DNA of 51,955 nt. It comes from a virus. Taxonomy: Duplodnaviria > Caudoviricetes. The stretch lies in IMG/VR virus record IMGVR_UViG_3300032218_002598, positions 1 to 51,955 of that record. One strand, written 5' to 3'. Positions 1 through 51,955 of this stretch are shown one piece after another (position 1 is the stretch's first letter; every line of letters begins with the position of its first letter). The notes below the pieces were generated by a model. That model was not told the origin of the DNA and ran no database searches. It saw nothing but the letters and a program-made list of their open reading frames with translations. The position numbers and the translations under genes are program-made.

Positions 1-150
1 AGGCACGGCAACGGATCAAGGGCGGAGGCTTTGGGCCTTTATTGTTTATATCGTAGATATTAACAAGGGGAACCCCAGAAGGTAGGCAAGGCCTGAAGGA
101 AGGTATATTGTTAAAGGTTTGTTAAAGCTGCAGTTTTATTTGTTTTGTCC

Positions 151-181
151 TTTGTTTATTGTTCAAAGTACTCTATATTAC
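151..181 (+). promoter_or_regulatory. Putative Bacteroidota sigma70-type early promoter P1
   Basis: TTTG at 151-154, 19-nt spacer, TATATTAC at 174-181 (consensus TTTG-N19-21-TAnnTTTG, imperfect -7 box); spacer contains GTTCAAAGT shared with P2. Confidence 0.5.
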
Positions 182-219
182 ACTCACAACGGCAGCGGCA
201 CCCGATACCCGCCTTAAAT

Positions 220-804
220 ATGCAACACACAACAACAACAACCCACACAACAACCCCAGCGCAAAAAATCCCAACAACTGAAAGAGTAATTGTTGAAAAT
301 TACCCTTACGGCTTTAAATTACGCACTACATTATTTGATTACATAGAATTTGACCGAAAAAAAGGCTTTCGACATTGTACGCAGACAATAAACCCAAAAA
401 CAAACCGCCCAAACAACCCGAAAAAATCCACCTATTACAATTTAATGACCCGTTACTATGACGAAAAAGGGCATATTAAAACAATAACTCACGATTTTAA
501 CGGCGACGAGTCAATAAATAGAGGCTGCAAATTTGTGTATGAAAATTTCGACTTATACACTCCCGAGATGATCGAATATATTTATATATTAATTTTATCA
601 AGTATCAAAGTAACTATAAAGGCGCAAATTATTTATTGTGGCAGCAATTTTGAAGAATTAAAACCCTTATTTGAGCCAGCAATTAACACAATAACAAAAG
701 CATTGAAAGAAAAAACAAATGAATTTGATAAAATAATACTACCCATTGAAGAAATAAACGCAAAGAAGGTACCAAATTATAACCCGTTTACTAGTCAAAT
801 TTAA
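220..804 (+). CDS. Early hypothetical protein
   Basis: ORF track 145..804; ATG at 220 (MQHTTT) preferred because it lies downstream of P1 and its leader. Confidence 0.8.
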   Translation: MQHTTTTTHTTTPAQKIPTTERVIVENYPYGFKLRTTLFDYIEFDRKKGFRHCTQTINPKTNRPNNPKKSTYYNLMTRYYDEKGHIKTITHDFNGDESINRGCKFVYENFDLYTPEMIEYIYILILSSIKVTIKAQIIYCGSNFEELKPLFEPAINTITKALKEKTNEFDKIILPIEEINAKKVPNYNPFTSQI

Positions 805-832
805 TTTTTTAACCATAAACACACAACAAACT

Positions 833-1120
833 ATGCAAAAAGTAATTGAAATATTAAAAAATGCGACTAAAGAATTAGTTCAATTTCAAAACAATACTCA
901 TAATATACCCAGAAGCCAATTAGCAATAATTCAAAAGGCTTTAAATTATTATGTAGAGCAATCTGCTAAGTTCAATAGCTGCCCGACTGATTCGGAAATA
1001 TATGAATTATTTGATATGAACCAATTAAGTGCTATGATGAATTATACCATCAATATAGAAATATCTGAAGAAGAAAAAAATAGATTTGGCAAACACGGAA
1101 TGGACTTCCCTATTTATTAA
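833..1120 (+). CDS. Early hypothetical protein
   Basis: 95-aa ORF preceded by ACACACAAC motif. Confidence 0.75.
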   Translation: MQKVIEILKNATKELVQFQNNTHNIPRSQLAIIQKALNYYVEQSAKFNSCPTDSEIYELFDMNQLSAMMNYTINIEISEEEKNRFGKHGMDFPIY

Positions 1121-1140
1121 TAAAAACTAAACACACAACG

Positions 1141-1287
1141 ATGGACACACTACGCAACAACTTCAGACTGATTCTTATCGGTGCTCTAGCTTTTTTAATC
1201 TTAGCGATGGCATCTTGTTCGGCATCAGGTTATGGATGCCACGGAAGAGGCAAGATAATCACTAGGGTGAGAGGTAACGGATACTAA
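1141..1287 (+). CDS. Small lipoprotein (48 aa, not in ORF track)
   Basis: MDTLRNNFRLILIGALAFLILAMASCSASGYGCHGRGKIITRVRGNGY; hydrophobic core and lipobox MAS-C; ACACACAAC upstream, terminator downstream. Confidence 0.75.
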   Translation: MDTLRNNFRLILIGALAFLILAMASCSASGYGCHGRGKIITRVRGNGY

Positions 1288-1301
1288 TTAAAACAAATTA
1301 A

Positions 1302-1331
1302 AGGCCCGTCTATTATGGCGGGCCTATTTTT
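1302..1331 (+). terminator. Rho-independent terminator
   Basis: AGGCCCGTC-TATTAT-GGCGGGCCT stem followed by ATTTTT. Confidence 0.75.
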
Positions 1332-1352
1332 AATCAATTAAATAAACAAACA

Positions 1353-1502
1353 ATGAAAAAATACACAATAACATTAAAACACGACAACGGGAAAATAAAT
1401 ATAACAACAATGGCCAGTGATGAATTGACAGCCATAGCAAAAGTAATGTTAATGGAAAATTGCCCAAAATCTGCCATAATAAAAATAAAAGTAACAAAAT
1501 GA
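1353..1502 (+). CDS. Small hypothetical protein (49 aa, not in ORF track)
   Basis: MKKYTITLKHDNGKINITTMASDELTAIAKVMLMENCPKSAIIKIKVTK; A-rich start; ATGA overlap with next gene. Confidence 0.7.
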   Translation: MKKYTITLKHDNGKINITTMASDELTAIAKVMLMENCPKSAIIKIKVTK

Positions 1503-1648
1503 TAGTACAAGTAAAAAAAGGCTTTATTTTGATTTCGGCCCGCCTTGAATGTGGGGACCTTGTAAAATTAAAATTTATCGGCTACACTAAGGCCGAGGCC
1601 CTGAAAAGTTTCAAAACCCAATTTAATAAAATTCAAAATTTTAATTAA
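1499..1648 (+). CDS. Small hypothetical protein
   Basis: ORF track 1460..1648; start at 1499 (MIVQVKK) from ATGA coupling. Confidence 0.6.
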   Translation: MIVQVKKGFILISARLECGDLVKLKFIGYTKAEALKSFKTQFNKIQNFN

Positions 1649-1827
1649 TGACAAACAAAGAAATACTAATTGAAAGCATAAACATAAAGCCAACATTTAC
1701 GCAATCCCTTGCCGTATTGTTAATGATTCTGGAAAACGGAAACGAGGAAGGCAAAAAAGAGGCCCGCAAAATGTTATACGAAGCCTTCGAATTATTGGAC
1801 CGCCTTAATGCTGAAGAAAGCAAATAA
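1648..1827 (+). CDS. Small hypothetical protein (59 aa, not in ORF track)
   Basis: MTNKEILIESINIKPTFTQSLAVLLMILENGNEEGKKEARKMLYEAFELLDRLNAEESK; TAATG coupling. Confidence 0.7.
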   Translation: MTNKEILIESINIKPTFTQSLAVLLMILENGNEEGKKEARKMLYEAFELLDRLNAEESK

Positions 1828-1846
1828 TAAATAACCATTAAATAAA

Positions 1847-1877
1847 TTTGGTTTGTTCAAAGTTTATTATATTTTTA
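1847..1877 (+). promoter_or_regulatory. Putative early promoter P2
   Basis: TTTG 1847-1850, 19-nt spacer with GTTCAAAGT, TATTTTTA 1870-1877. Confidence 0.55.
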
Positions 1878-1924
1878 CAACACACAACAAACGGAAGGCA
1901 ACCGAAACAAAGGCCACAAAAACA

Positions 1925-2125
1925 ATGTACACACAACAAGAAGAAACCCAGACCCAAGACCTAGGCCAAAAAATAGCCGAGGCAAAAGAATTATTCGGAA
2001 TTGAAAACGTAGAAACGGCCCTAACATTAGTGGAATTTTGCGACCCTGACGGCGCATATACAACCCTTCAAAATATGGGGCAATATGAAATTGCGAATAT
2101 TATAGAATTTATATTTTTTGAATAA
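1925..2125 (+). CDS. Early hypothetical protein
   Basis: ORF track 1853..2125; ATG at 1925 (MYTQQEE) downstream of P2. Confidence 0.75.
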   Translation: MYTQQEETQTQDLGQKIAEAKELFGIENVETALTLVEFCDPDGAYTTLQNMGQYEIANIIEFIFFE

Positions 2126-2135
2126 GCCAAGACAA

Positions 2136-2170
2136 AGGGCCATAATATAATGTTATGGCCTTACTTTTTT
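2136..2170 (+). terminator. Rho-independent terminator
   Basis: AGGGCCATAATA/TGTTATGGCCTT stem then ACTTTTTT. Confidence 0.7.
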
Positions 2171-2188
2171 ACCATTAAATTAATTAAA

Positions 2189-2386
2189 ATGACACAAAAA
2201 TATGATGTAATAAGCCCTGACGGAATTTCGATACACTTTTCGGATACATATACAAGTGAAAAACAAGCAAAAAAAGCCTTTGAGAAATGGAAAAAAAGAT
2301 ATGAAATTCAAGGCTATTATAGTTCAAATAATGGAAGAATACCACTAACCGAATTACATAACTATATTAAAATTATAAAATTATGA
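2189..2386 (+). CDS. Early hypothetical protein
   Basis: ORF track 2150..2386; start at 2189 (MTQKYDV) after the terminator. Confidence 0.75.
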   Translation: MTQKYDVISPDGISIHFSDTYTSEKQAKKAFEKWKKRYEIQGYYSSNNGRIPLTELHNYIKIIKL

Positions 2387-2838
2387 TACCTGAAATTGAA
2401 ATAAAAATAAAGTATAAAATTAAAGGGAAAAAATTTACCCCTGAAAATTTAGAGGCCGTAACAAGCAGCCAAGATATTGTAAACATATTACGCAAGATAT
2501 TTAATGCCGATACAATAGAATGGACCGAAGAATTTATAATGATAAGCCTTAACCGAGCCAATAAGGTAATAGGGTATTATAAGGTAAGTAAAGGGGGAAT
2601 GACGGGAACAATAGCCGATCCAAAAGTAATATTTACAATGGCCTTAAATTCGGGTGCAACGTCTATAATTGTAGCACATAACCACCCAAGCGGAAACCTA
2701 CAACCAAGCCCCCAAGATAAACAAATAACAAGCAAATTGATAAACGCTGGTAAATTATTGGATATAAATGTATTCGACCATATTATATTGACCTCAAATA
2801 GCTATTATTCTTTTTTAGATGAAGGAGAAATGATATAA
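2383..2838 (+). CDS. radC: RadC-family JAB/MPN domain protein
   Basis: EEF..L.R.N.V, SKGG.TGT..DPK, AHNHPSG...PS.QD, DHIILT motifs. Confidence 0.92.
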   Translation: MIPEIEIKIKYKIKGKKFTPENLEAVTSSQDIVNILRKIFNADTIEWTEEFIMISLNRANKVIGYYKVSKGGMTGTIADPKVIFTMALNSGATSIIVAHNHPSGNLQPSPQDKQITSKLINAGKLLDINVFDHIILTSNSYYSFLDEGEMI

Positions 2839-2869
2839 AATATTTTTAAACAATTAAACACACAACAAA

Positions 2870-3391
2870 ATGAAAAATTTAACGCAAAAACAAAAAGAAA
2901 TTTTAACCGCCATTGAAAATGAATTTACCAACATTAATAAAGTAACCGAGGAAAATGATAACGACCTCCTTGCATTAATAAATAACGCCGTAGATGAAAA
3001 AAGAAAAAAAAGATTAGAACTTGAAACCCTCGATATAATTAATATAAAAGAAATATATAATTGTAAAGATAGAATACTTAATCTTTTGCAACCGATTGCC
3101 GACAAATATAATTTTGAACTAACTATTGAACAAAGCACAACTTCACGAGCTAAATTTTATATAAAAATGATATGCACGGGATATACATATAAAGAAATAA
3201 ACGGCAATATTTATACAACAACTCTCGAAGGAAGTATAGAGGGAAATGAATACGGCCTAGATAGTAAAAAATATTACATTGGATCTCCAATACCTAAATT
3301 TTATAAAAAATATGACCGATTGCAAACCGAAAAAGAATTTATAGATTTTTATGTAAATGGAGTAATTAACGCCCTGAAAACTAAAGTATAA
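2870..3391 (+). CDS. Early hypothetical protein
   Basis: 173-aa ORF with ACACACAAC upstream. Confidence 0.8.
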   Translation: MKNLTQKQKEILTAIENEFTNINKVTEENDNDLLALINNAVDEKRKKRLELETLDIINIKEIYNCKDRILNLLQPIADKYNFELTIEQSTTSRAKFYIKMICTGYTYKEINGNIYTTTLEGSIEGNEYGLDSKKYYIGSPIPKFYKKYDRLQTEKEFIDFYVNGVINALKTKV

Positions 3392-3422
3392 TATTTATTA
3401 ATCACATAAAACACACAACAAA

Positions 3423-4010
3423 ATGATCAACTTACAAAAAGGCAATTTATTTGCACAAAACACAAAAGTAAAAGAGGCAGCCGCCAAGAAAAGCGACAAG
3501 AAAGTAATTAACGCCCCTGAATTAGCCGACAAGGTACAAAGGTACAATGAATTGAAAAACCTGATAGATGCCAACACAAGCGAGCTAAAGATGATTGAGG
3601 GGGATATTAAGGTAAAGGGCAAGGAAATGTTTGTCCAAGAATACAAGGCCAGTAAGCTAAGGCCTGAAAGTTTCAAGATAAAAGATAGCACGGGAACCAC
3701 TTGTTTAATGATAGTAATGGATAAATATACCTCCGTAGATGAAAACAAGGCCGAGTTATTAAGAATGAATGACTTATTAGCTGAAAATGTATGTTTCAAA
3801 TTTAATCCTGACTTAGTGGAAAAGTATGGCCAGACACTAAGCGAATTGATACTTAATTGCCCCGATATAGAGGAAGAAGATAAAGGAAACTTGATAAGCG
3901 GGGAACTAAGCTATTCAGTCCAAAAGGGAAGTATTGACCGCCTATTGCAATATGAAAGCCCCGAGGCCATATTTGAATTAATTAACCCCATTGTAGCACT
4001 TAAAAAATAA
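3423..4010 (+). CDS. Early hypothetical protein with N-terminal coiled coil
   Basis: 195-aa ORF with ACACACAAC upstream. Confidence 0.8.
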   Translation: MINLQKGNLFAQNTKVKEAAAKKSDKKVINAPELADKVQRYNELKNLIDANTSELKMIEGDIKVKGKEMFVQEYKASKLRPESFKIKDSTGTTCLMIVMDKYTSVDENKAELLRMNDLLAENVCFKFNPDLVEKYGQTLSELILNCPDIEEEDKGNLISGELSYSVQKGSIDRLLQYESPEAIFELINPIVALKK

Positions 4011-4015
4011 TTAAA

Positions 4016-4219
4016 ATGTCATTAGATACTAGAAACTACTTTAGCCACCCCATTACTGAAAAAGAAATGCGGGAAACATACTACCAAGCATACGGGAAGG
4101 AATACGATTGCCCTAGCAGAAAACAATTTCCTTTGCCCATTGAGATAGCTTATATAGTGGCCGTAGAGAAATTAAGAAATGATAGTCAAACACAATTAAC
4201 CCCATCTATTTACATCTAA
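4016..4219 (+). CDS. Hypothetical protein
   Basis: 67-aa ORF packed in operon. Confidence 0.65.
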   Translation: MSLDTRNYFSHPITEKEMRETYYQAYGKEYDCPSRKQFPLPIEIAYIVAVEKLRNDSQTQLTPSIYI

Positions 4220-4230
4220 AAATAACATAT

Positions 4231-4683
4231 ATGAATATTAATAATTTAAGATTAGGATATAATATTTTTGGCAACAAGGGTAATGTATGGAGTAACCAAT
4301 GCCATATAGCAGCATCAGGCCTTTCAGGTACCACTTTATGCGGAGTCCCTATGCTTAGTACTAATTGGGCAAGAATAGAAGAAGTAGATCATATTGGGTG
4401 CGAGGAATGTAAAACGCAATATATCCAGCGAATAGATGCCATTGGAATAGAAAGTAGCCACGGGACTTTGATAGTAGATGCAGATAGCGGAAAGGTATTG
4501 GAATGTAATGGAGAGGGATATATCACTAAAATTGATAGGCTTGATATTGAAGAATACCAAGTCCATTACGGAATAATACCCGACTATGAGGATATATTAT
4601 GCTTTGGCTTTTGGTACAAAAATGGAGATTACAATTTGCCTGACTATGAATTTAGAAAAAACATTACAAACCTTATAAATTAA
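4231..4683 (+). CDS. Hypothetical protein, possible N-terminal Zn-binding module
   Basis: HIA...TLCG...CEEC pattern. Confidence 0.7.
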   Translation: MNINNLRLGYNIFGNKGNVWSNQCHIAASGLSGTTLCGVPMLSTNWARIEEVDHIGCEECKTQYIQRIDAIGIESSHGTLIVDADSGKVLECNGEGYITKIDRLDIEEYQVHYGIIPDYEDILCFGFWYKNGDYNLPDYEFRKNITNLIN

Positions 4684-4688
4684 TAACA

Positions 4689-4928
4689 ATGGAAAAAAGA
4701 TATGAAACAATAGTAGATGAATCGGGAATAGAAATATATGTAGCCTTTGCAGTTTGGGAGGAGGCTAATTTTACCGAGGAGGGCCACGGCTTTCACCAAA
4801 TTGAAGGAGGCAATTATGTGGACCTTATTAGTGTGGAATTAATTATTGCCAGACGAAGTATTGAGCTGATGCCAATGCTTAATGAAAAGCAACAAGAATC
4901 TATTATTAACCAATTAAGTATATTCTAA
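4689..4928 (+). CDS. Acidic hypothetical protein
   Basis: 79-aa ORF, EEGHGFH motif, TAATG coupled to ligase gene. Confidence 0.7.
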   Translation: MEKRYETIVDESGIEIYVAFAVWEEANFTEEGHGFHQIEGGNYVDLISVELIIARRSIELMPMLNEKQQESIINQLSIF

Positions 4929-5587
4929 TGAAGTATGAACAATTTATGTACATATACCCCCCGAGGCCCGAATATAAAACCCCTAGCAATAACCTAGGAA
5001 TATATGACACGGGAGAATACTTGGCACAACCTAAGTACAATGGATCGGCTTGTATGGTATTCACTAATGGTATTGAATCCCATATATATAACCGCCATAA
5101 ACAAGAACTATCAAGAGTAAGTCCCGATATCCCATTTCACTTACTAGCTAAAGATGAAAATAAATGGTTTGTATATGCGGGGGAATACCTGAATAAAGGC
5201 AAGATAGGGGAGAATGGCACCAAGGAAAAGGATAAGTTTGTTATTTGGGACTGCTTAGTATGGAGTAATAACTACCTTATAGGAAGTACATTGGAAGAAC
5301 GGCTGAATTTACTAGAGGCCATATATCCCTGCAATAGAGGGCAAGTAGGCACAAATGGATTGGAAATATATAACCACCTATGTTGTACCGAATTTGACCA
5401 CATATACAAGGCCCCTACCTATCTTAATAGCTTTGAATGGCTTTACCACGACATATCCAAGACCGACCTATATGAAGGCCTAGTATTAAAGAAAAAGGAA
5501 AGCAAGCTATCCTTTGGCTTTCAAAAACTAAATAACCACGAATGGCAGATAAAATGCCGAAAAGAAACAAAAATCTATAAATTCTAA
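4928..5587 (+). CDS. ATP-dependent ligase-family nucleotidyltransferase (adenylation domain only)
   Basis: Motif I QPKYNG, III AGEYL, IIIa FVIWD, IV EGLVLK, V WQIKCRK; ends 7 aa after motif V. Confidence 0.85.
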   Translation: MKYEQFMYIYPPRPEYKTPSNNLGIYDTGEYLAQPKYNGSACMVFTNGIESHIYNRHKQELSRVSPDIPFHLLAKDENKWFVYAGEYLNKGKIGENGTKEKDKFVIWDCLVWSNNYLIGSTLEERLNLLEAIYPCNRGQVGTNGLEIYNHLCCTEFDHIYKAPTYLNSFEWLYHDISKTDLYEGLVLKKKESKLSFGFQKLNNHEWQIKCRKETKIYKF

Positions 5588-5598
5588 AATCAATAACA

Positions 5599-5805
5599 AT
5601 GACAAATGTAATAACTATCAACCCAATAGAATTGGCAAGCGAATTAGCCCATCAAAAGTTAATGAATGTATATGCTGGATCAATAAAAATATATAAATGG
5701 GAAGAAGGGGAAGAAGGCTCATCTTCATACACCGAGGAGGCCCAAGATATTTTTAATGAATACTATGATGAATTTTTAACATTAATAGAGTCAATATCTT
5801 ATTAA
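5599..5805 (+). CDS. Acidic hypothetical protein
   Basis: ELASELAH...YTEEAQDIFNEYYD. Confidence 0.75.
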   Translation: MTNVITINPIELASELAHQKLMNVYAGSIKIYKWEEGEEGSSSYTEEAQDIFNEYYDEFLTLIESISY

Positions 5806-5822
5806 ACCAAAAAAAACAAAAA

Positions 5823-6026
5823 ATGAAAAAAGAAACGAAAATTAATTGCCCCCATTGTAATGGAACAAATGTCCGTATGATTGACTATCAAGGTATATCG
5901 GTAGGCGAAGATATAGCCTATATGGGCCTTCAGTTTGATACTGAATTATACGGCAAATTTGATTGCCTAGAATGTGAAAAATCATTTGACAAAATGCTAA
6001 CCATATCTTTTAACCCCAAAAAATAG
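5823..6026 (+). CDS. Zinc-ribbon protein
   Basis: CPHC...CLEC. Confidence 0.75.
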   Translation: MKKETKINCPHCNGTNVRMIDYQGISVGEDIAYMGLQFDTELYGKFDCLECEKSFDKMLTISFNPKK

Positions 6027-6030
6027 TAAA

Positions 6031-6054
6031 GTTCAATGTTTACACTTATATTTG
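6031..6054 (+). promoter_or_regulatory. Putative promoter P3
   Basis: Perfect -7 box TATATTTG at 6047-6054 in an intergenic gap, preceded by GTTCAA. Confidence 0.6.
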
Positions 6055-6148
6055 TACCTAATATAAAGGGCAAAAAAAGATACTTTATTGCACCCTTTTG
6101 TATGGCCTTAGATTATTTTATTTTATTCAAATTATAAAAACAATTACA

Positions 6149-6418
6149 ATGACAAATAAATTTAAACACATACCAAGTTGGGAAGAAATTGCAGATGAAT
6201 TAGCAAATCCTCAAAAAATAGAATACCCAGTAATACTCCATAAAGATATGGTCCCTTTTGTCCAAGCGCACCTAGGGGATAAATGCGATATAATTGAGGA
6301 ATATAGTCCCACGCAGCTTGCAGTTACACTAACTATTGAAAATAGCCTTGATCTGCTGGCAGTATTGCACTCGGGTATAAAATATGGCATAGAATTTCAC
6401 AAAAAATTTTACAAATAA
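6149..6418 (+). CDS. Hypothetical protein
   Basis: ORF track 6098..6418; ATG at 6149 (MTNKFK) has A-rich context. Confidence 0.7.
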   Translation: MTNKFKHIPSWEEIADELANPQKIEYPVILHKDMVPFVQAHLGDKCDIIEEYSPTQLAVTLTIENSLDLLAVLHSGIKYGIEFHKKFYK

Positions 6419-6428
6419 ACTAAACAAT

Positions 6429-6506
6429 ATGAAAAAGTATTCAGTTTGGGTTGGCGGTATGTACCTTAATTTAGGGTATGATGATATAATAATTCAAAAA
6501 TATTAA
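6429..6506 (+). pseudogene. 25-codon remnant, probably internally deleted small gene
   Basis: MKKYSVWVGG-MYLNL-GYDDIIIQKY resembles both ends of a small phage protein family (VWVGG...GYDDV) without its middle; recognition from memory. Confidence 0.4.
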
Positions 6507-6508
6507 AA

Positions 6509-6823
6509 ATGAAATCAGTAACAACATCAATACGCAATACAGCAACTAAGGTAAAAGCCCTTCTTAATATGAGTATTGAGGCTAGGGACAATGATGGCTA
6601 TTTAGTAACTAATATGTGGTATAAAGAAATGAAGGAAATGGGAATAGATGCCTACAAGATAGATGCTACTGACTTCTTTAAGCTATATTCTCAAGGTAAA
6701 GTAACTTCAGCTGACGTAATTACAAGGGCAAGAAGAAAGGTCCAAGAGGAATGTCCCGAACTAAGAGGTAAGAATTGGGAAGAAAGGCACAAGGAATCTG
6801 AAAATGTAAGAAAAACAATTTAA
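6509..6823 (+). CDS. Hypothetical protein, possible helical DNA-binding fold
   Basis: RDND..L...W and ITRARRKVQE..PELRG motif. Confidence 0.75.
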   Translation: MKSVTTSIRNTATKVKALLNMSIEARDNDGYLVTNMWYKEMKEMGIDAYKIDATDFFKLYSQGKVTSADVITRARRKVQEECPELRGKNWEERHKESENVRKTI

Positions 6824-6867
6824 CAAATAAACCAAAAAGGCTGATACCCTACCTATCAATTACAATT

Positions 6868-7425
6868 ATGAAAAAGATAACTATTTTAATGTTAGCCATT
6901 ACATTGGCTTTGACATCATTTGCACAAGATGAATTTATGGGAATAAAAATAGAAGGTCCCAAGTCCGAAATAATAGCAGCCTTCAAGCAGAAAGGATTCA
7001 CGCTAACGGAAAATGCTGGCAATATTGTTGTGATGGAAGGCACCATAGCAGGAGGGACAAGTGTTGAATTGGATCTTGCCTTTACCCCTATCTCTCAAGT
7101 ATGCTGGAAGTTGCTTATTTACTTGCCAAAGCAATTAAGTTGGCCGTCAATACTAAAACAATATGAAGATTATAAGAAAACCCTGACCGATAAGTATGGC
7201 AAACCTTCAGATGATTATAGTTTCTTTACAAGTCCTTATTATGAGGGAGATGGGTACGAAATGACAGCACTTGCTATAGAAAAATGTCATTACACGGCCT
7301 TTTGGAATGACAAACTAGTAATTGAAATGTCTACTTCTAAGCGAGTATATATAGCATATGAAAACCCTGTTAATGGCAATATATATACTAGGGAAAAAGA
7401 ACAATTAAAAGCAAAAACATTTTAA
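6868..7425 (+). CDS. Secreted/periplasmic protein
   Basis: Sec signal MKKITILMLAITLALTSFA-Q; mature start FMGI.I.G resembles Bacteroidota host proteins. Confidence 0.8.
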   Translation: MKKITILMLAITLALTSFAQDEFMGIKIEGPKSEIIAAFKQKGFTLTENAGNIVVMEGTIAGGTSVELDLAFTPISQVCWKLLIYLPKQLSWPSILKQYEDYKKTLTDKYGKPSDDYSFFTSPYYEGDGYEMTALAIEKCHYTAFWNDKLVIEMSTSKRVYIAYENPVNGNIYTREKEQLKAKTF

Positions 7426-7426
7426 T

Positions 7427-7648
7427 ATGGCAAAGGAAAAAGTTAGCGTAAAGGAATACATAGATGACCATAACCCAAAATTGACAAGAAGGGGCAAGAA
7501 AATGTCGGTAAGCTATATATATAGGCTTATTCGTCAAGATATAAAGGGAGAAGTAGGTAATGACCGAAGGGACTTATGGTTTGATTATGTTCTGGAAGGA
7601 GAGAAAGACAACATCTATATTGTAATCAATAAAAAAACTAAAAAATGA
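7427..7648 (+). CDS. Small basic protein, possible DNA binder
   Basis: SVKEY...MSVSYIYRLIR is HTH-like. Confidence 0.65.
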   Translation: MAKEKVSVKEYIDDHNPKLTRRGKKMSVSYIYRLIRQDIKGEVGNDRRDLWFDYVLEGEKDNIYIVINKKTKK

Positions 7649-7723
7649 AATTGATGATGAACCATTCGGGACCGCAGGAATAACTATCGGGAAACCACAC
7701 CCTTAACCTCAGCAACCACAACT

Positions 7724-7746
7724 AAAAGGCCTTCGGGCCTTTTTTT
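7724..7746. terminator. Bidirectional terminator at early/late convergence
   Basis: AAAAGGCC-TTCG-GGCCTTTTTTT, cUUCGg tetraloop between convergent genes. Confidence 0.9.
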
Positions 7747-7984
7747 ATAAATCTGACCTTCGATACTTCTGCTCCCATAATAACTTAGATAGTATCCTGC
7801 TGACCTTTACTACCTTAGTTTCTGACCAATCGGGGTGTATAATATGCAGGGCTTCGTGTATGAGATAAAGTAAATGCCTTTTACCTTTTAGTCGGACATC
7901 AAGTTCAATGGAATTAAGCCCCGAATCAGCAAGTCCCCAAGCCTTTTCTTTACCTAATTTCCTATTGCTTACTTTTATCTTCAT
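7745..7984 (-). CDS. Small HExxH protein (metallopeptidase-like)
   Basis: LIHEALHIIHPDWSE. Confidence 0.7.
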   Translation of the reverse strand: MKIKVSNRKLGKEKAWGLADSGLNSIELDVRLKGKRHLLYLIHEALHIIHPDWSETKVVKVSRILSKLLWEQKYRRSDL

Positions 7985-8163
7985 ACTTTTATATTTTCAA
8001 GGTCGGGCCTTTCATCTATATTTTTTACGGGGATTCCTGAATTAATACGAATACTATTTAACTGCCTTAGCTCCTTGCAGATACTTTCTACCATAGCAAT
8101 AGCATCAGAAGGGTGCATCTTTTTAAGGATATTAATAATCTTCTTTCTTAATTCGGTTTGCAT
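7981..8163 (-). CDS. Hypothetical protein
   Basis: 60-aa ORF translationally coupled on both sides. Confidence 0.65.
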   Translation of the reverse strand: MQTELRKKIINILKKMHPSDAIAMVESICKELRQLNSIRINSGIPVKNIDERPDLENIKV

Positions 8164-9161
8164 TACAATACTTTACCTTTGAAAATGCGTTTATTGTGGA
8201 ATTGATAATCAATCCCATTGGAGTCAAGTTCTACCATAGCGACCCCGTGGTTCCAGCGGTTCAAAGGCATGAAGGACGGGTGCAATTCACAAAGGGAGCC
8301 GATAGACCAAGTTGTTGTTATCTTTCCATCCATATTACTCTCAGTGTGCTCTGATGTAGCGTGGTTATGCCCCTGAAAAGCAGATACCTTGCCCCGAAGG
8401 TATAAGCCTCTAGCTATATTTACTGGCACCGATACACCGCCAATATATTCGTGTCCGTGAATACCATTAAGCTCATTTAACTTCATAAACTGATTAGAGG
8501 CAATCATATCTATCCCCCTTTCCCTAGCCTTTATTATATTGCTGAATTCAAAGTCCTCAATGCCAATTAATTCGTGGGCCTTCTGCATAAGAAAATGCTC
8601 ATATCTATTTTCATGGTTCCCACTTTTGAAAAATATCTTGCACTTTAATTCCTTGTTTATTACATCAAAGAAGGCCTTGAGAGTATCTATTTCATATTTG
8701 AAGTCGCGTTTTTTCGGATCCTTAATAAATCTACTCAGGTGGTGGCAGTCAATTATGTCTCCGTTCAGTAAAACGGCATCAACTTTTTCTTTTTTCAAAT
8801 ACCTGATTGCCTCGGTTAAAGCTATTAAATTATGGTACGGCAAATGTACATCTGTCATTATTCCTACCTTCTTATATCCCTTTATTATAAATGGGGCATA
8901 TTCGGTTTCTTCAGATGAAGGGAGATTATAAGGGTTATAAGGCCTATGTGAATCCATTTTAAAGCTATCACTATCTTTAATGTTTCTTCTATCTTTTGTT
9001 CCCTTCTTACCTTCTATGTATCTAAGGACACTTCTAGCATCTTCAACATCCTTATATAAGAGAGGATTTTCTTTAAACAATATTCTAGATACTTTAAGGG
9101 TAGGCATATCAGCTCCATATTTCAAGCGATACTCCTTAGCTGTTTGGGTTTTTACTGTCAT
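8163..9161 (-). CDS. Calcineurin-like metallophosphoesterase
   Basis: DVH, GDIID, GNHE, HGHE, GHNH motifs; start at 9161 (MTVKTQ) from ATGA overlap. Confidence 0.9.
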   Translation of the reverse strand: MTVKTQTAKEYRLKYGADMPTLKVSRILFKENPLLYKDVEDARSVLRYIEGKKGTKDRRNIKDSDSFKMDSHRPYNPYNLPSSEETEYAPFIIKGYKKVGIMTDVHLPYHNLIALTEAIRYLKKEKVDAVLLNGDIIDCHHLSRFIKDPKKRDFKYEIDTLKAFFDVINKELKCKIFFKSGNHENRYEHFLMQKAHELIGIEDFEFSNIIKARERGIDMIASNQFMKLNELNGIHGHEYIGGVSVPVNIARGLYLRGKVSAFQGHNHATSEHTESNMDGKITTTWSIGSLCELHPSFMPLNRWNHGVAMVELDSNGIDYQFHNKRIFKGKVL

Positions 9162-9715
9162 TTGGTTTCTATAAGTATATAGGTATAAATTCCTGTATCC
9201 CAATTTTTAACATCATACTTTCTCGCTAGACGCATAGAAGTACCGATAAAATCCTCCCATTGACTTGGGGGTATAGTTTGGCACCCTGCAGAAGAAGTCC
9301 CGTAGCTGCCTCCCCTATGTATGTTTATGCCGAACATTCCAGTATCTTCCCCTTTCTCATCTCTAACCACGGTTACCTTGCCTCCCCTTTGGCAAAGAGC
9401 CATATATTGTCCTTTGTGCTTATCAAATTTATAAACGGGCCATATGCCAGCCTTAAGATTGGCTATCCCCTTTACAAACCTTCTTGGGTCGCAGTTTCCA
9501 TTAAACGAAACGAACTCATCTTTAGAAACTATAAATAATGCATCATCATACATTGCCCTATCGTTCCCGTCAGGGTTCCCCATTGTCTTTTTATAGTAGC
9601 CTCGAATCCCTACCCAAAAGATATCAGGTATTTTATAATCAGGGTGGGTGGCAAGAACAAGATTAAGTACCTCTTGCTTTGTCATTTGTGGCCTCTTGTC
9701 TGGGAGTATTTTCAT
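9158..9715 (-). CDS. Putative endolysin, L,D-transpeptidase (YkuD)-like His/Cys catalytic motif
   Basis: GINIHRGG....SSAGCQ; directly follows holin-like and spanin-like genes; start 9715 (MKILPD) from ATGA overlap. Confidence 0.65.
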   Translation of the reverse strand: MKILPDKRPQMTKQEVLNLVLATHPDYKIPDIFWVGIRGYYKKTMGNPDGNDRAMYDDALFIVSKDEFVSFNGNCDPRRFVKGIANLKAGIWPVYKFDKHKGQYMALCQRGGKVTVVRDEKGEDTGMFGINIHRGGSYGTSSAGCQTIPPSQWEDFIGTSMRLARKYDVKNWDTGIYTYILIETK

Positions 9716-10185
9716 TTTCGTTTCCTTAAGTATAAATATAATAAAAACAAAATAAGCCCCCAACATATATATAAAATATATTTCAACTTATTTTGATAAC
9801 TATTTAACTTATCTAATTCATTATACAATCCCTTGTTAGTGGTTTCGCATAGCTTAATCTTAGCACTATCCTCATAGTAGATGGTAACTGATGGTAACCT
9901 TACGGGTACCTTTTTAATATAAACTAATGGCTTAGAGTGGACTAATTGAGCAGGCTTTGTAGAATCTATTGTAACTACCGTGATACTATCACAATATACT
10001 ATAAGAGTAGTGTCTATAAAGGAAGTATCAATCTTTGTAATAAAGCAGGGATAGTTAGTGCGAGTGAAGTCTGCTACTTTTTCGGGGTACTTCTTGTTGA
10101 TATTAAAAAGCTGCTTATCCGCCTTGTGGGAAGATAAACAGCCTTGTAAGGATGCAAGAAATAGGAAGGCAATTATTCGCCTCAT
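9712..10185 (-). CDS. Putative unimolecular spanin
   Basis: Lipobox LQG-C after a signal peptide plus C-terminal TM segment and basic tail. Confidence 0.65.
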   Translation of the reverse strand: MRRIIAFLFLASLQGCLSSHKADKQLFNINKKYPEKVADFTRTNYPCFITKIDTSFIDTTLIVYCDSITVVTIDSTKPAQLVHSKPLVYIKKVPVRLPSVTIYYEDSAKIKLCETTNKGLYNELDKLNSYQNKLKYILYICWGLILFLLYLYLRKRK

Positions 10186-10188
10186 ATT

Positions 10189-10425
10189 CTATGCTGTTTC
10201 TTTTTTCATAAATTGGCCATCAGAATTAGTGAACAACTGCTTGCTCAGGTATCCGAAAGCGGCTGCAACGGCTGCCTTAAGAATAGTAGTCCAATTGAAG
10301 TCAAATGAACCTGACTGAAGTATTGGTAGGATAAAACCTCCAATGGCTCCAAAGATTGCTGTGATTAACCCCTTGGTCAAGTCCAGCATGTTAATTTTCA
10401 TAAACGCAGATACTTTTGATAACAT
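10189..10425 (-). CDS. Holin-like membrane protein
   Basis: Two TM segments, GYL.K.LFTNS.G tail, position in lysis cassette. Confidence 0.65.
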   Translation of the reverse strand: MLSKVSAFMKINMLDLTKGLITAIFGAIGGFILPILQSGSFDFNWTTILKAAVAAAFGYLSKQLFTNSDGQFMKKETA

Positions 10426-10443
10426 GGTTTTGTTTTTTTATGA

Positions 10444-10662
10444 TTAAAATGGGATATCCCTCTTTGCCTGTTTTTTATTTTTCTTGATAGACCAATACCA
10501 ATTTATCCCTCCGAGGATACCAGTAACTAATGCTACAAGACTACAAGCTATTCTTAAATAAATATCTAAACTTTGAAGTGTGATTATTACCGTACACCAA
10601 GATACAAGGGTAAGGAAAGTCCCTACTAATGGGTTATGATGATTTTGCATTTGATCTGCCAT
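10444..10662 (-). CDS. Holin-like membrane protein
   Basis: Two TM segments and basic C-terminus. Confidence 0.6.
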   Translation of the reverse strand: MADQMQNHHNPLVGTFLTLVSWCTVIITLQSLDIYLRIACSLVALVTGILGGINWYWSIKKNKKQAKRDIPF

Positions 10663-10752
10663 TTTTTAATATTTTGTGGCCACTTCCTGTTACTTTGTTT
10701 TGCTAAAATAATACTGAATAACAATAAAAACCCTATATTTTATTAAAAACAA

Positions 10753-10980
10753 CTAAAGTAATTCCTTCATCCACCTCTCTATAGTCACCTCTAGGTATAT
10801 GATACCTATTTTGGGGGTGTAATATTCAACCCCCTCCCATATCCCAGCCCTTATCTCCTCTATATCATCATAAGGATAACTGCTCTTTATATACTCAGTA
10901 AGGATTGGATTTACCTTCACCTTCAAAGTCTCCCAAGACTCCTCATCTCCATCTACACATCTTTGAAAAAGGTCTAGCAT
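10753..10980 (-). CDS. Small acidic hypothetical protein
   Basis: 75-aa ORF following tail gene. Confidence 0.65.
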   Translation of the reverse strand: MLDLFQRCVDGDEESWETLKVKVNPILTEYIKSSYPYDDIEEIRAGIWEGVEYYTPKIGIIYLEVTIERWMKELL

Positions 10981-10982
10981 AT

Positions 10983-12185
10983 TTAATAAGCATACCCGCT
11001 GCCAATAGTATTGGGATAAGTGAAATTTCTAATATTTAAACAATCAGTTATTGTTCCGTTAAAGTCCCAAATAGTCCTTCCCCCATTTGCATTTATCCTT
11101 GTAAAGTTTGCTAATACATTTTGTTTACAACCTTTAGCTAAATTAAATGATGCTCTATTAACTGAACCTGATGAGGTAAATAAAGGAGCAACAGCTCTAT
11201 AAGATGTATAACTATTAAATGCCTTATTAACTGTATAAGTTGCAGAAGAATCTAAAGTTGTTGTTGTTGTTGCTGTTGTGTTATTCATATTCAAAGTATC
11301 AACGCTAAATCCTCCTATACCTGTAAAGGTTATATTTCCTGTTAATGTCATTTGTCTTGTGGAAGTAAACAAAGAATTTAATCTTATTGTCGTATTTGTA
11401 TTTGTTGTTACCGTACCCCAATTGATTCCATTGGTATTAAATATTGTATTTGCACCTATTGCTAATGTTGCAGCTGAAGCTACATTGACAGTTCCTGCCG
11501 TATAAGTAAATGTACCATTAGCATAACCCATTGTTCCAATAGTAATAGTTCCACTTGTATTTATAACGATACTATTTTGAATACTATTATTTACATTTGT
11601 TGTACTAATGGTTCCTGTTCCTATCATATTAACAACAGTAGTTCCTATCCCTGTTGAACCAGGCTGAAAACTTCCCTTGACATAAATGTTATTACCATTC
11701 AATGTTATATTTGCAAGAAGATTAAGATTAATAGTTAAATTATCATTCAATGTACAAGTACCTGCACCATCTAATCCACCTGTAAAAGTTTTTCCATTGC
11801 TTGTAATTGACGAAGTTCCTGATAATACTATATAGCCTAAACCTCCTATAGTCATATTTGCACCAAATACTATACCTCCTGCTACTTGTAAATTAGCATT
11901 AAATGTTAGTGTTGCACTATATCCACTTCCAACAAAAAAATAAGACAAAAAAGCAGTTGTTGCACTTATCGTACTATTAGAATTAGCAGTTACCCCTGTT
12001 CCTGTAAAATATACAGAATCAGAAGTTGTAGGAGCAGCAACTCTTATAGTGCCTCCATCTGTGGCAGCCCAATTAGTAATTGGCGAAGCATTCCAATTGG
12101 CAGTAGTTCCGCCACCAACCCAATACTTTGTAGCAGCATTAGCATTAAAAGAAATTAAAAGCAATATGATAATTAACAATCTCAT
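10983..12185 (-). CDS. Beta-helix-like tail/adhesin protein with Sec signal peptide
   Basis: MRLLIIILLLISFNANA-ATKYWVGG..NW; Thr/Gly/Asn-rich; paralog of 12182..13420. Confidence 0.75.
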   Translation of the reverse strand: MRLLIIILLLISFNANAATKYWVGGGTTANWNASPITNWAATDGGTIRVAAPTTSDSVYFTGTGVTANSNSTISATTAFLSYFFVGSGYSATLTFNANLQVAGGIVFGANMTIGGLGYIVLSGTSSITSNGKTFTGGLDGAGTCTLNDNLTINLNLLANITLNGNNIYVKGSFQPGSTGIGTTVVNMIGTGTISTTNVNNSIQNSIVINTSGTITIGTMGYANGTFTYTAGTVNVASAATLAIGANTIFNTNGINWGTVTTNTNTTIRLNSLFTSTRQMTLTGNITFTGIGGFSVDTLNMNNTTATTTTTLDSSATYTVNKAFNSYTSYRAVAPLFTSSGSVNRASFNLAKGCKQNVLANFTRINANGGRTIWDFNGTITDCLNIRNFTYPNTIGSGYAY

Positions 12186-13420
12186 TGTACAAATGTATTA
12201 CCTATTGTGTTTTGGTCATTAAAAGATTTTACATTCAAGCAATCCGTTATTGTTCCATTAAAAGTCCAAATAGTATTTTTAGATGCGTTTACCCTTGTAA
12301 AATTCGCCAATATATTAGGAACGCAACCTTGCGTTAAATTCAATTTCGTTCTATTTGCAGAGCCTGAAGAAGTAATTAAAGGAGCAACTCCTATTCTACT
12401 TGTATAGCAATTAAATTGTTTATTAACGGTATAAGTAGCTGCCGAATCTAAAGTTATCGTACCTGTTGCAGTTGTGTGATTTAAGTTTAATGTATCAATA
12501 TTAAAACCCCCTGTACCTGTAAAAGTTAAATTACCACTTGCTAAAGTTGCTTGTCTTGTACAAGTCAATAATGAATTTAATCTTATTGTAGATGTAGCAG
12601 CAAAAGTAACAAGATTACCCCAAGACATTCCATTGGTATTATATATCCCTGAATTAAAAGTTATAGGATTACTCCCTCCTACAATAGTTCCTGATGTATA
12701 AGTAATGGTAGGAGTAGTTGCTCCTGTTGCATCCCCTAAATTTAATGCTCCTGAAGAACTTCCAAGAGTAATTGTTCCACTTGTATTAAATGTTAATGAA
12801 GTTTGAATACTAAATACATTACCTGAATTATGCAATGTTCCTGTTCCTATCATTTGCAAAACAGTTGTTCCTGATATTGTAGTTGTATTTGTTGTAACTA
12901 AATTTGTTAAAGTTGACAATGTATTTCCATTTATAGCTACAGTTGTAAAAGTTAAACTATTTGCAGTCCAATTATCAACCAATGTTTTTGTTCCTGTTGA
13001 TAATGATAAAGTATTGGGAAATGTCTTACCATTACTTGTCATTGTTGCTGCTGCTGCTATTGATAAAGGACTTGTTCCACTACCAAAAGTCATATTTGCT
13101 CCAAAGGTAATATCGCCATTTACTGTTAACCCTGTAGCGAAATTTAATTGTGATGAATAACCGCTACCAATAAAAAGAAATGCAACTATTTGAGTGTTAG
13201 CAATAGAACTATTTGAATTAGCAGTTACCCCTGTTCCTGTAAAATACACCGAATCGGTTGAAATTGGAGCAGCAACTCTTGTAGTGCCTCCATCTGTGGC
13301 AGCCCAATTTGTTGTAGGGGATGCGCTCCAATTGGCATTAGTCCCTCCACCTATCCAATACCTACGCGTTGCGTTAGCATTAAAAGAAACAAATAAAAGT
13401 AATATTAATAAATATCTCAT
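11980..13420 (-). repeat. About 200-bp imperfect direct repeat at the 5' ends of two tandem paralogs (approx. 11980-12185 and 13215-13420)
   Basis: Shared blocks AATTAGCAGTTACCCCTGTTCCTGTAAAATA and TAGTGCCTCCATCTGTGGCAGCCCAATT. Confidence 0.85.
12182..13420 (-). CDS. Beta-helix-like tail/adhesin protein with Sec signal peptide
   Basis: MRYLLILLLFVSFNANA-TRRYWIGG..NW; paralog of 10983..12185. Confidence 0.75.
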   Translation of the reverse strand: MRYLLILLLFVSFNANATRRYWIGGGTNANWSASPTTNWAATDGGTTRVAAPISTDSVYFTGTGVTANSNSSIANTQIVAFLFIGSGYSSQLNFATGLTVNGDITFGANMTFGSGTSPLSIAAAATMTSNGKTFPNTLSLSTGTKTLVDNWTANSLTFTTVAINGNTLSTLTNLVTTNTTTISGTTVLQMIGTGTLHNSGNVFSIQTSLTFNTSGTITLGSSSGALNLGDATGATTPTITYTSGTIVGGSNPITFNSGIYNTNGMSWGNLVTFAATSTIRLNSLLTCTRQATLASGNLTFTGTGGFNIDTLNLNHTTATGTITLDSAATYTVNKQFNCYTSRIGVAPLITSSGSANRTKLNLTQGCVPNILANFTRVNASKNTIWTFNGTITDCLNVKSFNDQNTIGNTFVQ

Positions 13421-13656
13421 ACTTCGTCAGAAGGTAAATTTGGCATTATATCAAGTCCTATTTCTCCAAGTCTATCTCTCCTTTCACTTACTGCTCTGTT
13501 TGCTATCCCTATAAGAATATCAACATCGCTTTCAGGTCTAAAATGAGCAATAGAAATAATAAATGGAGTATTGTCATCAAATTGATAACGGACTTCCGTT
13601 ACTACTGTATCAGCATCTTGCTGAGTTTTGCTAAGTATTTCCCAACTTGTTTTCAT
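13417..13656 (-). CDS. Small hypothetical protein, possible fibre chaperone
   Basis: 79-aa ORF coupled between fibre-like genes. Confidence 0.65.
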   Translation of the reverse strand: MKTSWEILSKTQQDADTVVTEVRYQFDDNTPFIISIAHFRPESDVDILIGIANRAVSERRDRLGEIGLDIMPNLPSDEV

Positions 13657-16600
13657 TAGTTTTTAGTATATTTTATGAACACATTTAATCTTGTTATCGT
13701 AGTTGCACTTGTAGCAACAAACTCAATAATATCCCCAGCAGCTACTGTTGTACTTGTCCAACCACTTACCGAAGCCGATGCGCTTGATGCAGATGTCAAT
13801 GTTGGGCTATTCCCACCTCCTATTATAGATGTCCCACTTCTCTTAACATCTATAACCGCAGAGCCACTCACATCACTATTTAATGCCCATCCTGTTATTG
13901 TCCCTGCTGAAGGAATATATACATACCCATAAGAAGTTGAAGCCGCAACGATAACGCCACCTTGTCCATCAATAGTTGTTCCAAATGATGCTAATTTTAA
14001 ATTACTTAAAGATGAAGTCTTGGCGTAAGGTGAAAGCATGGCTGCTGTATCTGATATATTAAGTTTGTTATTAAATGTTGTCCAATCCGTAGAAGATAAA
14101 GCACCTCTTTTAGTAGCTGATGCAGTAGGTAAGTTGAATGTGTGAGTAGTCCCTGAAGAAACTATTTTAAAATCACTTGAATCTGTCCCTGTTACCATTG
14201 TTTGAGCAGCACCTGTTAAAGAGTTAATTGCAGTTATTCCTGTTCCTGCCATTATACCACTTTGTTGTGTTACAGTAAGAATTACTGATGCAGTTGATGG
14301 AGGAGGATTTCCTGCAGGATTATAAGAAATATAAACAGAAGTATTTGCAGTACTCCAAACAAATTCATAATAATCTCCTGCTACTGCATCTAATAAAAAG
14401 TTCCAAGATGGTAATGTATGCCCATCAAATGATCCATGTTTTGCAGGAACTAATACAATCCCTGATGAACCTGCAACATTAACACCATTTTTTCTAAGCC
14501 AAATAGTTACATCATGTTCTGCTGATGTAGGATTTGTAAATTGAGCAGACCATTGAATGTTGTAAATACCTGTATTAGCTATTGTAACTCTTGATTCACT
14601 AACGATTGTAACCTGATTTGATAAATCAGTCAATCTTAATTTCATTGGATAGCCTGTATTAATAACTGCAGCAGTTTGATTAATTGTATCTTGGAATGCC
14701 CCGTAATATCCCAAAGGAGTAGGAGTCGCAGTATTGTTAAGATTACCAGCACCTGTAAGCGTAAGGCCACTACCTATAGTAACTTCCTGCATTACCCCAG
14801 TACCTGCTGAATATCTACCAATAAGTTTATTAGTAGCCATAGATGTAGAAATAACAGGGGCCGTTCCTCCACTTGATGTTATAGGGCTTGTAGCTGTTAC
14901 TCCTGTAACCCACTTCCCTGTTGTATCTATTATTCTTAGATATTTTGTACTTAATGTTGCTGTATCTACTTTTATAGTTCCTGTTGTTGTGATTGGATCT
15001 GGAGTATTTGCAATACCGTAGCCTTGAGATATGCTTGTAACGGTTCCTGTCGATGCTGCTGCATTTTTGTATTGATATACCCAAGCACTATTCTTTCTTG
15101 CATATATTGAGTCATTAGAACGCTTTAATGAATCAATTGTATTCCCTGCACCTACTAATATAGTTAGCGTATCATAAAAACTACACCCTAAAGGCGTATC
15201 AATAGTATTAAGTACATATTTAAATTCTCCATACGCAGTTGGTGTTATTGATAAATATGGCCAATATGAAATTGGAATCGGGGTTGGAGTTAATGTTGGA
15301 TTAGTTATACCACTGCCTAATTCAGGATATGCAGACCAATAGTATTGAGGATAGCCACTAGTCTCTAACACCGAATTCCTTGGCTGTACATTAAAACTAT
15401 CTCCAAGATTTAATAAAGCCTTTGATGCGTTAATATATGTTTGATATCTTGGAATTATTGTAGCTGTACCACCTATTATAAAATTAGATAAACAATGGGT
15501 TAAAGTGTCATACAATTTGAATTTAAAATATGTCGTTACTCCTATTGGATAAGGATAATAATATCCCAATATAGGGGGACTATTATAACTTGGGGTTCTT
15601 GTTTCTGCTAAAAAATTACCTAAAGTATCATACCACCATACTGAATAATTTTTGTTAATACTAGTATCAATATCAATAACACATGAAGGTACCTCAGTTC
15701 CACATTGAGTTGATGGAGTAAATCCTGTTCCAAATATATTATAATTGCAAGGGGGATTGCTTGAAGCATTAGCTATTCTTACGTCAGCTCCTATTCTATA
15801 TACATCCCCATAACTTAATGAATCATAAGCAGAAGAATCTGTTTGGAAAGACGGCACGCTATCTATTCTTAGATTAGCCATTATTAGCCTGTGTGATGAA
15901 CTATCCCCTTGGTCTGTTACTTGCTGTAAATTTGGAGTATATTGAGTGTATTGATAAATGAAAGAAGTGTCCCCATTTTTCCTAGCATATACAGAATCCC
16001 CTATTATTTTTAAAGAGTCTATAGCTATGTTTGTTGAATCTATGTATTGGAATACCCATTGACCATTTTTTCTAGCAAAAACAGAATCAGATACTCTTTT
16101 AAGACTATCTATTGGGTGTTGATAAACTGTTATGGTAATTGAATCTAATCTTGAGCAAGACCTATCAGGGTCAGTAGAGAATAAATAATAAGTGTATGTC
16201 CCTACTTCAGTAGGTATAACAGGATAATTTGAAATATACCATGTAGGTGTTGGATTTATTATTCCGCTTCCTAATTCAGGGGTTGCAGTTATTGTCCATT
16301 GATAATAATTAGCATAATCAAATGTTATTTGGTCTGCTGATAATAATAATGTATCTCCCAAAGTTATGTTTGTATTATTAGCATAAAAATGAACTGAATC
16401 TGTTGGAGTTGTTTCTACAATAACCATCCCTTTTTCTGATTCATAAGCACATCCTAAGCTATCAGGCTTGTATGTAGTTACATAAAAAGTATCAGTATTA
16501 GTTACAAAAATACTATCTAAATAAGAAACTGAATAGCAACTTGCATAATAATCTCTTTTACCTTCTTTAACTATTTCATTTTTTGAATTACGCCATCTAA

Positions 16601-17792
16601 AATAAACATTAGAATCGCAATAATTTAGAAATGCAACTACATATCCTCCAACAGGAATGTAACCAACTCCACAAATACTATAAGTAGCACTTGTATAAGG
16701 AGTTGGCATTGTAGGGCAATTACCTTTTGTTATTCTTACATCGTTCCCAATTCTATAAACATTATTTGAATCTAAAGCAGTATTTGCTTCCCCATCAGTA
16801 TTAAATGCGAGGATGCTATCTATTTGAAGATTTGCAATTGTTATTTTATTTGTTGTAATACTTCCCGAATCAGTTACCCTTTGTAAATTCCAATTTTCAA
16901 AAGCGGGAGGGGTTGGAAATTCGGCTCTTTTTAACGTATCATTTTCAAAAACTGCCATATAAGAACCTGATGAAGTTATTGGCAAATTTGTAGTAGGATT
17001 TAACCAAACCGATTTTCCCATATGATATATAGGAGCATTGTCAGAACGAAGTGTTATCCCTTCATTACCAACTGATTCTATTTTAATTCCGCCAACATTT
17101 GGCGTTGCATTTTTTAGCCACAAATTATTCAAACCATAAATATAAGAATTAATTGCATCAAGTTCAAACTCCTTTAATGGCGATATAATTAGCTTAGATT
17201 TTAAATAATTATTGCCATATCCATAAATAGTAGTTGTATTGCTATCCAACATTCCACCCAATCCAATGCTATCAGTTCCCGATAAACCATTATATCCTTT
17301 TTTAGTTACACCCGTTCCTACACTATCTTTAATTTGATATGTTATACCATTTCTTTTATAATAGATAGAATCCTTTCCTGTTTTCCTATAAATAGTATCT
17401 ACAAAATTACCTACTGATCCTATGCTATCTTTAATAGCATATCTAATCCCATTTATTTTAAATATTATACTATCCTTTCCTGAAGTTCTATATATGGTAT
17501 CTACCGCCCTTGTTATAGAAGAAGAACCTCCCACTTGCAACCATCTCTTAGGACTACAAGCCCTATACCATAATAAGTTCCCTGTGTAAGTAAATATTAT
17601 CTTACCACAAGAATCTAAAGTGTATGCTGCATTTGCAGCTATTGTGTCTTTGTAAACGGGAACCCTAAAACTACTCCCTGTAAATAGGTTATAATCAAAT
17701 ACGGTTATCTGATTGTTTGACCTGTAGCTTATTGGCTGCGCTATGCCTTCAAATGAAAAAAAAAACAAAAGAATTATTACTAAGTACCTCAT
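13656..17792 (-). CDS. Large mosaic tail-fibre-like protein with signal peptide and duplicated Ig-like module
   Basis: MRYLVIILLFFFSFEGIA-Q; VDTIYR..GKDSI twice; about 320-aa module (LQ.VTD.G...PELGSGI.NPT...IDSLKR..DS..ARKN) twice; fibre-type motifs GTVTSI, LPTASATKRGALSSTDWTTFNNK. Confidence 0.8.
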   Translation of the reverse strand: MRYLVIILLFFFSFEGIAQPISYRSNNQITVFDYNLFTGSSFRVPVYKDTIAANAAYTLDSCGKIIFTYTGNLLWYRACSPKRWLQVGGSSSITRAVDTIYRTSGKDSIIFKINGIRYAIKDSIGSVGNFVDTIYRKTGKDSIYYKRNGITYQIKDSVGTGVTKKGYNGLSGTDSIGLGGMLDSNTTTIYGYGNNYLKSKLIISPLKEFELDAINSYIYGLNNLWLKNATPNVGGIKIESVGNEGITLRSDNAPIYHMGKSVWLNPTTNLPITSSGSYMAVFENDTLKRAEFPTPPAFENWNLQRVTDSGSITTNKITIANLQIDSILAFNTDGEANTALDSNNVYRIGNDVRITKGNCPTMPTPYTSATYSICGVGYIPVGGYVVAFLNYCDSNVYFRWRNSKNEIVKEGKRDYYASCYSVSYLDSIFVTNTDTFYVTTYKPDSLGCAYESEKGMVIVETTPTDSVHFYANNTNITLGDTLLLSADQITFDYANYYQWTITATPELGSGIINPTPTWYISNYPVIPTEVGTYTYYLFSTDPDRSCSRLDSITITVYQHPIDSLKRVSDSVFARKNGQWVFQYIDSTNIAIDSLKIIGDSVYARKNGDTSFIYQYTQYTPNLQQVTDQGDSSSHRLIMANLRIDSVPSFQTDSSAYDSLSYGDVYRIGADVRIANASSNPPCNYNIFGTGFTPSTQCGTEVPSCVIDIDTSINKNYSVWWYDTLGNFLAETRTPSYNSPPILGYYYPYPIGVTTYFKFKLYDTLTHCLSNFIIGGTATIIPRYQTYINASKALLNLGDSFNVQPRNSVLETSGYPQYYWSAYPELGSGITNPTLTPTPIPISYWPYLSITPTAYGEFKYVLNTIDTPLGCSFYDTLTILVGAGNTIDSLKRSNDSIYARKNSAWVYQYKNAAASTGTVTSISQGYGIANTPDPITTTGTIKVDTATLSTKYLRIIDTTGKWVTGVTATSPITSSGGTAPVISTSMATNKLIGRYSAGTGVMQEVTIGSGLTLTGAGNLNNTATPTPLGYYGAFQDTINQTAAVINTGYPMKLRLTDLSNQVTIVSESRVTIANTGIYNIQWSAQFTNPTSAEHDVTIWLRKNGVNVAGSSGIVLVPAKHGSFDGHTLPSWNFLLDAVAGDYYEFVWSTANTSVYISYNPAGNPPPSTASVILTVTQQSGIMAGTGITAINSLTGAAQTMVTGTDSSDFKIVSSGTTHTFNLPTASATKRGALSSTDWTTFNNKLNISDTAAMLSPYAKTSSLSNLKLASFGTTIDGQGGVIVAASTSYGYVYIPSAGTITGWALNSDVSGSAVIDVKRSGTSIIGGGNSPTLTSASSASASVSGWTSTTVAAGDIIEFVATSATTITRLNVFIKYTKN

Positions 17793-18196
17793 ATGTTGTT
17801 TGTTTGTAATACTACGCTAAATTGTGGATTCCCTGAGAAAGCATTAAATCCAGGGAGTGTTATCTTAATACCTGTTGCAGTATATATAAAAGCATTTTGT
17901 GTATCTGTGTACCAATTAGCTGAATACTGATTAACGTATATCATTAGTTTATCTCCCACTATATCGGGATTATTATAAGACACTCCATCAAGAGCAAAGT
18001 CATTACCTGATATAACGAATGGATATATGTTAACAGTTTGTGGTACTGGGTTTACTACTCCCCCGAATATTACCTGTGCTTCAAGGGCAAACTTACCACA
18101 CATCCAATATAGATAGTCAGAAACCCCATCTATTGTGGGGTTATTATAGGCTGTTACACCTCCTGAAAATTGTGTTACTGATGCTTGTATTGGCAT
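17789..18196 (-). CDS. Virion structural protein, apparent C-terminal part of a split gene
   Basis: Starts IQASVTQFSGGV, then DYLYWMCGKFALEAQ; appears to continue 19927..20475. Confidence 0.7.
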   Translation of the reverse strand: MPIQASVTQFSGGVTAYNNPTIDGVSDYLYWMCGKFALEAQVIFGGVVNPVPQTVNIYPFVISGNDFALDGVSYNNPDIVGDKLMIYVNQYSANWYTDTQNAFIYTATGIKITLPGFNAFSGNPQFSVVLQTNNI

Positions 18197-18206
18197 TATT
18201 AATTAA

Positions 18207-19919
18207 TTATGGGTAAATTCTTATTTCAACATAAACATTAGAAATAGTTGGGAATTGATATAGCATTGCATTAATATCAAATAATGATACCCCTAATCGA
18301 GTACTAGATACTACCTGACCAGTGGTAGAATAACAATGATTATATGCGATAAAATTACCAGGTATAACTACAGTTTTTGCATTAAAAGGGCCACTAGCCA
18401 TTACAGCAGATGGTTGATCGGCAACAGTAGTCCATGATATATCATTTACCCCATCCCCAGAGCCATCTCCAATGGTATTATATAATTGAGTTGCAGTTAC
18501 AATAGGCAAGCTAAGTATTCTAGAAAACTGCAAAAGAGCAGCATAACAAAGATATGGTAATTCAGGTGTTGGCGTTGGTATAGTTAAAGTAACCTCTCCT
18601 TGTGGATTAGCTGTATTGCCATTCACACTAAGCACTACTGTACCATCTGCATCTGGCATTGTTAGTTTTCTATCTGCATTTATTCCATTAGCATCTAGCC
18701 TCATATTAGTAGTGCCATCTTTTGTAAATACTAATTGATTATCAGAATCAGCACTTGCATTTTTACCCAGTAATGTAACATGGTTAAATGGATTACTGAC
18801 CCCTGCCATATAACCTAAAGCATTTACACTTGTGCCTTGATTATCTTTTGCCGCTTCATATCCAAGAGCATTTACATCATCAGCATTTAATAAATTGGAA
18901 ACAGCAGCTCTATTACCAAAAGCATTTACATTATTACCAGAATTATCAAATGCCGCTTCCCTTCCAAAAGCATTTATAGCTCCCCCAAGATTTGATTCTG
19001 TTGCGCTATATCCCATTGCATTTACATCTCCCCCATTATTCCCCAATGCAGCAGCTCCCCCAAAGGCATTTACATCTTGGCCTTGATTATTTAGCCCTGC
19101 ATTTTCCCCCATAGCATTAAGGTTATCGCCATTATTAGCATTTGCAGCATTGTTGCCTAATGCATTAATATTAATTCTTAAGTTTCCACTAGCTGCATTA
19201 GTGCCAAAAGCATTTATGTTTGTAACTCCACCAGCCATAGCTGTACCTGCTGTTGTTCCCTGAAGGTTAATCCCATCTACTAGGTCGTGATTATTATCAA
19301 GTACCCCTTGTAAAGTTACTTGATTGTCTATATAATCTTTAACTGCAAGTACACTTGGGTATTTAACTATACTTGTACCATTTGCTATAAATTCAGCTTC
19401 TGATATTACTTTATTATCTGTTGTTTCTGGAGGATTTATAAAACCTGCAATATCTAAAATATCCCAATTTGCAGTAGTTTGTCCAGGCGTATTAACAAGT
19501 GCTCTTACACTTTGCCCTGGGACAACAGGTATAGTATCTAAATAACCAGCAGCATCAATAAACCATAAATCCCCTTTTAAAACAGCCCCAGCAGTTCCGC
19601 TACCTCCTGTTGATGGATAAGCCCCTGGGCTTACAACTCCTGGAGTATAATTCCCCCTATCATCTAATAGACCTACTACTAACCCATCTGCATATGTTTT
19701 TACAGCAATTGCTGATGGATATTTTACTGTACTAGTCCCATCTGCATAAATACTTTGAGTAATATTACTTACTTGTTGTATCCCTCCAGAAGCAATTACA
19801 CTAATTAAACTTGTTAGATTTGTTTGATAAGTAATTCCTTGATATACTATAGGGAAAATAGTATCTAAATTGTAGGTTGCCCCTATAAATGGTAATTGCG
19901 AAATTTTAATGTTTGCCAT
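18207..19919 (-). CDS. Tail fibre/spike protein with 16-aa beta-roll repeats
   Basis: MANIKISQLP start; about 10 repeats of VNA(F/L/M)G..A...N.G; C-terminal Y.ALL..NTIG..EIRIY domain. Confidence 0.8.
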   Translation of the reverse strand: MANIKISQLPFIGATYNLDTIFPIVYQGITYQTNLTSLISVIASGGIQQVSNITQSIYADGTSTVKYPSAIAVKTYADGLVVGLLDDRGNYTPGVVSPGAYPSTGGSGTAGAVLKGDLWFIDAAGYLDTIPVVPGQSVRALVNTPGQTTANWDILDIAGFINPPETTDNKVISEAEFIANGTSIVKYPSVLAVKDYIDNQVTLQGVLDNNHDLVDGINLQGTTAGTAMAGGVTNINAFGTNAASGNLRININALGNNAANANNGDNLNAMGENAGLNNQGQDVNAFGGAAALGNNGGDVNAMGYSATESNLGGAINAFGREAAFDNSGNNVNAFGNRAAVSNLLNADDVNALGYEAAKDNQGTSVNALGYMAGVSNPFNHVTLLGKNASADSDNQLVFTKDGTTNMRLDANGINADRKLTMPDADGTVVLSVNGNTANPQGEVTLTIPTPTPELPYLCYAALLQFSRILSLPIVTATQLYNTIGDGSGDGVNDISWTTVADQPSAVMASGPFNAKTVVIPGNFIAYNHCYSTTGQVVSSTRLGVSLFDINAMLYQFPTISNVYVEIRIYP

Positions 19920-19926
19920 ATTAATA

Positions 19927-20475
19927 TTATGTTGTTAGGTTGTTATTATTTTGTGCAGCAATATTTATTGATGTTTCTGTTGATATAAAATTAGCTGTAG
20001 ATCCTAATACAATATATAAGTGATTGGAGTTATTGATATTTGCTCCAGATCCCTCATTTGCGATTATTGTTATAGATGTCTGACCTGCTGAATATATAAT
20101 TTGATACCCGTATGTATTTAACTGCATACTTGTAGCTAATCCTTGAGCAATATTTGCTGCTGTGGTATCGGTTATAGATTGTATATATGTACCGAGTATT
20201 ATAGTCCCGTATTGAGGGTCATCTACATAAACGGTTATTATATCCCCTTCATCTCCTATTGCATATATATTCACAAAACCTACTGCTCTTACTTCTGCTA
20301 CATCAGGGAAGGCTGCCCACTCCCATCTTACAGCATCTGTAACCATAGCAATAGTTCTGTTCATATCCTGAGAGAGCCTATCCCCATACACCTTACCCTC
20401 ATCTATGTAGTTCCCAGAAAGGTATGTGCTTATATCCCCAAGTTTAATTATCTCCGATATGGTCAAATGAGCCAT
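19927..20475 (-). CDS. Virion structural protein, apparent N-terminal part of a split gene
   Basis: Helical N-terminus, then a beta domain (RAVG...GD.ITV...DT...IA.GLA) lacking its expected terminal FSGG strand. Confidence 0.7.
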   Translation of the reverse strand: MAHLTISEIIKLGDISTYLSGNYIDEGKVYGDRLSQDMNRTIAMVTDAVRWEWAAFPDVAEVRAVGFVNIYAIGDEGDIITVYVDDPQYGTIILGTYIQSITDTTAANIAQGLATSMQLNTYGYQIIYSAGQTSITIIANEGSGANINNSNHLYIVLGSTANFISTETSINIAAQNNNNLTT

Positions 20476-20993
20476 TAAAAATAATTTAATTGATTATTCA
20501 TCATAAAAGTTGCTCTATTAAGGCAAGTTTGTGAACCAAAAATGTCATTCCCTATTTGAACCGCATTAATCGCCCCTATGATATTAGCCCAATATGTTGC
20601 CATATTAGTCCAGTATCTATTGTCCTGAATTACGTTAAAGGTTTGGCTTTGAACTTGAATCAAGTAGTAAAAGAACTGCTGATTAAATTGAGAAAAGCAA
20701 AAATTAACTGCCTTCTGGTATAGTACATTATTAAATGTATCTAGCCATTCAACTCTTACATTTACTGCCTGATCGGTAGTAAGTATGTCAAGGGTTATAG
20801 ATGGGTTTGGGTATGCCCAGGGCGTATAATTAGTTGTAACTCCCGCAGGTACCAAAAAGGCACTTTGTGATGTTTCTACATACACTCTCCTCTTGGCAAT
20901 ATTTACATCAGAACCTGTTGAGGTATCTGTAATAACAATATTGCTTGGAGTAGCAGGGGTTTGCGATACGCTAAAATTAGGTACTAAAGCCAT
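20475..20993 (-). CDS. Virion structural protein (tail region)
   Basis: 172 aa, ITDTSTGSD..I..RR motif, first gene after putative promoter. Confidence 0.7.
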   Translation of the reverse strand: MALVPNFSVSQTPATPSNIVITDTSTGSDVNIAKRRVYVETSQSAFLVPAGVTTNYTPWAYPNPSITLDILTTDQAVNVRVEWLDTFNNVLYQKAVNFCFSQFNQQFFYYLIQVQSQTFNVIQDNRYWTNMATYWANIIGAINAVQIGNDIFGSQTCLNRATFMMNNQLNYF

Positions 20994-21015
20994 TATTTTG
21001 AGGTATTATTACTTT

Positions 21016-21040
21016 CAAAAATATACAAAAAGACTTGAAA
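21016..21040 (-). promoter_or_regulatory. Putative promoter for tail-fibre block
   Basis: Minus strand TTCAAGTCTTTTTGTA-TATTTTTG; -7 box at 21016-21023 matches TAnnTTTG. Confidence 0.5.
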
Positions 21041-21067
21041 TTATAGTCGATTTTGTTTAATATATAA

Positions 21068-21562
21068 TTATTTAAAAGCCCTTTTTTCAAATTCGTATAT
21101 CCAGTTCTTATCTGTTTGGTCTATTGTCTCTAACTGGTTAAGGAATGTGCTGTACTCAGATACGGCTTCTGTCTGAATCTTTCTGAACTGCTGAAGGAAG
21201 TCAAAGGTGGCGTAATCCCCCTTTTTAAACACTTCCCCACTTACTTCTTCATATGCTTCATATAGGTCATATTCTTTTTCATATGCCTTTTCTATGGCAT
21301 CTACTAGCCCTGTTACTTTTACAGGTGGTTCAATAGGCATTAGGGATGGTTGTACATTCCAGTCAGTTAGATACTTTTGAACAATTTGAGAATGAACCTG
21401 CTCATCAAGAGCCTCATCATTAAAGTACTTAGCAGCCTTTAAGAACCCTACATTTTCGCAATAATTTGCTACTTGTCTGTAAAAGTAATAAGCCCCATAC
21501 TCGTCATTAATTCTTTCATTTAGCATCTTAGCTATTTCTGGAGATAGTTTTTTTGGTGTCAT
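21068..21562 (-). CDS. ftnA: Ferritin (non-haem, FtnA-like)
   Basis: LNE.I..E..A...Y, F..EA.DE..H, AYE.E, D.ATF.FLQ.F..IQ.E. Confidence 0.88.
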   Translation of the reverse strand: MTPKKLSPEIAKMLNERINDEYGAYYFYRQVANYCENVGFLKAAKYFNDEALDEQVHSQIVQKYLTDWNVQPSLMPIEPPVKVTGLVDAIEKAYEKEYDLYEAYEEVSGEVFKKGDYATFDFLQQFRKIQTEAVSEYSTFLNQLETIDQTDKNWIYEFEKRAFK

Positions 21563-21579
21563 TTGATTTTTATTTTTTA

Positions 21580-24500
21580 TTAAAATGCTTTTTTGTATGT
21601 TACTTTAGGATTTTTATCTATTAAATTTAATTCATACTTAGTTTGATTTTGAGCATCGCTAAATATTGAATTTATTTTGCTTTGTAATGCTTCAATTGGC
21701 AAATCTTCTCCTTTAATATATTCCCCTTCTGATGTTTGATACGTAGCATTTAGCATATCATTTAAGCCATCATGATGAGTTACTGTACCCTCAGAATTAA
21801 TTACATCCCACCCGTCATTAAAATTAGCCTTTACTTGAGGTACAAATTTAGTGTAATCTTCTGGAGACATAACCCCACTCTCTGTAGATACTTTATATTG
21901 TTTTATGTTCCCTATAGTTGGTATTTTAATTCCTTTTTCTACTAAAATTTTCTCAGTGCCTTTATCGCCTATTACTTTTTCAGGAGATGCACCTGCAAAA
22001 TCTCTTTGATCTTTTACATTTATACCGACAAAAGAAGGCAGTGTTGTACTTAATAAGGCAGATGTACCATCTCTTTTCATATTATCTGCAATACTTTGCA
22101 TAGAAAGAGGAACAAAGAGCTTTGATACTTCTGACTGAACTGTAACTGGCTGTCCTGAGAAATCTTTCATTCCAGACATCATATCTGTAACTACTCCAGA
22201 AACAGGAGTTAATTTGCCACGGAAAAAATGCAAAACATTGGCTCCTCTATCTTTTCTACCACCAAATTCTTGGAACTTTCCATCTCTTGTTACACCTCCA
22301 GCAATTGTTTGTGCTACTAATCTTACATATTGGCTAAACCCTCCAAATATATTATAGCTCTTGTCCCCAAATTTAATGTCCATAAAACTTTGGCTTGTGG
22401 GATCGTTATCTACTTCTCCTCCAAATATTTTAGCAAATGAATAAGATATGGCAACCCCTGTAGCTACAAACATTCCTAATGTCTTAATTGCTTCTACTCT
22501 CATTTCTGGAGTCAATTGACGATAATACCCCTTTGACCCACTTTTTGGGATTAATGAAACTAAGTCTGAAATACCAAGTAAATTCAATCTTGATGCCATT
22601 AATCTAGGAGACCATATCCCTGCCGTTACTAATTCATTTGCCTTTTGAATATGCTCATTTAATTTACCCCTTCCTGTTTCGGTATTTAACATATTTGCTA
22701 TATCCTTATATGATTCAGGGCTATTTTCAAATGTTTTACCTTCAGATTGCAATTTTTGAGCATACTCTGTGAAGGCAATAGCTCTCATATTATTACCAAG
22801 ACTTGTAAAGGCTCTTTCAAATGGAGATAGTAATGTATTTAAAACTTTATACTCCTTGCCTTTTATTTTTACTGTAATATCCAATGATTCCCCCGCAAAT
22901 GCTTCTTCATGCGCCTTTGCCTTTAATGATTGAGGCTCTGTTATATCTAATCCAGACTTAATCATTAAATCGTAATATGGGCTGTTATGTAATTCTGCCA
23001 AGTGCCTTTCATACATCTTTTTACTTAAAGCATCTTGAATATGGAGCTTAAATGCTTTTGCACCTGTAAATGGTCTCCTGATTGTTCCTACCAATGTTTG
23101 CATAAACAAAGAACTATCATCTATACCCGTAACTATTTTTTTGGTAGTATTAGCTAGTTTAGACCCAAATTCTTGAGCCTTTTTAAATTTGCTCATTCTA
23201 GCTTGCTCATCTTTTAATATCTCTATTTCATATTCGTGTATTGCATCTTGCTTGGCAGTATATGAATCTATTAACTCTTGATATAGCTTTGGATTTTTCT
23301 TTTTAAATTCTTCATTATCATATGGAGATAATGGCTTTGGCTTTTCTTCAAAATCCTTATTCTTTATTTTTTCTTCAATCTCTTGCTGTTTCTTTTTATT
23401 TGCTTCTATTAATCTTTTTACTTTTGCTTCTTCTGAATATTGGTCTACTTTTTTATCCTTTTTTAATTTTAATAGTTCTTCTCTAATAGCAGTTAGCTTT
23501 TGGTTTTTTTCTCTTTGTTGTTTTTCACCTTTAGGCTCCGCAGACATTACGCGATCTAATTCATTTAATAATTTTTGCTCTACTCTAATATCTCTTAAAT
23601 CTTCTTGTAATTTTGTTAATGGAACCTTCTCCTTGCTATATTTACCTGCTATAACATCTTTAATATCGCTTTCTTCTATCCCTGGTATAATTTCTTTTAT
23701 ATCTTCTTGTGTTCTTTTTGTTACTTCCGATAGTTTTGCTCCTACTTCCTCTACGTGAGACTTGACTATCTCCATAATTAATTTAGCCATATCTATAGTC
23801 AATGCAAAACCTTCTACCCCTCCATCTGAAACTATGCCTAATTTATTTATAGACTCAATATACTTTTGATAAGTCTCTTTTAGCTTGTCTTTATATTGTT
23901 GTCTTTCTGCTACGTAATCTCTTTTGCCATTTTTATAAACATTACCTTCTTTAGCCTTCCCGCCTATTACTTCTTTTCTAGTTTTCAGTAATTCATTTTC
24001 TGCTTCTAATTCAGCTATCTTTTTAGTAGCCTTATCAAAAATTTCATTATATGTACTAATTTTTTCCTCAAATTTTGCAAACGATTTTTTTACTTCTTCA
24101 ATTTGTTCTTTAGTAAGTGTATCAGTTCCGTTTGCTTCCATTTTTGATACATAAAAATCAGTTATACTAGACATAGGTTCCGCATTCCTCTTTAATGATG
24201 CAAGATTTTTACCTGCCTGACTTGATGCCAAATCTGATGCCTTTACAAATCTTTTAGCTTTTTGAAGTGTTTTTTGAGTGGGATTGTTCCGAAGTTCTGC
24301 ATCAATAGTAGCTGCGTATATTTTCCTTATTGAGCTTTCTACAGGAGTTGTAGCTTCGCCTCTTTCCATTTTTTGGATAAGGGGCTCCATATCATACCCA
24401 TTATCAATAAGTTTTTTTGCTTCGTTATCCCATTTTTCAAAAGATTCTGGGTTAGGTTGTCTTTCAGGCATACCTAATTCTGCCCTTCTTTCTTTATTTT

Positions 24501-27500
24501 CTTTTATTGTAATACCTCTTATTGTTTCTCCCTTTTCAGTGGCAAGTACATCTCTAACAGATCCTTCGTCAAAATCTCCCCAAGATTTATCCCAACCATC
24601 TTTCATGAATTTAACTGCCTTCTCTATAGCCTCCTCAATAGATATCTTGGCCCTATTAGCCTCTTTAATTATCTTGACGGCCCCATTAATTAATTCTTCA
24701 ATACCCATTCCTTTTTTACTTATTTCTCTTAAATGCTTTGGGATAAGTAATTTTTTGAGGGCCTCCGCTTTTTCATCTAACTTTTTCTCAAATTCTTCTA
24801 TTTTGGCTTCTTTTGTTGGTTTAGCCTTTTTTTCTTCGATTCCTTTACTAGTTTTACTAACAATGCTTTCTTTTGTAAAGTAGTTAGTCTTGGTGGGTGG
24901 TTCATATTTTTCTGATTTAATTGTTCCATCTTCATTTACGGTAACATCAGTCCCGTCTGATAATTTATAATCCCCTGGCTCAAAGCCATTTGTTTCTGAA
25001 TATAATCTATTATATTCTTCCTCTAGCTCTGCTTGTGATGCGTATTCTTTTTCTACTATTTGTTTTATAGCTTTTTGTTCTTCAGCTTTTCTTTGAAATT
25101 CTTGATCTATAACTACATTAGCTATATCTCTATTTAACATTAATCCTGTTAATTTTTCAAACTTATCTGCCGCCATTACTGCATCTTCAGATTCCATTAG
25201 TTTCTCTGCATTACTGCTATTGGGAAATCTAATCATAAAGCTAGCTATATCTTCTGGCGATATCTCTGTACCCTCCCCCTCTGGGAAATAGTGATAAGAC
25301 ATTTCGTGAGCCATAACATCTAAAGGCGTACCTTTTGTATTATTAAGGTATCTTTTAGCTATCCCTAATGTGATATAATTTTTATCACTAAAACTTTTAA
25401 AACTTTTGTTTGTAGTCAGCCCAACCCCAAAATCAGCTATCATTGCCTCTGTTGTAGTTAGATTAAACGTAGTAGGTTCTTGGTTTACGAAAAAATTGGC
25501 AAGTTCATATGGATTTTCTGATTTTTCAACAAAATCATCATTTGAAGATATTTCTTTACCCGATTCTTCTGCTTTTTCTTCTGCTGTTTTCCCTTTTGTA
25601 AAATCTATACTCCTAGCATATTCTCTTAATGCTTTTTTCTCAGTTTGTCTAGTTACCTTTTTGCCTTCATTAGAAAAAACTTCGGCCAATCCTGACTTAT
25701 CATTTATTATAACTATTTGTCTTTTATTCTTTGTTACAAAAGGTTTTTCTTTTGTTGGCTTTTCAAATTCTTTTTTAGATACTGCTGTTTCTTCAACACT
25801 TTTTTCTGCGGGGCCTTTTTGGGTGGGTAGGGATTGTTCTACTGCTTTTAGTTTTTTATCGTATTCAGCATTTATATCATCCCATTTTTTTAATTCACCT
25901 TTCCAATATTCAACATTTTGTTTTGTATGGTCATATAGTTCGTCTTTTTTATCCATTTCGGATAAATCTTTTTCATACATATCAACTGCACCCTGCAATG
26001 CTTTTCGTTGGTCTTTTAACTCCTCTTTTGCATTATCCCGAAGAATAGCCATATCATCTCCTAAGGACAGCCTTTCAATATTTTCGTTGTATGTGTGAAC
26101 ATTTTTTCTTAATTCTTCTTCCCTTGCTTTATTTATACTTTCCACATCTCCCCCTACACCACTACCTTCTTGTGTTTGTTCTTTAGATAAAGATTGTTCT
26201 TTTTTTATGTTTTCTACAACTTTGTCAATCAAAACGGCATTAGGAACTCCTTTTGGGTAAATTCTATCTAATTCTTTTGCCACCGCAACTGCTTCTGCTG
26301 CATTGTCAAATTTAATATTTGCCATAGGGACTTCGCTTTCTTTACTCCCTACGTTTAATAGCACTTTTCCACTTTTTAAATCGTCATTTACTCTATGCTT
26401 GTCTGTTTCAAAATAAACATTAGCACCTGTTCCTAATTGCCTTATGGGTTTCACATTTTCTTGTGGCTTTACTTCTTCAGCTGTAACTTCTTCAACTTGT
26501 CTTGATTGTGTCAAAGCTTTTTCTCTAGCAACTGCATCAAATTCGCCTAATTTACCAGTAGCTTTTTCATAATCAGCAGCCATCTTTTTAAGATTATCTG
26601 GTAATTCTTCTGGCCCAACTTGTTCATCATTCTTATCCCTTATTTGAATCTCATTATCATAATCTGTTTCTATTGTATATCCATTATTTTGAAACTCCCT
26701 TTCTATGTTAACCATTTCATCGGTTATTGGAAGCATTTGTTTTATTGTTTCTTTTTCTTCTATGCCTGTTATAGCAGGGCCTAAATCTACTTCCCCTTTA
26801 TTAATTTCGGTAGTTTTACTTGGTTCTTTAGGATCAGATATTGTAACATTATCGCCTTCTATTTTTTCTATTTTGCCAAGTTTTCCTTCTTTTGTACGAA
26901 CTATATCTCCTAATGCTAAATCTCCTTCATTTTGATATGGCCTTCCTGTAGCTTCGTCTACTTCATATTTTAAAGGCTCATTTGTATTTGTTATATTTTT
27001 TATTTGTTCATCTATAGCTTTTATTCTTTGATTATATACATCTACTTGAGTAGGGTCTTTTGTTTTAGCTTCTTCTGTAAGTTTATCTTTTAATTGGATA
27101 AGCCCTGCAATTGAAGATTGTGATTCAGGGGTAAGCCCATCTGCCACCTTAGTTTTAGCTTCTCTATGGCTATCAATATCTGATACTATTTTATTTTTAA
27201 CTTCTGGAGTTATATTCCCTAACTTTTCATTTGCATCCAATACTGTATTAATAGCTTCTGGACTTTCTTGAGATAACCCATCTACTAATGTATTTTTAAA
27301 TAACTTAGGTACATTAAGTAAGTTAGAAGCCCCTGCCGATAATATATGTAACGCACCCCCTACTGTCATGCCTCCAGCTATAGCTTGAGCTGTTTCCTCA
27401 ACTACTTCCTTTGGAGTTACATGGTATCCTTGAGCTGCTTGTATCCCTTTTTCTGTAAGTGTTTTGGCCCCGCTAACAGCTCCAAGATTTACACTTGACG

Positions 27501-28797
27501 TAAGTGTTTCTTTAGCTACTTTTTCTAATGTGCTTTTAGCTGCATTACTAAATGGCTTTAATCCTCCACCTGTTAAAGCTACGTTTTCAAGACCACCTAA
27601 AACACCCCCTATTACGCCACCTTTTTCTGCCTCTTTCATTGCAGAATACTTATCCATACCAGCAGCAAGATTTTTATTATACCTATTAGTAACCTCATTA
27701 AAAATTCCTTGATTAACTGCATCTTGTCCTGTGAATACAAAAGACATTACTGCTGGCAATCCTACTAATGAAGCCCCAAGACTTTCTGGAGCAGCTGCTA
27801 CTATTGCAGCTCCTGCTAGACCCCCTACAATTGCGTTGCCTGTGAATAACGCATTTTCTCCTATAAATTTACCTGCTTCTCCTAGTTGAGTATTTTGTTC
27901 GCTAATATATCCTCCTAAATCTAGTTTTGCTTTTTCATTTTGCTTGTCATCAAGATATTTTATCTTTTGATCAGTTGTCATTTTATTTGCGAACTGATCA
28001 GCTTCTTCATTTCCTTTTATAGCTTTATCAAAATTCTTACCTAAAGATTCAATAAACCCAATATTTCTTGATACCCCTAATTCTTGCGTTGGTTTCCCTT
28101 TGTCATCTTTACCAAAATGAACAACAACAGAAGCATCCCCATTATTAATGTTATTTTTAATTCTTTGTTTTTCTTGATTATATACAGCTGAATATTTTGG
28201 AGTAACTATTCCCTTGGCTTTTAAAGCTCTTTCAGTAGCATTATCTGCTGCTCTATCAATACTAGAATGGCCCATAGCTCCTGCTACCCTTTCATCTACT
28301 TTTGGTAATCTTGTATTGTCAGAAATGACTTTATCCTGAGCCATTTTAGTCCAATCCTCTGGCTTTTTAGCAGGGGTATTGGCTAGTTGGCTTATTATAT
28401 TATAATTTACCTTAGCTAAAGGGAAACCTTTAGGAGCTGTCTCTTTATCTTCTTTTAATGGTAACGGAGATGGTGTAGGGGCAGATGGCTTGCCAGTAGG
28501 CTCGCCAAGATTTTTTTTTTCAGACATTAACGAATAGAACTGAGTTTCATCACCTCCTAGATTAACGTCTGTAAATCCTTGTGCTCTTAATGCTTTATGA
28601 AGTGATGTAGCATTTTCTTTATTTTGCATAAGTTTAGCAAATGTAGCTTCATCACCCCCTAGATTAGCGTCTGTAAATCCTTGACTTTTTAATGCTTTAT
28701 GAAGTTCTATAGCATTACTTTTTTTGATAGCAGGTTTAGGTTCTCCTTGCTGAACTTGTTCTCCCTGTTGCATTGTATCTTCTATAATCTCTGCCAT
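21580..28797 (-). CDS. Large internal virion (ejection) protein
   Basis: 2405 aa, third of three genes after the tail block; Gly/Ala hydrophobic segments, long coiled coils, duplicated N-terminal LHKAL..QGFTD.NLGGDE..F. Confidence 0.75.
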   Translation of the reverse strand: MAEIIEDTMQQGEQVQQGEPKPAIKKSNAIELHKALKSQGFTDANLGGDEATFAKLMQNKENATSLHKALRAQGFTDVNLGGDETQFYSLMSEKKNLGEPTGKPSAPTPSPLPLKEDKETAPKGFPLAKVNYNIISQLANTPAKKPEDWTKMAQDKVISDNTRLPKVDERVAGAMGHSSIDRAADNATERALKAKGIVTPKYSAVYNQEKQRIKNNINNGDASVVVHFGKDDKGKPTQELGVSRNIGFIESLGKNFDKAIKGNEEADQFANKMTTDQKIKYLDDKQNEKAKLDLGGYISEQNTQLGEAGKFIGENALFTGNAIVGGLAGAAIVAAAPESLGASLVGLPAVMSFVFTGQDAVNQGIFNEVTNRYNKNLAAGMDKYSAMKEAEKGGVIGGVLGGLENVALTGGGLKPFSNAAKSTLEKVAKETLTSSVNLGAVSGAKTLTEKGIQAAQGYHVTPKEVVEETAQAIAGGMTVGGALHILSAGASNLLNVPKLFKNTLVDGLSQESPEAINTVLDANEKLGNITPEVKNKIVSDIDSHREAKTKVADGLTPESQSSIAGLIQLKDKLTEEAKTKDPTQVDVYNQRIKAIDEQIKNITNTNEPLKYEVDEATGRPYQNEGDLALGDIVRTKEGKLGKIEKIEGDNVTISDPKEPSKTTEINKGEVDLGPAITGIEEKETIKQMLPITDEMVNIEREFQNNGYTIETDYDNEIQIRDKNDEQVGPEELPDNLKKMAADYEKATGKLGEFDAVAREKALTQSRQVEEVTAEEVKPQENVKPIRQLGTGANVYFETDKHRVNDDLKSGKVLLNVGSKESEVPMANIKFDNAAEAVAVAKELDRIYPKGVPNAVLIDKVVENIKKEQSLSKEQTQEGSGVGGDVESINKAREEELRKNVHTYNENIERLSLGDDMAILRDNAKEELKDQRKALQGAVDMYEKDLSEMDKKDELYDHTKQNVEYWKGELKKWDDINAEYDKKLKAVEQSLPTQKGPAEKSVEETAVSKKEFEKPTKEKPFVTKNKRQIVIINDKSGLAEVFSNEGKKVTRQTEKKALREYARSIDFTKGKTAEEKAEESGKEISSNDDFVEKSENPYELANFFVNQEPTTFNLTTTEAMIADFGVGLTTNKSFKSFSDKNYITLGIAKRYLNNTKGTPLDVMAHEMSYHYFPEGEGTEISPEDIASFMIRFPNSSNAEKLMESEDAVMAADKFEKLTGLMLNRDIANVVIDQEFQRKAEEQKAIKQIVEKEYASQAELEEEYNRLYSETNGFEPGDYKLSDGTDVTVNEDGTIKSEKYEPPTKTNYFTKESIVSKTSKGIEEKKAKPTKEAKIEEFEKKLDEKAEALKKLLIPKHLREISKKGMGIEELINGAVKIIKEANRAKISIEEAIEKAVKFMKDGWDKSWGDFDEGSVRDVLATEKGETIRGITIKENKERRAELGMPERQPNPESFEKWDNEAKKLIDNGYDMEPLIQKMERGEATTPVESSIRKIYAATIDAELRNNPTQKTLQKAKRFVKASDLASSQAGKNLASLKRNAEPMSSITDFYVSKMEANGTDTLTKEQIEEVKKSFAKFEEKISTYNEIFDKATKKIAELEAENELLKTRKEVIGGKAKEGNVYKNGKRDYVAERQQYKDKLKETYQKYIESINKLGIVSDGGVEGFALTIDMAKLIMEIVKSHVEEVGAKLSEVTKRTQEDIKEIIPGIEESDIKDVIAGKYSKEKVPLTKLQEDLRDIRVEQKLLNELDRVMSAEPKGEKQQREKNQKLTAIREELLKLKKDKKVDQYSEEAKVKRLIEANKKKQQEIEEKIKNKDFEEKPKPLSPYDNEEFKKKNPKLYQELIDSYTAKQDAIHEYEIEILKDEQARMSKFKKAQEFGSKLANTTKKIVTGIDDSSLFMQTLVGTIRRPFTGAKAFKLHIQDALSKKMYERHLAELHNSPYYDLMIKSGLDITEPQSLKAKAHEEAFAGESLDITVKIKGKEYKVLNTLLSPFERAFTSLGNNMRAIAFTEYAQKLQSEGKTFENSPESYKDIANMLNTETGRGKLNEHIQKANELVTAGIWSPRLMASRLNLLGISDLVSLIPKSGSKGYYRQLTPEMRVEAIKTLGMFVATGVAISYSFAKIFGGEVDNDPTSQSFMDIKFGDKSYNIFGGFSQYVRLVAQTIAGGVTRDGKFQEFGGRKDRGANVLHFFRGKLTPVSGVVTDMMSGMKDFSGQPVTVQSEVSKLFVPLSMQSIADNMKRDGTSALLSTTLPSFVGINVKDQRDFAGASPEKVIGDKGTEKILVEKGIKIPTIGNIKQYKVSTESGVMSPEDYTKFVPQVKANFNDGWDVINSEGTVTHHDGLNDMLNATYQTSEGEYIKGEDLPIEALQSKINSIFSDAQNQTKYELNLIDKNPKVTYKKAF

Positions 28798-30191
28798 TAT
28801 TTTTTATTAAACTTGATTAAAGGTGCATTAGGATCTATTCTTCCCTTTTTAGCTTCTTCTGCCTTGCTACTAACTTCTGCCTTAAATTTAGTCGGAGCAT
28901 TTTGTTTTGCCCATCTGTCGTTTGCAGCTTCTCTACTAATTACTTGTCTTTCTCCTTTACTATTCTGCCCAAGCCAATCTCCTGTAGCTGGATCTTGATA
29001 ATATACTTTTTCAGTTGTTGTGGTGCCATCTGCATTTTTAAATGCCAAATCTACAGGTTTAACACCAGCAGTTATTACTGCTAACCTTTGAGGGTCTGAT
29101 TTTCGAGCTATAATTACTCTCATTGGTCTATAAGTGTTCTCTCCAATTGGTTTAACATTCAAGTCTATCCCTTGTTCTTTTGCAACAGTATCTGCTATGT
29201 TTTCTATCGCAACAGGAGTTTTATCACTACCTGTTCCTTTTGATGCTCTTGGTACTCTAACAGCTAATCCTTTTTCTTCTGTTGGTTGTGAATATTTTAA
29301 TAAAAAATCAGCTGCTGCTGCTTCTTTAGCATTTTCAATAGGCTTCCCATAATATTTTTGGAAAATAGGATCTGCCTTTGATAGCCAATAAGGATCGTTA
29401 TCTTTTAATGAATTATATGTTTTTCTCCCTCTTTTATGAACCATGTCAATGGGCTTGTCTTGTATTTCAGCCATAACTCTATCTGCCCCATCTTTTAAAA
29501 CTTTATCACTAAATGCAAGAGTATTAAAATGTTGCCCACCAACTACTTTAGTGGCAACAGTTTGCCTTTTATTATCTCCAATACCAAAATCTAATAACTT
29601 ATCCCTTTCATTTTGGTCAAAGGTAGATACTGAATGGCTTATATCTCCCCAATTAAATTCTGTACCTCCTTTATCTGAATAGTTAGGGTCGTAAAAATTC
29701 TCTTTATAATGCCTTGGGTCATTTATTGGACGAGCTACTCTTGCTTGAGCTTCCATATCATCATCATTAGGATCATATGTTCCATCAAATTTAGCTTTCT
29801 GTAATTCATTGTCGAACTTAAGTTGGTTCTTTGATTGCTGTATTTTCCCAAGAATTTCTCTTTGCATACCTTCAAACTCCATCCTTGCTGCCCCTCCCTT
29901 ATTAATTTCGTTTTTATTTTTAATCCCGTATTCTTGCCAATTCTTTATATCATTAAGAATACCATCTCCCTTTTTAGCTATTACTTTACCATTAATAATA
30001 ACATCTTCTGGATTAACTAAATCTACATTTCTAGCACCTGTTTTAGTTATTTGTTTATTTAGATCATCATAATATTTAGTATATGCTTCGTCCTTTGCTT
30101 TTTTCTTAGCATCTAAAGCTTTTATATAGGGAGTTGGGTCAAATATTCCTTGACCTTCTGTATATATACCTCTTGGAAAAATAACTGCCAT
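28797..30191 (-). CDS. Internal virion (ejection) protein
   Basis: 464 aa; synteny between pilot-like and large ejection genes. Confidence 0.65.
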   Translation of the reverse strand: MAVIFPRGIYTEGQGIFDPTPYIKALDAKKKAKDEAYTKYYDDLNKQITKTGARNVDLVNPEDVIINGKVIAKKGDGILNDIKNWQEYGIKNKNEINKGGAARMEFEGMQREILGKIQQSKNQLKFDNELQKAKFDGTYDPNDDDMEAQARVARPINDPRHYKENFYDPNYSDKGGTEFNWGDISHSVSTFDQNERDKLLDFGIGDNKRQTVATKVVGGQHFNTLAFSDKVLKDGADRVMAEIQDKPIDMVHKRGRKTYNSLKDNDPYWLSKADPIFQKYYGKPIENAKEAAAADFLLKYSQPTEEKGLAVRVPRASKGTGSDKTPVAIENIADTVAKEQGIDLNVKPIGENTYRPMRVIIARKSDPQRLAVITAGVKPVDLAFKNADGTTTTEKVYYQDPATGDWLGQNSKGERQVISREAANDRWAKQNAPTKFKAEVSSKAEEAKKGRIDPNAPLIKFNKK

Positions 30192-30202
30192 ATTTTTATT
30201 TA

Positions 30203-30907
30203 TTATTGTGGTTGCCCATATACATCAAAAGTATATCCTCTACTTGGTGTTGTCATTGTTGTTGGGAATGCTCCAGGAGATGGAGTTGTTCCATACTGCC
30301 TATTATTATAATACGAAGGAGCTGGGGTTGTATTTTTAGGTAAAGGTGTTTTACCAGCCTTACCAGCTCCACCATCCCCCATATTAGTAGCTGCTGTAGA
30401 TAACCCTGAATACACATTTTGTAACCCTTGATTCATTAATTGAGCCTTTTGTGCCCACTTTTGCATTACTAAATTAGTTTTTGCATCTTCTATTCTTTGT
30501 CTTTCTCCTGCCAATGATCTGCTTGCATATCCAAGATTTTGCAAGTCCCTTGCAGACATATTTTCAGCTTGGCCAGCTGCATTTGCTAATTGAGTCATAC
30601 CTCTTTGGTTTATACTCCCAATAGCTCCTGCGTATCCACCTTTTAACCCACCAGCTTGTAAAGCTGTAGTTTGGGCAGCTATACCTCTATTGGCCTGATT
30701 AGCCATATTTTGATAATATGTACTTTGGTAAGGGTTTGCACTATATCTTGATAAGGCTTTGTTATAATAATCTAAAATGCCTGTATCCTCTTTCATCCCT
30801 TTAACTCTAGCCTCTGCTTCTTTTCTTGCTTTTGCAGCCTGTATAGCCCCAAAAGCTGATTGGGCTAAACCTGTACCTGCCGTTATTAATCCTAACGTTA
30901 ATGGCAT
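30203..30907 (-). CDS. Pilot/DNA-ejection protein
   Basis: Hydrophobic Gly/Ala N-terminus; Ala/Gln-rich helical body. Confidence 0.7.
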   Translation of the reverse strand: MPLTLGLITAGTGLAQSAFGAIQAAKARKEAEARVKGMKEDTGILDYYNKALSRYSANPYQSTYYQNMANQANRGIAAQTTALQAGGLKGGYAGAIGSINQRGMTQLANAAGQAENMSARDLQNLGYASRSLAGERQRIEDAKTNLVMQKWAQKAQLMNQGLQNVYSGLSTAATNMGDGGAGKAGKTPLPKNTTPAPSYYNNRQYGTTPSPGAFPTTMTTPSRGYTFDVYGQPQ

Positions 30908-31320
30908 ATATATACTAATTTAATTGCGTTTTCTATATTTGATTCACTTTTATTCATTCCACATTTTATTAACCAATTAACAGCCCTTTCATTTCTTTCC
31001 CACATATAACTTTCGAAGTTGCCGTTAAATTTACTTTTTATTATTTCAAAAACCTTCTCAAGTTTTTCTTTTTTTCTAAACATTTTATTAACTCCAAAAC
31101 TTACTAGAATGTTTTTATAATTAGCCCCATACCCTACCAATATATCATCAACCATTAAATCATAAAATTCACACTCCCCAGTCTTGTCATATTCCAAAAG
31201 TTTTTCATAAATACTCTGAACTAATTCTTTCGTACTTAACTCTTTATCTTTTGGGTCGCAATATCTTGATATATCTTCATCATCCTTAAACGCATACATT
31301 ATTTTAGAATAACTTATCAT
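30898..31320 (-). CDS. GNAT-like protein
   Basis: FGV...FRK and WERNERAVNWLIKCGM; position between nozzle and ejection genes as in podoviruses. Confidence 0.6.
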   Translation of the reverse strand: MISYSKIMYAFKDDEDISRYCDPKDKELSTKELVQSIYEKLLEYDKTGECEFYDLMVDDILVGYGANYKNILVSFGVNKMFRKKEKLEKVFEIIKSKFNGNFESYMWERNERAVNWLIKCGMNKSESNIENAIKLVYICH

Positions 31321-34300
31321 CTATTTGTTAAAGGTGAATCAATATATTTCAAAGATACTATATTTAATACCACTAAGGTAGAGGGAGATATTTTACGGAA
31401 TGTTGGTATAATATACTTTCCCTTCATCGTATCTCCTCCTAGTATTCCCCCTTGTGAATTTATATCTCTTAATATTGTGGCTTCGTAACTACCTTCCAAT
31501 TGGGCAAAGTCAGAATCTACTATATTAGTAGTTTGCTTTGTTGTGCCATAGCTATTAAGGTCAGTTTCCATATTGGGGATATCCCATAATGTACTGCTTA
31601 TTTCAGATACGGCTAAGAAGGTCTTTTTCTGATAGGGATTTTCATTAAAAACGGGCGTAATTGAACTATCTGCTGTCGGGGCACCATACCAAGTATTATA
31701 TGGGGCATTGTTATGTACATATACAATCCCATCTTTAAATGACATTAAAGTAGTACCTAGTGTTACCATCATTTCTGGGTATAATGTAAGGAATGTTTCA
31801 AAGTTCCCTATTTCTTGGTCATATACGATTGTAACTTCATTATTTGTTACACTTGGGCCTAGGGCTAATATATAGTTACCTAATCTTTGGTCAAAGGCCC
31901 CTATCATAGTTCTGCCATCAATATCTCCTACTTGAGCATTTGCCCAGCTATTTACCTTATTTGTTGCAGATATAAATTCCACACCATCTTGACTTGCCCT
32001 ACAAATAGCTCCCTTAATATTTGAAGTAAAGAAATCTGCATAGTTAAAGGAAGCCAAACTTTCAGGGTTATCCCCTATCCCTACATCCCCTTGATAATAT
32101 TGGACAGGATTTAGTAGCTTATCAGATATAACCAAGTTCTCGCTATCCAAGTTTTTAACCATCTGCTGATACAAGGGCACCATTCCCACCTTTAGCTTTT
32201 GGAACACCCTCATAAACCTATCCCTAATTTTAAACCTCATTATATCTCCATAAGTATAATCGTATTGGTCAAAATCATCAAAATAAAATCTATTAAGATT
32301 ATTAGTATTTGAATTAGGTTGGTATGGCTGCCCAAAACGTACTAGTGTTGAATAGTATGCTTCTTTTGCATTTTTATCAATAATATTTGGCCTGCCACTA
32401 ATACTATTTACTGCACTTATATAACTATCTGTTACGTTTCTATCAAGTGGGAAAAAAGATAATGAAGTTAGCAAATTGTACATACTATTATATTCAAAAT
32501 ACCTTTGCCTTAAATAAATGTCCCCCTTATAAAAATTAAATTCAGCTGGTATGCCTGCTGTAAAATCTTGAACTGTAACAGAACCAAGATGAGATCTATC
32601 TGGAGTTTCTGGATTTAATACATAATATTGTTCCCCAAATTCATAATATATTATTTCATTTTTGGGTTGATTTGTTCTATATAATTGAATCATATAGTAA
32701 TACGCAGGATTAAAAGCTCCTGGTATATTAAAAACACCTTTTCTATCTACTTTTATATATGTTTTGCCTGTTGTTTGTTGCCCATTTATAAAAGGATCAG
32801 TTACAATACCAATAACCTGCGTATCATATGTTTCTGGGAATAATGTAAATGGAGCTAAATCTATTCTTTTAATAATTCTAACTCTATCCCCATCTTGGAA
32901 CGACCAACTGCATACGGCAGCTGTTGTAGGAAATGTTTCCTGTTGTAATTTTAAAAATGATAAATCAAAAAAAATATAATGTGGATCTTGTATATCTGCC
33001 TGAACAAACCAATATAAAAACTGCGTACTTTCTTGAGTAAGATAAAATTGAAAACTATGAGCCCACAAGGGTGGTCTATGATATACTTTTGCATTAATAT
33101 AAGGCAACAATACTTGCCCTGCATTATTTTCAGAGTAAGAAGGCGTACTTATTGACTCATTCCATAATATCCCATTTGTCTTACCTTTCTTATCAAAGTA
33201 TGCTATCCCTATATTTCTTTCTGTATTAAATAAAAATGTAGCAAGTGGATTATCCTGTATAGTATCTCGTGGATATTTGATAACTTCTCTACTATGTATA
33301 TATCGATTATTTTTATAATAACCTATTATAAGTGTACCTCGAGAATTGTAGCCTGTGTTAAATAGATACACTGGGACCCCCCACCCTGTCAATTGACCTG
33401 TATTATATATATTTTGAGGTATAGTCGCAGTAGTATCTGTAAGAGTAGTTGTATAAGAAACTAGTAAAGTATCACTGTTCGCTGAAGGTTTTTTTACCCA
33501 TAATTCTATTGTTGTACCAGCAGGTGGCAATCCTGTAAAATAATATTTTGTAATTGGTCGCTCAGTAAGCCCATTCATAGTACCAGTATCAAAGGGTCTT
33601 ATAGACATACTACCCAATCCAGAATTGCCTGGTCCTGCTGGTATTTTTAAAACATCAACAATAACATTGGGCGATAATATTCTATCATACCCTTCTGTTA
33701 TCGCTCCATATACCAATACATTACCATTCGCTAATTCTTGAGCCTTTGCATATGTGGGAACATAATCATAAAGCTGAACGCTTTCGTTAATATCTACGTT
33801 TGGATATGTAGAATCATTGTAAAAGTAAAATGCTATGTCAAGATTATCTACGCCATCTAAATATTCTATTTGTACACTAGAAAATAACCCTGCCGTAAGT
33901 GGATCTACGGTTATGACTAATGAATTATTATCTACTATTGCTGGAAGTGTACAATTTAATAATAAATCATTTACAAGATCAGTAATTGACCACCCTGCTT
34001 GAATAACAGAACTAGTAACTATATAAGGAGACCCAGGCAAATAGTATATTGTTACTTTTGCCCCTGGGATAGGAGTTCCAAAAAAGTTTATTCTTGTAAC
34101 TTGTACGAATGGTGGCCCTACATCTATATTAGAATATACTGTATATTCTACTTGCTTATTTAATGTTTCAATTATCTGAAAGTCGGACCAATCGTTTGTC
34201 TTATTTACATAAGACATCATTAATTCAATTCTCTTAACATCCTTATCTCCTGTATTACATTGAAGATAAATATTGTTATTATTAGATACTGTATTATAAT

Positions 34301-35606
34301 ACTCAAAATTTAATAAATTAGTAGGTATTTGCATTGTGCTTATAGGGCTACATACACTTTTAGTCAAATCATCATAAATGTACCTATACTTAAACCTAAA
34401 AAATTTATCTCTTAAATTATTAGAAACTTTTGTAGTATCATTTTTATATTGCCAGCTTGGAGGTGCCAATGGAGGTCTTTTGCATACATCAATAATATCC
34501 CTTGTTACTGGAGTATATTCTCCCAATTTGAATAATGCTATATCAAGTCCAGTTGGCCGCCCAAGTGTATCTAGGAAATATAACAAATCTCCTTCGTCCC
34601 TATTATAAATATTAACCGATGTTATTTTCTTAGTTACATCAAAGTTTAAAATATCTACCCCTCCCGTATCTACTAAGTTTTCTAATATCTTAGTAACAAG
34701 TTCTGTTTGAATATTATATTCTAATATTTGATGGTACCCTTGATTATTATGAAGAAAATATATTATTGTATTTCTTATTGTATTTGGGTATGCTCCTATA
34801 CAAGTGTACCCTGCGTTAGCTCTCCCTAGTGTTATTGTATAATAACTCCATTGGTAAGCATTAAATGGGTTTGCTATATCGTCATTGTATTCAAAATAAA
34901 AATTAGGAGGAGGGCCTGCTGCCGAGCCATTTGATATTATACCTGAAGGTAATGATACTGTATCTACCCATAAAACAACATCATCAACTCCATCTACGCC
35001 TCCAAATAAACTACCATTAAAAGTTATAAAATCAGCCCCTGCAAATGGATTCCCTGCTTTATAATTAGTACCTCCATAAAGTATAACAGAACCTGAGTAT
35101 ATATTTGAATTAAAATATAATTCAAAAGAACTACCAAATCCTACCCCTGTTGTTGAGGATGGGCTAACCGTATAAACCCCATCGGCAATAGTCCCTGTAA
35201 AAGTCCAAAGGTTTGCAACACTTATACTACTTTGCATAGCTGTTGCCAGCTCATTGCAATAATCTGTAGCAGAAAAAGATTGCGTGCTTGTATAATCTAA
35301 TACTATCCGTGGCGTAAGTGAGGGAAGCTGATTTAACTCTATTAAAGTTCTAGTTCCTGCTGAAATAACATCTGGGGATTCTATAAATATTGTTGCATTT
35401 TGATAAGTAGTTTTTACAATAGTATAGCTTGTAGTAATTACTCCAGACGCCCTATTGCCTATTACGTTTGTGATAGACCTATCATTTGATCCTGCAACAG
35501 CATCCCTAGTGATGTTCTGAGCATCTATATAGCAGTTCTTAGGTAAGATATAATAAGAATCGTCTAAGTTTAGACCCCCGCTAAAATCTGCTTTTAAATC
35601 TATCAC
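31317..35606 (-). CDS. Tail stabilization/nozzle (muzzle) protein with inserted domains
   Basis: GTG start; F.GGLN.D...Y.DA.N, F.F.YRY.YDD...S..SP, IGIAYFD..G, GIG.NPES motifs typical of crAss-like P22 gp10-type proteins. Confidence 0.8.
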   Translation of the reverse strand: MIDLKADFSGGLNLDDSYYILPKNCYIDAQNITRDAVAGSNDRSITNVIGNRASGVITTSYTIVKTTYQNATIFIESPDVISAGTRTLIELNQLPSLTPRIVLDYTSTQSFSATDYCNELATAMQSSISVANLWTFTGTIADGVYTVSPSSTTGVGFGSSFELYFNSNIYSGSVILYGGTNYKAGNPFAGADFITFNGSLFGGVDGVDDVVLWVDTVSLPSGIISNGSAAGPPPNFYFEYNDDIANPFNAYQWSYYTITLGRANAGYTCIGAYPNTIRNTIIYFLHNNQGYHQILEYNIQTELVTKILENLVDTGGVDILNFDVTKKITSVNIYNRDEGDLLYFLDTLGRPTGLDIALFKLGEYTPVTRDIIDVCKRPPLAPPSWQYKNDTTKVSNNLRDKFFRFKYRYIYDDLTKSVCSPISTMQIPTNLLNFEYYNTVSNNNNIYLQCNTGDKDVKRIELMMSYVNKTNDWSDFQIIETLNKQVEYTVYSNIDVGPPFVQVTRINFFGTPIPGAKVTIYYLPGSPYIVTSSVIQAGWSITDLVNDLLLNCTLPAIVDNNSLVITVDPLTAGLFSSVQIEYLDGVDNLDIAFYFYNDSTYPNVDINESVQLYDYVPTYAKAQELANGNVLVYGAITEGYDRILSPNVIVDVLKIPAGPGNSGLGSMSIRPFDTGTMNGLTERPITKYYFTGLPPAGTTIELWVKKPSANSDTLLVSYTTTLTDTTATIPQNIYNTGQLTGWGVPVYLFNTGYNSRGTLIIGYYKNNRYIHSREVIKYPRDTIQDNPLATFLFNTERNIGIAYFDKKGKTNGILWNESISTPSYSENNAGQVLLPYINAKVYHRPPLWAHSFQFYLTQESTQFLYWFVQADIQDPHYIFFDLSFLKLQQETFPTTAAVCSWSFQDGDRVRIIKRIDLAPFTLFPETYDTQVIGIVTDPFINGQQTTGKTYIKVDRKGVFNIPGAFNPAYYYMIQLYRTNQPKNEIIYYEFGEQYYVLNPETPDRSHLGSVTVQDFTAGIPAEFNFYKGDIYLRQRYFEYNSMYNLLTSLSFFPLDRNVTDSYISAVNSISGRPNIIDKNAKEAYYSTLVRFGQPYQPNSNTNNLNRFYFDDFDQYDYTYGDIMRFKIRDRFMRVFQKLKVGMVPLYQQMVKNLDSENLVISDKLLNPVQYYQGDVGIGDNPESLASFNYADFFTSNIKGAICRASQDGVEFISATNKVNSWANAQVGDIDGRTMIGAFDQRLGNYILALGPSVTNNEVTIVYDQEIGNFETFLTLYPEMMVTLGTTLMSFKDGIVYVHNNAPYNTWYGAPTADSSITPVFNENPYQKKTFLAVSEISSTLWDIPNMETDLNSYGTTKQTTNIVDSDFAQLEGSYEATILRDINSQGGILGGDTMKGKYIIPTFRKISPSTLVVLNIVSLKYIDSPLTNR

Positions 35607-35626
35607 TTTCTTTTATTTATTTTAAA

Positions 35627-35752
35627 GAGTGCCGTTAATATAAGGGGAACTGTGTCTTATATATAATTCCCACTAAGAGATTAATACCTTATTGGCCACA
35701 CCCCAAAGGGCACGGCCACTTATGCACAACTCCCCTTTTATTAACCGCACTC
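35627..35752 (-). ncRNA. Putative 126-nt Y-shaped (three-way junction) structured RNA
   Basis: 26-bp closing stem, 11-bp and about 10-bp arms, seven G-U pairs that form only on the minus strand, AUAAG in all three junction linkers. Confidence 0.75.
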
Positions 35753-35755
35753 ATA

Positions 35756-36625
35756 TTATTTAAAAACTGGTCTATAATATCTACTATTAACCTGATTTAC
35801 CATATATACTTCTGTTGGATTAGTTGAACCATCTACAGAATGCAATATAGAGAAAATTGGGTCAGACATTGGTCCAAAAATCTTAGGGCATAACCCATTA
35901 GCTTTTGTTGCGTTTGGATTATCAATCCCAACAGCAAAGGCATAACTAGTAACTTTCGCAAATAAATTATCCTTTACCATCCTACGATTTGTCCCTGCTA
36001 AGTTTTGCAATAAAGTAGCATTCGAGCCATTTATCCTTGATGTTAAGCTATAATTAGCCCCTGAAAAAATATTGGTATCATGCTGAGTAACCGTATAAGC
36101 AGGAGCAGCCGTATTATCTAGTTCAGTCCAAAACATATATTCATTAAAGCCTGTCAAAGAAAATTTCTCATATGGCTTAATAGTGCCTGGTAATGCCCAT
36201 TCTGTAGTTCTTGTGTTTACAATAACACCATCTCTTAGAAATTGTTGCCCTGAAAAAAACTTCCATCCTGCCCATTTTGTTACAGAATCTATAGTTGTAG
36301 GATGCACATATCTTGCTTTTTTCTTTCTAGCAACCTGTAAAGATGTAAGAAGGTCTATAACTCTTGACCTTCTTTTACCCCTATATCTAAATAAAAACAA
36401 TTCTGGGTTCCCAACAGCAAAGTCATATCCTGAATCTGCAAAGTGAGCTGTAAGGCCTGTAGACTTATACCAAGACATTATTGGAGCTGGAGGTAAAACT
36501 AATTGGCTATCAATCATATCTACAAGAGTACCACCTACTCTAAGTGCTGTATTTTCGCCAGCAACAGTAGCATTTTTTACTAAATTTGCTTCTATTAAAA
36601 GTTGATCTGTAGGTATTATAGCCAT
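35756..36625 (-). CDS. Tail-fibre-anchor domain fused to a basic domain
   Basis: N-terminal VKNATVAGENTALRVGG..L.DMIDS; then LFRYRGKRRSR...ARKKKARYVHP..KWAGW. Confidence 0.75.
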   Translation of the reverse strand: MAIIPTDQLLIEANLVKNATVAGENTALRVGGTLVDMIDSQLVLPPAPIMSWYKSTGLTAHFADSGYDFAVGNPELFLFRYRGKRRSRVIDLLTSLQVARKKKARYVHPTTIDSVTKWAGWKFFSGQQFLRDGVIVNTRTTEWALPGTIKPYEKFSLTGFNEYMFWTELDNTAAPAYTVTQHDTNIFSGANYSLTSRINGSNATLLQNLAGTNRRMVKDNLFAKVTSYAFAVGIDNPNATKANGLCPKIFGPMSDPIFSILHSVDGSTNPTEVYMVNQVNSRYYRPVFK

Positions 36626-36633
36626 ATAATTAT

Positions 36634-36936
36634 TTATTCAAAAGTGTAATCGAATGTGTAATCGAATATTTTATTCAAAATGTTATCAATAGTACTAAAA
36701 ATATTGTGTTCATCAACGAAAAAATACTGAATATTGTCGTTAAAAAAACTTGCGTTTGTAGGAAGCAATTGAAATAACACTACATCCCCAATAGAATGTC
36801 CCATTGTTGCATTATTAACCTGCTGTATAACCCCATAAAAATGATTCCTATCAAGAGGAGGGGTATTATAGTTAGCATATCCCCCTGGGGACATAGTAAT
36901 TAGAACAATAGGATATTGTAGGTTAAGGTTTATCAT
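36634..36936 (-). CDS. Divergent GroES-fold protein with FDYTFDYTFE tail
   Basis: GVI..V......IGDVVLF...YFFVDE.NI resembles the GroES C-terminal half. Confidence 0.55.
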   Translation of the reverse strand: MINLNLQYPIVLITMSPGGYANYNTPPLDRNHFYGVIQQVNNATMGHSIGDVVLFQLLPTNASFFNDNIQYFFVDEHNIFSTIDNILNKIFDYTFDYTFE

Positions 36937-37706
36937 TATGCTTTAACTGTTAACCGAGTGTTTTCAAGGTTTAACTGATAAGCTACTTCAGTAGTAAACG
37001 GCTTATATCTTGCATAGGCAAGTCTACGTTCATTAAAGTATTCGTGTCTGCGGTCTCTTTTATCCCCTAGAGCACCCCTTCTTGAAGTAGGAATACTTCT
37101 TATGTCCTTCCAAGCTAAGTAGGCTATAACTGCCTCTCTGAATTGAATAGGGACAAATATGGTTTGGTCTTGGTCGGGAGCTTGTAAATACTCAAGGATA
37201 ATATAGGCATAAGGGAATGTCTCGCTAAGTAAGATAACTCCATTCTGAGAATCAACCTTAAAGCTCCCTACAAATGGCTGCCCACTAGGAACACCATATA
37301 AATTACCATAAGCAAATCCGTCCCAATAGTTAAAGTAAACATTTCCACCTCCTACGCTTGTATTTAGTAGGGTATTGTCTTGTGTACGATTTAACCTATC
37401 AGGGAACAAGTCTGCATATGTAGTCAGCTTGTTATTCTGATAAAGAGGTATTATTTCTCCTCTGCCATTAAGTACTCCTGCCTTTACTATTTGTAGGCAA
37501 TTGGCAGGGATATCTACTGTATAATTTGCGTTTACAGGGAGCTTCTGTGTTTGTATTTGATAAAAGAAGTCCAAGCCTAATTCATCACAAGCCCTATAGG
37601 CAAGTTGAGTTAGTTTGAACTGCTTTTGAATACCTTGCTCACTTTCATCCATATAAGCTGCAACGCATTCATTAACGTCTATATATTGCAAATGTGGGGT
37701 ACCCAT
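36936..37706 (-). CDS. Tail ring/tubular protein
   Basis: 256 aa; IILEY...P..F.EA..AY..WK; synteny upstream of nozzle. Confidence 0.65.
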   Translation of the reverse strand: MGTPHLQYIDVNECVAAYMDESEQGIQKQFKLTQLAYRACDELGLDFFYQIQTQKLPVNANYTVDIPANCLQIVKAGVLNGRGEIIPLYQNNKLTTYADLFPDRLNRTQDNTLLNTSVGGGNVYFNYWDGFAYGNLYGVPSGQPFVGSFKVDSQNGVILLSETFPYAYIILEYLQAPDQDQTIFVPIQFREAVIAYLAWKDIRSIPTSRRGALGDKRDRRHEYFNERRLAYARYKPFTTEVAYQLNLENTRLTVKA

Positions 37707-37712
37707 ATTTTA

Positions 37713-37985
37713 TTAATTTTCTTCTGTAGCTAATATAGCATTTTCGTCAATCAAATAATACTTATTTCCTTCAAATTCTAATTCTTGTCCTGCATTTTGT
37801 ATTCTGTATGCTATTGATCCTGGCTTTAATCTCATTGGCCTCTTGGGAGTCCCATCTCCTACAGCTATTATCTCTACCTTACATCCGTCTTTTCTTACAG
37901 ATTCAGGAACTATAATACCTCCATAAGACATAGCATCTTCCTTAAAGGCCTTGAATAACACATTGTTTCTAATTGGCTTTATCAT
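37713..37985 (-). CDS. groES: Co-chaperonin GroES-like protein
   Basis: IKPI.N.VL, GGIIVP, IAVGDG, LKPG, EG.KY.LI.E..ILA. Confidence 0.88.
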   Translation of the reverse strand: MIKPIRNNVLFKAFKEDAMSYGGIIVPESVRKDGCKVEIIAVGDGTPKRPMRLKPGSIAYRIQNAGQELEFEGNKYYLIDENAILATEEN

Positions 37986-37990
37986 TATTT

Positions 37991-38626
37991 TTAGTTTGAA
38001 ACTCCGTCATTTGTAATATCCTGTGGTACCTGCCTCATAGCCATTAATGCCTTTACAACATACTCCACGATAAGTGGAATAATATCTTCTGGTGCATTTA
38101 AAGTGCTATTAAGATCAGTTGTTGAATTGTTTCCTGCGCCTCCCCCACTTACTAAGGTTATATTCGCTGTGTATTGATTAAGCAATAAAGAAGATAGTAT
38201 AAATAGCTTATCTCCCTCATAGTAGTATAGGAACCTATTGGGGATTCTTTTCATAGTGAACTGATACCCCTTTTGGTTTATGCTTAGAGGGATTCCGTCA
38301 ATCCCCTCATTATTATCCTTTACTAGCCTTACATCTGCTACAGCATCATTTCTTCCTATTGCAAGAGGTACTGAAGGTAATTGAACCTTCCATAAAAGAT
38401 TTTGATCCTGTACTATAGGTATATTCTTATATGTAGAGTAAAAGCTATTGTTTATATAGCTTACCCCATCTATTTGTAGACTCTCTTTATATTGATTGTG
38501 TACTGCTAAAGCAAGTCCTTGGTTTATGTATTGATTAACCAAGTTGGGAGTAATAGTACTATCGTCCCTCGGCTGGTCCCCATATACCGCCCTAAGTATT
38601 TGCTCTATTAATTGATATCTTGTCAT
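37991..38626 (-). CDS. Tail ring/adaptor protein
   Basis: 211 aa, C-terminal QVPQDITNDG; crAss-like synteny. Confidence 0.65.
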   Translation of the reverse strand: MTRYQLIEQILRAVYGDQPRDDSTITPNLVNQYINQGLALAVHNQYKESLQIDGVSYINNSFYSTYKNIPIVQDQNLLWKVQLPSVPLAIGRNDAVADVRLVKDNNEGIDGIPLSINQKGYQFTMKRIPNRFLYYYEGDKLFILSSLLLNQYTANITLVSGGGAGNNSTTDLNSTLNAPEDIIPLIVEYVVKALMAMRQVPQDITNDGVSN

Positions 38627-38635
38627 TTATTTGTT

Positions 38636-39556
38636 TTATGAATATACTCTTATTTCTATTGGGGTGTTTTGCAATGCATTATCGCCATTAAGTGCTAAAA
38701 TTTCCATCATATTAGGTGGAGCTGGGAGCGTTATTGACGCACCTGAATCACCACCACCCGTAAAGTCTGTGGTTCCTATTAAAGCAAAAGTTTTTTCATT
38801 AATAAAAAGCCCATTAGAATTTATATTATAATCACCACCTACATAATAAGTAAACCAAACATTCCCAATAGTATTCTCTAATACTGTTACTACTGGCGCT
38901 CCAGTGTTGTAATCTAATCTTATGTCTCCTGATGTAACAATTACTCCATCTTTTGTTGAAACAAAAAATGTTCCTACAGTATTATTAGGTGAACCAAATT
39001 CAGTAAAATCAAAATTTGCATCATTTATTGTTATTTCATAAGTTATTCCTTTATAAATATTTTCATCACCAACAATATAACTTGGTGCATCCCCACCATT
39101 CTGTGTTAATAAAGCTGTATACACTTTATATCCCCCTATATTTGAATTATCAATTAAATCATTGATATTTCCTGATACAAGGTAAGTATTACCCTTAAAT
39201 GTTATTGTAGAAACTCCCATTCCTGCTTCTTGTATGCCAATCCCATTTACAGGGAAAGCATAAAGCCTAGGTGCAGGTATGGGATTTTGGTTGATTTCTA
39301 GGACGCTAACCTGTACTAACGAAGTACCTGCAAGTCCCATAATAGTATTAAAACTATCTGCACAATACAATGATGTATACGCTAATTGATTTGATGTATT
39401 GCTATACCATTGAATAACCGTAGAAGCCCCTGAATATACTGGGTTATCTATTTCATATACTAATATATCTGAAGTTAATACTGACTTGTGAGCTGACATC
39501 TTTAGAGGACTGCCATCTATATAAAGTACTTGTTGTAGGTCTAACTGATTTGCCAT
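38636..39556 (-). CDS. Mosaic virion protein
   Basis: Two short N-terminal repeats plus YKVYTALLTQ...VLENTIG...IEIRVY C-terminal domain with nested insert. Confidence 0.7.
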   Translation of the reverse strand: MANQLDLQQVLYIDGSPLKMSAHKSVLTSDILVYEIDNPVYSGASTVIQWYSNTSNQLAYTSLYCADSFNTIMGLAGTSLVQVSVLEINQNPIPAPRLYAFPVNGIGIQEAGMGVSTITFKGNTYLVSGNINDLIDNSNIGGYKVYTALLTQNGGDAPSYIVGDENIYKGITYEITINDANFDFTEFGSPNNTVGTFFVSTKDGVIVTSGDIRLDYNTGAPVVTVLENTIGNVWFTYYVGGDYNINSNGLFINEKTFALIGTTDFTGGGDSGASITLPAPPNMMEILALNGDNALQNTPIEIRVYS

Positions 39557-39578
39557 TTTTATTTTATTTTATTTTATT

Positions 39579-40568
39579 TTATTGCCCTTGCTTTTTAATA
39601 TCGTTTGCGTATTGGATAATATTTTGTGATTGAAGATTAACTCCCACCATTACCAATGCTCTAGAAATTACATCAAGCATAGTTGTATCCCCCCATAGAG
39701 GTTGTACACTTGCCTGATTAATAGTTAATGTAATAGTCCCATCAAATAAGTTAAATGGAGTAATTGTAAGTGGGCTACTTGATGTTGCATAACCACTATA
39801 TGTTATAGTACCACTCCCTGCAAAAAAAGTAAGCCCCCCAAATTCAACCTTTACATAACTATTGGGTGGTATTGCTCCTGTTATTGTAACTGATATATTA
39901 TAATACAATTCCTGAACGGAACTAAATGCTCCTACTAATGGAGCTGTTCCAGCAGCAGTTGTATGGGTGTACCCTGTTGAAAATGATGTACCTGTCCATC
40001 CTGTACCCGAACCTGTTGTGGCTATCTGAGGTCCCACTTCACTATAAACAGGCCTTCCATTCCCATCTAAAGTATATGCCCAAATAACATTTGGTGCATT
40101 TCTTACATAACTTAATTTAGCTGAACCTATATTGATAGGGTAAAATTGAAACCCTGCTTCTTTTAATAAGTATATTGGATTTTGGGCTACGGGATCTATT
40201 TGGCTATTGTAAAAAGAATACAATTTGTCTTGCTCTACCTCCCTAACTCTATCGAAGTTAGCCCCATAATACATCGCATCTGCTAAAACATAATCAGATG
40301 GATATGCTACTGTTCCCTGATTATTTATTGTCAAATTACTTTCAACAATAAAGGGGGATAGTATTTGCCTTAAAGTTAGGCTTCCTCCTAATTCAACAGG
40401 TGCCACAGGCCTCCCATATTGATACTTTTGCAGACTCCCTATAAGATAAGAAATATAACTCCTCTGTGCTTGATTTATTATATTATTAAAATCAGCAGGG
40501 CTAAGATAACCCTGCTGATTCTTATTTAAGATATACTGCATCAACACATATGTGTCGTTTACGTTCAT
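39579..40568 (-). CDS. Head-tail adaptor/ring protein with inserted beta domain
   Basis: ILNKNQQGYLSP.DFN..INQAQ N-terminus; Thr/Gly-rich insert between GRPVY and VQPLW. Confidence 0.7.
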   Translation of the reverse strand: MNVNDTYVLMQYILNKNQQGYLSPADFNNIINQAQRSYISYLIGSLQKYQYGRPVAPVELGGSLTLRQILSPFIVESNLTINNQGTVAYPSDYVLADAMYYGANFDRVREVEQDKLYSFYNSQIDPVAQNPIYLLKEAGFQFYPINIGSAKLSYVRNAPNVIWAYTLDGNGRPVYSEVGPQIATTGSGTGWTGTSFSTGYTHTTAAGTAPLVGAFSSVQELYYNISVTITGAIPPNSYVKVEFGGLTFFAGSGTITYSGYATSSSPLTITPFNLFDGTITLTINQASVQPLWGDTTMLDVISRALVMVGVNLQSQNIIQYANDIKKQGQ

Positions 40569-40575
40569 CTATTTT

Positions 40576-41442
40576 CTATTTTGATATGCTTTTCAATTTA
40601 CTTAAAAACTCTCGTCCTTCAGTTGTATTGGTCATAGCTAATTCTGTCAGTTGTTTTACTGGGTTCATTTTAGAAGCCATCTTAGTGATGAAACCTCCAG
40701 ATCCCCAATAAGCTGAACCAGGCTGTTTTGCTATATCAATCTGGTTACTTATAATGGCTGACTTAATCTGCCAATGAATCTCTACTTCCTGAACATTATC
40801 AACCATTGCTTGGAATACTGTTGAATTTTTCTTAGCATAAAGCATTACTTCTTGCCTTAATGCGCTTTCTGGCTTTACTTGAGCTAACTCGTTTACAAGG
40901 TGAACCCCTATAAAACTTGCATACTTTTTTAAAGTATCAGAGTCCATCTCTTTAGCTTTGATTGCCATCTCTAATTCAAGCATTTCCTTCTTCAATGATT
41001 CTTCAGCTTGTTTAGCTGGATCATATTCAAAGAATTCAAATCTTGGTGCTCTCAGTCTGTTTTTAACCTCTAGGTTAGAATTGCACATTCTTGCAAATTC
41101 CAGAGCAGCGGTGTCCATTTTATTGATTCTACAAATACGCGCCTTAAATTCCAAAGATCTCCTGTTATTTCGGATATACTCTTTATCAATATCCTTTTGA
41201 TCTGACATCCATATTGAGCTAACTCCTGTAAGTAATCTAATCCTCTCAGCCTTCCCTGTCTTAGGATTTAATACATCATCAGTTCCATCAATATAAACAC
41301 CTTTTTTTTGATTCCCTTTCAGCTTGAAAATTACGAATTGATTTCCAACTGAACCATAAGAATTATGAATATCTACTACAACATTTTCAGATTCTTGTCT
41401 AGAGATACCCATTGCGCCTTCTACATCTGCAATACTTGCCAT
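40576..41442 (-). CDS. Conserved crAss-like protein downstream of capsid gene
   Basis: SIW...Q, FFEYDP...AE, LR...M.YAK.N...F pattern; synteny. Confidence 0.65.
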   Translation of the reverse strand: MASIADVEGAMGISRQESENVVVDIHNSYGSVGNQFVIFKLKGNQKKGVYIDGTDDVLNPKTGKAERIRLLTGVSSIWMSDQKDIDKEYIRNNRRSLEFKARICRINKMDTAALEFARMCNSNLEVKNRLRAPRFEFFEYDPAKQAEESLKKEMLELEMAIKAKEMDSDTLKKYASFIGVHLVNELAQVKPESALRQEVMLYAKKNSTVFQAMVDNVQEVEIHWQIKSAIISNQIDIAKQPGSAYWGSGGFITKMASKMNPVKQLTELAMTNTTEGREFLSKLKSISK

Positions 41443-41461
41443 TTTTTTTAATTTTTAAGGT

Positions 41462-42364
41462 TTAAAATACCCCCACTGCGGTGGGATTGTTAATAAATAG
41501 ATCTTTATAAATAAATATGTGCCCAGATCTTATAGGCTTCATATTGTTGTAACAAGAAGCTCTTATTATAGTTGTCTTTGGAATTTTTAAACTTTTTGAG
41601 GCTTCCATAGCTGAAGGGTATTCAATGATTTTTTTATCATTAATATAAAGTACTGGCCTTTTAACGTTTGCTTTATTTATTTTTTTTATGGATATTTTTT
41701 GAGGTATTTTATATTTTTTATACCTAAAAACAAACCCAAAAGCATTAGTTTTTTTGCCAGAACAAACATCACATATTTGTGATGCTCTCTTTATCCCACA
41801 ACCCAATGCAGCTGCGGTTGCTGACTCATACTCCTTTATAAATTCTCCATTCGAATTATAACAAAGAACTGGTCTCATTACTTTTTTTCTGCCTTTCTCG
41901 ACTCCCCATTCTGGAACCTTTCTGCCATCTTTTAAATTTCTTTCAGATGCAGCTTTTGACATGATTTTTCTAGTTTCTTCCGAATGTTTTTTACCATAAA
42001 ATGGATTACCTTCTTTAGAAAACTTTTCTGATTGCTCCTTTCTTCTTTTTGTATCTTTTATCCAAGAACTTCTTTGCCCCTCACCTCCCAAAGTCATATT
42101 CATTCCTTGTGGATTTGATTGATAATATGTATTAAATTTTTCAATCCAATACATTTCTCTTTCATTCATCAACCCATCCTCAATTTCTTCAATGACTTCT
42201 AACTTGTGTAAGTCCCATCCATACTTTCTAATACTATTATATAAAATATGTTTGAAACCTTTTTTAGAATGTGATTTGTGGCCATTAATTCTTTTTCTAA
42301 GACAATAGGTTTTACCTATATAAATCTTATTATTTGGATTCGTTATTTTATAAATAAACCCCAT
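41462..42364 (-). CDS. Free-standing GIY-YIG homing endonuclease with NUMOD3/NUMOD1 modules
   Basis: FIYKITN..NKIYIG, N.T.GGEG, NPFYGKKHSEET, FIKEY.S...AA twice. Confidence 0.92.
   Translation of the reverse strand: MGFIYKITNPNNKIYIGKTYCLRKRINGHKSHSKKGFKHILYNSIRKYGWDLHKLEVIEEIEDGLMNEREMYWIEKFNTYYQSNPQGMNMTLGGEGQRSSWIKDTKRRKEQSEKFSKEGNPFYGKKHSEETRKIMSKAASERNLKDGRKVPEWGVEKGRKKVMRPVLCYNSNGEFIKEYESATAAALGCGIKRASQICDVCSGKKTNAFGFVFRYKKYKIPQKISIKKINKANVKRPVLYINDKKIIEYPSAMEASKSLKIPKTTIIRASCYNNMKPIRSGHIFIYKDLFINNPTAVGVF
41463..41487 (-). terminator. Terminator overlapped by the endonuclease 3' end
   Basis: Minus strand TCCCAC-CGCA-GTGGGG-GTATTTT. Confidence 0.6.
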
Positions 42365-42378
42365 AAATTATTTAAAGA

Positions 42379-42428
42379 AGCTGGGGCAATCAACACTTTG
42401 TATTACTTTGTATTAATTTACCCCAGCT
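42379..42428 (-). other. Long hairpin between capsid and endonuclease genes
   Basis: AGCTGGGG-TA-A-ATTAATAC...GTGTTGAT-TG-CCCCAGCT then TCTTT; contains TAATACAAAG twice. Confidence 0.65.
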
Positions 42429-42438
42429 AACTTATTGA

Positions 42439-43914
42439 TTATGAACCTGCTACAATTACGAACTGATTAGCAGCAGCCACACGAAGGCCGCGATACCCAA
42501 TCATTTCGATTTGATCTACCATAGTTCCGTTGGTTGGGTTCATAGAACCACCACCATGTTGCCATACGCGAATACCGTTTCCGATAGTACCACCTTTTTG
42601 AGGTTGTTGATACATAACAGTGATATTCTTGATATTAGCACCATCAGAAGTACTAGCATCTCTAGTTACACCTTGTGGGCAGATAACTCCGAAGTTACGG
42701 AAGTAATCAATGTTTGGAGTTAAACCAGTAGTAACTTCAGTATTGAAGCCTTTGTACTTTTTAACTTTAAACATATAACCATCGATATAAAGACTCTGAA
42801 CGCCATAATTTACGGCAGCTTCTTCTGAAGTTTCATTCTTACCCCAAACATAAGCACCAGCAGGATATTCTTGGAATATACCATCGCTGAAGTTTTGTCT
42901 TTGGAAGATATCTTGTAACCAGATGTTGTCTTTAGCACAACCGTTAACGTCCATTATACGAGTGATCTCGTGTAATTTAGCGATATCAAGAGTACCTGGA
43001 GTGTATGTTACAGTTTCTCCGTCAGCTTGTACTTTAGGAATGAATCCTTCTGTACCTACTGAGTTAGTTCCGTAAAAACCACTTCCGTTATCTACTCTGT
43101 TACCTCTCATTAACTTGTTTTCCACGTTATTAAGGAAACGTCTGTTAGATTTAACAAGACCCTTGTAAGTGAAATAACTTGTACCTGATTGAGAACCACC
43201 AGCCATATCAGGTCCGCTAACGCCAGATGAATAGTAAACTTCAGTCATTTCAGCAAGGTCAGTTGCTTTCCATGATTCACGCATCTCAGTGATGGTGTTT
43301 GATTGTTTAACATCCAAATGGATAAGTGGATCGATTGATTCAGAAGCCTCACCAGCATCCATATCACCACCAAACAAAAGAACATCAGATGTTTCGATTG
43401 TAGCTGATCCCGCAGTTGCCAAAGCTTGTGTAGCCAATTTAGGCTTAACTACAAATTGGAAAGCGAATGCAGTAGTGCTAGTGATAGCTGTGATTTGACC
43501 TTCTACGTTTGTAGATGCAATACGAATAGTTTCACCAACACGAAGTGGAGATGAATCACCATTGTTTGTGCTACCAGCTGGGCTACCATTTGTATAGTGA
43601 TCAGCTGCTGCTAGTTGCAAAGTAACTGATTGACCAGGTACAGATGGATCTCCAGATATAACATCTGAAATGCTAACACCAACCATCAATTTACCGCGAT
43701 TCTCAAACCAAAAGAAGTCACGATTTTTTACTTCTTCCATACCAGCGTAAGTAGCTAGCCATTGAAAGAATTCTTCATTACCGTACTTTTCAACATATTT
43801 GTTGTAGTACTGAGGGGTCAATAACTGAAGGTCAGATATGAGGGCCCTATTTACGCCTGATGCTAACGATATTGCACCTGGCTGTAAAATGTTTCCAGTA
43901 GGAATTCCTGCCAT
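42439..43914 (-). CDS. Major capsid protein (crAss-like HK97 fold)
   Basis: 491 aa; YVEKYGNE, FFWFE.RGKL, LRVGETI, GTEGFI..V...G; follows scaffold; codon usage of a highly expressed gene. Confidence 0.88.
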   Translation of the reverse strand: MAGIPTGNILQPGAISLASGVNRALISDLQLLTPQYYNKYVEKYGNEEFFQWLATYAGMEEVKNRDFFWFENRGKLMVGVSISDVISGDPSVPGQSVTLQLAAADHYTNGSPAGSTNNGDSSPLRVGETIRIASTNVEGQITAITSTTAFAFQFVVKPKLATQALATAGSATIETSDVLLFGGDMDAGEASESIDPLIHLDVKQSNTITEMRESWKATDLAEMTEVYYSSGVSGPDMAGGSQSGTSYFTYKGLVKSNRRFLNNVENKLMRGNRVDNGSGFYGTNSVGTEGFIPKVQADGETVTYTPGTLDIAKLHEITRIMDVNGCAKDNIWLQDIFQRQNFSDGIFQEYPAGAYVWGKNETSEEAAVNYGVQSLYIDGYMFKVKKYKGFNTEVTTGLTPNIDYFRNFGVICPQGVTRDASTSDGANIKNITVMYQQPQKGGTIGNGIRVWQHGGGSMNPTNGTMVDQIEMIGYRGLRVAAANQFVIVAGS

Positions 43915-43935
43915 TTTTTTAAATTTTTAAGTTAA

Positions 43936-44991
43936 TTAATTAGAGAAAAAGTGATCTGCCATTCTATCTATTTCTGATTTTTCTCCAGAAGGATTGAAAT
44001 TGGCTTGGTTCCCATTGTTAACGCTTATGTTACTTGTTTGTTTGCGATACTCTGTGATACGCTTTGAAACTGCATCATTAACTAACTTCTGAACAATTTT
44101 GTCTTTGTTTTGGAAAAACCAAATGTCCTCGGCTATTTTCTTTGTATTTAATGAATAATCATCGTTCACCCATCTTTCGGCAAACAATGCGTTAGCATCA
44201 AATTCAGAACTTGCCAAGTCGTCCATTAAATTTGCAACTTCTTGTTTTTCTTCAATTGACGGAACATAAGATGAAACAAAAGACGCACTTTCGTCCTTGT
44301 ATTCCACATTTAATCCCGAAAATTCATTTATAGTAGACTCTGCATTCCTAAAGTAACTTTCTACATAGGCCTCTTGATTAGCCAAGTCCTCTGGCGATTT
44401 AGGGTCTTTGTTGTTACCTAGGGAAGGCAGTTTAATCTCCGATTGTTGTTTTACTAAGTCAGGTCTTACTGTCTTAGCTTCTATCAATAGTTCAGTATTA
44501 ATGTCCTGAATCTTTTGATTGTATTCGTCCATTTTTTCTTGAAACTCATCATCTGATTCGGTCAAGTCTTGAACTGGCTCTTTAGGGAGCTTATACTGAC
44601 GATTGAACTTATAGTTAACTTCTTCGTCTGTAAGGTCTGTGTACTTTAGCTTTAGATGTGTCTTTACTATATCTTCTGCTATAGACCTGTCTTTAATCTC
44701 TGCATTTGATAGCTTATCTAACCTGTTCTTTTGCTCTAGGTAAGTGTAAACTTCATCGTGCTTCCCATCAACTAAAGCCTTGTGAATTCTTTCACTTAGC
44801 TCATTCTCATACTTAAATGAAGGCTGACTAGGAGCTTCTTCTTGCTCAACCTCTTGCTCTGTTTCTTGAGGTTCAGATTGTACTTGTACTTCTTCCTGTA
44901 CATTATCTTGTACATCATTTTTTACGGGAGCATCGCTCCAACTTTCTTCTGCGAAAGGATTTACTTCTGGGCTTACTTCTTGATTTTCCAT
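43936..44991 (-). CDS. Putative capsid scaffolding protein
   Basis: Highly acidic, helical, immediately upstream of capsid gene. Confidence 0.7.
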   Translation of the reverse strand: MENQEVSPEVNPFAEESWSDAPVKNDVQDNVQEEVQVQSEPQETEQEVEQEEAPSQPSFKYENELSERIHKALVDGKHDEVYTYLEQKNRLDKLSNAEIKDRSIAEDIVKTHLKLKYTDLTDEEVNYKFNRQYKLPKEPVQDLTESDDEFQEKMDEYNQKIQDINTELLIEAKTVRPDLVKQQSEIKLPSLGNNKDPKSPEDLANQEAYVESYFRNAESTINEFSGLNVEYKDESASFVSSYVPSIEEKQEVANLMDDLASSEFDANALFAERWVNDDYSLNTKKIAEDIWFFQNKDKIVQKLVNDAVSKRITEYRKQTSNISVNNGNQANFNPSGEKSEIDRMADHFFSN

Positions 44992-45006
44992 TTTTTTGTT
45001 TATGTT

Positions 45007-45318
45007 TTATTTTGTTGAAATTTTTGCTAACATTACTAGTACTTTATCTATTAAACTTACATCTGGAGAGTACAATTTGACATACCTTCCTACCACATTT
45101 AATCTCCCTATTTTATCCCCTATAACTGAACTAATAGAATTATCATTTAAAATAGTAGCTGACACCTCAAAAAAGTTATCAGCAGTTAGTGCATTACCAT
45201 CTGTTACTCCCTCTACCGCTCCACTATCAATTGTTGAAGATAAATAAACATTACCACTATTTAATTGTATTAAACAATAATCATAATTACTTACATCAAT
45301 AACAATATATCCATCCAT
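45007..45318 (-). CDS. C-terminal part of small paralog copy 4
   Basis: DVSNYDYCLIQ...STIDSGAVEGV.D...VVGRYVKL...VLVMLAKI; lacks the MIAQYL start. Confidence 0.8.
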   Translation of the reverse strand: MDGYIVIDVSNYDYCLIQLNSGNVYLSSTIDSGAVEGVTDGNALTADNFFEVSATILNDNSISSVIGDKIGRLNVVGRYVKLYSPDVSLIDKVLVMLAKISTK

Positions 45319-45336
45319 AGTTTTGGTTTTGTTTTA

Positions 45337-48231
45337 TTATACTCCTATTAATGTTACAGTGTTGTTTGCTTGTAAATATGTTATATCACAATCTATCGAA
45401 TATATAGGAGGTGGGAAAACATCTCTACAATTAGCTATACAGCAACATTCAGTTGTAGCAAGTGAATTAGAAACTGTTAATGTTATTGTATTACCTGTTA
45501 TATTATCAAACATATCACTATTATTACATGTATATGGATAACCTAAATTAATACAGCTTGGTATATAGATTGTTTGTATAGATAAGTTATTTTGGAACCC
45601 AAGTTCTTCAATGGTTTCCATTTTATCTAAATAGGCTGTTGTTAAACTAAAACAACCTTGAAATGATCCAGCTTTTGCATAAGTTACACCAAGTAAATAA
45701 GCTGATGTGATAATACAAGCTCCAAAACAATTGCCCCCAAGAGCTGTAATACAACCATTTGCATCTATTATCTCTACTAAATTAGTTTTCCAATCTACTA
45801 TTTCATATAAGGTTACATCAGCACCACCATATAGGTAAACACTACTGCCTACAGTTACAGATGTAAAAGGAACTGCTGGCCCTATATGAGGAAACCCAAA
45901 TAAAGTATTCCATTGAGTTACATCTGTAGGATCTACAACAGGATATGAGCCATTAAACTTTAACACTAATGGTATTGACACTGTGTTATTATGTATTAAT
46001 GTTGTTATATCAGCATCTGGGTGATGACTACCACCGCAATCCATTACATATGGAGAAACTATTAAAGATATAGTCTGCCCAGTGATCCCATTAAATACAT
46101 CATTACCATGACAACCATCACCAATAGCTGTACATACAGGGATTGATAGATATGTTAAAGAGAAACAATTTTCAAAACACTCATTCCCAACTGTTATTAA
46201 ACTTGGTAAATCAACTGTTGTTAGAGATGTACAACCTAGGAAACAATAATCACCAGCATTTATTAGATTTGGTAATGATATTGTTGTTGATGATGAACAA
46301 TTATAGAAACAACTAGCACCAGCAGTTGTTAAATTTGGTAATGATATTGATGTTAGAGATGTACAACTTTGGAAACAAGCACCACCAGCAGTTGTTAGAC
46401 TTGGTAATGATATTGTTGTTAGAGATGTACAACTTACGAAACAAGCACCACCAGCAGTTGTTAGACTTGGTAAGTCTATTGATGTTAGAGATGTACAACT
46501 TCCAAAACAATCATTACCAGCAGTTGTTAGATTTTGTAATGATATTGATGATAGAGATATACAACTTGCGAAACAATCATTACCAGCAGTTGTTAGAAGT
46601 GGTAAATTTACTGATGATAGAGCTGTACAACTTTCAAAACAACCATCACCAGCAGTTGTTAGACTTGGTAAGTCTATTGATGTTAGAGATGTACAACTTC
46701 CAAAACAACCATTACCAGCAGCTATTATACAATTTGATTGATTGTCTAATATTTGTTGTATTGTAGATCCATTAAATAAATCATTCTTTAATGTTATTCC
46801 AAGACCCCCAAATAAATAAGTGATAGAAGGACTACCGCTTACATAATATACAGATGTAAAAGGAGTTCCATTTGTAGGTAGGTAAAATAATTTATTCCAA
46901 TCATCAACATTACTTGGATCACCAACTATACCATCTCCCATTATCCTTAATGGGAATAATACAGTGTTATTAGCTATTAGATATTGAAGATCCCCATCTG
47001 GAAGTCCTACATTACAAGTAAGTAGAGCATCAGGAACAATCACTGTAATAGTTTGCCCTGTTATCCCAAAAAATACATCATTATTTCCTACGGACCCTCC
47101 TAAATTAGTACATAATGGTATTGATAGTGATGTTAGGGATGTACAATTTGAGAAAAATCCATAACCAATAGTTGTTATAATTGGGAACTCTACTGTTGTT
47201 AAAGATGTACAACTTGTAAAACAATCATTACCAGCTGTTTCTAAAATCGGTAATGATATTGATGATAGATTTGTACAATTACTAAAACACTCTCCACCCA
47301 TAATAGTCACAAGTGGCAAATCTACTGTTGCTAAATTTGTACATGAATAGAAGCAATAATTGTTAATGACTGTTAGAGCAGGTAATGATACTGTTGTTAG
47401 AGATGTACAACTTCGGAAACAACCACCCCCAGCAGTTTCTAGAAGTGGTAAATCTACTGATGTTAGAGATATACAATACCCAAAACAATCATCACCAGCA
47501 GTTGTTAAACTTGGTAGTGATATTGAAGTTAAAGATGAGCAATAATTAAAACACTGAAGACTAGCTGTTGTTAGAAGTGGTAATGATACTGATGCTAAAG
47601 ATGTACACCCAATAAAACAATTATCCCCAGCACTTATTAGATTTGGGAAATCTATTGAATCTAGTAAATAACAATTCCAAAATGTATATTCACCTAAAGT
47701 TGTTATAGAGCTAAATGGTAATGTTAAACCACTACTTGGAAGAATAGTACATTCAAAAAAAGTTGTAGCTGCTATAGTGGAACATGATGGTAGATATACA
47801 TAGTATAAGTTAAAACATCCTCCAAAAACACCAAAACTTATACTTATATTATCATTAAGTGTTTGTGTTACATTAGGACACGATATTCTTTCTAAATTAG
47901 ATTGTTCAAGAGGTCCACCAAAGGTTTGATCTCCTAAAGTGATAATACAACCAGCATCATCATTGAATTCTAATAAATGTATATTGTCTGAAAATAGGTT
48001 GGCTTTAGTTTCAATATTAGCCCCACCATATAATTTCACCTCATTACCAACTATTTCAACTGATGTAAAAGGAGTCCCATATGTAGGGAGGTCAAAATAT
48101 GTGTTCCAAGCTGCTAAGTCATTTGCTGTTACAGGTGTATTGGCTATATCATCCCATAGAAGTCTTAATCCAGGGGATGCAGGGGGCGTAATAAAGTCCT
48201 TATTCGTAAATTGTAAATACTGTGCTATCAT
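45337..48231 (-). CDS. BspA-type leucine-rich repeat protein fused to N-terminal peptide of paralog copy 4
   Basis: MIAQYLQFT start; three capped solenoids (WN..F..P...PFTSV...YGG to D.D...L..NNTV) of 22-aa CTSLTSISLPSLTTAG..CF repeats. Confidence 0.88.
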   Translation of the reverse strand: MIAQYLQFTNKDFITPPASPGLRLLWDDIANTPVTANDLAAWNTYFDLPTYGTPFTSVEIVGNEVKLYGGANIETKANLFSDNIHLLEFNDDAGCIITLGDQTFGGPLEQSNLERISCPNVTQTLNDNISISFGVFGGCFNLYYVYLPSCSTIAATTFFECTILPSSGLTLPFSSITTLGEYTFWNCYLLDSIDFPNLISAGDNCFIGCTSLASVSLPLLTTASLQCFNYCSSLTSISLPSLTTAGDDCFGYCISLTSVDLPLLETAGGGCFRSCTSLTTVSLPALTVINNYCFYSCTNLATVDLPLVTIMGGECFSNCTNLSSISLPILETAGNDCFTSCTSLTTVEFPIITTIGYGFFSNCTSLTSLSIPLCTNLGGSVGNNDVFFGITGQTITVIVPDALLTCNVGLPDGDLQYLIANNTVLFPLRIMGDGIVGDPSNVDDWNKLFYLPTNGTPFTSVYYVSGSPSITYLFGGLGITLKNDLFNGSTIQQILDNQSNCIIAAGNGCFGSCTSLTSIDLPSLTTAGDGCFESCTALSSVNLPLLTTAGNDCFASCISLSSISLQNLTTAGNDCFGSCTSLTSIDLPSLTTAGGACFVSCTSLTTISLPSLTTAGGACFQSCTSLTSISLPNLTTAGASCFYNCSSSTTISLPNLINAGDYCFLGCTSLTTVDLPSLITVGNECFENCFSLTYLSIPVCTAIGDGCHGNDVFNGITGQTISLIVSPYVMDCGGSHHPDADITTLIHNNTVSIPLVLKFNGSYPVVDPTDVTQWNTLFGFPHIGPAVPFTSVTVGSSVYLYGGADVTLYEIVDWKTNLVEIIDANGCITALGGNCFGACIITSAYLLGVTYAKAGSFQGCFSLTTAYLDKMETIEELGFQNNLSIQTIYIPSCINLGYPYTCNNSDMFDNITGNTITLTVSNSLATTECCCIANCRDVFPPPIYSIDCDITYLQANNTVTLIGV
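46190..47660 (-). repeat. Two arrays of 66-nt coding tandem repeats (approx. 46190-46720 and 47130-47660)
   Basis: Recurring ACCAGCAGTTGTTAGACTTGGTAA...TGTTAGAGATGTACAACT with 66-nt period. Confidence 0.9.
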
Positions 48232-48232
48232 A

Positions 48233-48532
48233 TTACCCTATTTTAGCTAACATTACTAATACTTTACTAGCTCTGCCATTTATAATTACATATCTTCCTA
48301 CAACATCAATTCTATATATACCATCTTGATTCGTATATTGAACTAATGAATTATCAGAAATTTTTGTAGTTGATACACCATAATAATGATCATATTGACT
48401 AAAAGAAGAAATAAACACTAAATCTGAAATACCAATTGCTTGTATTAAACAATAGTCATAATTACTTGCATCTATAATAGCAAGATCAGTTGTGTTCAAT
48501 TCTTTTGTTACATCTAAATACTGCGCTATCAT
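48233..48532 (-). CDS. Small paralog copy 3 (intact; putative capsid decoration protein)
   Basis: MIAQYLD...SNYDYCLIQ...VVGRYV...VLVMLAKIG. Confidence 0.8.
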   Translation of the reverse strand: MIAQYLDVTKELNTTDLAIIDASNYDYCLIQAIGISDLVFISSFSQYDHYYGVSTTKISDNSLVQYTNQDGIYRIDVVGRYVIINGRASKVLVMLAKIG

Positions 48533-48533
48533 A

Positions 48534-48734
48534 TTATCCTATTTTAGATAACATTATTAATACTTTACAATCTGGCGGGAATTGAAACCCATCAGCTGTT
48601 TCTATTCTAATATATTTCCCAACCACATCAAATTTAAAAGAACCATCTTCATTAGTTTCAGATACATTATCATTGTTTGATATGTTAGTAGCTGATGTTA
48701 AACTAAAATTATCGGCTGGTAATAATACATCCAT
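48534..48734 (-). CDS. C-terminal part of small paralog copy 2
   Basis: ADNF...SAT...VVGKYIRI...VLIMLSKIG. Confidence 0.75.
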   Translation of the reverse strand: MDVLLPADNFSLTSATNISNNDNVSETNEDGSFKFDVVGKYIRIETADGFQFPPDCKVLIMLSKIG

Positions 48735-48752
48735 TTTTTTTAATTTTAATTT

Positions 48753-50477
48753 TTAATTTTTTAAACAGCGAACATTCATACCAGATTTTTTTGGTTGACT
48801 ATTTATGTTGCCATTTTTATCTGCATTATTCATATCAATCTGATAGGCGTTACTATTACTAACCTCTGTTGAAGTCCAAAAATGGCCATAAGCTTTTAAT
48901 TGATCAAAAACCCCAGTATTTACACGCCTACCCCCACCAAGAGCAGTAAACCCAAGACTATCTGTAGCTGGAACCCCATTATTAAGATTAGGAGAATTCC
49001 AATGTGCAGTTCCTGCTTCCTTTAATAAACCTGCTGCCGTACTATAAGTTGTTGGGTTAGTTGGATTGGTAACTACAGGTCCACAAACATTCATAAGTGT
49101 TGTCCATTCGGCTAGTGTTGGAATATGATACCCAGTAGGGGCTAACCCTCTTGGATCATTTACAGCGTACCAATTATATAGCCTGCCATAAACACACTCA
49201 GTTTGAGGGTCATTATTGTAATAACACCATGCCCCTGTTGTAGCTCTTGACCATGCAGTAGGATCTTGTATTTCAGGAATTAAATCCCCATTTGCATAAC
49301 GATCTACAGTTAAACTAGAACCTTTCCATATTTGAGACCCTATTGTAACGTCTGGCAAAGATGGGCAATCTTTAATAAGTCTTACTGAATTCCCATCGTC
49401 TAAAGAAACTCCATAACAATTTGTTATGTTACCTACCCCACTGTTACAGCCACCAGAACATCCATTAATTTGATTTGGAGGGTAAGCCGCTCTCATTCTG
49501 GCTACCCATGCTGAATCAAAATTTACAGGAACACAACTTGAAATAGGGGTAAGTGGGAAAGCTGCTTGTTTATTAGCAAGTTGTATTGTAGATGTCCAAA
49601 ACAAACCTTCCGATTGAAGCCAAAAGAACCCTGATGTATTTATACAGGAAGGACAAATTGCCCTATACCCCCCAGGTAATGCTGTAAACCCAGTTGCATT
49701 TGTTGCATCATTAGGGTTAAACCAATGTGCAGTGCCTGCTTCTTTTAAAAGTCTTCCAGCAATTAAGTTTGATGCTACAACTTGATTTAATGGAGCAATA
49801 ACATTCCACATTGAATAATATTCATAATATGATGGAATACGATATCCGACAGGGGCTAAACCTCTTGGATCTTTTACAGCAGCATAATTATAAAGTTTCC
49901 CGTAAATACATTCATTTGCAGGATCATTATTATAATAACACCATGCGCCTGTTGTTAAAGATGCCCATTGCGTATAATCTGTTACTTGTGGGATAGGGTC
50001 TCCATTTCTATATGTTGTTACATTCAAATTGCAAGCTGTCCATGTTTGTGTCCCAATTGTTACGTCTGGTAAAGTGCAACAATTTGAAGGGCAATTAAAA
50101 ACATTTTTAGGGTTTTCAGTACAAGGGAACCCTATTTCCCAATTAACTTTTGCTGGCCCCCCTGGGCTATCACCACATACAGATTCAGTAGCTCCTGCGG
50201 CAAGATTTAGTGTTGTATAAATGCCATTACAATTATTGTAATAAGCAACTTTACTAGTAGTACTTATATTTGTAAATTTAATACAAAAACAATTAGGTAC
50301 TGTATTAGAAGGCGACCTAAGTAGTGCACTTTCTGATATAGTAGATTTAAAATTTATAAGTCTCCCATCGGCTCCAATTATCTGTACAATAGCATAATCA
50401 TACCCGCTTACATCAAGTGTTAGCTGGGATGCCCCATTTTTTATTTGTGTTGTTAAATCTAAATATTGCGCTATCAT
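48753..50477 (-). CDS. Tandem Fib_succ_major (FISUMP) domain protein fused to N-terminal half of paralog copy 2
   Basis: MIAQYLD...SGYDY start; two copies of VTIG.Q.W...L.V..Y.NGD.IP...YG.LYN..AV...GLAP.GY.IP...GFTAL.GG.R...FWTST...G..VR. Confidence 0.9.
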   Translation of the reverse strand: MIAQYLDLTTQIKNGASQLTLDVSGYDYAIVQIIGADGRLINFKSTISESALLRSPSNTVPNCFCIKFTNISTTSKVAYYNNCNGIYTTLNLAAGATESVCGDSPGGPAKVNWEIGFPCTENPKNVFNCPSNCCTLPDVTIGTQTWTACNLNVTTYRNGDPIPQVTDYTQWASLTTGAWCYYNNDPANECIYGKLYNYAAVKDPRGLAPVGYRIPSYYEYYSMWNVIAPLNQVVASNLIAGRLLKEAGTAHWFNPNDATNATGFTALPGGYRAICPSCINTSGFFWLQSEGLFWTSTIQLANKQAAFPLTPISSCVPVNFDSAWVARMRAAYPPNQINGCSGGCNSGVGNITNCYGVSLDDGNSVRLIKDCPSLPDVTIGSQIWKGSSLTVDRYANGDLIPEIQDPTAWSRATTGAWCYYNNDPQTECVYGRLYNWYAVNDPRGLAPTGYHIPTLAEWTTLMNVCGPVVTNPTNPTTYSTAAGLLKEAGTAHWNSPNLNNGVPATDSLGFTALGGGRRVNTGVFDQLKAYGHFWTSTEVSNSNAYQIDMNNADKNGNINSQPKKSGMNVRCLKN

Positions 50478-50821
50478 TACCCTATTTTAGTCATCATTAT
50501 CAATAACCCCGTAGCTGTAGCAGCTCCTGTCAATTTGATATATCTTCCTACTACTCCTAATCTAACAGGTACATTATCTGCTGCTGTAGTTGTAAATACC
50601 CCATCTATCAATTTAGTACCCCCTGAAGTTGTAAAATTAGTGGCAGTTGTTGGGCTATCATCTTGAACACCCTCTATAGCTCCCCCATCTATTGTCGCTA
50701 ATATACTAACAGAAGTGCCCAATGGCTGTATAACACAATAATCATAGTTGCTTACTTCAAAAACAACTTCACCTCCGTTTGTGTTAAACTCACCTGTTAA
50801 ATCTAAATACTGTGCTAACAT
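50477..50821 (-). CDS. Small paralog copy 1 (intact; putative capsid decoration protein)
   Basis: MLAQYLD...SNYDYCVIQ...TIDGGAIEGV.D...VVGRYIKL...MMTKIG; between portal and scaffold. Confidence 0.8.
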   Translation of the reverse strand: MLAQYLDLTGEFNTNGGEVVFEVSNYDYCVIQPLGTSVSILATIDGGAIEGVQDDSPTTATNFTTSGGTKLIDGVFTTTAADNVPVRLGVVGRYIKLTGAATATGLLIMMTKIG

Positions 50822-50825
50822 AGTT

Positions 50826-50975
50826 TTATTTTTTTATTTTAATTTTTCTTGCCTTCTTAGGTAGTTTTAACCCCTTACTAGCTTTATCCCATTCTCCAAT
50901 ATTTACTCCTTGCTTTTCAAGTTCTTTTTTGTGAACGTGAAAATATTTCATCTGTTGTAAAGATTTATATGGCAT
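50826..50975 (-). CDS. Small basic phage protein (49 aa, not in ORF track)
   Basis: MPYKSLQQMKYFHVHKKELEKQGVNIGEWDKASKGLKLPKKARKIKIKK; MPxKS..Q...EW...KG.KLP pattern. Confidence 0.75.
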   Translation of the reverse strand: MPYKSLQQMKYFHVHKKELEKQGVNIGEWDKASKGLKLPKKARKIKIKK

Positions 50976-50976
50976 A

Positions 50977-51954
50977 TTACGCTTGTTGTGGCATTTCTTG
51001 CCCTTGTTCTTGTGTTGGGGGCATTTCTTGCCCTTGTTCAGGTTGCTGCCCTTCTTGAGGCTGTTCTTGCCCCTGCCCTTGACCTTGCTGTTGCTCCTGT
51101 CCTTGCTGCATCATTTGATCCATAGCCATATTTTCTGCAAATAATGGTAACGCTACGTTATTGATAATCTCTGCTTCCAAAGACTTAAGCGCATCAGGGA
51201 CTTGCATACCCTTTTGATAGATGCCAAATATCCCCGACAAGATTGTCTCTTTTTGTCTTTCCCTGCTAACCATTGACTCTATTTGAGCTTTAGTTTGCAT
51301 TTCCATTTCCATTGTCTTTCTTTTCTCCTGCTCTGATGCTTGTGCTGATTGCATTTGAATTTGTGCATTCATCTCACTTTGCTGTTGAGCCTTCTGCATT
51401 TCTTGCATTATCATAGTCTTTTGCCCCTTGCGTAGTAAAACTTCAGCTAAAGTAACATCTTCCTTCGCCACTCTCATTAATTGGAATGGGTCTATATACA
51501 TTACAAAGGAAGGATTGCTTTGAACCATATAGTTTAACATTGATTCAAACTTTTGCAATTCTACCTCTGTAGGTAACATCTGTATTCTTGTAGAGAAGTT
51601 TCTTCCCTTTACATCATCTTCTTTAATTAGTTTTCTATACACAGAAGAACCGTATTCAACGCTATCCTTAAGTAAGCAACATACTTTCTTTGCCGTATCT
51701 GCCATAACCCACTTATATGCATCATACATATATCCTGTAGCGTTATTGGCTGCATCTTGGGCTGTATTTACATTTGAAGATGTAACCCTTGGTCTTAATG
51801 CTTGTGCAATAAGGTTTGGATCTTCTCCAAGTTCATCTTTTAATACTTGATAATGGAACTGATAAAGGTCTACAAGCCCTTTCATTTGATTCAGGAAGCC
51901 TGCGTTAGCAAGTTCTTGAATAGGTACAGGGATTGGATTCCCTTCTGCATCTCT
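50977..51954 (-). CDS. Portal protein, C-terminal part (5' end outside window)
   Basis: Frame open to window edge (RDAEGNPIPVPIQELANAG...); coiled coil and Gln-rich tail; synteny with scaffold and capsid. Confidence 0.8.
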   Translation of the reverse strand, partial: RDAEGNPIPVPIQELANAGFLNQMKGLVDLYQFHYQVLKDELGEDPNLIAQALRPRVTSSNVNTAQDAANNATGYMYDAYKWVMADTAKKVCCLLKDSVEYGSSVYRKLIKEDDVKGRNFSTRIQMLPTEVELQKFESMLNYMVQSNPSFVMYIDPFQLMRVAKEDVTLAEVLLRKGQKTMIMQEMQKAQQQSEMNAQIQMQSAQASEQEKRKTMEMEMQTKAQIESMVSRERQKETILSGIFGIYQKGMQVPDALKSLEAEIINNVALPLFAENMAMDQMMQQGQEQQQGQGQGQEQPQEGQQPEQGQEMPPTQEQGQEMPQQA

Positions 51955-51955
51955 A

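What the first reader, a model, noticed from the sequence alone, without database searches (positions are those of the whole stretch)
35627..35752. Y-shaped RNA with pseudo-three-fold symmetry in the tail operon
Seen, minus strand: GAGUGC-G-GUUAAUA-A-AAGGGGAGUUGUG-C [AUAAG] UGGCCGUGCCC-UUUG-GGGUGUGGCCA [AUAAG] GUAUUAAUCUC-UUAGU-GGGAAUUAUAU [AUAAG] A-CACAGUUCCCCUU-A-UAUUAAC-G-GCACUC. This gives a 26-bp closing stem (6+7+13 bp with symmetric G.G and A.A mismatches) and two arms of 26 and 27 nt. The identical pentamer AUAAG forms each junction strand (plus-strand CTTAT at 35656, 35688, 35719). Seven G-U pairs work only on the coding strand. It starts 3 nt after the stop of 35756..36625, fills most of the intergenic gap, and has no long U tract. 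Inference: an RNA shaped to bind a homotrimer, one AUAAG per subunit. It could be excised by RNase III-type cleavage of the long stem and carried on a trimeric fibre as a ribonucleoprotein appendage, or act as an assembly scaffold or autoregulatory operator.
Basis: partly seen in the sequence, partly recalled or inferred. Interest (0 to 1): 0.92.

Follow-up and report, generated by a model that had tools for sequence, protein, structure and literature searches.

The report
Gene-linked Y-shaped phage RNA family
The Y-shaped fold is real and belongs to an apparently undescribed family of structured RNAs that always sits just after one phage gene of unknown function in very different phages; what it does is not yet known.

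Summary
Observation confirmed in every detail. The 126-nt minus-strand stretch 35627-35752 folds as a 26-bp closing helix plus two hairpins, with AUAAG on all three junction strands and 7 G-U pairs. MFE is -57.1 kcal/mol, z -7.6. It is the most stable of 6,910 130-nt windows. Rfam has no match.

New here: homologs of the upstream 289-aa gene (34-42% identity) sit in a 40-kb phage, a 310-kb jumbo phage and another fragment. In 5 of 6 lineages they are followed by the same architecture (not). A covariance model built from one lineage finds the window element (43.7 bits, E about 2e-8), and the reverse search also works. 24 of 46 pairs differ on both sides yet still pair. A natural variant rewrites hairpin 2 but leaves the closing helix and all three AUAAG untouched.

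So this is a real, gene-linked structured RNA family. My best guess for function (0.4) is a post-transcriptional processing or 3'-stabilising module with an RNase III-length helix. Binding of the upstream protein's oligomer remains possible (about 0.2) and was not tested. No expression data exist.

The parts
35627..35752 (-). Whole structured RNA element (three-way junction), 126 nt
   Evidence: MFE -57.1, z -7.57. Most stable 130-nt window of 6,910. Covariance-model match 35623-35758(-), 43.7 bits, from a model built on another lineage.
35725..35752 (-). 5' arm of closing helix P1 (RNA positions 1-28; G7 and A15 are the mismatched bases)
   Evidence: No paired position changed in the natural variant.
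35627..35654 (-). 3' arm of closing helix P1 (RNA positions 99-126)
35719..35723 (-). Junction strand 1, AUAAG
   Evidence: Unchanged in the variant.
35693..35718 (-). Hairpin 1: 11 bp, loop UUUG, 3 G-U pairs
   Evidence: Aligns with hairpin 1 of the G002 lineage in the covariance model.
35688..35692 (-). Junction strand 2, AUAAG
   Evidence: Unchanged in the variant.
35661..35687 (-). Hairpin 2: 4+4 bp, loop UUAGU. Hypervariable arm: 11 of the 15 substitutions of the natural variant fall here, and it still forms a hairpin.
35656..35660 (-). Junction strand 3, AUAAG
   Evidence: Unchanged in the variant.
35756..36625 (-). Upstream 289-aa gene of unknown function, the gene the RNA travels with. 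N-terminal helical hairpin plus beta-sandwich; conserved basic patch around residues 100-103.
   Evidence: 22 unnamed homologs. AF2 model pLDDT 78.9. No family hit. Invariant residues.
35607..35626 (-). A-rich 20-nt leader between the closing helix and the GTG start of the next gene
   Evidence: The same 10-20 nt spacing is seen in relatives.
31317..35606 (-). Downstream 1429-aa muzzle-like tail gene. It is the neighbour in this phage only.
   Evidence: PF25729 and phrog_14478. Downstream genes differ in the other lineages.

Best explanation
The element is a real structured RNA made as part of the operon transcript. It belongs to an apparently undescribed RNA family that is inherited together with the 289-aa gene directly upstream, forming a 'gene + 3' RNA' cassette found in unrelated phage backbones. 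I think it most likely acts after transcription on that mRNA. The long, nearly perfect closing helix (26 bp here, 17-28 bp in relatives) would be a double-strand-specific (RNase III-type) processing site and/or a barrier to 3' exonucleases. This would separate the upstream cistron from whatever gene follows and set its mRNA level. The two inner hairpins and the conserved junction strands would keep the helix nucleated and might add a protein contact. Shown: the fold, its strand, its homology across lineages, its linkage to the gene, and which parts are constrained. Inferred: transcription through it, cleavage or stabilisation, and the enzyme.
For: 1) It sits inside a same-strand operon, 3 nt after a stop codon and 20 nt before the next start. 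In relatives the stop-to-stem distance is 0-20 nt and the stem-to-start distance 10-20 nt. It therefore fills an intercistronic spacer. 2) RNA level and strand: 7 G-U pairs. Sense MFE is lower than antisense in 5 of 5 members (37/77, 68/69). 1-nt insertions in the natural variant rule out coding. 3) The family is real. R1, built from G002/L010 only, finds the window element at 43.7 bits (E about 2e-8; next unrelated hit E 0.5) and G001b at 29.2 bits. R2, built from the window element plus G001b, finds L010 (66.8 bits), G002 (57.1), G004 (27.8, E 1.8e-5) and G001a (18.7, E 0.0085). 4) The helices are kept by matched changes. Window vs G002: of 46 model pairs, 14 same, 2 one-sided, 24 two-sided, 4 broken in the window element, 1 broken in G002, 1 gap. 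L005 vs L010: 4 two-sided changes among 52 predicted pairs. 5) The closing helix is the most constrained part. In the variant, 0 of its 52 paired bases change, against 15 substitutions in the element overall. Its outer 24 pairs are identical between L005 and L010. 6) It is always at least 17 bp, far longer than a simple stabilising or terminator hairpin needs. It carries symmetric 1x1 mismatches, as phage T7 RNase III sites carry internal loops (recalled knowledge). 7) In this phage the 491-aa gene 42439..43914 is also followed by a long (18-bp) hairpin with a similar UCUUUAAAUAA tail. The one canonical GC-hairpin-plus-U-run terminator lies at the convergent gap 7426-8162. In-operon long hairpins are thus a separate class here.
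Against: No RNA data exist: no RNA run is listed among the holders, so no transcript end, cleavage or abundance is known. A plain long hairpin would be enough for processing or stabilisation. That leaves unexplained why two inner hairpins and three near-identical junction strands are kept over 34-42% protein identity, and why the linkers change in concert. One lineage (G003/L004) has the gene but no significant fold (z -0.32) and no model hit. The hosts are unknown, so the presence of RNase III is assumed. The pair counts come from an alignment fitted to the structure.
Confidence: 0.4

Rival explanations
1. Specific protein-binding RNA. The junction, with three like single strands and two like hairpin loops, would be recognised by an oligomer, most simply the upstream 289-aa protein. 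The RNA would act as an autoregulatory operator, an assembly scaffold or a ribonucleoprotein partner.
For: The RNA follows this gene in four different phage backbones and after both tandem paralogs in G001. Whole-record searches find it nowhere else. The linkers are alike within an element yet differ between lineages. All three AUAAG are untouched in a variant that changes 41% of hairpin 2. Hairpin loops recur as CC-UUUG/UUWK-GG. The two units are 97% identical in L010. Three copies of the protein: score 0.49 against a best control of 0.00. The model supports binding but does not show it. The mark was reached by 20 of 30 proteins solved as pairs of one chain and 1 of 23 solved as single chains. 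Runs agree in at least 23% of contacts, and the partner's pLDDT is at least 73. The job differs from the calibration (three copies, own alignment). The interface is the N-terminal helices 6-41. A basic patch (R100, K102, K103) is invariant in 24 sequences.
Against: There is no test of RNA binding. No RNA-binding fold or family was found in the protein. The stoichiometry is not established, since only three copies were tried. The RNA is not three-fold symmetric beyond the linkers. G001a has three inner hairpins and G003 has no fold. Concerted linkers can also arise from unequal recombination between tandem units.
Confidence: 0.2
2. Transcription terminator or attenuator carried by a mobile gene cassette (a 'moron' with its own terminator). 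It would lower transcription into the next gene.
For: The position is right after a stop codon. The gene sits in unrelated contexts: after TerL in G002, after an endolysin in G003, after a Dam methylase and a 196-aa gene in G004, and in the tail module here. A U-rich run follows the helix in G002, L010 and G004.
Against: Only UUU follows the helix here, and A-rich runs follow it in G001a and G001b. The consensus scan does not call it a terminator. A 26-28 bp helix enclosing a junction is unlike the phage's own canonical terminator. The next gene starts 10-20 nt later on the same strand and needs read-through.
Confidence: 0.18
3. The enclosed roughly 70-nt two-hairpin RNA is released and acts in trans, for example as a decoy or sponge for a host factor or defence protein.
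For: A long closing helix around a compact RNA is how rRNA and some small RNAs are excised (recalled). The arm is hypervariable while the frame is conserved, which could reflect an arms race. The architecture resembles two-hairpin sponge RNAs such as TwoAYGGAY (10.64898/2026.09.22.753630, passages).
Against: This does not explain the strict linkage to one gene family. No known loop motif is present. There is no Rfam match and there are no expression data.
Confidence: 0.08
4. DNA-level element: a folded single-stranded recombination or replication site, or a REP/REPIN/MITE-like palindromic repeat.
For: The + strand also folds well (z -6.31; in G001a the antisense z is -8.08 against -7.01 for sense). 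The 32-bp tandem units are about three DNA turns long. Earlier notes of this scan describe many branched palindromic repeats in bacteria (leads only).
Against: There is a single copy in the 52-kb genome. Whole-record searches of five phage records find only the gene-adjacent copies. No target-site duplication is visible. G-U pairs and the covariance-model scores favour one strand, the transcribed one. No reverse transcriptase is present.
Confidence: 0.06

Closest known systems
RNase III processing signals between cistrons of phage T7 early/late mRNAs, and the lambda sib site (recalled knowledge, not read here)
   Same: Intercistronic position in a phage operon. A double helix of about two turns or more, interrupted by small symmetric mismatches. 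RNA level, on the transcribed strand.
   Different: Those are single irregular hairpins. This helix closes a three-way junction with two further hairpins and three like linkers, and it travels with one gene family across unrelated phages. Cleavage is not shown here.
Intrinsic terminators and 3' stabilising hairpins after abundant phage structural genes
   Same: Lies directly after a stop codon. This phage also has a long hairpin after its 491-aa gene.
   Different: No U tract here. It is branched and far longer than needed, and its junction sequence is conserved.
phi29 packaging RNA (pRNA)
   Same: A phage-encoded RNA of about 120 nt built on a three-way junction that works with a homo-oligomeric structural protein (recalled).
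   Different: No Rfam match. It lies inside an operon and is not a separate gene near a genome end. Its two loops (UUUG, UUAGU) are not complementary to each other, so it lacks the loop-loop pairing that makes pRNA rings.
TwoAYGGAY RNA (RF01731) and other two-hairpin protein sponges
   Same: A basal stem plus two hairpins carrying the same loop motif (10.64898/2026.09.22.753630, passages read).
   Different: The loops here are UUUG/UUWK and not AYGGAY. Rfam gives no hit. It is single-copy and gene-linked.
REP/BIME/REPIN-type branched palindromic repeats
   Same: A closing stem around small hairpins, with shape kept by matched changes (earlier notes).
   Different: It is not dispersed: one copy per gene copy. 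It is strand-specific.

Membership tests
Any Rfam 15 family | Score at or above the family's gathering threshold | tested here: not met
   0 matches in the whole window. In E-value mode on 35400-36000 the only match is PyrG_leader at 19 bits against a gathering score of 65, E 7.1, beside the element.
tRNA / tmRNA | Cloverleaf recognised by ARAGORN | tested here: not met
   0 genes in the window.
Intrinsic (Rho-independent) terminator | Run of U (at least 5 of 8) directly after a G+C-rich hairpin | tested here: not met
   Only UUU follows the helix. It is not among the 14 terminator-like sites of 30000-45000. In relatives the tail is U-rich in G002, L010 and G004 and A-rich in G001a and G001b.
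RNase III processing site | Continuous double helix of about 20 bp or more | tested here: met
   26 bp with two 1x1 mismatches. Relatives have 28, 20, about 17 and 17 bp.
RNase III processing site | Cleavage by RNase III in vivo or in vitro | not testable with these tools
   No RNA run holds the sequence and the host is unknown.
phi29-type pRNA | Complementary left and right loops for intermolecular ring formation; separate gene near a genome end | tested here: not met
   The loops UUUG and UUAGU are not complementary. The element lies mid-genome inside an operon. No Rfam hit. The defining features are recalled.
REP / REPIN / MITE | Many dispersed copies; target-site duplication for MITEs | tested here: not met
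   One copy in the 51,955-bp record. R2 finds only gene-adjacent copies in G000, G001 and G002, and none in G003 or G004 at E <= 0.1. The flanks show no duplication. Host genomes could not be searched.
Retron / DGR / UG27 template RNA | Adjacent reverse transcriptase | tested here: not met
   No PF00078 match in the record at E <= 0.1. The control rings in 4 of 14 genomes.
New family proposed here (3' element of the 289-aa gene) | Closing helix with A/U-rich + GGG ... CCC + A/U-rich core, two inner hairpins, like linkers, directly 3' of a homolog of 35756..36625 | tested here: met
   Met in 5 of 6 gene lineages by fold (not). Reciprocal covariance-model hits.

The most novel reading that the evidence does not exclude
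The RNA is the dedicated partner of the protein encoded just upstream. The fibre-like protein would oligomerise through its N-terminal helices and clamp the three identical junction strands, giving a phage ribonucleoprotein or a 3'-end autoregulatory operator. Linker motif and protein would co-evolve as one mobile 'protein + RNA' cassette. Apart from phi29 pRNA, no structural or accessory phage protein is known to me to carry its own cognate RNA in this way (recalled).
Probability: 0.17. Interest if true: 0.85.

Novelty: new variant of a known kind. Interest (0 to 1): 0.6.

Why it matters
Structured RNAs in phage genomes are poorly charted. This one is conserved across a crAss-like 52-kb phage, a 40-kb phage and a 310-kb jumbo phage, and it is strictly tied to one gene of unknown function. 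That linkage gives a testable handle on both the RNA and the protein.

If it is a processing or stabilising module, it would be a portable expression-control part that phages exchange together with a gene. If it binds the gene's own product, it would be a rare phage protein-RNA pair.

The pattern of constraint is unusual. The junction strands and closing helix are fixed while one arm is rewritten in nature, and this pattern tells an experimenter which mutants to make.

Tried and rejected
- **Rfam** and ARAGORN: nothing.
- **The repeat finder** with a 9-nt seed listed 16 inverted pairs, none at the element. TRF on 35580-35800 gave 0 rows.
- **RNA evidence:** no RNA holder is listed among the 20 runs, all DNA.
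- **Public collections:**
  - blastn of the region against 50,697 phage records: no match.
  - tblastn of the 289-aa protein and of the 491-aa protein against the same records: no match.
  - Genome contigs: no relative of the protein by two routes.
- **Fold of the 289-aa protein:**
  - No Foldseek match at E <= 0.001 in PDB or BFVD (best 3.6e-3).
  - VIA-align best Z is 5.5, on the N-terminal helices only.
  - Atlas hits all score under 0.9 (pyocin-knob, XkdV_N; leads only).
- **Reverse transcriptase:** none.
- **G003/L004 lineage:** a 173-nt spacer with three loose direct repeats but z -0.32 and no model hit. I counted it as a miss.
- **L013:** the contig ends 5 nt after the stop, so it is uninformative and was dropped from the counts.
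- **Duplicate loci counted once:** L003, L006, L007, L011, L018 and L019 repeat G001. L008, L012, L014 and L017 repeat G003. L015 repeats G002. L016 repeats G004.
- **Ideas rejected by reading the sequence:**
  - Stop-codon read-through: another stop follows within 5 codons.
  - -1 frameshifting: no X XXY YYZ heptamer in frame.
  - Ribosomal bypass: a UUUAAA lies on both sides of the helix, but landing there meets a stop after 6 codons.
  - A small ORF starting at the AUG that overlaps position 35752: not conserved in relatives, and broken by 1-nt insertions in the variant.
  - Integron attC site: the recalled core order RYYYAAC...GTTRRRY is not present.
  - Hammerhead core: absent.
- **Hosts:** searching relatives' or hosts' genomes with the RNA model is not possible for a virus record.
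- **Literature:** searches found no description of this element.
  - PMC10690425 lists about 10,000 candidate structured RNAs from IMG/VR. I read passages only and its supplementary tables are closed, so it may list this motif.

Full report
**1. The observation**

- RNAfold gives a closing helix of 6+7+14 pairs interrupted by G.G and A.A mismatches.
- Hairpin 1 has 11 bp and a UUUG loop. Hairpin 2 has 4+4 bp and a UUAGU loop.
- MFE is -57.1 kcal/mol against -31.2 +/- 3.4 for 200 dinucleotide shuffles. That is z -7.57, and none of the shuffles folds as well.
- CTTAT occurs at 35656, 35688 and 35719 and nowhere else in 35600-35800. Seven of the 46 MFE pairs are G-U.
- The + strand folds less well (-45.2, z -6.31).
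- In a sliding 130-nt fold of both strands of the whole window (6,910 windows, mean -20.4, sd 6.3), the element is the extreme at -58.3. The next window is -44.3.
- Three given pentamers being identical has a composition-based chance of about 2e-6 to 4e-6.
- The record is a 51,955-bp virus genome rated 98% complete and holds one copy.

**2. Context**

All neighbouring genes are on the minus strand.
- The downstream 1429-aa protein has the Crassvirus muzzle C-terminal domain and a virion-structural PHROG.
- 37991..38626 resembles tail ring protein 2 (25.5 bits, just under the cut-off of 27).
- 37713..37985 is a Cpn10/GroES-like protein.
- The upstream 289-aa protein matches no Pfam or PHROG family.
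- The element begins 3 nt after its stop codon and ends 20 nt before the GTG start of the muzzle gene. Only UUU follows the helix.
- Rfam has no match at gathering thresholds in the window. In E-value mode only a chance-level PyrG_leader hit lies beside the element. There is no tRNA or tmRNA.

**3. Relatives**

The 289-aa protein has 22 unnamed relatives in the large protein collection. DNA context could be fetched for six gene lineages.

| Lineage | Record and gene | Closing helix | Sense MFE / z | Antisense MFE / z |
|---|---|---|---|---|
| Window | L009 is a 94% aa relative with the element 126/126 identical | 26 bp | -57.1 / -7.57 | -45.2 / -6.31 |
| G001a | First of two tandem paralogs (56% identical) in a 48.6-kb fragment | 20 bp, three inner hairpins | -71.7 / -7.0 | -66.4 / -8.08 |
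| G001b | Second paralog of G001 | 9+5+3 pairs, two hairpins with identical CCC-UUAU-GGGG tips | -44.8 / -4.2 | -36.1 / -3.95 |
| G002 | L005; 40.1-kb contig, with metagenome relative L010 | 28 bp, two tandem hairpins | -57.2 / -8.0 | -44.8 / -5.5 |
| G004 | 310-kb jumbo phage with terminal repeats | 17 bp, starting in the stop codon | -37.9 / -4.5 | -25.1 / -2.7 |
| G003 | L004, L012 and L014, same sequence | no significant fold | -39.7 / -0.32 | -26.5 / 0.35 |

- So 5 of 6 lineages carry a strongly folding element of the same design directly after the gene.
- In every one of these five the sense strand has the lower energy. Its z-score is also better in 4 of 5; G001a is the exception.
- L013 ends 5 nt after the stop and is uninformative.
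- In sliding folds the element is the top structure of G001 (-63.6; mean -23.0, sd 6.7) and G001b ranks fourth. It is also the top structure of G002.
- The helix ends 10-20 nt before the next start codon in all members.
- The flanking genes are otherwise unrelated:
  - G002: TerL, then a 132-aa gene, then the homolog.
  - G003: a GIY-YIG endonuclease, then an endolysin, then the homolog.
  - G004: a Dam methylase, then a 196-aa gene, then the homolog.
  - G001a: the next gene is the paralog.
- The RNA therefore goes with the gene, not with the tail module.

**4. Homology and covariation**

- Model R1 was built only from the G002 lineage (three rows, hand-given three-way-junction structure).
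  - With filters off it finds the window element full-length at 43.7 bits (E about 2e-8; E-values are rough).
  - The opposite strand scores 25.6 bits and the next hit has E 0.5.
  - It also finds G001b (29.2 bits, E 1e-4), G004 (20 bits, E 0.02) and, not significantly, G001a (14.7 bits, E 0.37). It finds nothing in L004.
- The reciprocal model R2 was built from the window element plus G001b.
  - It finds L010 (66.8 bits), G002 (57.1), G004 (27.8, E 1.8e-5) and G001a (18.7, E 0.0085, partial). Again nothing in L004.
- Over the 46 model pairs, window vs G002 gives 14 identical pairs, 2 changed on one side, 24 changed on both sides with pairing kept, 4 broken in the window element (two are the symmetric mismatches), 1 broken in G002 and 1 gap. 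This alignment is fitted to the structure, so the counts lean towards it. However, each sequence folds to the same design on its own.
- Within the G002 lineage, RNAalifold predicts 52 pairs. Four have two-sided changes, one a one-sided change, and three are broken. Element identity (86%) is like that of the flanks (84-85%).
- Whole-record searches with R2 find only the gene-adjacent copies in G000, G001 and G002. G003 and G004 give none at E <= 0.1 under the genome-scale filter.

**5. Natural variation**

Contigs of four freshwater and sediment DNA runs were laid on 35100-36300.
- One allele, seen in X5 and X9, has 15 substitutions and two 1-nt insertions within the 126 nt. The 780 nt of flanks covered by the X5 contig have 22 substitutions. 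That is about 12% against 2.8%.
- Eleven of the 15 substitutions fall in hairpin 2, two in hairpin 1, one at C29 and one at the mismatched G7.
- None falls in the 52 paired bases of the closing helix or in the three AUAAG.
- Applied in a script, the variant still folds to the Y shape at -55.0 kcal/mol. U67-A91 becomes C-G and G66-U92 becomes G-C. C39-G56 in hairpin 1 becomes U.U, a break.
- The tool hid 85 less-supported rows, so X3 and X10 can only be said to match the window at the listed places.

**6. The three-fold feature**

- The linkers are AUAAG x3 here; CUAAU, CUAAU, CUACU in G002; CUAUU, CUAUU, CUACU in L010.
- In G001b all three carry UUGUUARU or UUGAUUAGU.
- They are alike within an element and different between lineages.
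- In L010 the inner part is a tandem repeat of a 32-nt 'linker + hairpin' unit, 2.3 copies, 97% matches. Here the units are 31 and 32 nt, but the hairpins have diverged.
- The triple pentamer is therefore the trace of a tandemly repeated unit.
- Its persistence despite hairpin divergence, and in the variant allele, points to constraint on the junction strands.
- The helices are not equivalent (26, 11 and about 8 bp), so the 'pseudo-three-fold' symmetry is limited to the junction.

**7. The protein**

- The AF2 model has mean pLDDT 78.9 and pTM 0.75. It shows an N-terminal helical hairpin (6-40) followed by a beta-sandwich.
- No significant structural match was found: PDB Foldseek, VIA-align best Z 5.5 on the helices only, BFVD best E 3.6e-3.
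- Atlas leads all score under 0.9 and point to phage knob or fibre-like proteins.
- One homolog's N-terminus weakly matches a tail-fibre PHROG (E 0.006).
- R100, K102 and K103 are invariant in 24 sequences.
- Three copies of the protein: score 0.49, best of 3 controls 0.00.
  - The model supports binding but does not show it.
  - The mark was reached by 20 of 30 proteins solved as pairs of one chain and by 1 of 23 solved as single chains.
  - Runs agree in at least 23% of contacts, and the partner's pLDDT is at least 73.
  - The job is unlike the calibration (three copies, own alignment).
  - The interface is residues 6-41. Only three copies were tried.

**8. What it most likely does**

What is shown:
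- It is a conserved, strand-specific RNA structure, co-inherited with one gene and filling the spacer to the next gene.
- The closing helix and junction strands are constrained, while one arm is free to change.

What is inferred (no RNA data exist):
- Best explanation (0.4): a post-transcriptional module. The helix is of RNase III length (17-28 bp) with small symmetric mismatches. It would be a processing site and/or a 3' exonuclease barrier that sets the level of the upstream cistron independently of the downstream gene.
  - Two observations fit this. In-operon long hairpins occur elsewhere in this phage, after the 491-aa gene. The single canonical terminator of the window looks quite different.
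  - The weakness is that a plain hairpin would do the same job. The kept junction and the concerted linkers call for something more.
- That 'something more' keeps the protein-binding reading alive (about 0.2).
- A cassette terminator (about 0.18) is weakened by the missing U tract here and in both G001 elements.
- A released trans-acting RNA (about 0.08) and a DNA-level site (about 0.06) are less likely.

**9. Comparison with known systems**

- It works most like intercistronic RNase III or stability signals of phage operons, but it is branched and gene-linked.
- It shares the three-way junction and the partnership with an oligomeric phage protein with phi29 pRNA. It fails pRNA's defining loop-loop complementarity and gene position.
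- It resembles two-hairpin sponge RNAs in outline only.
- It is not a dispersed REP-like repeat and has no reverse transcriptase nearby.
- No paper found in five searches describes it.
- PMC10690425 (passages read) catalogues thousands of candidate phage RNAs. Its closed supplements could contain this motif.

**10. Verdict**

- Interest 0.6: a solid new phage RNA motif with an unusual constraint pattern and a clear experimental path, but with no functional data.

Noticed in passing
window 41462-42364 (-) and 42376-42433 (-): A free-standing GIY-YIG/NUMOD homing-endonuclease gene (300 aa) lies directly after the 491-aa gene. It is separated from it by a 74-nt spacer that holds an 18-bp hairpin followed by UCUUUAAAUAA.
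   Followed up: partly
window 37713-37985 (-): A Cpn10/GroES-like co-chaperonin gene sits inside the tail module (PF00166, 52.7 bits).
   Followed up: no
window 45337-48231 (-) and 48753-50477 (-): A 964-aa BspA-type leucine-rich-repeat protein (PF13306, 330 bits) and a 574-aa protein with a Fibrobacter succinogenes major domain (PF09603, 233 bits). Both are surface or adhesin-like proteins in a phage genome.
   Followed up: no
G002 (L027:1-192 and L005/L022 end): The 40,101-bp contig labelled 'linear' has a 192-nt overlap between its two ends with one mismatch. It is probably a circular assembly or has a terminal repeat, and the overlap contains the RNA element.
   Followed up: partly
L002:2914-4818 (G001): Tandem duplication of the 289-aa-type gene (56% identity, same MPSYIEL N-terminus). 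Each copy has its own diverged copy of the RNA element.
   Followed up: yes
L004:3841-4013 (G003): In the one lineage without a significant fold, the 173-nt spacer after the homolog carries three loose direct repeats (GRGAAATGG...). The next gene starts with a lipoprotein-like signal.
   Followed up: partly
window 35661-35687 (-): Hairpin 2 is a hotspot of natural variation. It takes 11 of the 15 substitutions of the variant allele in 27 nt (about 41%), against about 2.8% in the flanks. The cause, a recombination patch or diversifying selection, is unexplained.
   Followed up: partly
window 7426-8162: The convergent gap between the + and - gene blocks holds a canonical bidirectional terminator-like GC hairpin flanked by A and U runs.
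   Followed up: no
P0010 (486 aa): One homolog is fused to an N-terminal DUF6712 domain (PF20459, 76.9 bits).
   Followed up: no

Follow-up and report, generated by a model that had tools for sequence, protein, structure and literature searches.

In crAss001, the trimeric fibre gp22 is docked through residues 1-26 at its N-terminus, which the tail hub proteins THA (gp38) and THB (gp39) hold (PMC10172136). The mounting that we propose for a freshwater podophage would resemble this arrangement, in which small hub proteins, located on the ring barrel of a crAss-type tail, grip a short stretch at the N-terminus of a trimeric fibre (PMC10172136). A second point of comparison is given by the Cellulophaga siphophages phi12:1 and phi18:1 with their gene pairs gp49 (head closure Hc1)/gp50 and gp51/gp52. 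Here, the fibre starts with the same module as the protein characterized below (MGLIERSEQIKNETTQGANTAERVGGVLVD versus ...LVKNATVAGENTALRVGGTLVD), and the gene preceding the fibre has an FxFTFDxTF motif near its C-terminus, as the gene preceding ours likewise carries an FD tail. The Cellulophaga motif is followed by about 20 more residues, whereas the FD tail of our locus is C-terminal. Further, the Cellulophaga module is followed by a collagen shaft that carries a large distal domain while ours heads a 245-aa knob, and the Cellulophaga partner is a siphophage head-closure protein while ours is a dedicated 100-aa protein in a podophage. The pairing of tail and anchor is not annotated in the phi12:1 and phi18:1 records and, as far as our literature searches went, no paper on it was found.

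We analysed the full 51,955-base record of the podophage (the window). The source is a 52-kb freshwater podophage distantly related to crAss-like phages, with hosts of the Flavobacteriia type. A first, sequence-only reading had assigned one fibre-anchor gene to 35756-36936. All strings quoted from it (KNATVAGENTALRVGG, LFRYRGKRRSR, ARKKKARYVHP, KWAGWKFF and RTTEW) are present in the translation of a single 289-aa protein, but the coordinates cover two minus-strand open reading frames, 36634-36936 (100 aa) and 35756-36625 (289 aa). The locus comprises the following features:

36936..37706, minus strand: ring-like tail protein, 256 aa, upstream neighbour (phrog_13977, E 1.3e-8)
36634..36936, minus strand: adaptor gene, 100 aa, small beta-rich protein (open reading frame; last residues KIFDYTFDYTFE)
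36637..36666, minus strand: codons of the C-terminal FDYTFDYTFE, proposed docking strand (translation of the open reading frame)
36491..36625, minus strand: N-terminal anchor module "type A", residues 1-45 of the 289-aa protein (L..EA..[IV][KR]N[AE]T....NTA.R[VI]G..L.D.)
35756..36490, minus strand: head domain, residues 46-289 and stop codon, a predicted basic, aromatic-rich beta-sandwich of an unannotated family (homologues and AF2 model)
36302..36388, minus strand: basic region within the head, predicted to form a beta-hairpin (residues 80-108, RYRGKRRSRVIDLLTSLQVARKKKARYVH; alignment and AF2 model)
35627..35752, minus strand: structured element, 126 nt, folding as a three-way junction of a long closing stem and two hairpins
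31317..35606, minus strand: muzzle protein, 1429 aa, downstream neighbour (PF25729 crAss_MUZ_C, E 6.4e-8; phrog_14478, E 3.1e-45)

Transcription on the minus strand gives the order ring-like tail gene, 100-aa adaptor gene, 289-aa gene, 126-nt element and muzzle gene. The ring-like protein is a homologue of gp096 of Cellulophaga phage phi38:1, a virion structural protein (BLASTP E 8e-6), and the muzzle protein has tblastn matches to structural proteins of Cellulophaga and Flavobacterium podophages. Surrounding genes match muzzle, ring-2-like, GroES-like and structural PHROG families (Pfam and PHROG profiles). A GIY-YIG endonuclease is encoded within the same structural module. Since the ring-like and muzzle genes abut in phi38:1, elemoA and crAss001, the adaptor gene, the 289-aa gene and the RNA element constitute an insertion. 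The ATG of the adaptor overlaps the stop codon of the ring-like gene (TAATG); the adaptor is translationally coupled to that gene and the cassette has no space for a promoter of its own. At the other end, the 3' end of the element lies 20 nt ahead of the muzzle start codon. Searches for further loci yielded no related ones among viral contigs with P0006, the 256-aa ring-like protein or alignment A2, none among genome contigs with alignment A1, and, with P0005, none beyond those already in the comparison.

We tentatively propose an accessory cassette that combines a docked knob with a polyanion-binding head and a cis-acting intercistronic RNA, a scheme which, taken as a whole, we regard as a serious candidate falling somewhat short of probable. 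The two genes and the RNA element would form this cassette, which is flanked by the last ring-like tail gene on one side and the muzzle gene on the other. The 289-aa protein would be a short virion appendage, a shaftless knob, whose presence in the virion we infer. Its residues 1-45 would represent a widespread, probably trimeric anchor that mounts fibres on the particle and is held by the product of the upstream gene, in this case the 100-aa adaptor, through its C-terminal FDx[ST]FDx[ST]F peptide. Residues 46-289 may be a new, strongly basic Ig/FN3-like head which different phages put on different anchors. The ligand of the head would be a polyanion and our first choice, made narrowly and on the basis of architecture, is an anionic polymer of the host envelope, binding of which could aid adsorption. 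The 126-nt RNA would be a cis-acting intercistronic element on the same transcript, co-inherited with the head gene, and would act either by stabilising the cistrons before it or by damping the muzzle cistron that follows.

The 289-aa protein begins with MAIIPTDQLLIEANLVKNATVAGENTALRVGG and contains the motif [KR]N[AE]T-x4-NTA-x-R[VI]G, by which we defined membership, within its first ca. 35 residues. Across 14 clusters (alignment A4), anchor residues L9, A13, N25, T26, A27, R29, G31 and D36 are invariant. Residues 1-45 match the extreme N-termini of two annotated "tail fiber proteins", phi12:1 gp50 and phi18:1 gp52, and a tblastn search with residues 1-50 gave nine weak matches (E 0.3-5), eight of them at codon 3 of genes annotated as "tail fiber protein" in Cellulophaga phages. 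Scanning IMG/VR with the back-translated motif returned at least 115 pattern matches. Among the matches listed, the motif is located no more than 30 residues from the protein start in 110 of 115, the proteins are 177-2470 aa long, and the bodies behind the anchor are collagen, GDSL esterase, beta-helix or LamG. The first ca. 45 residues had been recognized as a motif that starts Bacteroidota phage fibre proteins, and this assignment is borne out by the Cellulophaga starts and by the N-terminal position in the IMG/VR proteins. No Pfam entry was found for the type A anchor; a search for the anchor region among longer proteins returned nothing, a negative of low weight.

The genes upstream of type A anchors were then considered. 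Among the matches listed, 74 of 106 upstream open reading frames have FDx[ST]FDx[ST]F at their end and another 28 a tail of the "..IHAIGD" type, counts that are inflated by one family, as 63 of the 115 listed matches begin with MSVQ. In the converse direction, a type A start follows 22 of 65 C-terminal FD tails with a next open reading frame compared with one of 25 internal copies of the motif. An FD tail on genes preceding such fibres had been part of the sequence-only reading, and both counts agree with it. In the window, the FD-tail motif and the type A anchor motif each occur as a single copy in six-frame translation. The FD-tail-bearing protein is a head-completion or closure protein (PF05521) in phi12:1, L034 and L048, while the proteins with "..IHAIGD"-type tails contained DUF6712 in all three cases tested, one of them encoded beside a portal-annotated gene. 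Because this second tail type also pairs with the anchor, the FD peptide is not its sole partner. FD tails are also found on 345-400-aa proteins that precede unrelated proteins of 82-92 aa. Within the head family, the three type A lineages with upstream sequence (window, L013 and L001/L010) all have FD tails, two lineages starting with "MPSYIELDK" have upstream tails ending in ...GSGIIT/E instead, and the L004 lineage has neither. A complex prediction of three copies of anchor residues 1-60 with three adaptors reached a score of 0.23 against a mark of 0.32 in a run carried out without controls, a result that counts neither for nor against docking. Judged from these sequence associations, FD tail and type A anchor quite probably form a docking pair. 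With more than 110 IMG/VR loci among those listed, it may be a fibre-mounting plug-and-socket that is widespread among phages and unannotated. The anchor is probably trimeric, as suggested solely by the collagen repeats behind the same module in phi12:1 gp50.

The adaptor itself ends in ...NKIFDYTFDYTFE, and its FDYTFDYTFE pattern alternates aromatic residues with D, T or E. An FD[YF]TFD[YF]TFE tail is kept in seven of eight adaptor relatives, the eighth being a divergent or partial sequence of 86 aa. The adaptor matches no Pfam family at E<=0.1. A GroES/Cpn10-like identity was considered and rejected, with phrog_3188 reaching only E 0.09 and Pfam giving no match at E<=0.1; an alignment with the GroES-like protein of the window itself gave an hhalign probability of 11% over 17 columns. 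The adaptor resembles the L034 head-closure protein in the tail region only, over the final 43 columns.

Behind the anchor, the expected fibre shaft is replaced by a basic and aromatic head, as had been noted from the sequence and as we could confirm. A word-indexed search with the 289-aa protein found 22 homologues at E<=1e-3, and a search among 1.84 billion sequences found 46 representative clusters. The head core has a pI of 9.1-9.8. Residues 80-108 contain 7-11 K/R and 0-2 D/E in all 23 aligned members, and AF2 predicts this region as strands with high confidence; aromatic residues are likewise conserved in 23 of 23 members. The head is found joined to several different anchors across phages and, in P0010, is directly fused to DUF6712. 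An AF2 model of residues 44-289 reached a pLDDT of 92.4 and a pTM of 0.88. VIA comparisons were based on this core model, since those with the full 289-aa model were dominated by the N-terminal helices. The best match, FN3/Ig-like, had a Z of 5.1 over about 90 of 246 residues, and FN3/Ig-like matches in general (Z 4.0-5.1, rmsd 3-4 A, ca. 80-120 of 246 residues) lie below the level that the tool treats as meaningful. Foldseek at E<=1e-3 gave no match for the full model against PDB and BFVD or for the core model against PDB. The head matches no Pfam or PHROG family and no PDB sequence below E 0.007, and a tblastn search of 50,697 phage records with the full-length 289-aa protein found no match. 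Language-model neighbours are knob and tail-fibre-tip clusters at weak values of 0.81-0.87. As modelled, the head is a small, unannotated family with a confident fold prediction and without a close structural relative.

For the anionic host-envelope polymer that we favour, the K/R-dense hairpin is an awkward feature, as such hairpins are unusual in receptor-binding tips. The head could instead have enzymatic activity towards a polymer of the host surface, such as that of an esterase, lyase or peptidase. It would then sit on a fibre anchor, as the enzymes of many tailspikes do, and the RNA would serve some unrelated regulation. Many polar residues are indeed invariant in the 23 sequences (H108, C246, D235, N236, E75, E142, R80, R139, K117, K248 and S254), and the same anchor carries enzymes elsewhere, namely a GDSL esterase in L146 and an SGNH annotation in phi18:1 gp52. 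However, no enzyme family or fold was matched, the fold core appears Ig/FN3-like, and the co-occurrence with the RNA would be left unexplained. We consider an enzymatic head very unlikely.

The third component of the proposed cassette is the 126-nt element, in which each helix is followed by AUAAG. An RNA adjacent to the gene had been suspected, and as a structure it is real: the 154-nt stretch containing the element (35627-35752) has an MFE of -58.3 kcal/mol and a z-score of -6.8 with none of 200 shuffles folding as well, a second z-score being -8.1. The element is the most stable 150-nt segment in the 51,955-base record, at -53.7 on the minus strand and -42.1 on the plus strand. The sense strand of the element reaches -57.4 with seven G-U pairs compared with -45.4 for the antisense strand. 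ATAAG occurs at positions 30, 61 and 93 of a 133-nt stretch; any 5-mer is found three times in 630 of 2000 shuffles of the element and only the regular spacing is notable. The label "Y RNA" did not hold, as Rfam gave no match in the window at gathering score and, at E<=10 between 35400 and 36000, a PyrG leader only (E 7.1). Further, no TROVE (Ro60) match was found among the 17 window open reading frames scanned against Pfam. Integron attC-like and DGR readings were dropped by eye, the former for lack of RYYYAAC/GTTRRRY cores. Among 20 runs from 10 studies, there were no RNA datasets carrying the phage. Contigs from four DNA runs contain variants, and among those listed are insertions of one base after 35667 and after 35724 and of TATTTT after 35753; we draw no conclusion on conservation from them. 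Between the window and L009, the element shows 0 differences in 133 positions and the adjoining muzzle-gene stretch 7 in 600; as the low divergence runs into the muzzle gene, it is not specific to the element.

A terminator scan of 31000-41000 called no intrinsic terminator at 35607-35755, and the closing stem is followed by TTTAAAATAAA without a clear U-tract (TTTAAAA). T-runs accompany three of the five other elements, so a partial terminator role is possible. Given the overlap of adaptor and ring-like genes and the position of the element 20 nt before the muzzle start, an intercistronic element fits better than a full terminator.

We examined the downstream structure in five head lineages. 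In three of them (window/L009, L001/L010 and L002), the most stable 150-nt segment of the locus lies directly after the head gene, with z-scores of -4.2 to -5.9. L002 encodes two tandem head paralogues, each with its own element, that of the second paralogue ranking fourth. The L005 element is weaker (rank fifth, z -2.6) and the L004/L012/L014 lineage has no element after the head gene. At 19 type A fibre genes with other heads, no comparable structure was found (0/19, z -1.2 to +0.6). Within-locus z-scores served as the usable control, since stem-closed multi-hairpin elements, when sought by an absolute threshold across 1.97 Mb of the loci compared, gave 337 matches that were driven by G+C-rich loci and not discriminating. 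Sense-strand structure downstream thus co-occurs with the head gene in four of five lineages, three of them top-ranked, compared with none of the 19 control loci, a positive outcome of a check that the sequence-only reading had suggested; the features it had pointed out exceed chance. For each of the six elements, the sense strand gives the better fold, by 4.7-13.3 kcal/mol and with 4-8 G-U pairs compared with 0-4. Three repeats at a spacing of 31-32 nt are found in four of the six: ATAAG in the window, TTCTA in L010, GGATA in L001, and TTATGGG and TCCCTTA in L002b. Repeats are alike inside one element and different between lineages. In L002a and L005, hairpins are more numerous and a clean 32-nt repeat is missing, and the elements of different lineages have a loose architecture and no sequence in common. 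No further copies of the hairpin motifs were found in the 140-kb and 40-kb records.

A plain cis-acting stabiliser, as in our proposal, leaves several of these observations unexplained, namely the specificity of the element for genes of this head (0/19 control loci), the separate element for each of two tandem paralogues, and the lineage-specific triple repeats at 31-32-nt spacing in four elements. In a rival reading, the anchored, probably trimeric head would bind the three-way-junction RNA encoded just after its own gene, one subunit per helix-plus-linker unit. Such a ribonucleoprotein is possible but in our estimation rather unlikely. The RNA might then be an assembly scaffold that gathers three new chains, placed in the usual position of fibre-chaperone genes; it might be a translational operator close ahead of the following cistron, in the style of the MS2 coat protein system; or it might be borne by the particle like phi29 pRNA on its connector. 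The top-ranked structures right after the head gene in three lineages, with nothing comparable at the 19 other-head fibre genes, argue for this reading, as do the sense-strand preference and additional G-U pairs of all six elements and the lack of further hairpin-motif copies in the 140-kb and 40-kb records. Repeats that resemble each other inside an element but change from lineage to lineage would be expected for a homo-oligomeric reader encoded nearby, and a K/R patch predicted on beta-strands together with conserved aromatics is present in 23 of 23 members. On the other hand, searches of Pfam, PHROG, PDB, VIA and Foldseek matched the head to no known RNA-binding fold or family such as RRM, KH, OB, dsRBD or the coat-protein folds, the elements have no common sequence, L002a and L005 lack a clean 32-nt repeat, and one of the five lineages examined (L004/L012/L014) has no element at all. 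The threefold 5-mer is frequent in shuffles (630/2000), the low divergence from L009 covers element and muzzle gene alike, and the trimer is itself deduced. Direct binding of RNA by the head is something we view with doubt. The same holds for the reading in its fullest form, which we can offer only as a tentative and less favoured idea: a homotrimeric virion knob would recognise a pseudo-threefold three-way-junction RNA from the untranslated region 3' of its own reading frame, each subunit reading one helix-plus-linker unit and the two partners co-evolving by lineage, with the RNA acting as trimer-assembly template, next-cistron operator or neck-carried RNA of a DNA phage, and the whole being a portable module on interchangeable anchors in Bacteroidota phages.

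In a further reading, the protein would be no part of the virion. A selfish or regulatory insertion, similar to a moron or a free-standing homing gene and consisting of a nucleic-acid-binding protein with its own site or terminator, would suit the position between genes that abut in relatives, the GIY-YIG endonuclease in the same structural module and the basic protein. Rel-homology DNA-binding Ig-like domains account for four of the top 50 VIA rows (Z 4.0-4.4), within noise. Yet the N-terminal module is common to collagen- and enzyme-bearing fibres and paired with tails of neck proteins, P0010 fuses the head to DUF6712, the adaptor is coupled to the ring-like gene without space for its own promoter, and the sense-strand G-U pairs argue against a DNA site. 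A non-virion cassette is thus very unlikely in our view.

If our proposal of a docked knob is correct, the tail/anchor pair would aid the annotation of neck and tail appendages and could permit head swapping. The pairing of head gene and RNA is undescribed, as far as our literature searches went. If a fibre-like protein in a DNA phage were indeed linked to a structural RNA or a dedicated RNA operator, this would represent a new kind of phage ribonucleoprotein.

Several known phage RNAs can be compared with the window element. The phi29-type pRNA, about 120 nt long, is built around a three-way junction, and basic residues of a structural protein bind it where head and tail meet. It functions in the packaging motor, is not known to be encoded beside its own binding protein and oligomerises by loop-loop pairing. 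The window element resembles pRNA in size and in its three-way junction but is encoded beside its candidate partner, and identity with a phi29-type pRNA was rejected as there is no Rfam pRNA match. In the MS2 and PP7 phages, a beta-sheet surface of the coat protein binds an operator hairpin near the start of the next cistron and represses it. These systems differ from the window in fold, in the use of a single hairpin that includes the start codon and in being RNA phages, and repression at our locus would be an analogy only. Within phage operons, a simple stable hairpin can also follow an inserted accessory gene directly, either as an intercistronic stabiliser or as the terminator that a moron brings along. 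Compared with these, the window element is large (126 nt) and branched, has three repeated units and no clear U-tract, and belongs to a cassette without promoter space. With regard to the proteins, crAss001 gp22 starts with MFFTQEDYRKIEKWLL... without the anchor motif and the C-terminus of THB is without an FD tail, as judged by inspection of the translations. The window cassette occupies a ring/muzzle module equivalent to that of crAss001: there, no gene separates R1 (gp43) from the muzzle gene (gp44), while in the window the cassette is found at exactly this site.

The sequence-only reading had placed one gene at 35756-36936. This interval holds two minus-strand genes, and all of the basic and aromatic strings quoted from it do lie within the 289-aa product of the second. 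The adaptor ATG overlaps the preceding gene's stop codon (TAATG). Its own stop lies 8 nt ahead of the 289-aa gene, which is in turn followed by a spacer of 149 nt. The record is a complete virus (51,955 bases, 98% completeness estimate), with the following features in and around the cassette:

36634-36936, minus strand: adaptor gene, 100 aa, C-terminus NKIFDYTFDYTFE
35756-36625, minus strand: gene of the 289-aa protein, N-terminus MAIIPTDQLLIEANLVKNATVAGENTALRVGG
35627-35752, minus strand: core of the structured element (126 nt), a long closing stem and two hairpins
Downstream gene, GTG start: muzzle protein (PF25729, E 6e-8; phrog_14478, E 3e-45)
Cassette neighbourhood: ring-2-like protein (PF25702, E 1e-5, slightly short of the Pfam cut-off)
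37713-37985, minus strand: GroES/Cpn10 homologue between the ring-2-like and ring-like tail genes (PF00166, E 4e-14)

A tblastn search of deposited phages with residues 1-50 of the 289-aa protein returned nine weak matches (E 0.3-5), eight of which start at codon 3 of Cellulophaga siphophage 'tail fiber protein' genes. These fibres begin with MGLIERSEQIKNETTQGANTAERVGGVLVD..., collagen repeats coming next in phi12:1 gp50, and the preceding gene, head closure Hc1, encodes FGFTFDATF near its C-terminus. Using back-translated motifs, the pairing of the N-terminal anchor module (type A, NTA.R[VI]G) with the C-terminal FD tail (FDx[ST]FDx[ST]F) was examined both ways in IMG/VR. FDxTFDxTF gave at least 111 matches in at least 110 loci. 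Among the matches listed, 76 lay within 12 residues of the stop, 65 of them before a next ORF of 80 aa or longer, and this ORF had an NTA.R[VI]G start in 22 of 65 cases, compared with 1 of 25 among the listed matches where the pattern stood elsewhere in the protein. In the reverse direction, the type-A pattern gave 115 matches (110 within 30 residues of the start), a redundant count, 63 of them coming from one family of 184-188-aa proteins, that still spans about 30 distinct N-terminal starts. FDx[ST]FDx[ST]F ended 74 of the 106 available upstream ORFs; 28 of the other 32 had a '...R.HIHAIGD'-type C-terminus, and the three such proteins tested were all DUF6712.

Bodies behind the type-A module span 177-2470 aa, with collagen, GDSL esterase, beta-helix and LamG among them. 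The nameable tail-bearing proteins are neck proteins, PF05521 head completion being the tail-bearing protein in phi12:1 and in the comparison loci L034 and L048. DUF6712, for which a literature search found no paper, may serve Bacteroidota phages as a neck adaptor; its gene directly follows a portal-annotated gene in the head module of L146. In L146 (8760-12587), L145 and L140, DUF6712 proteins ending in ...R.HIHAIGD are followed by long type-A fibres. Six-frame translation of the window contains exactly one FD tail and exactly one type-A anchor. The sequence-only reading was thus correct on both the fibre-start motif and the preceding FD tail, and co-occurrence supports the proposed docking peptide plus anchor, a well-supported reading at the sequence level in which the tail would physically dock the anchor. 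A docking pair carrying a virion appendage is highly probable. The same genes could alternatively form a selfish or regulatory cassette outside the virion, which we consider very unlikely.

The FD tail also occurs in a second context. Many proteins of 345-400 aa (L025, L028, L032, L052, L091 and others) carry FDNTFDNTFN or a close variant at the C-terminus, and what comes next is a conserved 82-92-aa protein (MRRTAYHLTEVL... or METIRRNLALADMDIR...), not a type-A fibre. In L035, L039, L049, L096 and others, FDxTFDxTF is internal and followed by ...GIYLRWI[ND]RHG; the genes 3' of these encode proteins of 600-950 aa that begin with MRNELLY... or M.DQQLYIDG..., probably the tail proteins of a different phage group.

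The 289-aa protein matched no Pfam or PHROG family and had no homologue in a search of prokaryotic genomes. Its head family comprises 46 representative clusters at E<=1e-3 among 1.84 billion, conserved over approximately residues 46-260 with 35 invariant columns (23 sequences) and the motifs NPELFLFR, HP.T...KW.GWKFF.G, R.TEW, FN.YMF and DNP.AT..NGLCPKIF. The N-termini are interchangeable: type A (14 clusters), 'MPSYIELDK...' (many others) and further types, while P0010 is a cluster with the head fused directly to DUF6712. For 'MPSYIELDK', context was available in two lineages; there ...GSGIIT or ...GSGIIE takes the place of the FD tail at the end of the upstream gene, and therefore tail and anchor change together; neighbouring genes at these loci are fibre-like or structural. 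The head core has a pI of 9.1-9.8, and residues 80-108 contain 7-11 K/R and 0-2 D/E in all 23 members. A confident AF2 model of residues 44-289 from 60 sequences (pLDDT 92.4, pTM 0.88) gave no Foldseek match at E<=1e-3; the top VIA rows, FN3/Ig-like sandwiches (Z 4-5.1, ca. 90 of 246 residues), and four Rel-homology rows (Z 4.0-4.4) do not rise above the tool's noise. By language model, the neighbours were pyocin-knob and tail-fibre-tip clusters (0.81-0.87), a lead only. The head is thus a novel, basic variation on the beta-sandwich, carried by phages on a variety of anchors. None of these results identifies it as an RNA-binding domain, though it may still be one; an enzymatic head is improbable.

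The element following the 289-aa gene folds with an MFE of -58.3 kcal/mol (z -6.8; 0 of 200 shuffles equally stable) and ends 20 nt ahead of the muzzle GTG. No other 150-nt window in the record folds as stably (minus strand -53.7 vs mean -25.6, sd 6.8). Some positions of the element tolerate natural variation: two lake or sediment runs show single-base insertions at 35667 and 35724 (junction and second hairpin), and TATTTT is inserted at 35753, its 5' edge. No RNA-seq run with the window sequence was found among the listed runs.

Co-occurrence of head gene and element was assessed in the five head-family lineages with flanking DNA, leaving out ca. 40 clusters. The test proposed from sequence was positive: in three of five lineages the stretch directly 3' of the head gene contains the locus's most stable 150-nt window, and a weaker structure follows in L005 (rank 5th, z -2.6), compared with z of -1.2 to +0.6 and no such element at 19 control loci where type-A fibre genes bear other heads. 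Downstream z was about -4.2 to -5.0 for the window and L009, -5.9 and -5.3 for L001/L010 and -4.2 for L002; no structured element was found downstream of the head gene in the L004/L012/L014 lineage. L002 (5914-7818; same 140-kb phage as L003 and L011) has tandem head paralogues of 281 and ca. 293 aa with a separate element 3' of each, the second ranking 4th (z -2.7). The elements share no common sequence and matched no Rfam family, and the 'Y RNA' label is best dropped. All occupy intergenic space and end 12-20 nt 5' of the next start codon. The sense strand folds better in six of six, by 4.7-13.3 kcal/mol and with 4-8 G-U pairs vs 0-4 antisense, which favours RNA over a DNA palindrome. In four of six, three copies of a short word are spaced 31-32 nt apart:

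Window element: ATAAG at 30/61/93, one following each junction helix
L010 element: TTCTA at 27/59/91
L001 element: GGATA at 21/53/85
L002b element: TTATGGG at 7/39/71 and TCCCTTA at 35/67/99

A threefold 5-mer is frequent by chance (630 of 2000 shuffles of the window element), and the notable part is the regular spacing recurring across lineages. Hairpin words had no further copies within the 140-kb and 40-kb records; the 40-kb record (G003, source of L001, 40,101 bases) has the same hairpin pair at both contig ends (47-91 and 39956-40000) owing to terminal overlap, which indicates a circular or terminally redundant genome classed as linear.

A structured sense-strand RNA is attached to the head gene, not to the anchor, through deep divergence. 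This fits a ribonucleoprotein as well as a gene-specific cis-acting element. If the head bound the adjacent RNA directly, this would explain the thrice-repeated words, the K/R-rich sheet and the co-occurrence; the reading has five lineages as its basis, and we consider it rather unlikely. For a fibre-anchored domain the conservative view, which as a whole package we hold only tentatively, is that the head would bind an anionic polymer of the host envelope while the RNA may act as an intercistronic stabiliser or attenuator, its operon position arguing against a full terminator.

Elsewhere in the record, a GIY-YIG/NUMOD homing-endonuclease-like gene lies within the structural module (41462-42364, minus strand; Pfam E 1.4e-10). 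Four neighbouring minus-strand ORFs at 45337-50821 share a MIAQYLD/MLAQYLD start: 964 aa (BspA-type LRRs), 99 aa, 574 aa (Fib_succ_major) and 114 aa. In the short ORFs there, including an interposed 66-aa ORF, the C-terminus is ...LVMLAKI[GS], and the cluster resembles another plug-in set of exchangeable heads in this phage. Tandem paralogues of 400 and 412 aa (10983-13420, minus strand) have signal-peptide-like starts and share ...KYW[VI]GGGT.ANW.ASP.TNWAATDGGT.RVAAP.

A literature search found nothing relevant that links a three-way-junction RNA with a tail fibre. By muzzle tblastn, the closest cultured phages are Cellulophaga phi38:1, phi40:1 and Calle and the elemoA podophages of Flavobacterium (24-28% identity), and the 256-aa gene 5' of the adaptor is homologous to phi38:1 gp096 (E 8e-6). 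Since this ring-like gene directly adjoins the muzzle gene in phi38:1, elemoA and crAss001, the cassette of adaptor, 289-aa gene and structured element is an insertion in a conserved tail operon.

Follow-up and report, generated by a model that had tools for sequence, protein, structure and literature searches.

Background

The locus described here raises the question of why two of four neighbouring copies of a small phage gene are each cut by a large adhesin-like coding segment while the missing part of each cut copy is kept next to it as an open reading frame (ORF) of its own, and whether the two pieces might work together. The sequence is the whole 52-kb record of an uncultured freshwater phage, and "the window" refers below to this complete stretch of 51,955 nt. 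A first-pass annotation had proposed that the halves re-associate by fragment complementation so that large adhesins are displayed on the capsid, or that the restart comes from a shared mechanism of insertion. We conclude that the best reading of the locus is the insertion of adhesin cassettes into paralogs of a head-surface protein whose halves re-associate, and we give this reading a probability of roughly 45%.

There are two kinds of known systems with which such a locus can be compared, namely displayed domains and interrupted genes. Ig-like and other C-terminal display domains occur on phage tail tube and capsid proteins; these are ordinary single-chain fusions, whereas the present locus uses part of a split gene as the anchor. 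Insertion of free-standing homing endonucleases interrupts phage genes, for example in the split nrdA of phage Aeh1, where each piece is made by separate translation and the two come together again as a functional protein; what has been inserted is a selfish nuclease gene starting on its own, and the host protein does no more than survive. The present locus is similar in that inserted DNA breaks up a phage gene and leaves it in two separate pieces, but here the insert is an adhesin in frame with the N-terminal piece, and reassembly would create a new tether.

Attachment of adhesins to heads by dedicated small proteins has precedents as well. The capsid turret of HFTV1 is described as a ring of the base protein gp30 with a separate turret head adhesin, gp31 (PMC12494034). 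According to PMC10172136, gp21, a head fibre of crAss001, has the number next to that of the portal gp20, and gp21 and gp29 bind hexon pockets by their N-terminal 38 and 58 residues. These are small head-module proteins, resembling the ones discussed here, with the N-terminal part in capsomer-centre pockets and the distal domain displayed; they differ in being single-chain fibres (PMC10172136), and the likeness noted here is one of gene position and of this division into a binding and a displayed part.

Organization of the locus

The array comprises four paralogs of a protein of about 100-118 aa, all on the minus strand and flanked by portal and scaffold-like genes. The features, with the copies numbered along the minus strand, are the following.

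50977..51954 (-), portal gene, C-terminal part, running off the end of the record
50826..50975 (-), small basic 49-aa ORF in the interval between the portal gene and the array, with orthologs in 9 related loci and in locus L147
50477..50821 (-), copy 1, intact paralog of 114 aa, predicted YomS/XepA-like jelly-roll protein of the head module
48753-50477 (-), copy 2 fusion ORF, 574 aa
50322..50477 (-), copy 2 N-fragment, ~residues 1-52, model strands 1-4, in frame with the cargo
48753..50321 (-), copy 2 cargo, a ~75-aa Cys-rich segment followed by two Fib_succ_major domains and the stop
48735..48752 (-), A-rich spacer of 18 nt from the copy 2 fusion stop to the start of the copy 2 orphan
48534..48734 (-), copy 2 orphan, 66 aa, C-terminal half of the predicted jelly roll with its own ATG
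48233..48532 (-), copy 3, intact paralog of 99 aa with the long loop shortened
45337-48231 (-), copy 4 fusion ORF, 964 aa
48187..48231 (-), copy 4 tag, the first 15 paralog codons (model strand 1 and a short helix), in frame with the cargo
45337..48186 (-), copy 4 cargo, a Pro-rich linker followed by three "head domain + BspA-type LRR" units and the stop
45319..45336 (-), A-rich spacer of 18 nt, opening with a second TAA, from the copy 4 stop to the copy 4 orphan
45007..45318 (-), copy 4 orphan, 103 aa, predicted jelly roll complete except for strand 1 and the helix, own ATG
43936..44991 (-), scaffold-like gene, acidic product of 351 aa, placed before the major capsid protein (MCP) gene
42439..43914 (-), major capsid protein candidate, 491 aa, phrog_13704

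The paralogy of the four copies is well above chance. Used as a query against its own record, copy 3 matched copy 1 (E 1.9e-11), the copy 4 orphan (E 5.4e-9, query residues 16-98), the copy 2 orphan (E 1.2e-7, residues 48-99) and the N-terminal part of copy 2 (E 2.7e-6, residues 1-46). A family profile built from relatives matched the same pieces, namely the copy 4 orphan (3.5e-22, profile positions 16-98), the copy 2 orphan (2.5e-14, positions 47-99) and the N-terminal part of copy 2 (1.7e-13, positions 1-46). The two pieces of each cut paralog are separately translatable ORFs that jointly cover the original protein, in copy 2 minus ~4 loop residues, and both orphans reach the last strand of the family and keep the family motifs. 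The DNA around the copy 4 tag shares 84% identity across 70 nt with the junction between the end of the copy 2 orphan and the start of copy 3 (repeat family D7).

The anatomy reported in the first-pass annotation stands: coordinates, profile matches and self matches agree in placing every ORF of the four-copy array where it had been put, copies 1 and 3 are indeed intact, and the missing C-terminal parts exist as ORFs of their own. The cut in copy 2, ahead of the two Fib_succ domains, had been set after about residue 55 and is placed here slightly earlier, after ~residue 52, while the copy 4 cut after residue 15 with about 950 aa of LRRs behind it agrees with the 15-codon tag and with a PF13306 match.

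Fold of the family and positions of the cuts

In the predicted structure the family is a 4+4 antiparallel beta-sandwich that can be superposed on YomS or on XepA's C-terminal domain, both from Bacillus subtilis prophages (PDB 6i5o, 6i56), with 8-18% identity in the structural alignments and no profile match. A search of a local copy of Pfam gave no match better than E 0.012 for any of 26 family members, with XepA not among the matches, and the family has no PHROG matches. The nearest named Atlas cluster carries PF27453 (XepA) on 23% of its members (score 0.92).

Both cuts fall in loops of this model: 1) the cut in copy 4, after residue 15, lies between the model helix 9-14 and the strand 18-22, and 2) the cut in copy 2 lies within the long loop 44-67, which is the region of lowest pLDDT. 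A model of copy 2 read through the junction rebuilds a complete YomS-like jelly roll from both pieces (pLDDT 89-95 in the N-fragment and 91-96 in the orphan); the pieces are covalently joined in this model, which draws on an alignment of intact relatives, and it shows compatibility rather than association. The join lacks ~4 residues of the conserved loop ("EGVx" preceding a near-invariant D-G), and the earlier proposal that copy 2 rejoins seamlessly with the spacing of copy 3 does not hold. We favour complementation in part because the cuts lie in modelled loops and the read-through model of copy 2 is complete. Counting against it, an interleaved 4+4 jelly roll assembled from two chains is a demanding fold, and the copy 4 orphan, short of one strand and a helix only, might fold without the tag.

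Relatives of the family offer precedents for cargo at these positions. All five inspected relatives of 184-193 aa have an insertion of ~70 aa, as a single chain, in the same loop as the copy 2 cut. In all seven inspected relatives in which the match starts at residue 18-20, the C-terminal strand has been moved to the N-terminus, and six of these seven circular permutants are extended at the C-terminus, reaching a total of up to 420 aa. Since circular permutants exist, the two terminal strands are probably neighbours, and the family seems to avoid simple fusion at its termini, since relatives use loop insertions or circular permutation instead. That relatives place cargo in the same loop or after circular permutation is a further reason for favouring complementation.

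Spacers and starts of the orphan reading frames

The window bears out the earlier observation that both spacers are 18 nt long, that both orphans are in frame with the preceding fusion and that both start with ATGGATG, but the pattern is not conserved: contigs of the runs X2 and X4 have a copy 4 spacer shorter by 3 nt (15 nt), and in the copy 4 ortholog of locus L166 the spacer is 10 nt and out of frame. The two spacers of the window differ in sequence, and the copy 4 stop is a tandem TAATAA. An A-rich leader of 15-22 nt followed by ATGG is the ordinary strong-start context in this phage (15 nt for the scaffold-like gene, 21 nt for the MCP gene and 17-22 nt for others). The shared "GATG" is mostly explained by the conserved family Asp that follows both start codons; in each orphan the ATG stands just 5' of the Asp codon aligned with it. 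With spacers of varying length, differing spacer sequences and ordinary A-rich leaders, the suggested common insertion mechanism supplying the restart finds no support. The variable spacers speak against a fixed insertion signature and against readthrough.

Readthrough is one form of an explanation in which readthrough, ribosomal bypass or RNA splicing joins the fusion and the orphan into a single polypeptide, so that the jelly roll would carry a very large insertion in a loop. The in-frame position of the window orphans, 18 nt past the fusion stop, would suit such a joining, as would the single-chain loop insertions of the relatives. We nevertheless consider it very improbable: the tandem TAATAA and the out-of-frame L166 spacer rule against programmed stop-codon readthrough, both orphans have their own ATG in strong-start context, and a search of positions 44500-51955 against Rfam at E up to 1 found no intron or other RNA family except one snoRNA match at chance level. 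Interruption by an intron or intein was rejected on the same Rfam result together with a Pfam search of the inserts that found no intein domain; nor are the inserted elements homing-endonuclease genes, the Pfam matches in the inserts being Fib_succ and LRR_5 only, with no nuclease domain. A promoter scan was not above shuffled sequences (29 found against 39 expected), and a terminator scan found none at the junctions.

The intact copies, unlike the orphans, start by stop-start overlap or after a gap of 1-4 nt, and complementation is favoured also because of this difference.

Adhesin cargo

The cargo of copy 2 matches Fib_succ_major (PF09603, E 3.6e-69) in 2 stretches with 233 bits against a curated cut-off of 33.9, and that of copy 4 matches LRR_5 (PF13306, E 7.6e-100) in 7 stretches with 330 bits against a curated cut-off of 27.7. 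The GC content of the copy 2 cargo is 0.39 compared with 0.30-0.35 in adjacent bins. The copy 4 cargo contains 66-nt tandem repeats whose number differs from that in L147. A search for direct or inverted repeats bounding the cargo found none except the paralog homology and the LRR repeats.

In other phage contigs Fib_succ and the same LRR module form the C-terminal part of major tail proteins (phrog_1407) and of proteins with two further shared N-terminal anchors, an arrangement like that of the known C-terminal display domains, and N-terminal anchors only ~30 aa long bear the same cargo. Display of the adhesins is favoured because elsewhere the same modules are virion-surface cargo. The family profile gave 0 matches in the ORFs of 77 Fib_succ loci and 17 LRR-motif loci.

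Persistence of the split in related contigs

The copy 4 orphan forms a cluster of 4 sequence variants, all of 103 aa, on at least 16 metagenome contigs. Its most distant variant differs by 7 changes, each of them conservative; the copy 1 variant whose longest contig is equally long has 11 changes in 114 residues. In L147 the identical 15-aa tag (one synonymous change) stands on an orthologous LRR protein, and in L166 the LRR end and its spacer are followed by an orphan with 101 of 103 residues identical to the window. The cargo that ends at this spacer is far more diverged: between the window and L166, 43 of 105 codons of the LRR end differ in residue (41%), with dS 0.41 and dN 0.33, compared with a dS of 0.02-0.03 for the orphan and the scaffold-like gene. 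At the DNA level four of the six 60-nt bins of the LRR end have 63-73% identity and the two gap-rich bins 35% and 83%, while all full bins between the orphan start and the end of the scaffold-like gene have 95-100%. This comparison places a mosaic boundary at the orphan start, to within about 30 nt. Complementation is favoured here because the tag and the orphan of copy 4 persist while the cargo between them has diverged so much further.

The copy 2 unit (fusion, orphan and copy 3) is known only from this genome, its orphan being present on 2 contigs, and judging from this single occurrence it may be young; together with the loop residues missing beside the near-invariant D-G, this counts against complementation. 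No longer family proteins that could be fusions appeared among 8000 candidates searched with the family alignment, which is weak evidence; residues 1-60 of copy 2 searched against proteins of 315-1005 aa matched copy 2 alone, one candidate out of 89. A scan of viral contigs for the N-terminal motif gave no fused family genes (16 loci, 18 matches), 6 of the matches being family genes of 116-126 aa, and the copy 4 fusion and its alignment with L147 found no relatives in viral contigs. The metagenome scan for the family used a 9-row alignment. Joints in run X2 that skip 5153 or 5483 nt were considered as cargo excision and rejected; they connect motifs conserved among the paralogs, the sides being 23-29 nt long and 85% alike, and are read as intact family genes of other phages. 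None of the sequencing runs listed as containing the sequence was an RNA run.

The persistence of the orphans bears on a further explanation, that the N-fragment alone docks the adhesin, either by directly entering a capsomer pocket or by exchanging strands with rings formed by copies 1 and 3, and that the orphans are dispensable or undecayed remnants. The short N-terminal segments by which the crAss001 head fibres are reported to hold the hexon pocket make this plausible (PMC10172136), as do the ~30-aa anchors that bear the same cargo in other contigs, the availability of intact paralogs within the array and the occurrence of the copy 2 unit in one genome only; the dN/dS ratio of the copy 4 orphan (0.28) comes from only 4 nucleotide differences, too few to inform, and does not contradict it. 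We still regard it as somewhat unlikely. Against it stand the family motifs kept in both orphans through to the last strand, their strong-start leaders where intact copies have overlapping starts, and the copy 4 orphan's constant length of exactly 103 aa with conservative changes beside strongly diverged cargo; moreover, two independent interruptions have each retained exactly the complementary piece.

Place of the family among the head genes

The portal gene was identified through its full-length L147 ortholog (804 aa), which matches the portal protein phrog_6547 (E 1.4e-51); the DNA of L147 and the window in this region is 97-100% identical over most 60-nt bins. The MCP candidate matches phrog_13704, a "virion structural protein" of the head and packaging category (E 9.9e-12), and has relatives in 48 related loci at 61-72% identity. 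In 45 of these 48 a homolog of the scaffold-like gene precedes the MCP gene, and the remaining 3 hold a partial MCP gene only. The portal name given in the first-pass annotation is thereby supported, while "scaffold" is a name suggested by position before the MCP gene, the gene itself having a weak match only, with a phrog that has no assigned function. Among the 44 related loci holding a family gene, 43 have it between the portal and scaffold-like genes; in the 44th, L036, the portal gene is truncated by the start of the locus and is absent from the tally. Most relatives have a single family gene at this position and this phage has four.

The terms "decoration gene" and capsid display come from two sources, this gene position and the resemblance of fold, and should be taken as suggestions. 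A different possibility is that the family is not a capsid protein, being instead XepA/YomS-like in function and lysis-, tail- or neck-associated or released, with the tether elsewhere; the split logic could hold even so. The function of YomS and XepA is unsettled: PMC6834076 reports them as lytic-cassette proteins, with XepA absent from mature particles, and treats capsid binding as speculative. The lack of PHROG and Pfam matches also leaves room for this possibility. It is opposed by the head-gene module position in 43 of 44 loci, by the head fibre gene in the corresponding crAss001 neighbourhood (PMC10172136), by the suggestion of the XepA authors that pentameric discs may bind capsid vertices (PMC6834076) and by the presence of a XepA-like fold in the HFTV1 turret base (PMC12494034), and we judge it rather improbable. 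YomS and XepA, in that account, stand beside lysis genes, unsplit and with no such cargo, whereas the present family stands in the head module (PMC6834076). The phage itself has a match to the crassvirus muzzle C-domain, a further point of resemblance to crAss001.

Proposed mechanism

Fragment complementation is the best-supported reading and is partly supported, by sequence comparison and by models. We infer that the orphans are translated, that the halves associate and that the product is located on the virion and its capsid. In this proposal a small YomS/XepA-like jelly-roll protein encoded in the head-gene module would be the basis of a variable display array, and a ready-made adhesin cassette would have recombined at a surface loop of two of the four paralogs. 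Each cassette would consist of a linker, a C-terminal adhesin module, a stop codon and an A-rich leader, so that each insertion would yield two genes: 1) a fusion of the N-fragment with the adhesin and 2) a gene for the rest of the jelly roll with a start of its own. The N-fragment would complete the truncated jelly roll non-covalently, in copy 4 by docking of the strand-plus-helix tag onto the orphan and in copy 2 by co-folding of two four-strand halves. The adhesin would be tethered, with its C-terminus free, to a subunit that joins the intact paralogs in assemblies at the particle surface, with capsomer centres as the probable site. In addition, the conserved tag and orphan may double as homology arms for swapping of cargo alleles.

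A more specific version goes further than this and we hold it only tentatively, as possible but doubtful: a natural split-protein docking system on the phage head, in which a 15-residue tag or a four-strand half plugs adhesins into the truncated remainder, the tag and orphan serve as recombination arms and the cassettes, which tail proteins of other phages also carry, are swappable.

If the halves associate, the locus would hold a natural tag-and-catcher pair made from a small jelly roll, and this would account for the three cargo solutions of the family, namely loop insertion, circular permutation and splitting. It would then represent a new way for phages to attach large host-binding modules to a particle protein, one whose termini are apparently neighbouring strands, judged from the circular permutants. 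The result would be a modular, evolvable display locus, hypervariable and equipped with its own tag-and-catcher pair, in an uncultured lineage in which the crassvirus muzzle-protein domain also occurs, and it could provide a compact part for engineered phage display. The mosaic boundary near the orphan start would be useful for studying the movement of adhesin cassettes between head and tail proteins. If the orphans are dead remnants, the locus would still illustrate cleanly how a structural gene array captures cassettes.

Genome context

Searches for cultured relatives with the MCP and copy 3 (tblastn against 50,697 phage records) gave zero matches, as did phmmer searches with the MCP and the L147 portal against PDB sequences. 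A GIY-YIG gene lies ~2.6 kb from the array, just past the MCP gene.

Organization of the array

The IMG/VR record IMGVR_UViG_3300032218_002598 (complete, 51,955 bp; CheckV completeness 98) carries on its minus strand the genes listed below, where c1-c4 are four paralogs of a small head-module protein, two of them cut and fused to adhesin cargo, and c2C and c4C are the "orphans", i.e., the missing C-terminal parts of c2 and c4 as separate ORFs with their own ATG.

Genes of the array region in minus-strand order (window coordinates)
Portal gene (-), first in order, continues past the record end; full-length ortholog in related locus L147
49-aa ORF (-), between portal and c1
50477-50821 (-), c1, 114 aa, intact
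48753-50477 (-), c2 fusion, 574 aa
48534-48734 (-), c2C, 66 aa
48233-48532 (-), c3, 99 aa, intact
45337-48231 (-), c4 fusion, 964 aa
45007-45318 (-), c4C, 103 aa
Scaffold-like gene (-), acidic, 351 aa, after c4C
MCP candidate (-), 491 aa, after the scaffold-like gene; phrog_13704 match

Used as a query against its own record, c3 matches c1 (E 1.9e-11), c4C (E 5.4e-9, covering c3 residues 16-98), c2C (E 1.2e-7, residues 48-99) and the N-terminal part of c2 (E 2.7e-6, residues 1-46), and a profile grown from relatives finds c4C (3.5e-22), c2C (2.5e-14) and the c2 N-terminal part (1.7e-13) over complementary ranges. Judged by sequence, the paralogy of the copies is solid. The cargo of c2 consists of two Fib_succ_major domains (E 3.6e-69) and that of c4 of BspA-type LRR_5 repeats (E 7.6e-100, 7 stretches). 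The first-pass annotation had described an array of paralogs, two of them interrupted by cargo, which the ORF positions and the c3 and profile matches confirm; its observation as a whole, including the orphans, is upheld by the ORFs, the profile ranges and the domain matches. Its portal label is likewise borne out by the 804-aa ortholog in L147, which matches phrog_6547 (E 1.4e-51).

In the c2 fusion, a Cys-rich segment of ~75 aa (residues ~53-130, window 50055-50321) separates the jelly-roll fragment from the first Fib_succ domain, and residues 62-102 are modelled at pLDDT 65-78; PF26707 is named for this fusion in the protein database's precomputed list and is absent from our Pfam scan. Within the LRR gene, 66-nt tandem repeats form two runs (46063-47736, 16 copies in register). 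Contigs of the probable source run break inside the LRR repeats at 46401-46679, and the repeats have probably produced, as an artefact, the plus-strand 146-aa ORF at 46326-46766.

Protein family and predicted location

The array protein has no Pfam or PHROG family match, and none of 50,697 phage records contains a relative. When 1.84 billion representatives were searched exhaustively with a profile, only 157 proteins, mostly 110-130 aa long, reached E <=0.001. Forty-eight related loci were recovered through the MCP at 61-72% identity; 44 contain a family gene, which lies between portal and scaffold-like genes in 43 of them, the exception being L036, where the portal gene runs past the locus start and the tally gives the locus no portal gene of its own. 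The gene is single in 41 loci and present in two copies in three (L040, L046, L047), and none of the 44 has a split family gene.

The AF2 model of c1, which was compared with 48,161 PDB representatives, is a confident jelly roll (pLDDT 90.0, pTM 0.81) whose fold relatives include the B. subtilis prophage proteins YomS and XepA. These two assemble as pentameric discs, for which the authors speculate docking on capsid vertices (PMC6834076). In crAss001, hexon pockets are bound by head fibres gp21 and gp29 via their N-terminal 38 and 58 residues, with gp21 numbered beside the portal gp20 (PMC10172136). In the window, a 1429-aa protein (31317-35606, -) matches the crassvirus muzzle C-terminal domain PF25729 (33.4 bits, cut-off 27) as well as phrog_14478; these matches suggest that the genome, just 52 kb long, encodes a distant crass-like tail. 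A head-surface role at capsomer centres, predicted from synteny and fold only, is thus the most economical reading; we consider a non-capsid identity of the family unlikely.

Cut sites and modes of carrying cargo

In the c1 model, strand 2-7 and helix 9-14 are followed by strands 18-22, 28-34 and 38-43, a long low-confidence loop, and four further strands, the last at 105-112. The c4 cut after residue 15 leaves the first strand and the helix as a "tag", and the c2 cut, after about residue 52, falls inside the long loop, with four strands in each piece and ~4 loop residues lost.

Relatives of 184-193 aa (P0112, P0113, P0124, P0126, P0132) have a single-chain insertion of ~70 aa in the same loop. 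Seven proteins with a match beginning at residue 18-20 were inspected, and in each the C-terminal strand has moved ahead of the N-terminal strand; six of these are extended at the C-terminus, often behind a Thr-rich linker, and reach total lengths of up to 420 aa (P0101, P0128, P0131, P0134, P0135, P0140), and P0099 has a Thr-rich tail only. Such circular permutation places the first and last strands as neighbours. It also suggests that both termini are unavailable for cargo, which would explain its attachment by loop insertion, permutation or splitting.

Three of the 44 loci have the permuted type (L034:8050-8433, L039:7970-8350, L035:8133-8771); the extension that is fused to the gene in L035 forms an ORF of its own further downstream in L034 and L039.

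Stop-spacer-start junctions

Both fusions end in TAA, followed after 18 nt by ATGGATG, and the two spacers are unlike in sequence. Well-separated genes of this phage usually have an A-rich leader of 15-22 nt ahead of ATGG (scaffold-like gene, 15 nt; MCP, 21; others, 17-22); c2, c3 and c4 start with a stop-start overlap or a 1-nt gap. Since the leader context is ordinary and the ATG of both orphans stands before an Asp codon aligned with the family Asp, the predicted orphan starts look real and native. The claim of exactly 18 nt in the same frame holds for both orphans in the window but not among c4 orthologs, where contigs from runs X2 and X4 have a 15-nt spacer, the second TAA having gone in a 3-nt deletion, and the related locus L166 has one of 10 nt that is out of frame; the exact length and common frame are thus coincidental. 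The differing spacer sequences and the 18/15/10-nt lengths also oppose a common insertion mechanism with a fixed signature, one of the two origins proposed initially. A single polypeptide made by readthrough or splicing is highly improbable: the c4 spacer varies in length, that of L166 is out of frame, the c4 stop in the window is TAATAA, and no intron family matched the array region.

The c4 split in other contigs

Scanning metagenomes with a 9-row alignment yielded 20 loci. L147 has the order portal, 49-aa ORF, c1 ortholog (77% identity, scan's tblastn) and, immediately next, a c4 fusion whose tag is identical at 15/15 aa with one synonymous change; its LRR protein is orthologous to the c4 cargo and separated from it by repeat-number indels. 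No c2, c2C or c3 lies between the c1 ortholog and the c4 fusion.

L166 has the order LRR end, 10-nt spacer, c4C (101/103 residues identical), scaffold-like gene and MCP. Its DNA identity to the window is 63-73% in four of six 60-nt bins across the LRR end (the other two, both gap-rich, have 35% and 83%) and changes sharply at the orphan start, from which each full bin stands at 95-100%.

Divergence between the window and L166
LRR end: dS 0.41, dN 0.33
c4C: dS 0.03, dN 0.008
Scaffold-like gene: dS 0.024, dN 0.005

The dN/dS ratio of 0.28 for c4C comes from just 4 differences and proves nothing. In a cluster look-up, at least 16 contigs carried c4C, in four variants with a length of exactly 103 aa each. 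The farthest variant differs by 7 substitutions, every one of them conservative, and the c1 variant whose longest contig has the same length differs by 11 in 114. Tag and orphan thus appear to stay intact around fast-changing or exchanged cargo, which is moderate evidence that the split state of c4 is maintained; that the anchor alone suffices and the orphans are leftovers we hold to be rather unlikely. The pattern suggests that tag and orphan act as recombination arms. In the same look-up the c2 fusion, c2C and c3 belong to this genome only (2 contigs), and the c2 unit may have been acquired recently.

As the c1 ortholog directly precedes the c4 fusion in L147, the block c2 fusion-c2C-c3 was either inserted in the window or deleted in L147 (L147:2699-4515 versus window 48233-50477). 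Paralogs are most alike in DNA at the junction of C-terminal and N-terminal strands (84% over 70 nt), and unequal crossover is likely to occur there.

Cargo modules on other anchors

Relatives of the Fib_succ module occur in 77 viral loci, and the LRR module with its 'WNT[YF]FDLP..GTPFTSV' head domain has ORF matches in 16 of 17 motif-scan loci; the jelly-roll family is absent from both sets. Three unrelated N-terminal anchors in other phage contigs each occur with both cargos: the major tail protein phrog_1407 (L126 with Fib_succ, E 2.5e-7; L170 with LRR, E 4.7e-4), a ~30-aa peptide starting 'MAIPxKQIG' (L106 with Fib_succ; L178, L180 with LRR) and a ~70-aa domain starting 'MxVLIxLT' (L083, L088, L105 with Fib_succ; L167, L173 with LRR). 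These pairings indicate combinatorial use of anchors and cargos. Thr-rich linkers are common in such proteins, and an X3 contig that equals the window over 47551-47874 differs upstream of c4 codon 21, where hand translation gives a Thr-rich linker. Because both cargos recur on several anchors with such linkers, they are shuffled C-terminal surface-display cassettes, consistent with a 'linker, module, stop, leader' unit having entered a paralog.

The first anchor was also seen in L128, L133 and L172, and the second in L169 and L183.

Possible rebuilding of the fold from two pieces

Copy 2 was read through its stop (TAA=X), aligned with the family and folded as one chain. The model shows the c2 N-fragment and c2C as geometrically compatible; the chain being continuous and the alignment coming from intact relatives, the model does not demonstrate association in trans. 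Our leading reading, with a probability of about 0.45, is that adhesin cassettes of the form 'linker, module, stop, leader' inserted into paralogs of a YomS/XepA-like head-module protein, whose N-fragment would re-associate with the separately translated remainder and so tether the adhesin. No account of an in-frame adhesin splitting the gene of a structural protein turned up in a literature search. The nearest known kinds are two-protein capsid turrets or head fibres and genes in pieces made by homing endonucleases, reportedly as in phage Aeh1.

Neighbouring genes

Most relatives have a DUF5856 helical protein (PF19174; phrog_858; 123-144 aa) just ahead of the scaffold-like gene and a ~90-aa protein just ahead of the jelly-roll gene (e.g., L165:718-1101, L154:1772-2038); both are absent from the window (no tblastn match under E 0.09). 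The MCP gene is followed, after a gap of 74 nt, by a 300-aa GIY-YIG homing-endonuclease-like gene (41462-42364, -) with NUMOD1 and NUMOD3 motifs (E 1.4e-10), which may promote exchange or recombination in the head module.
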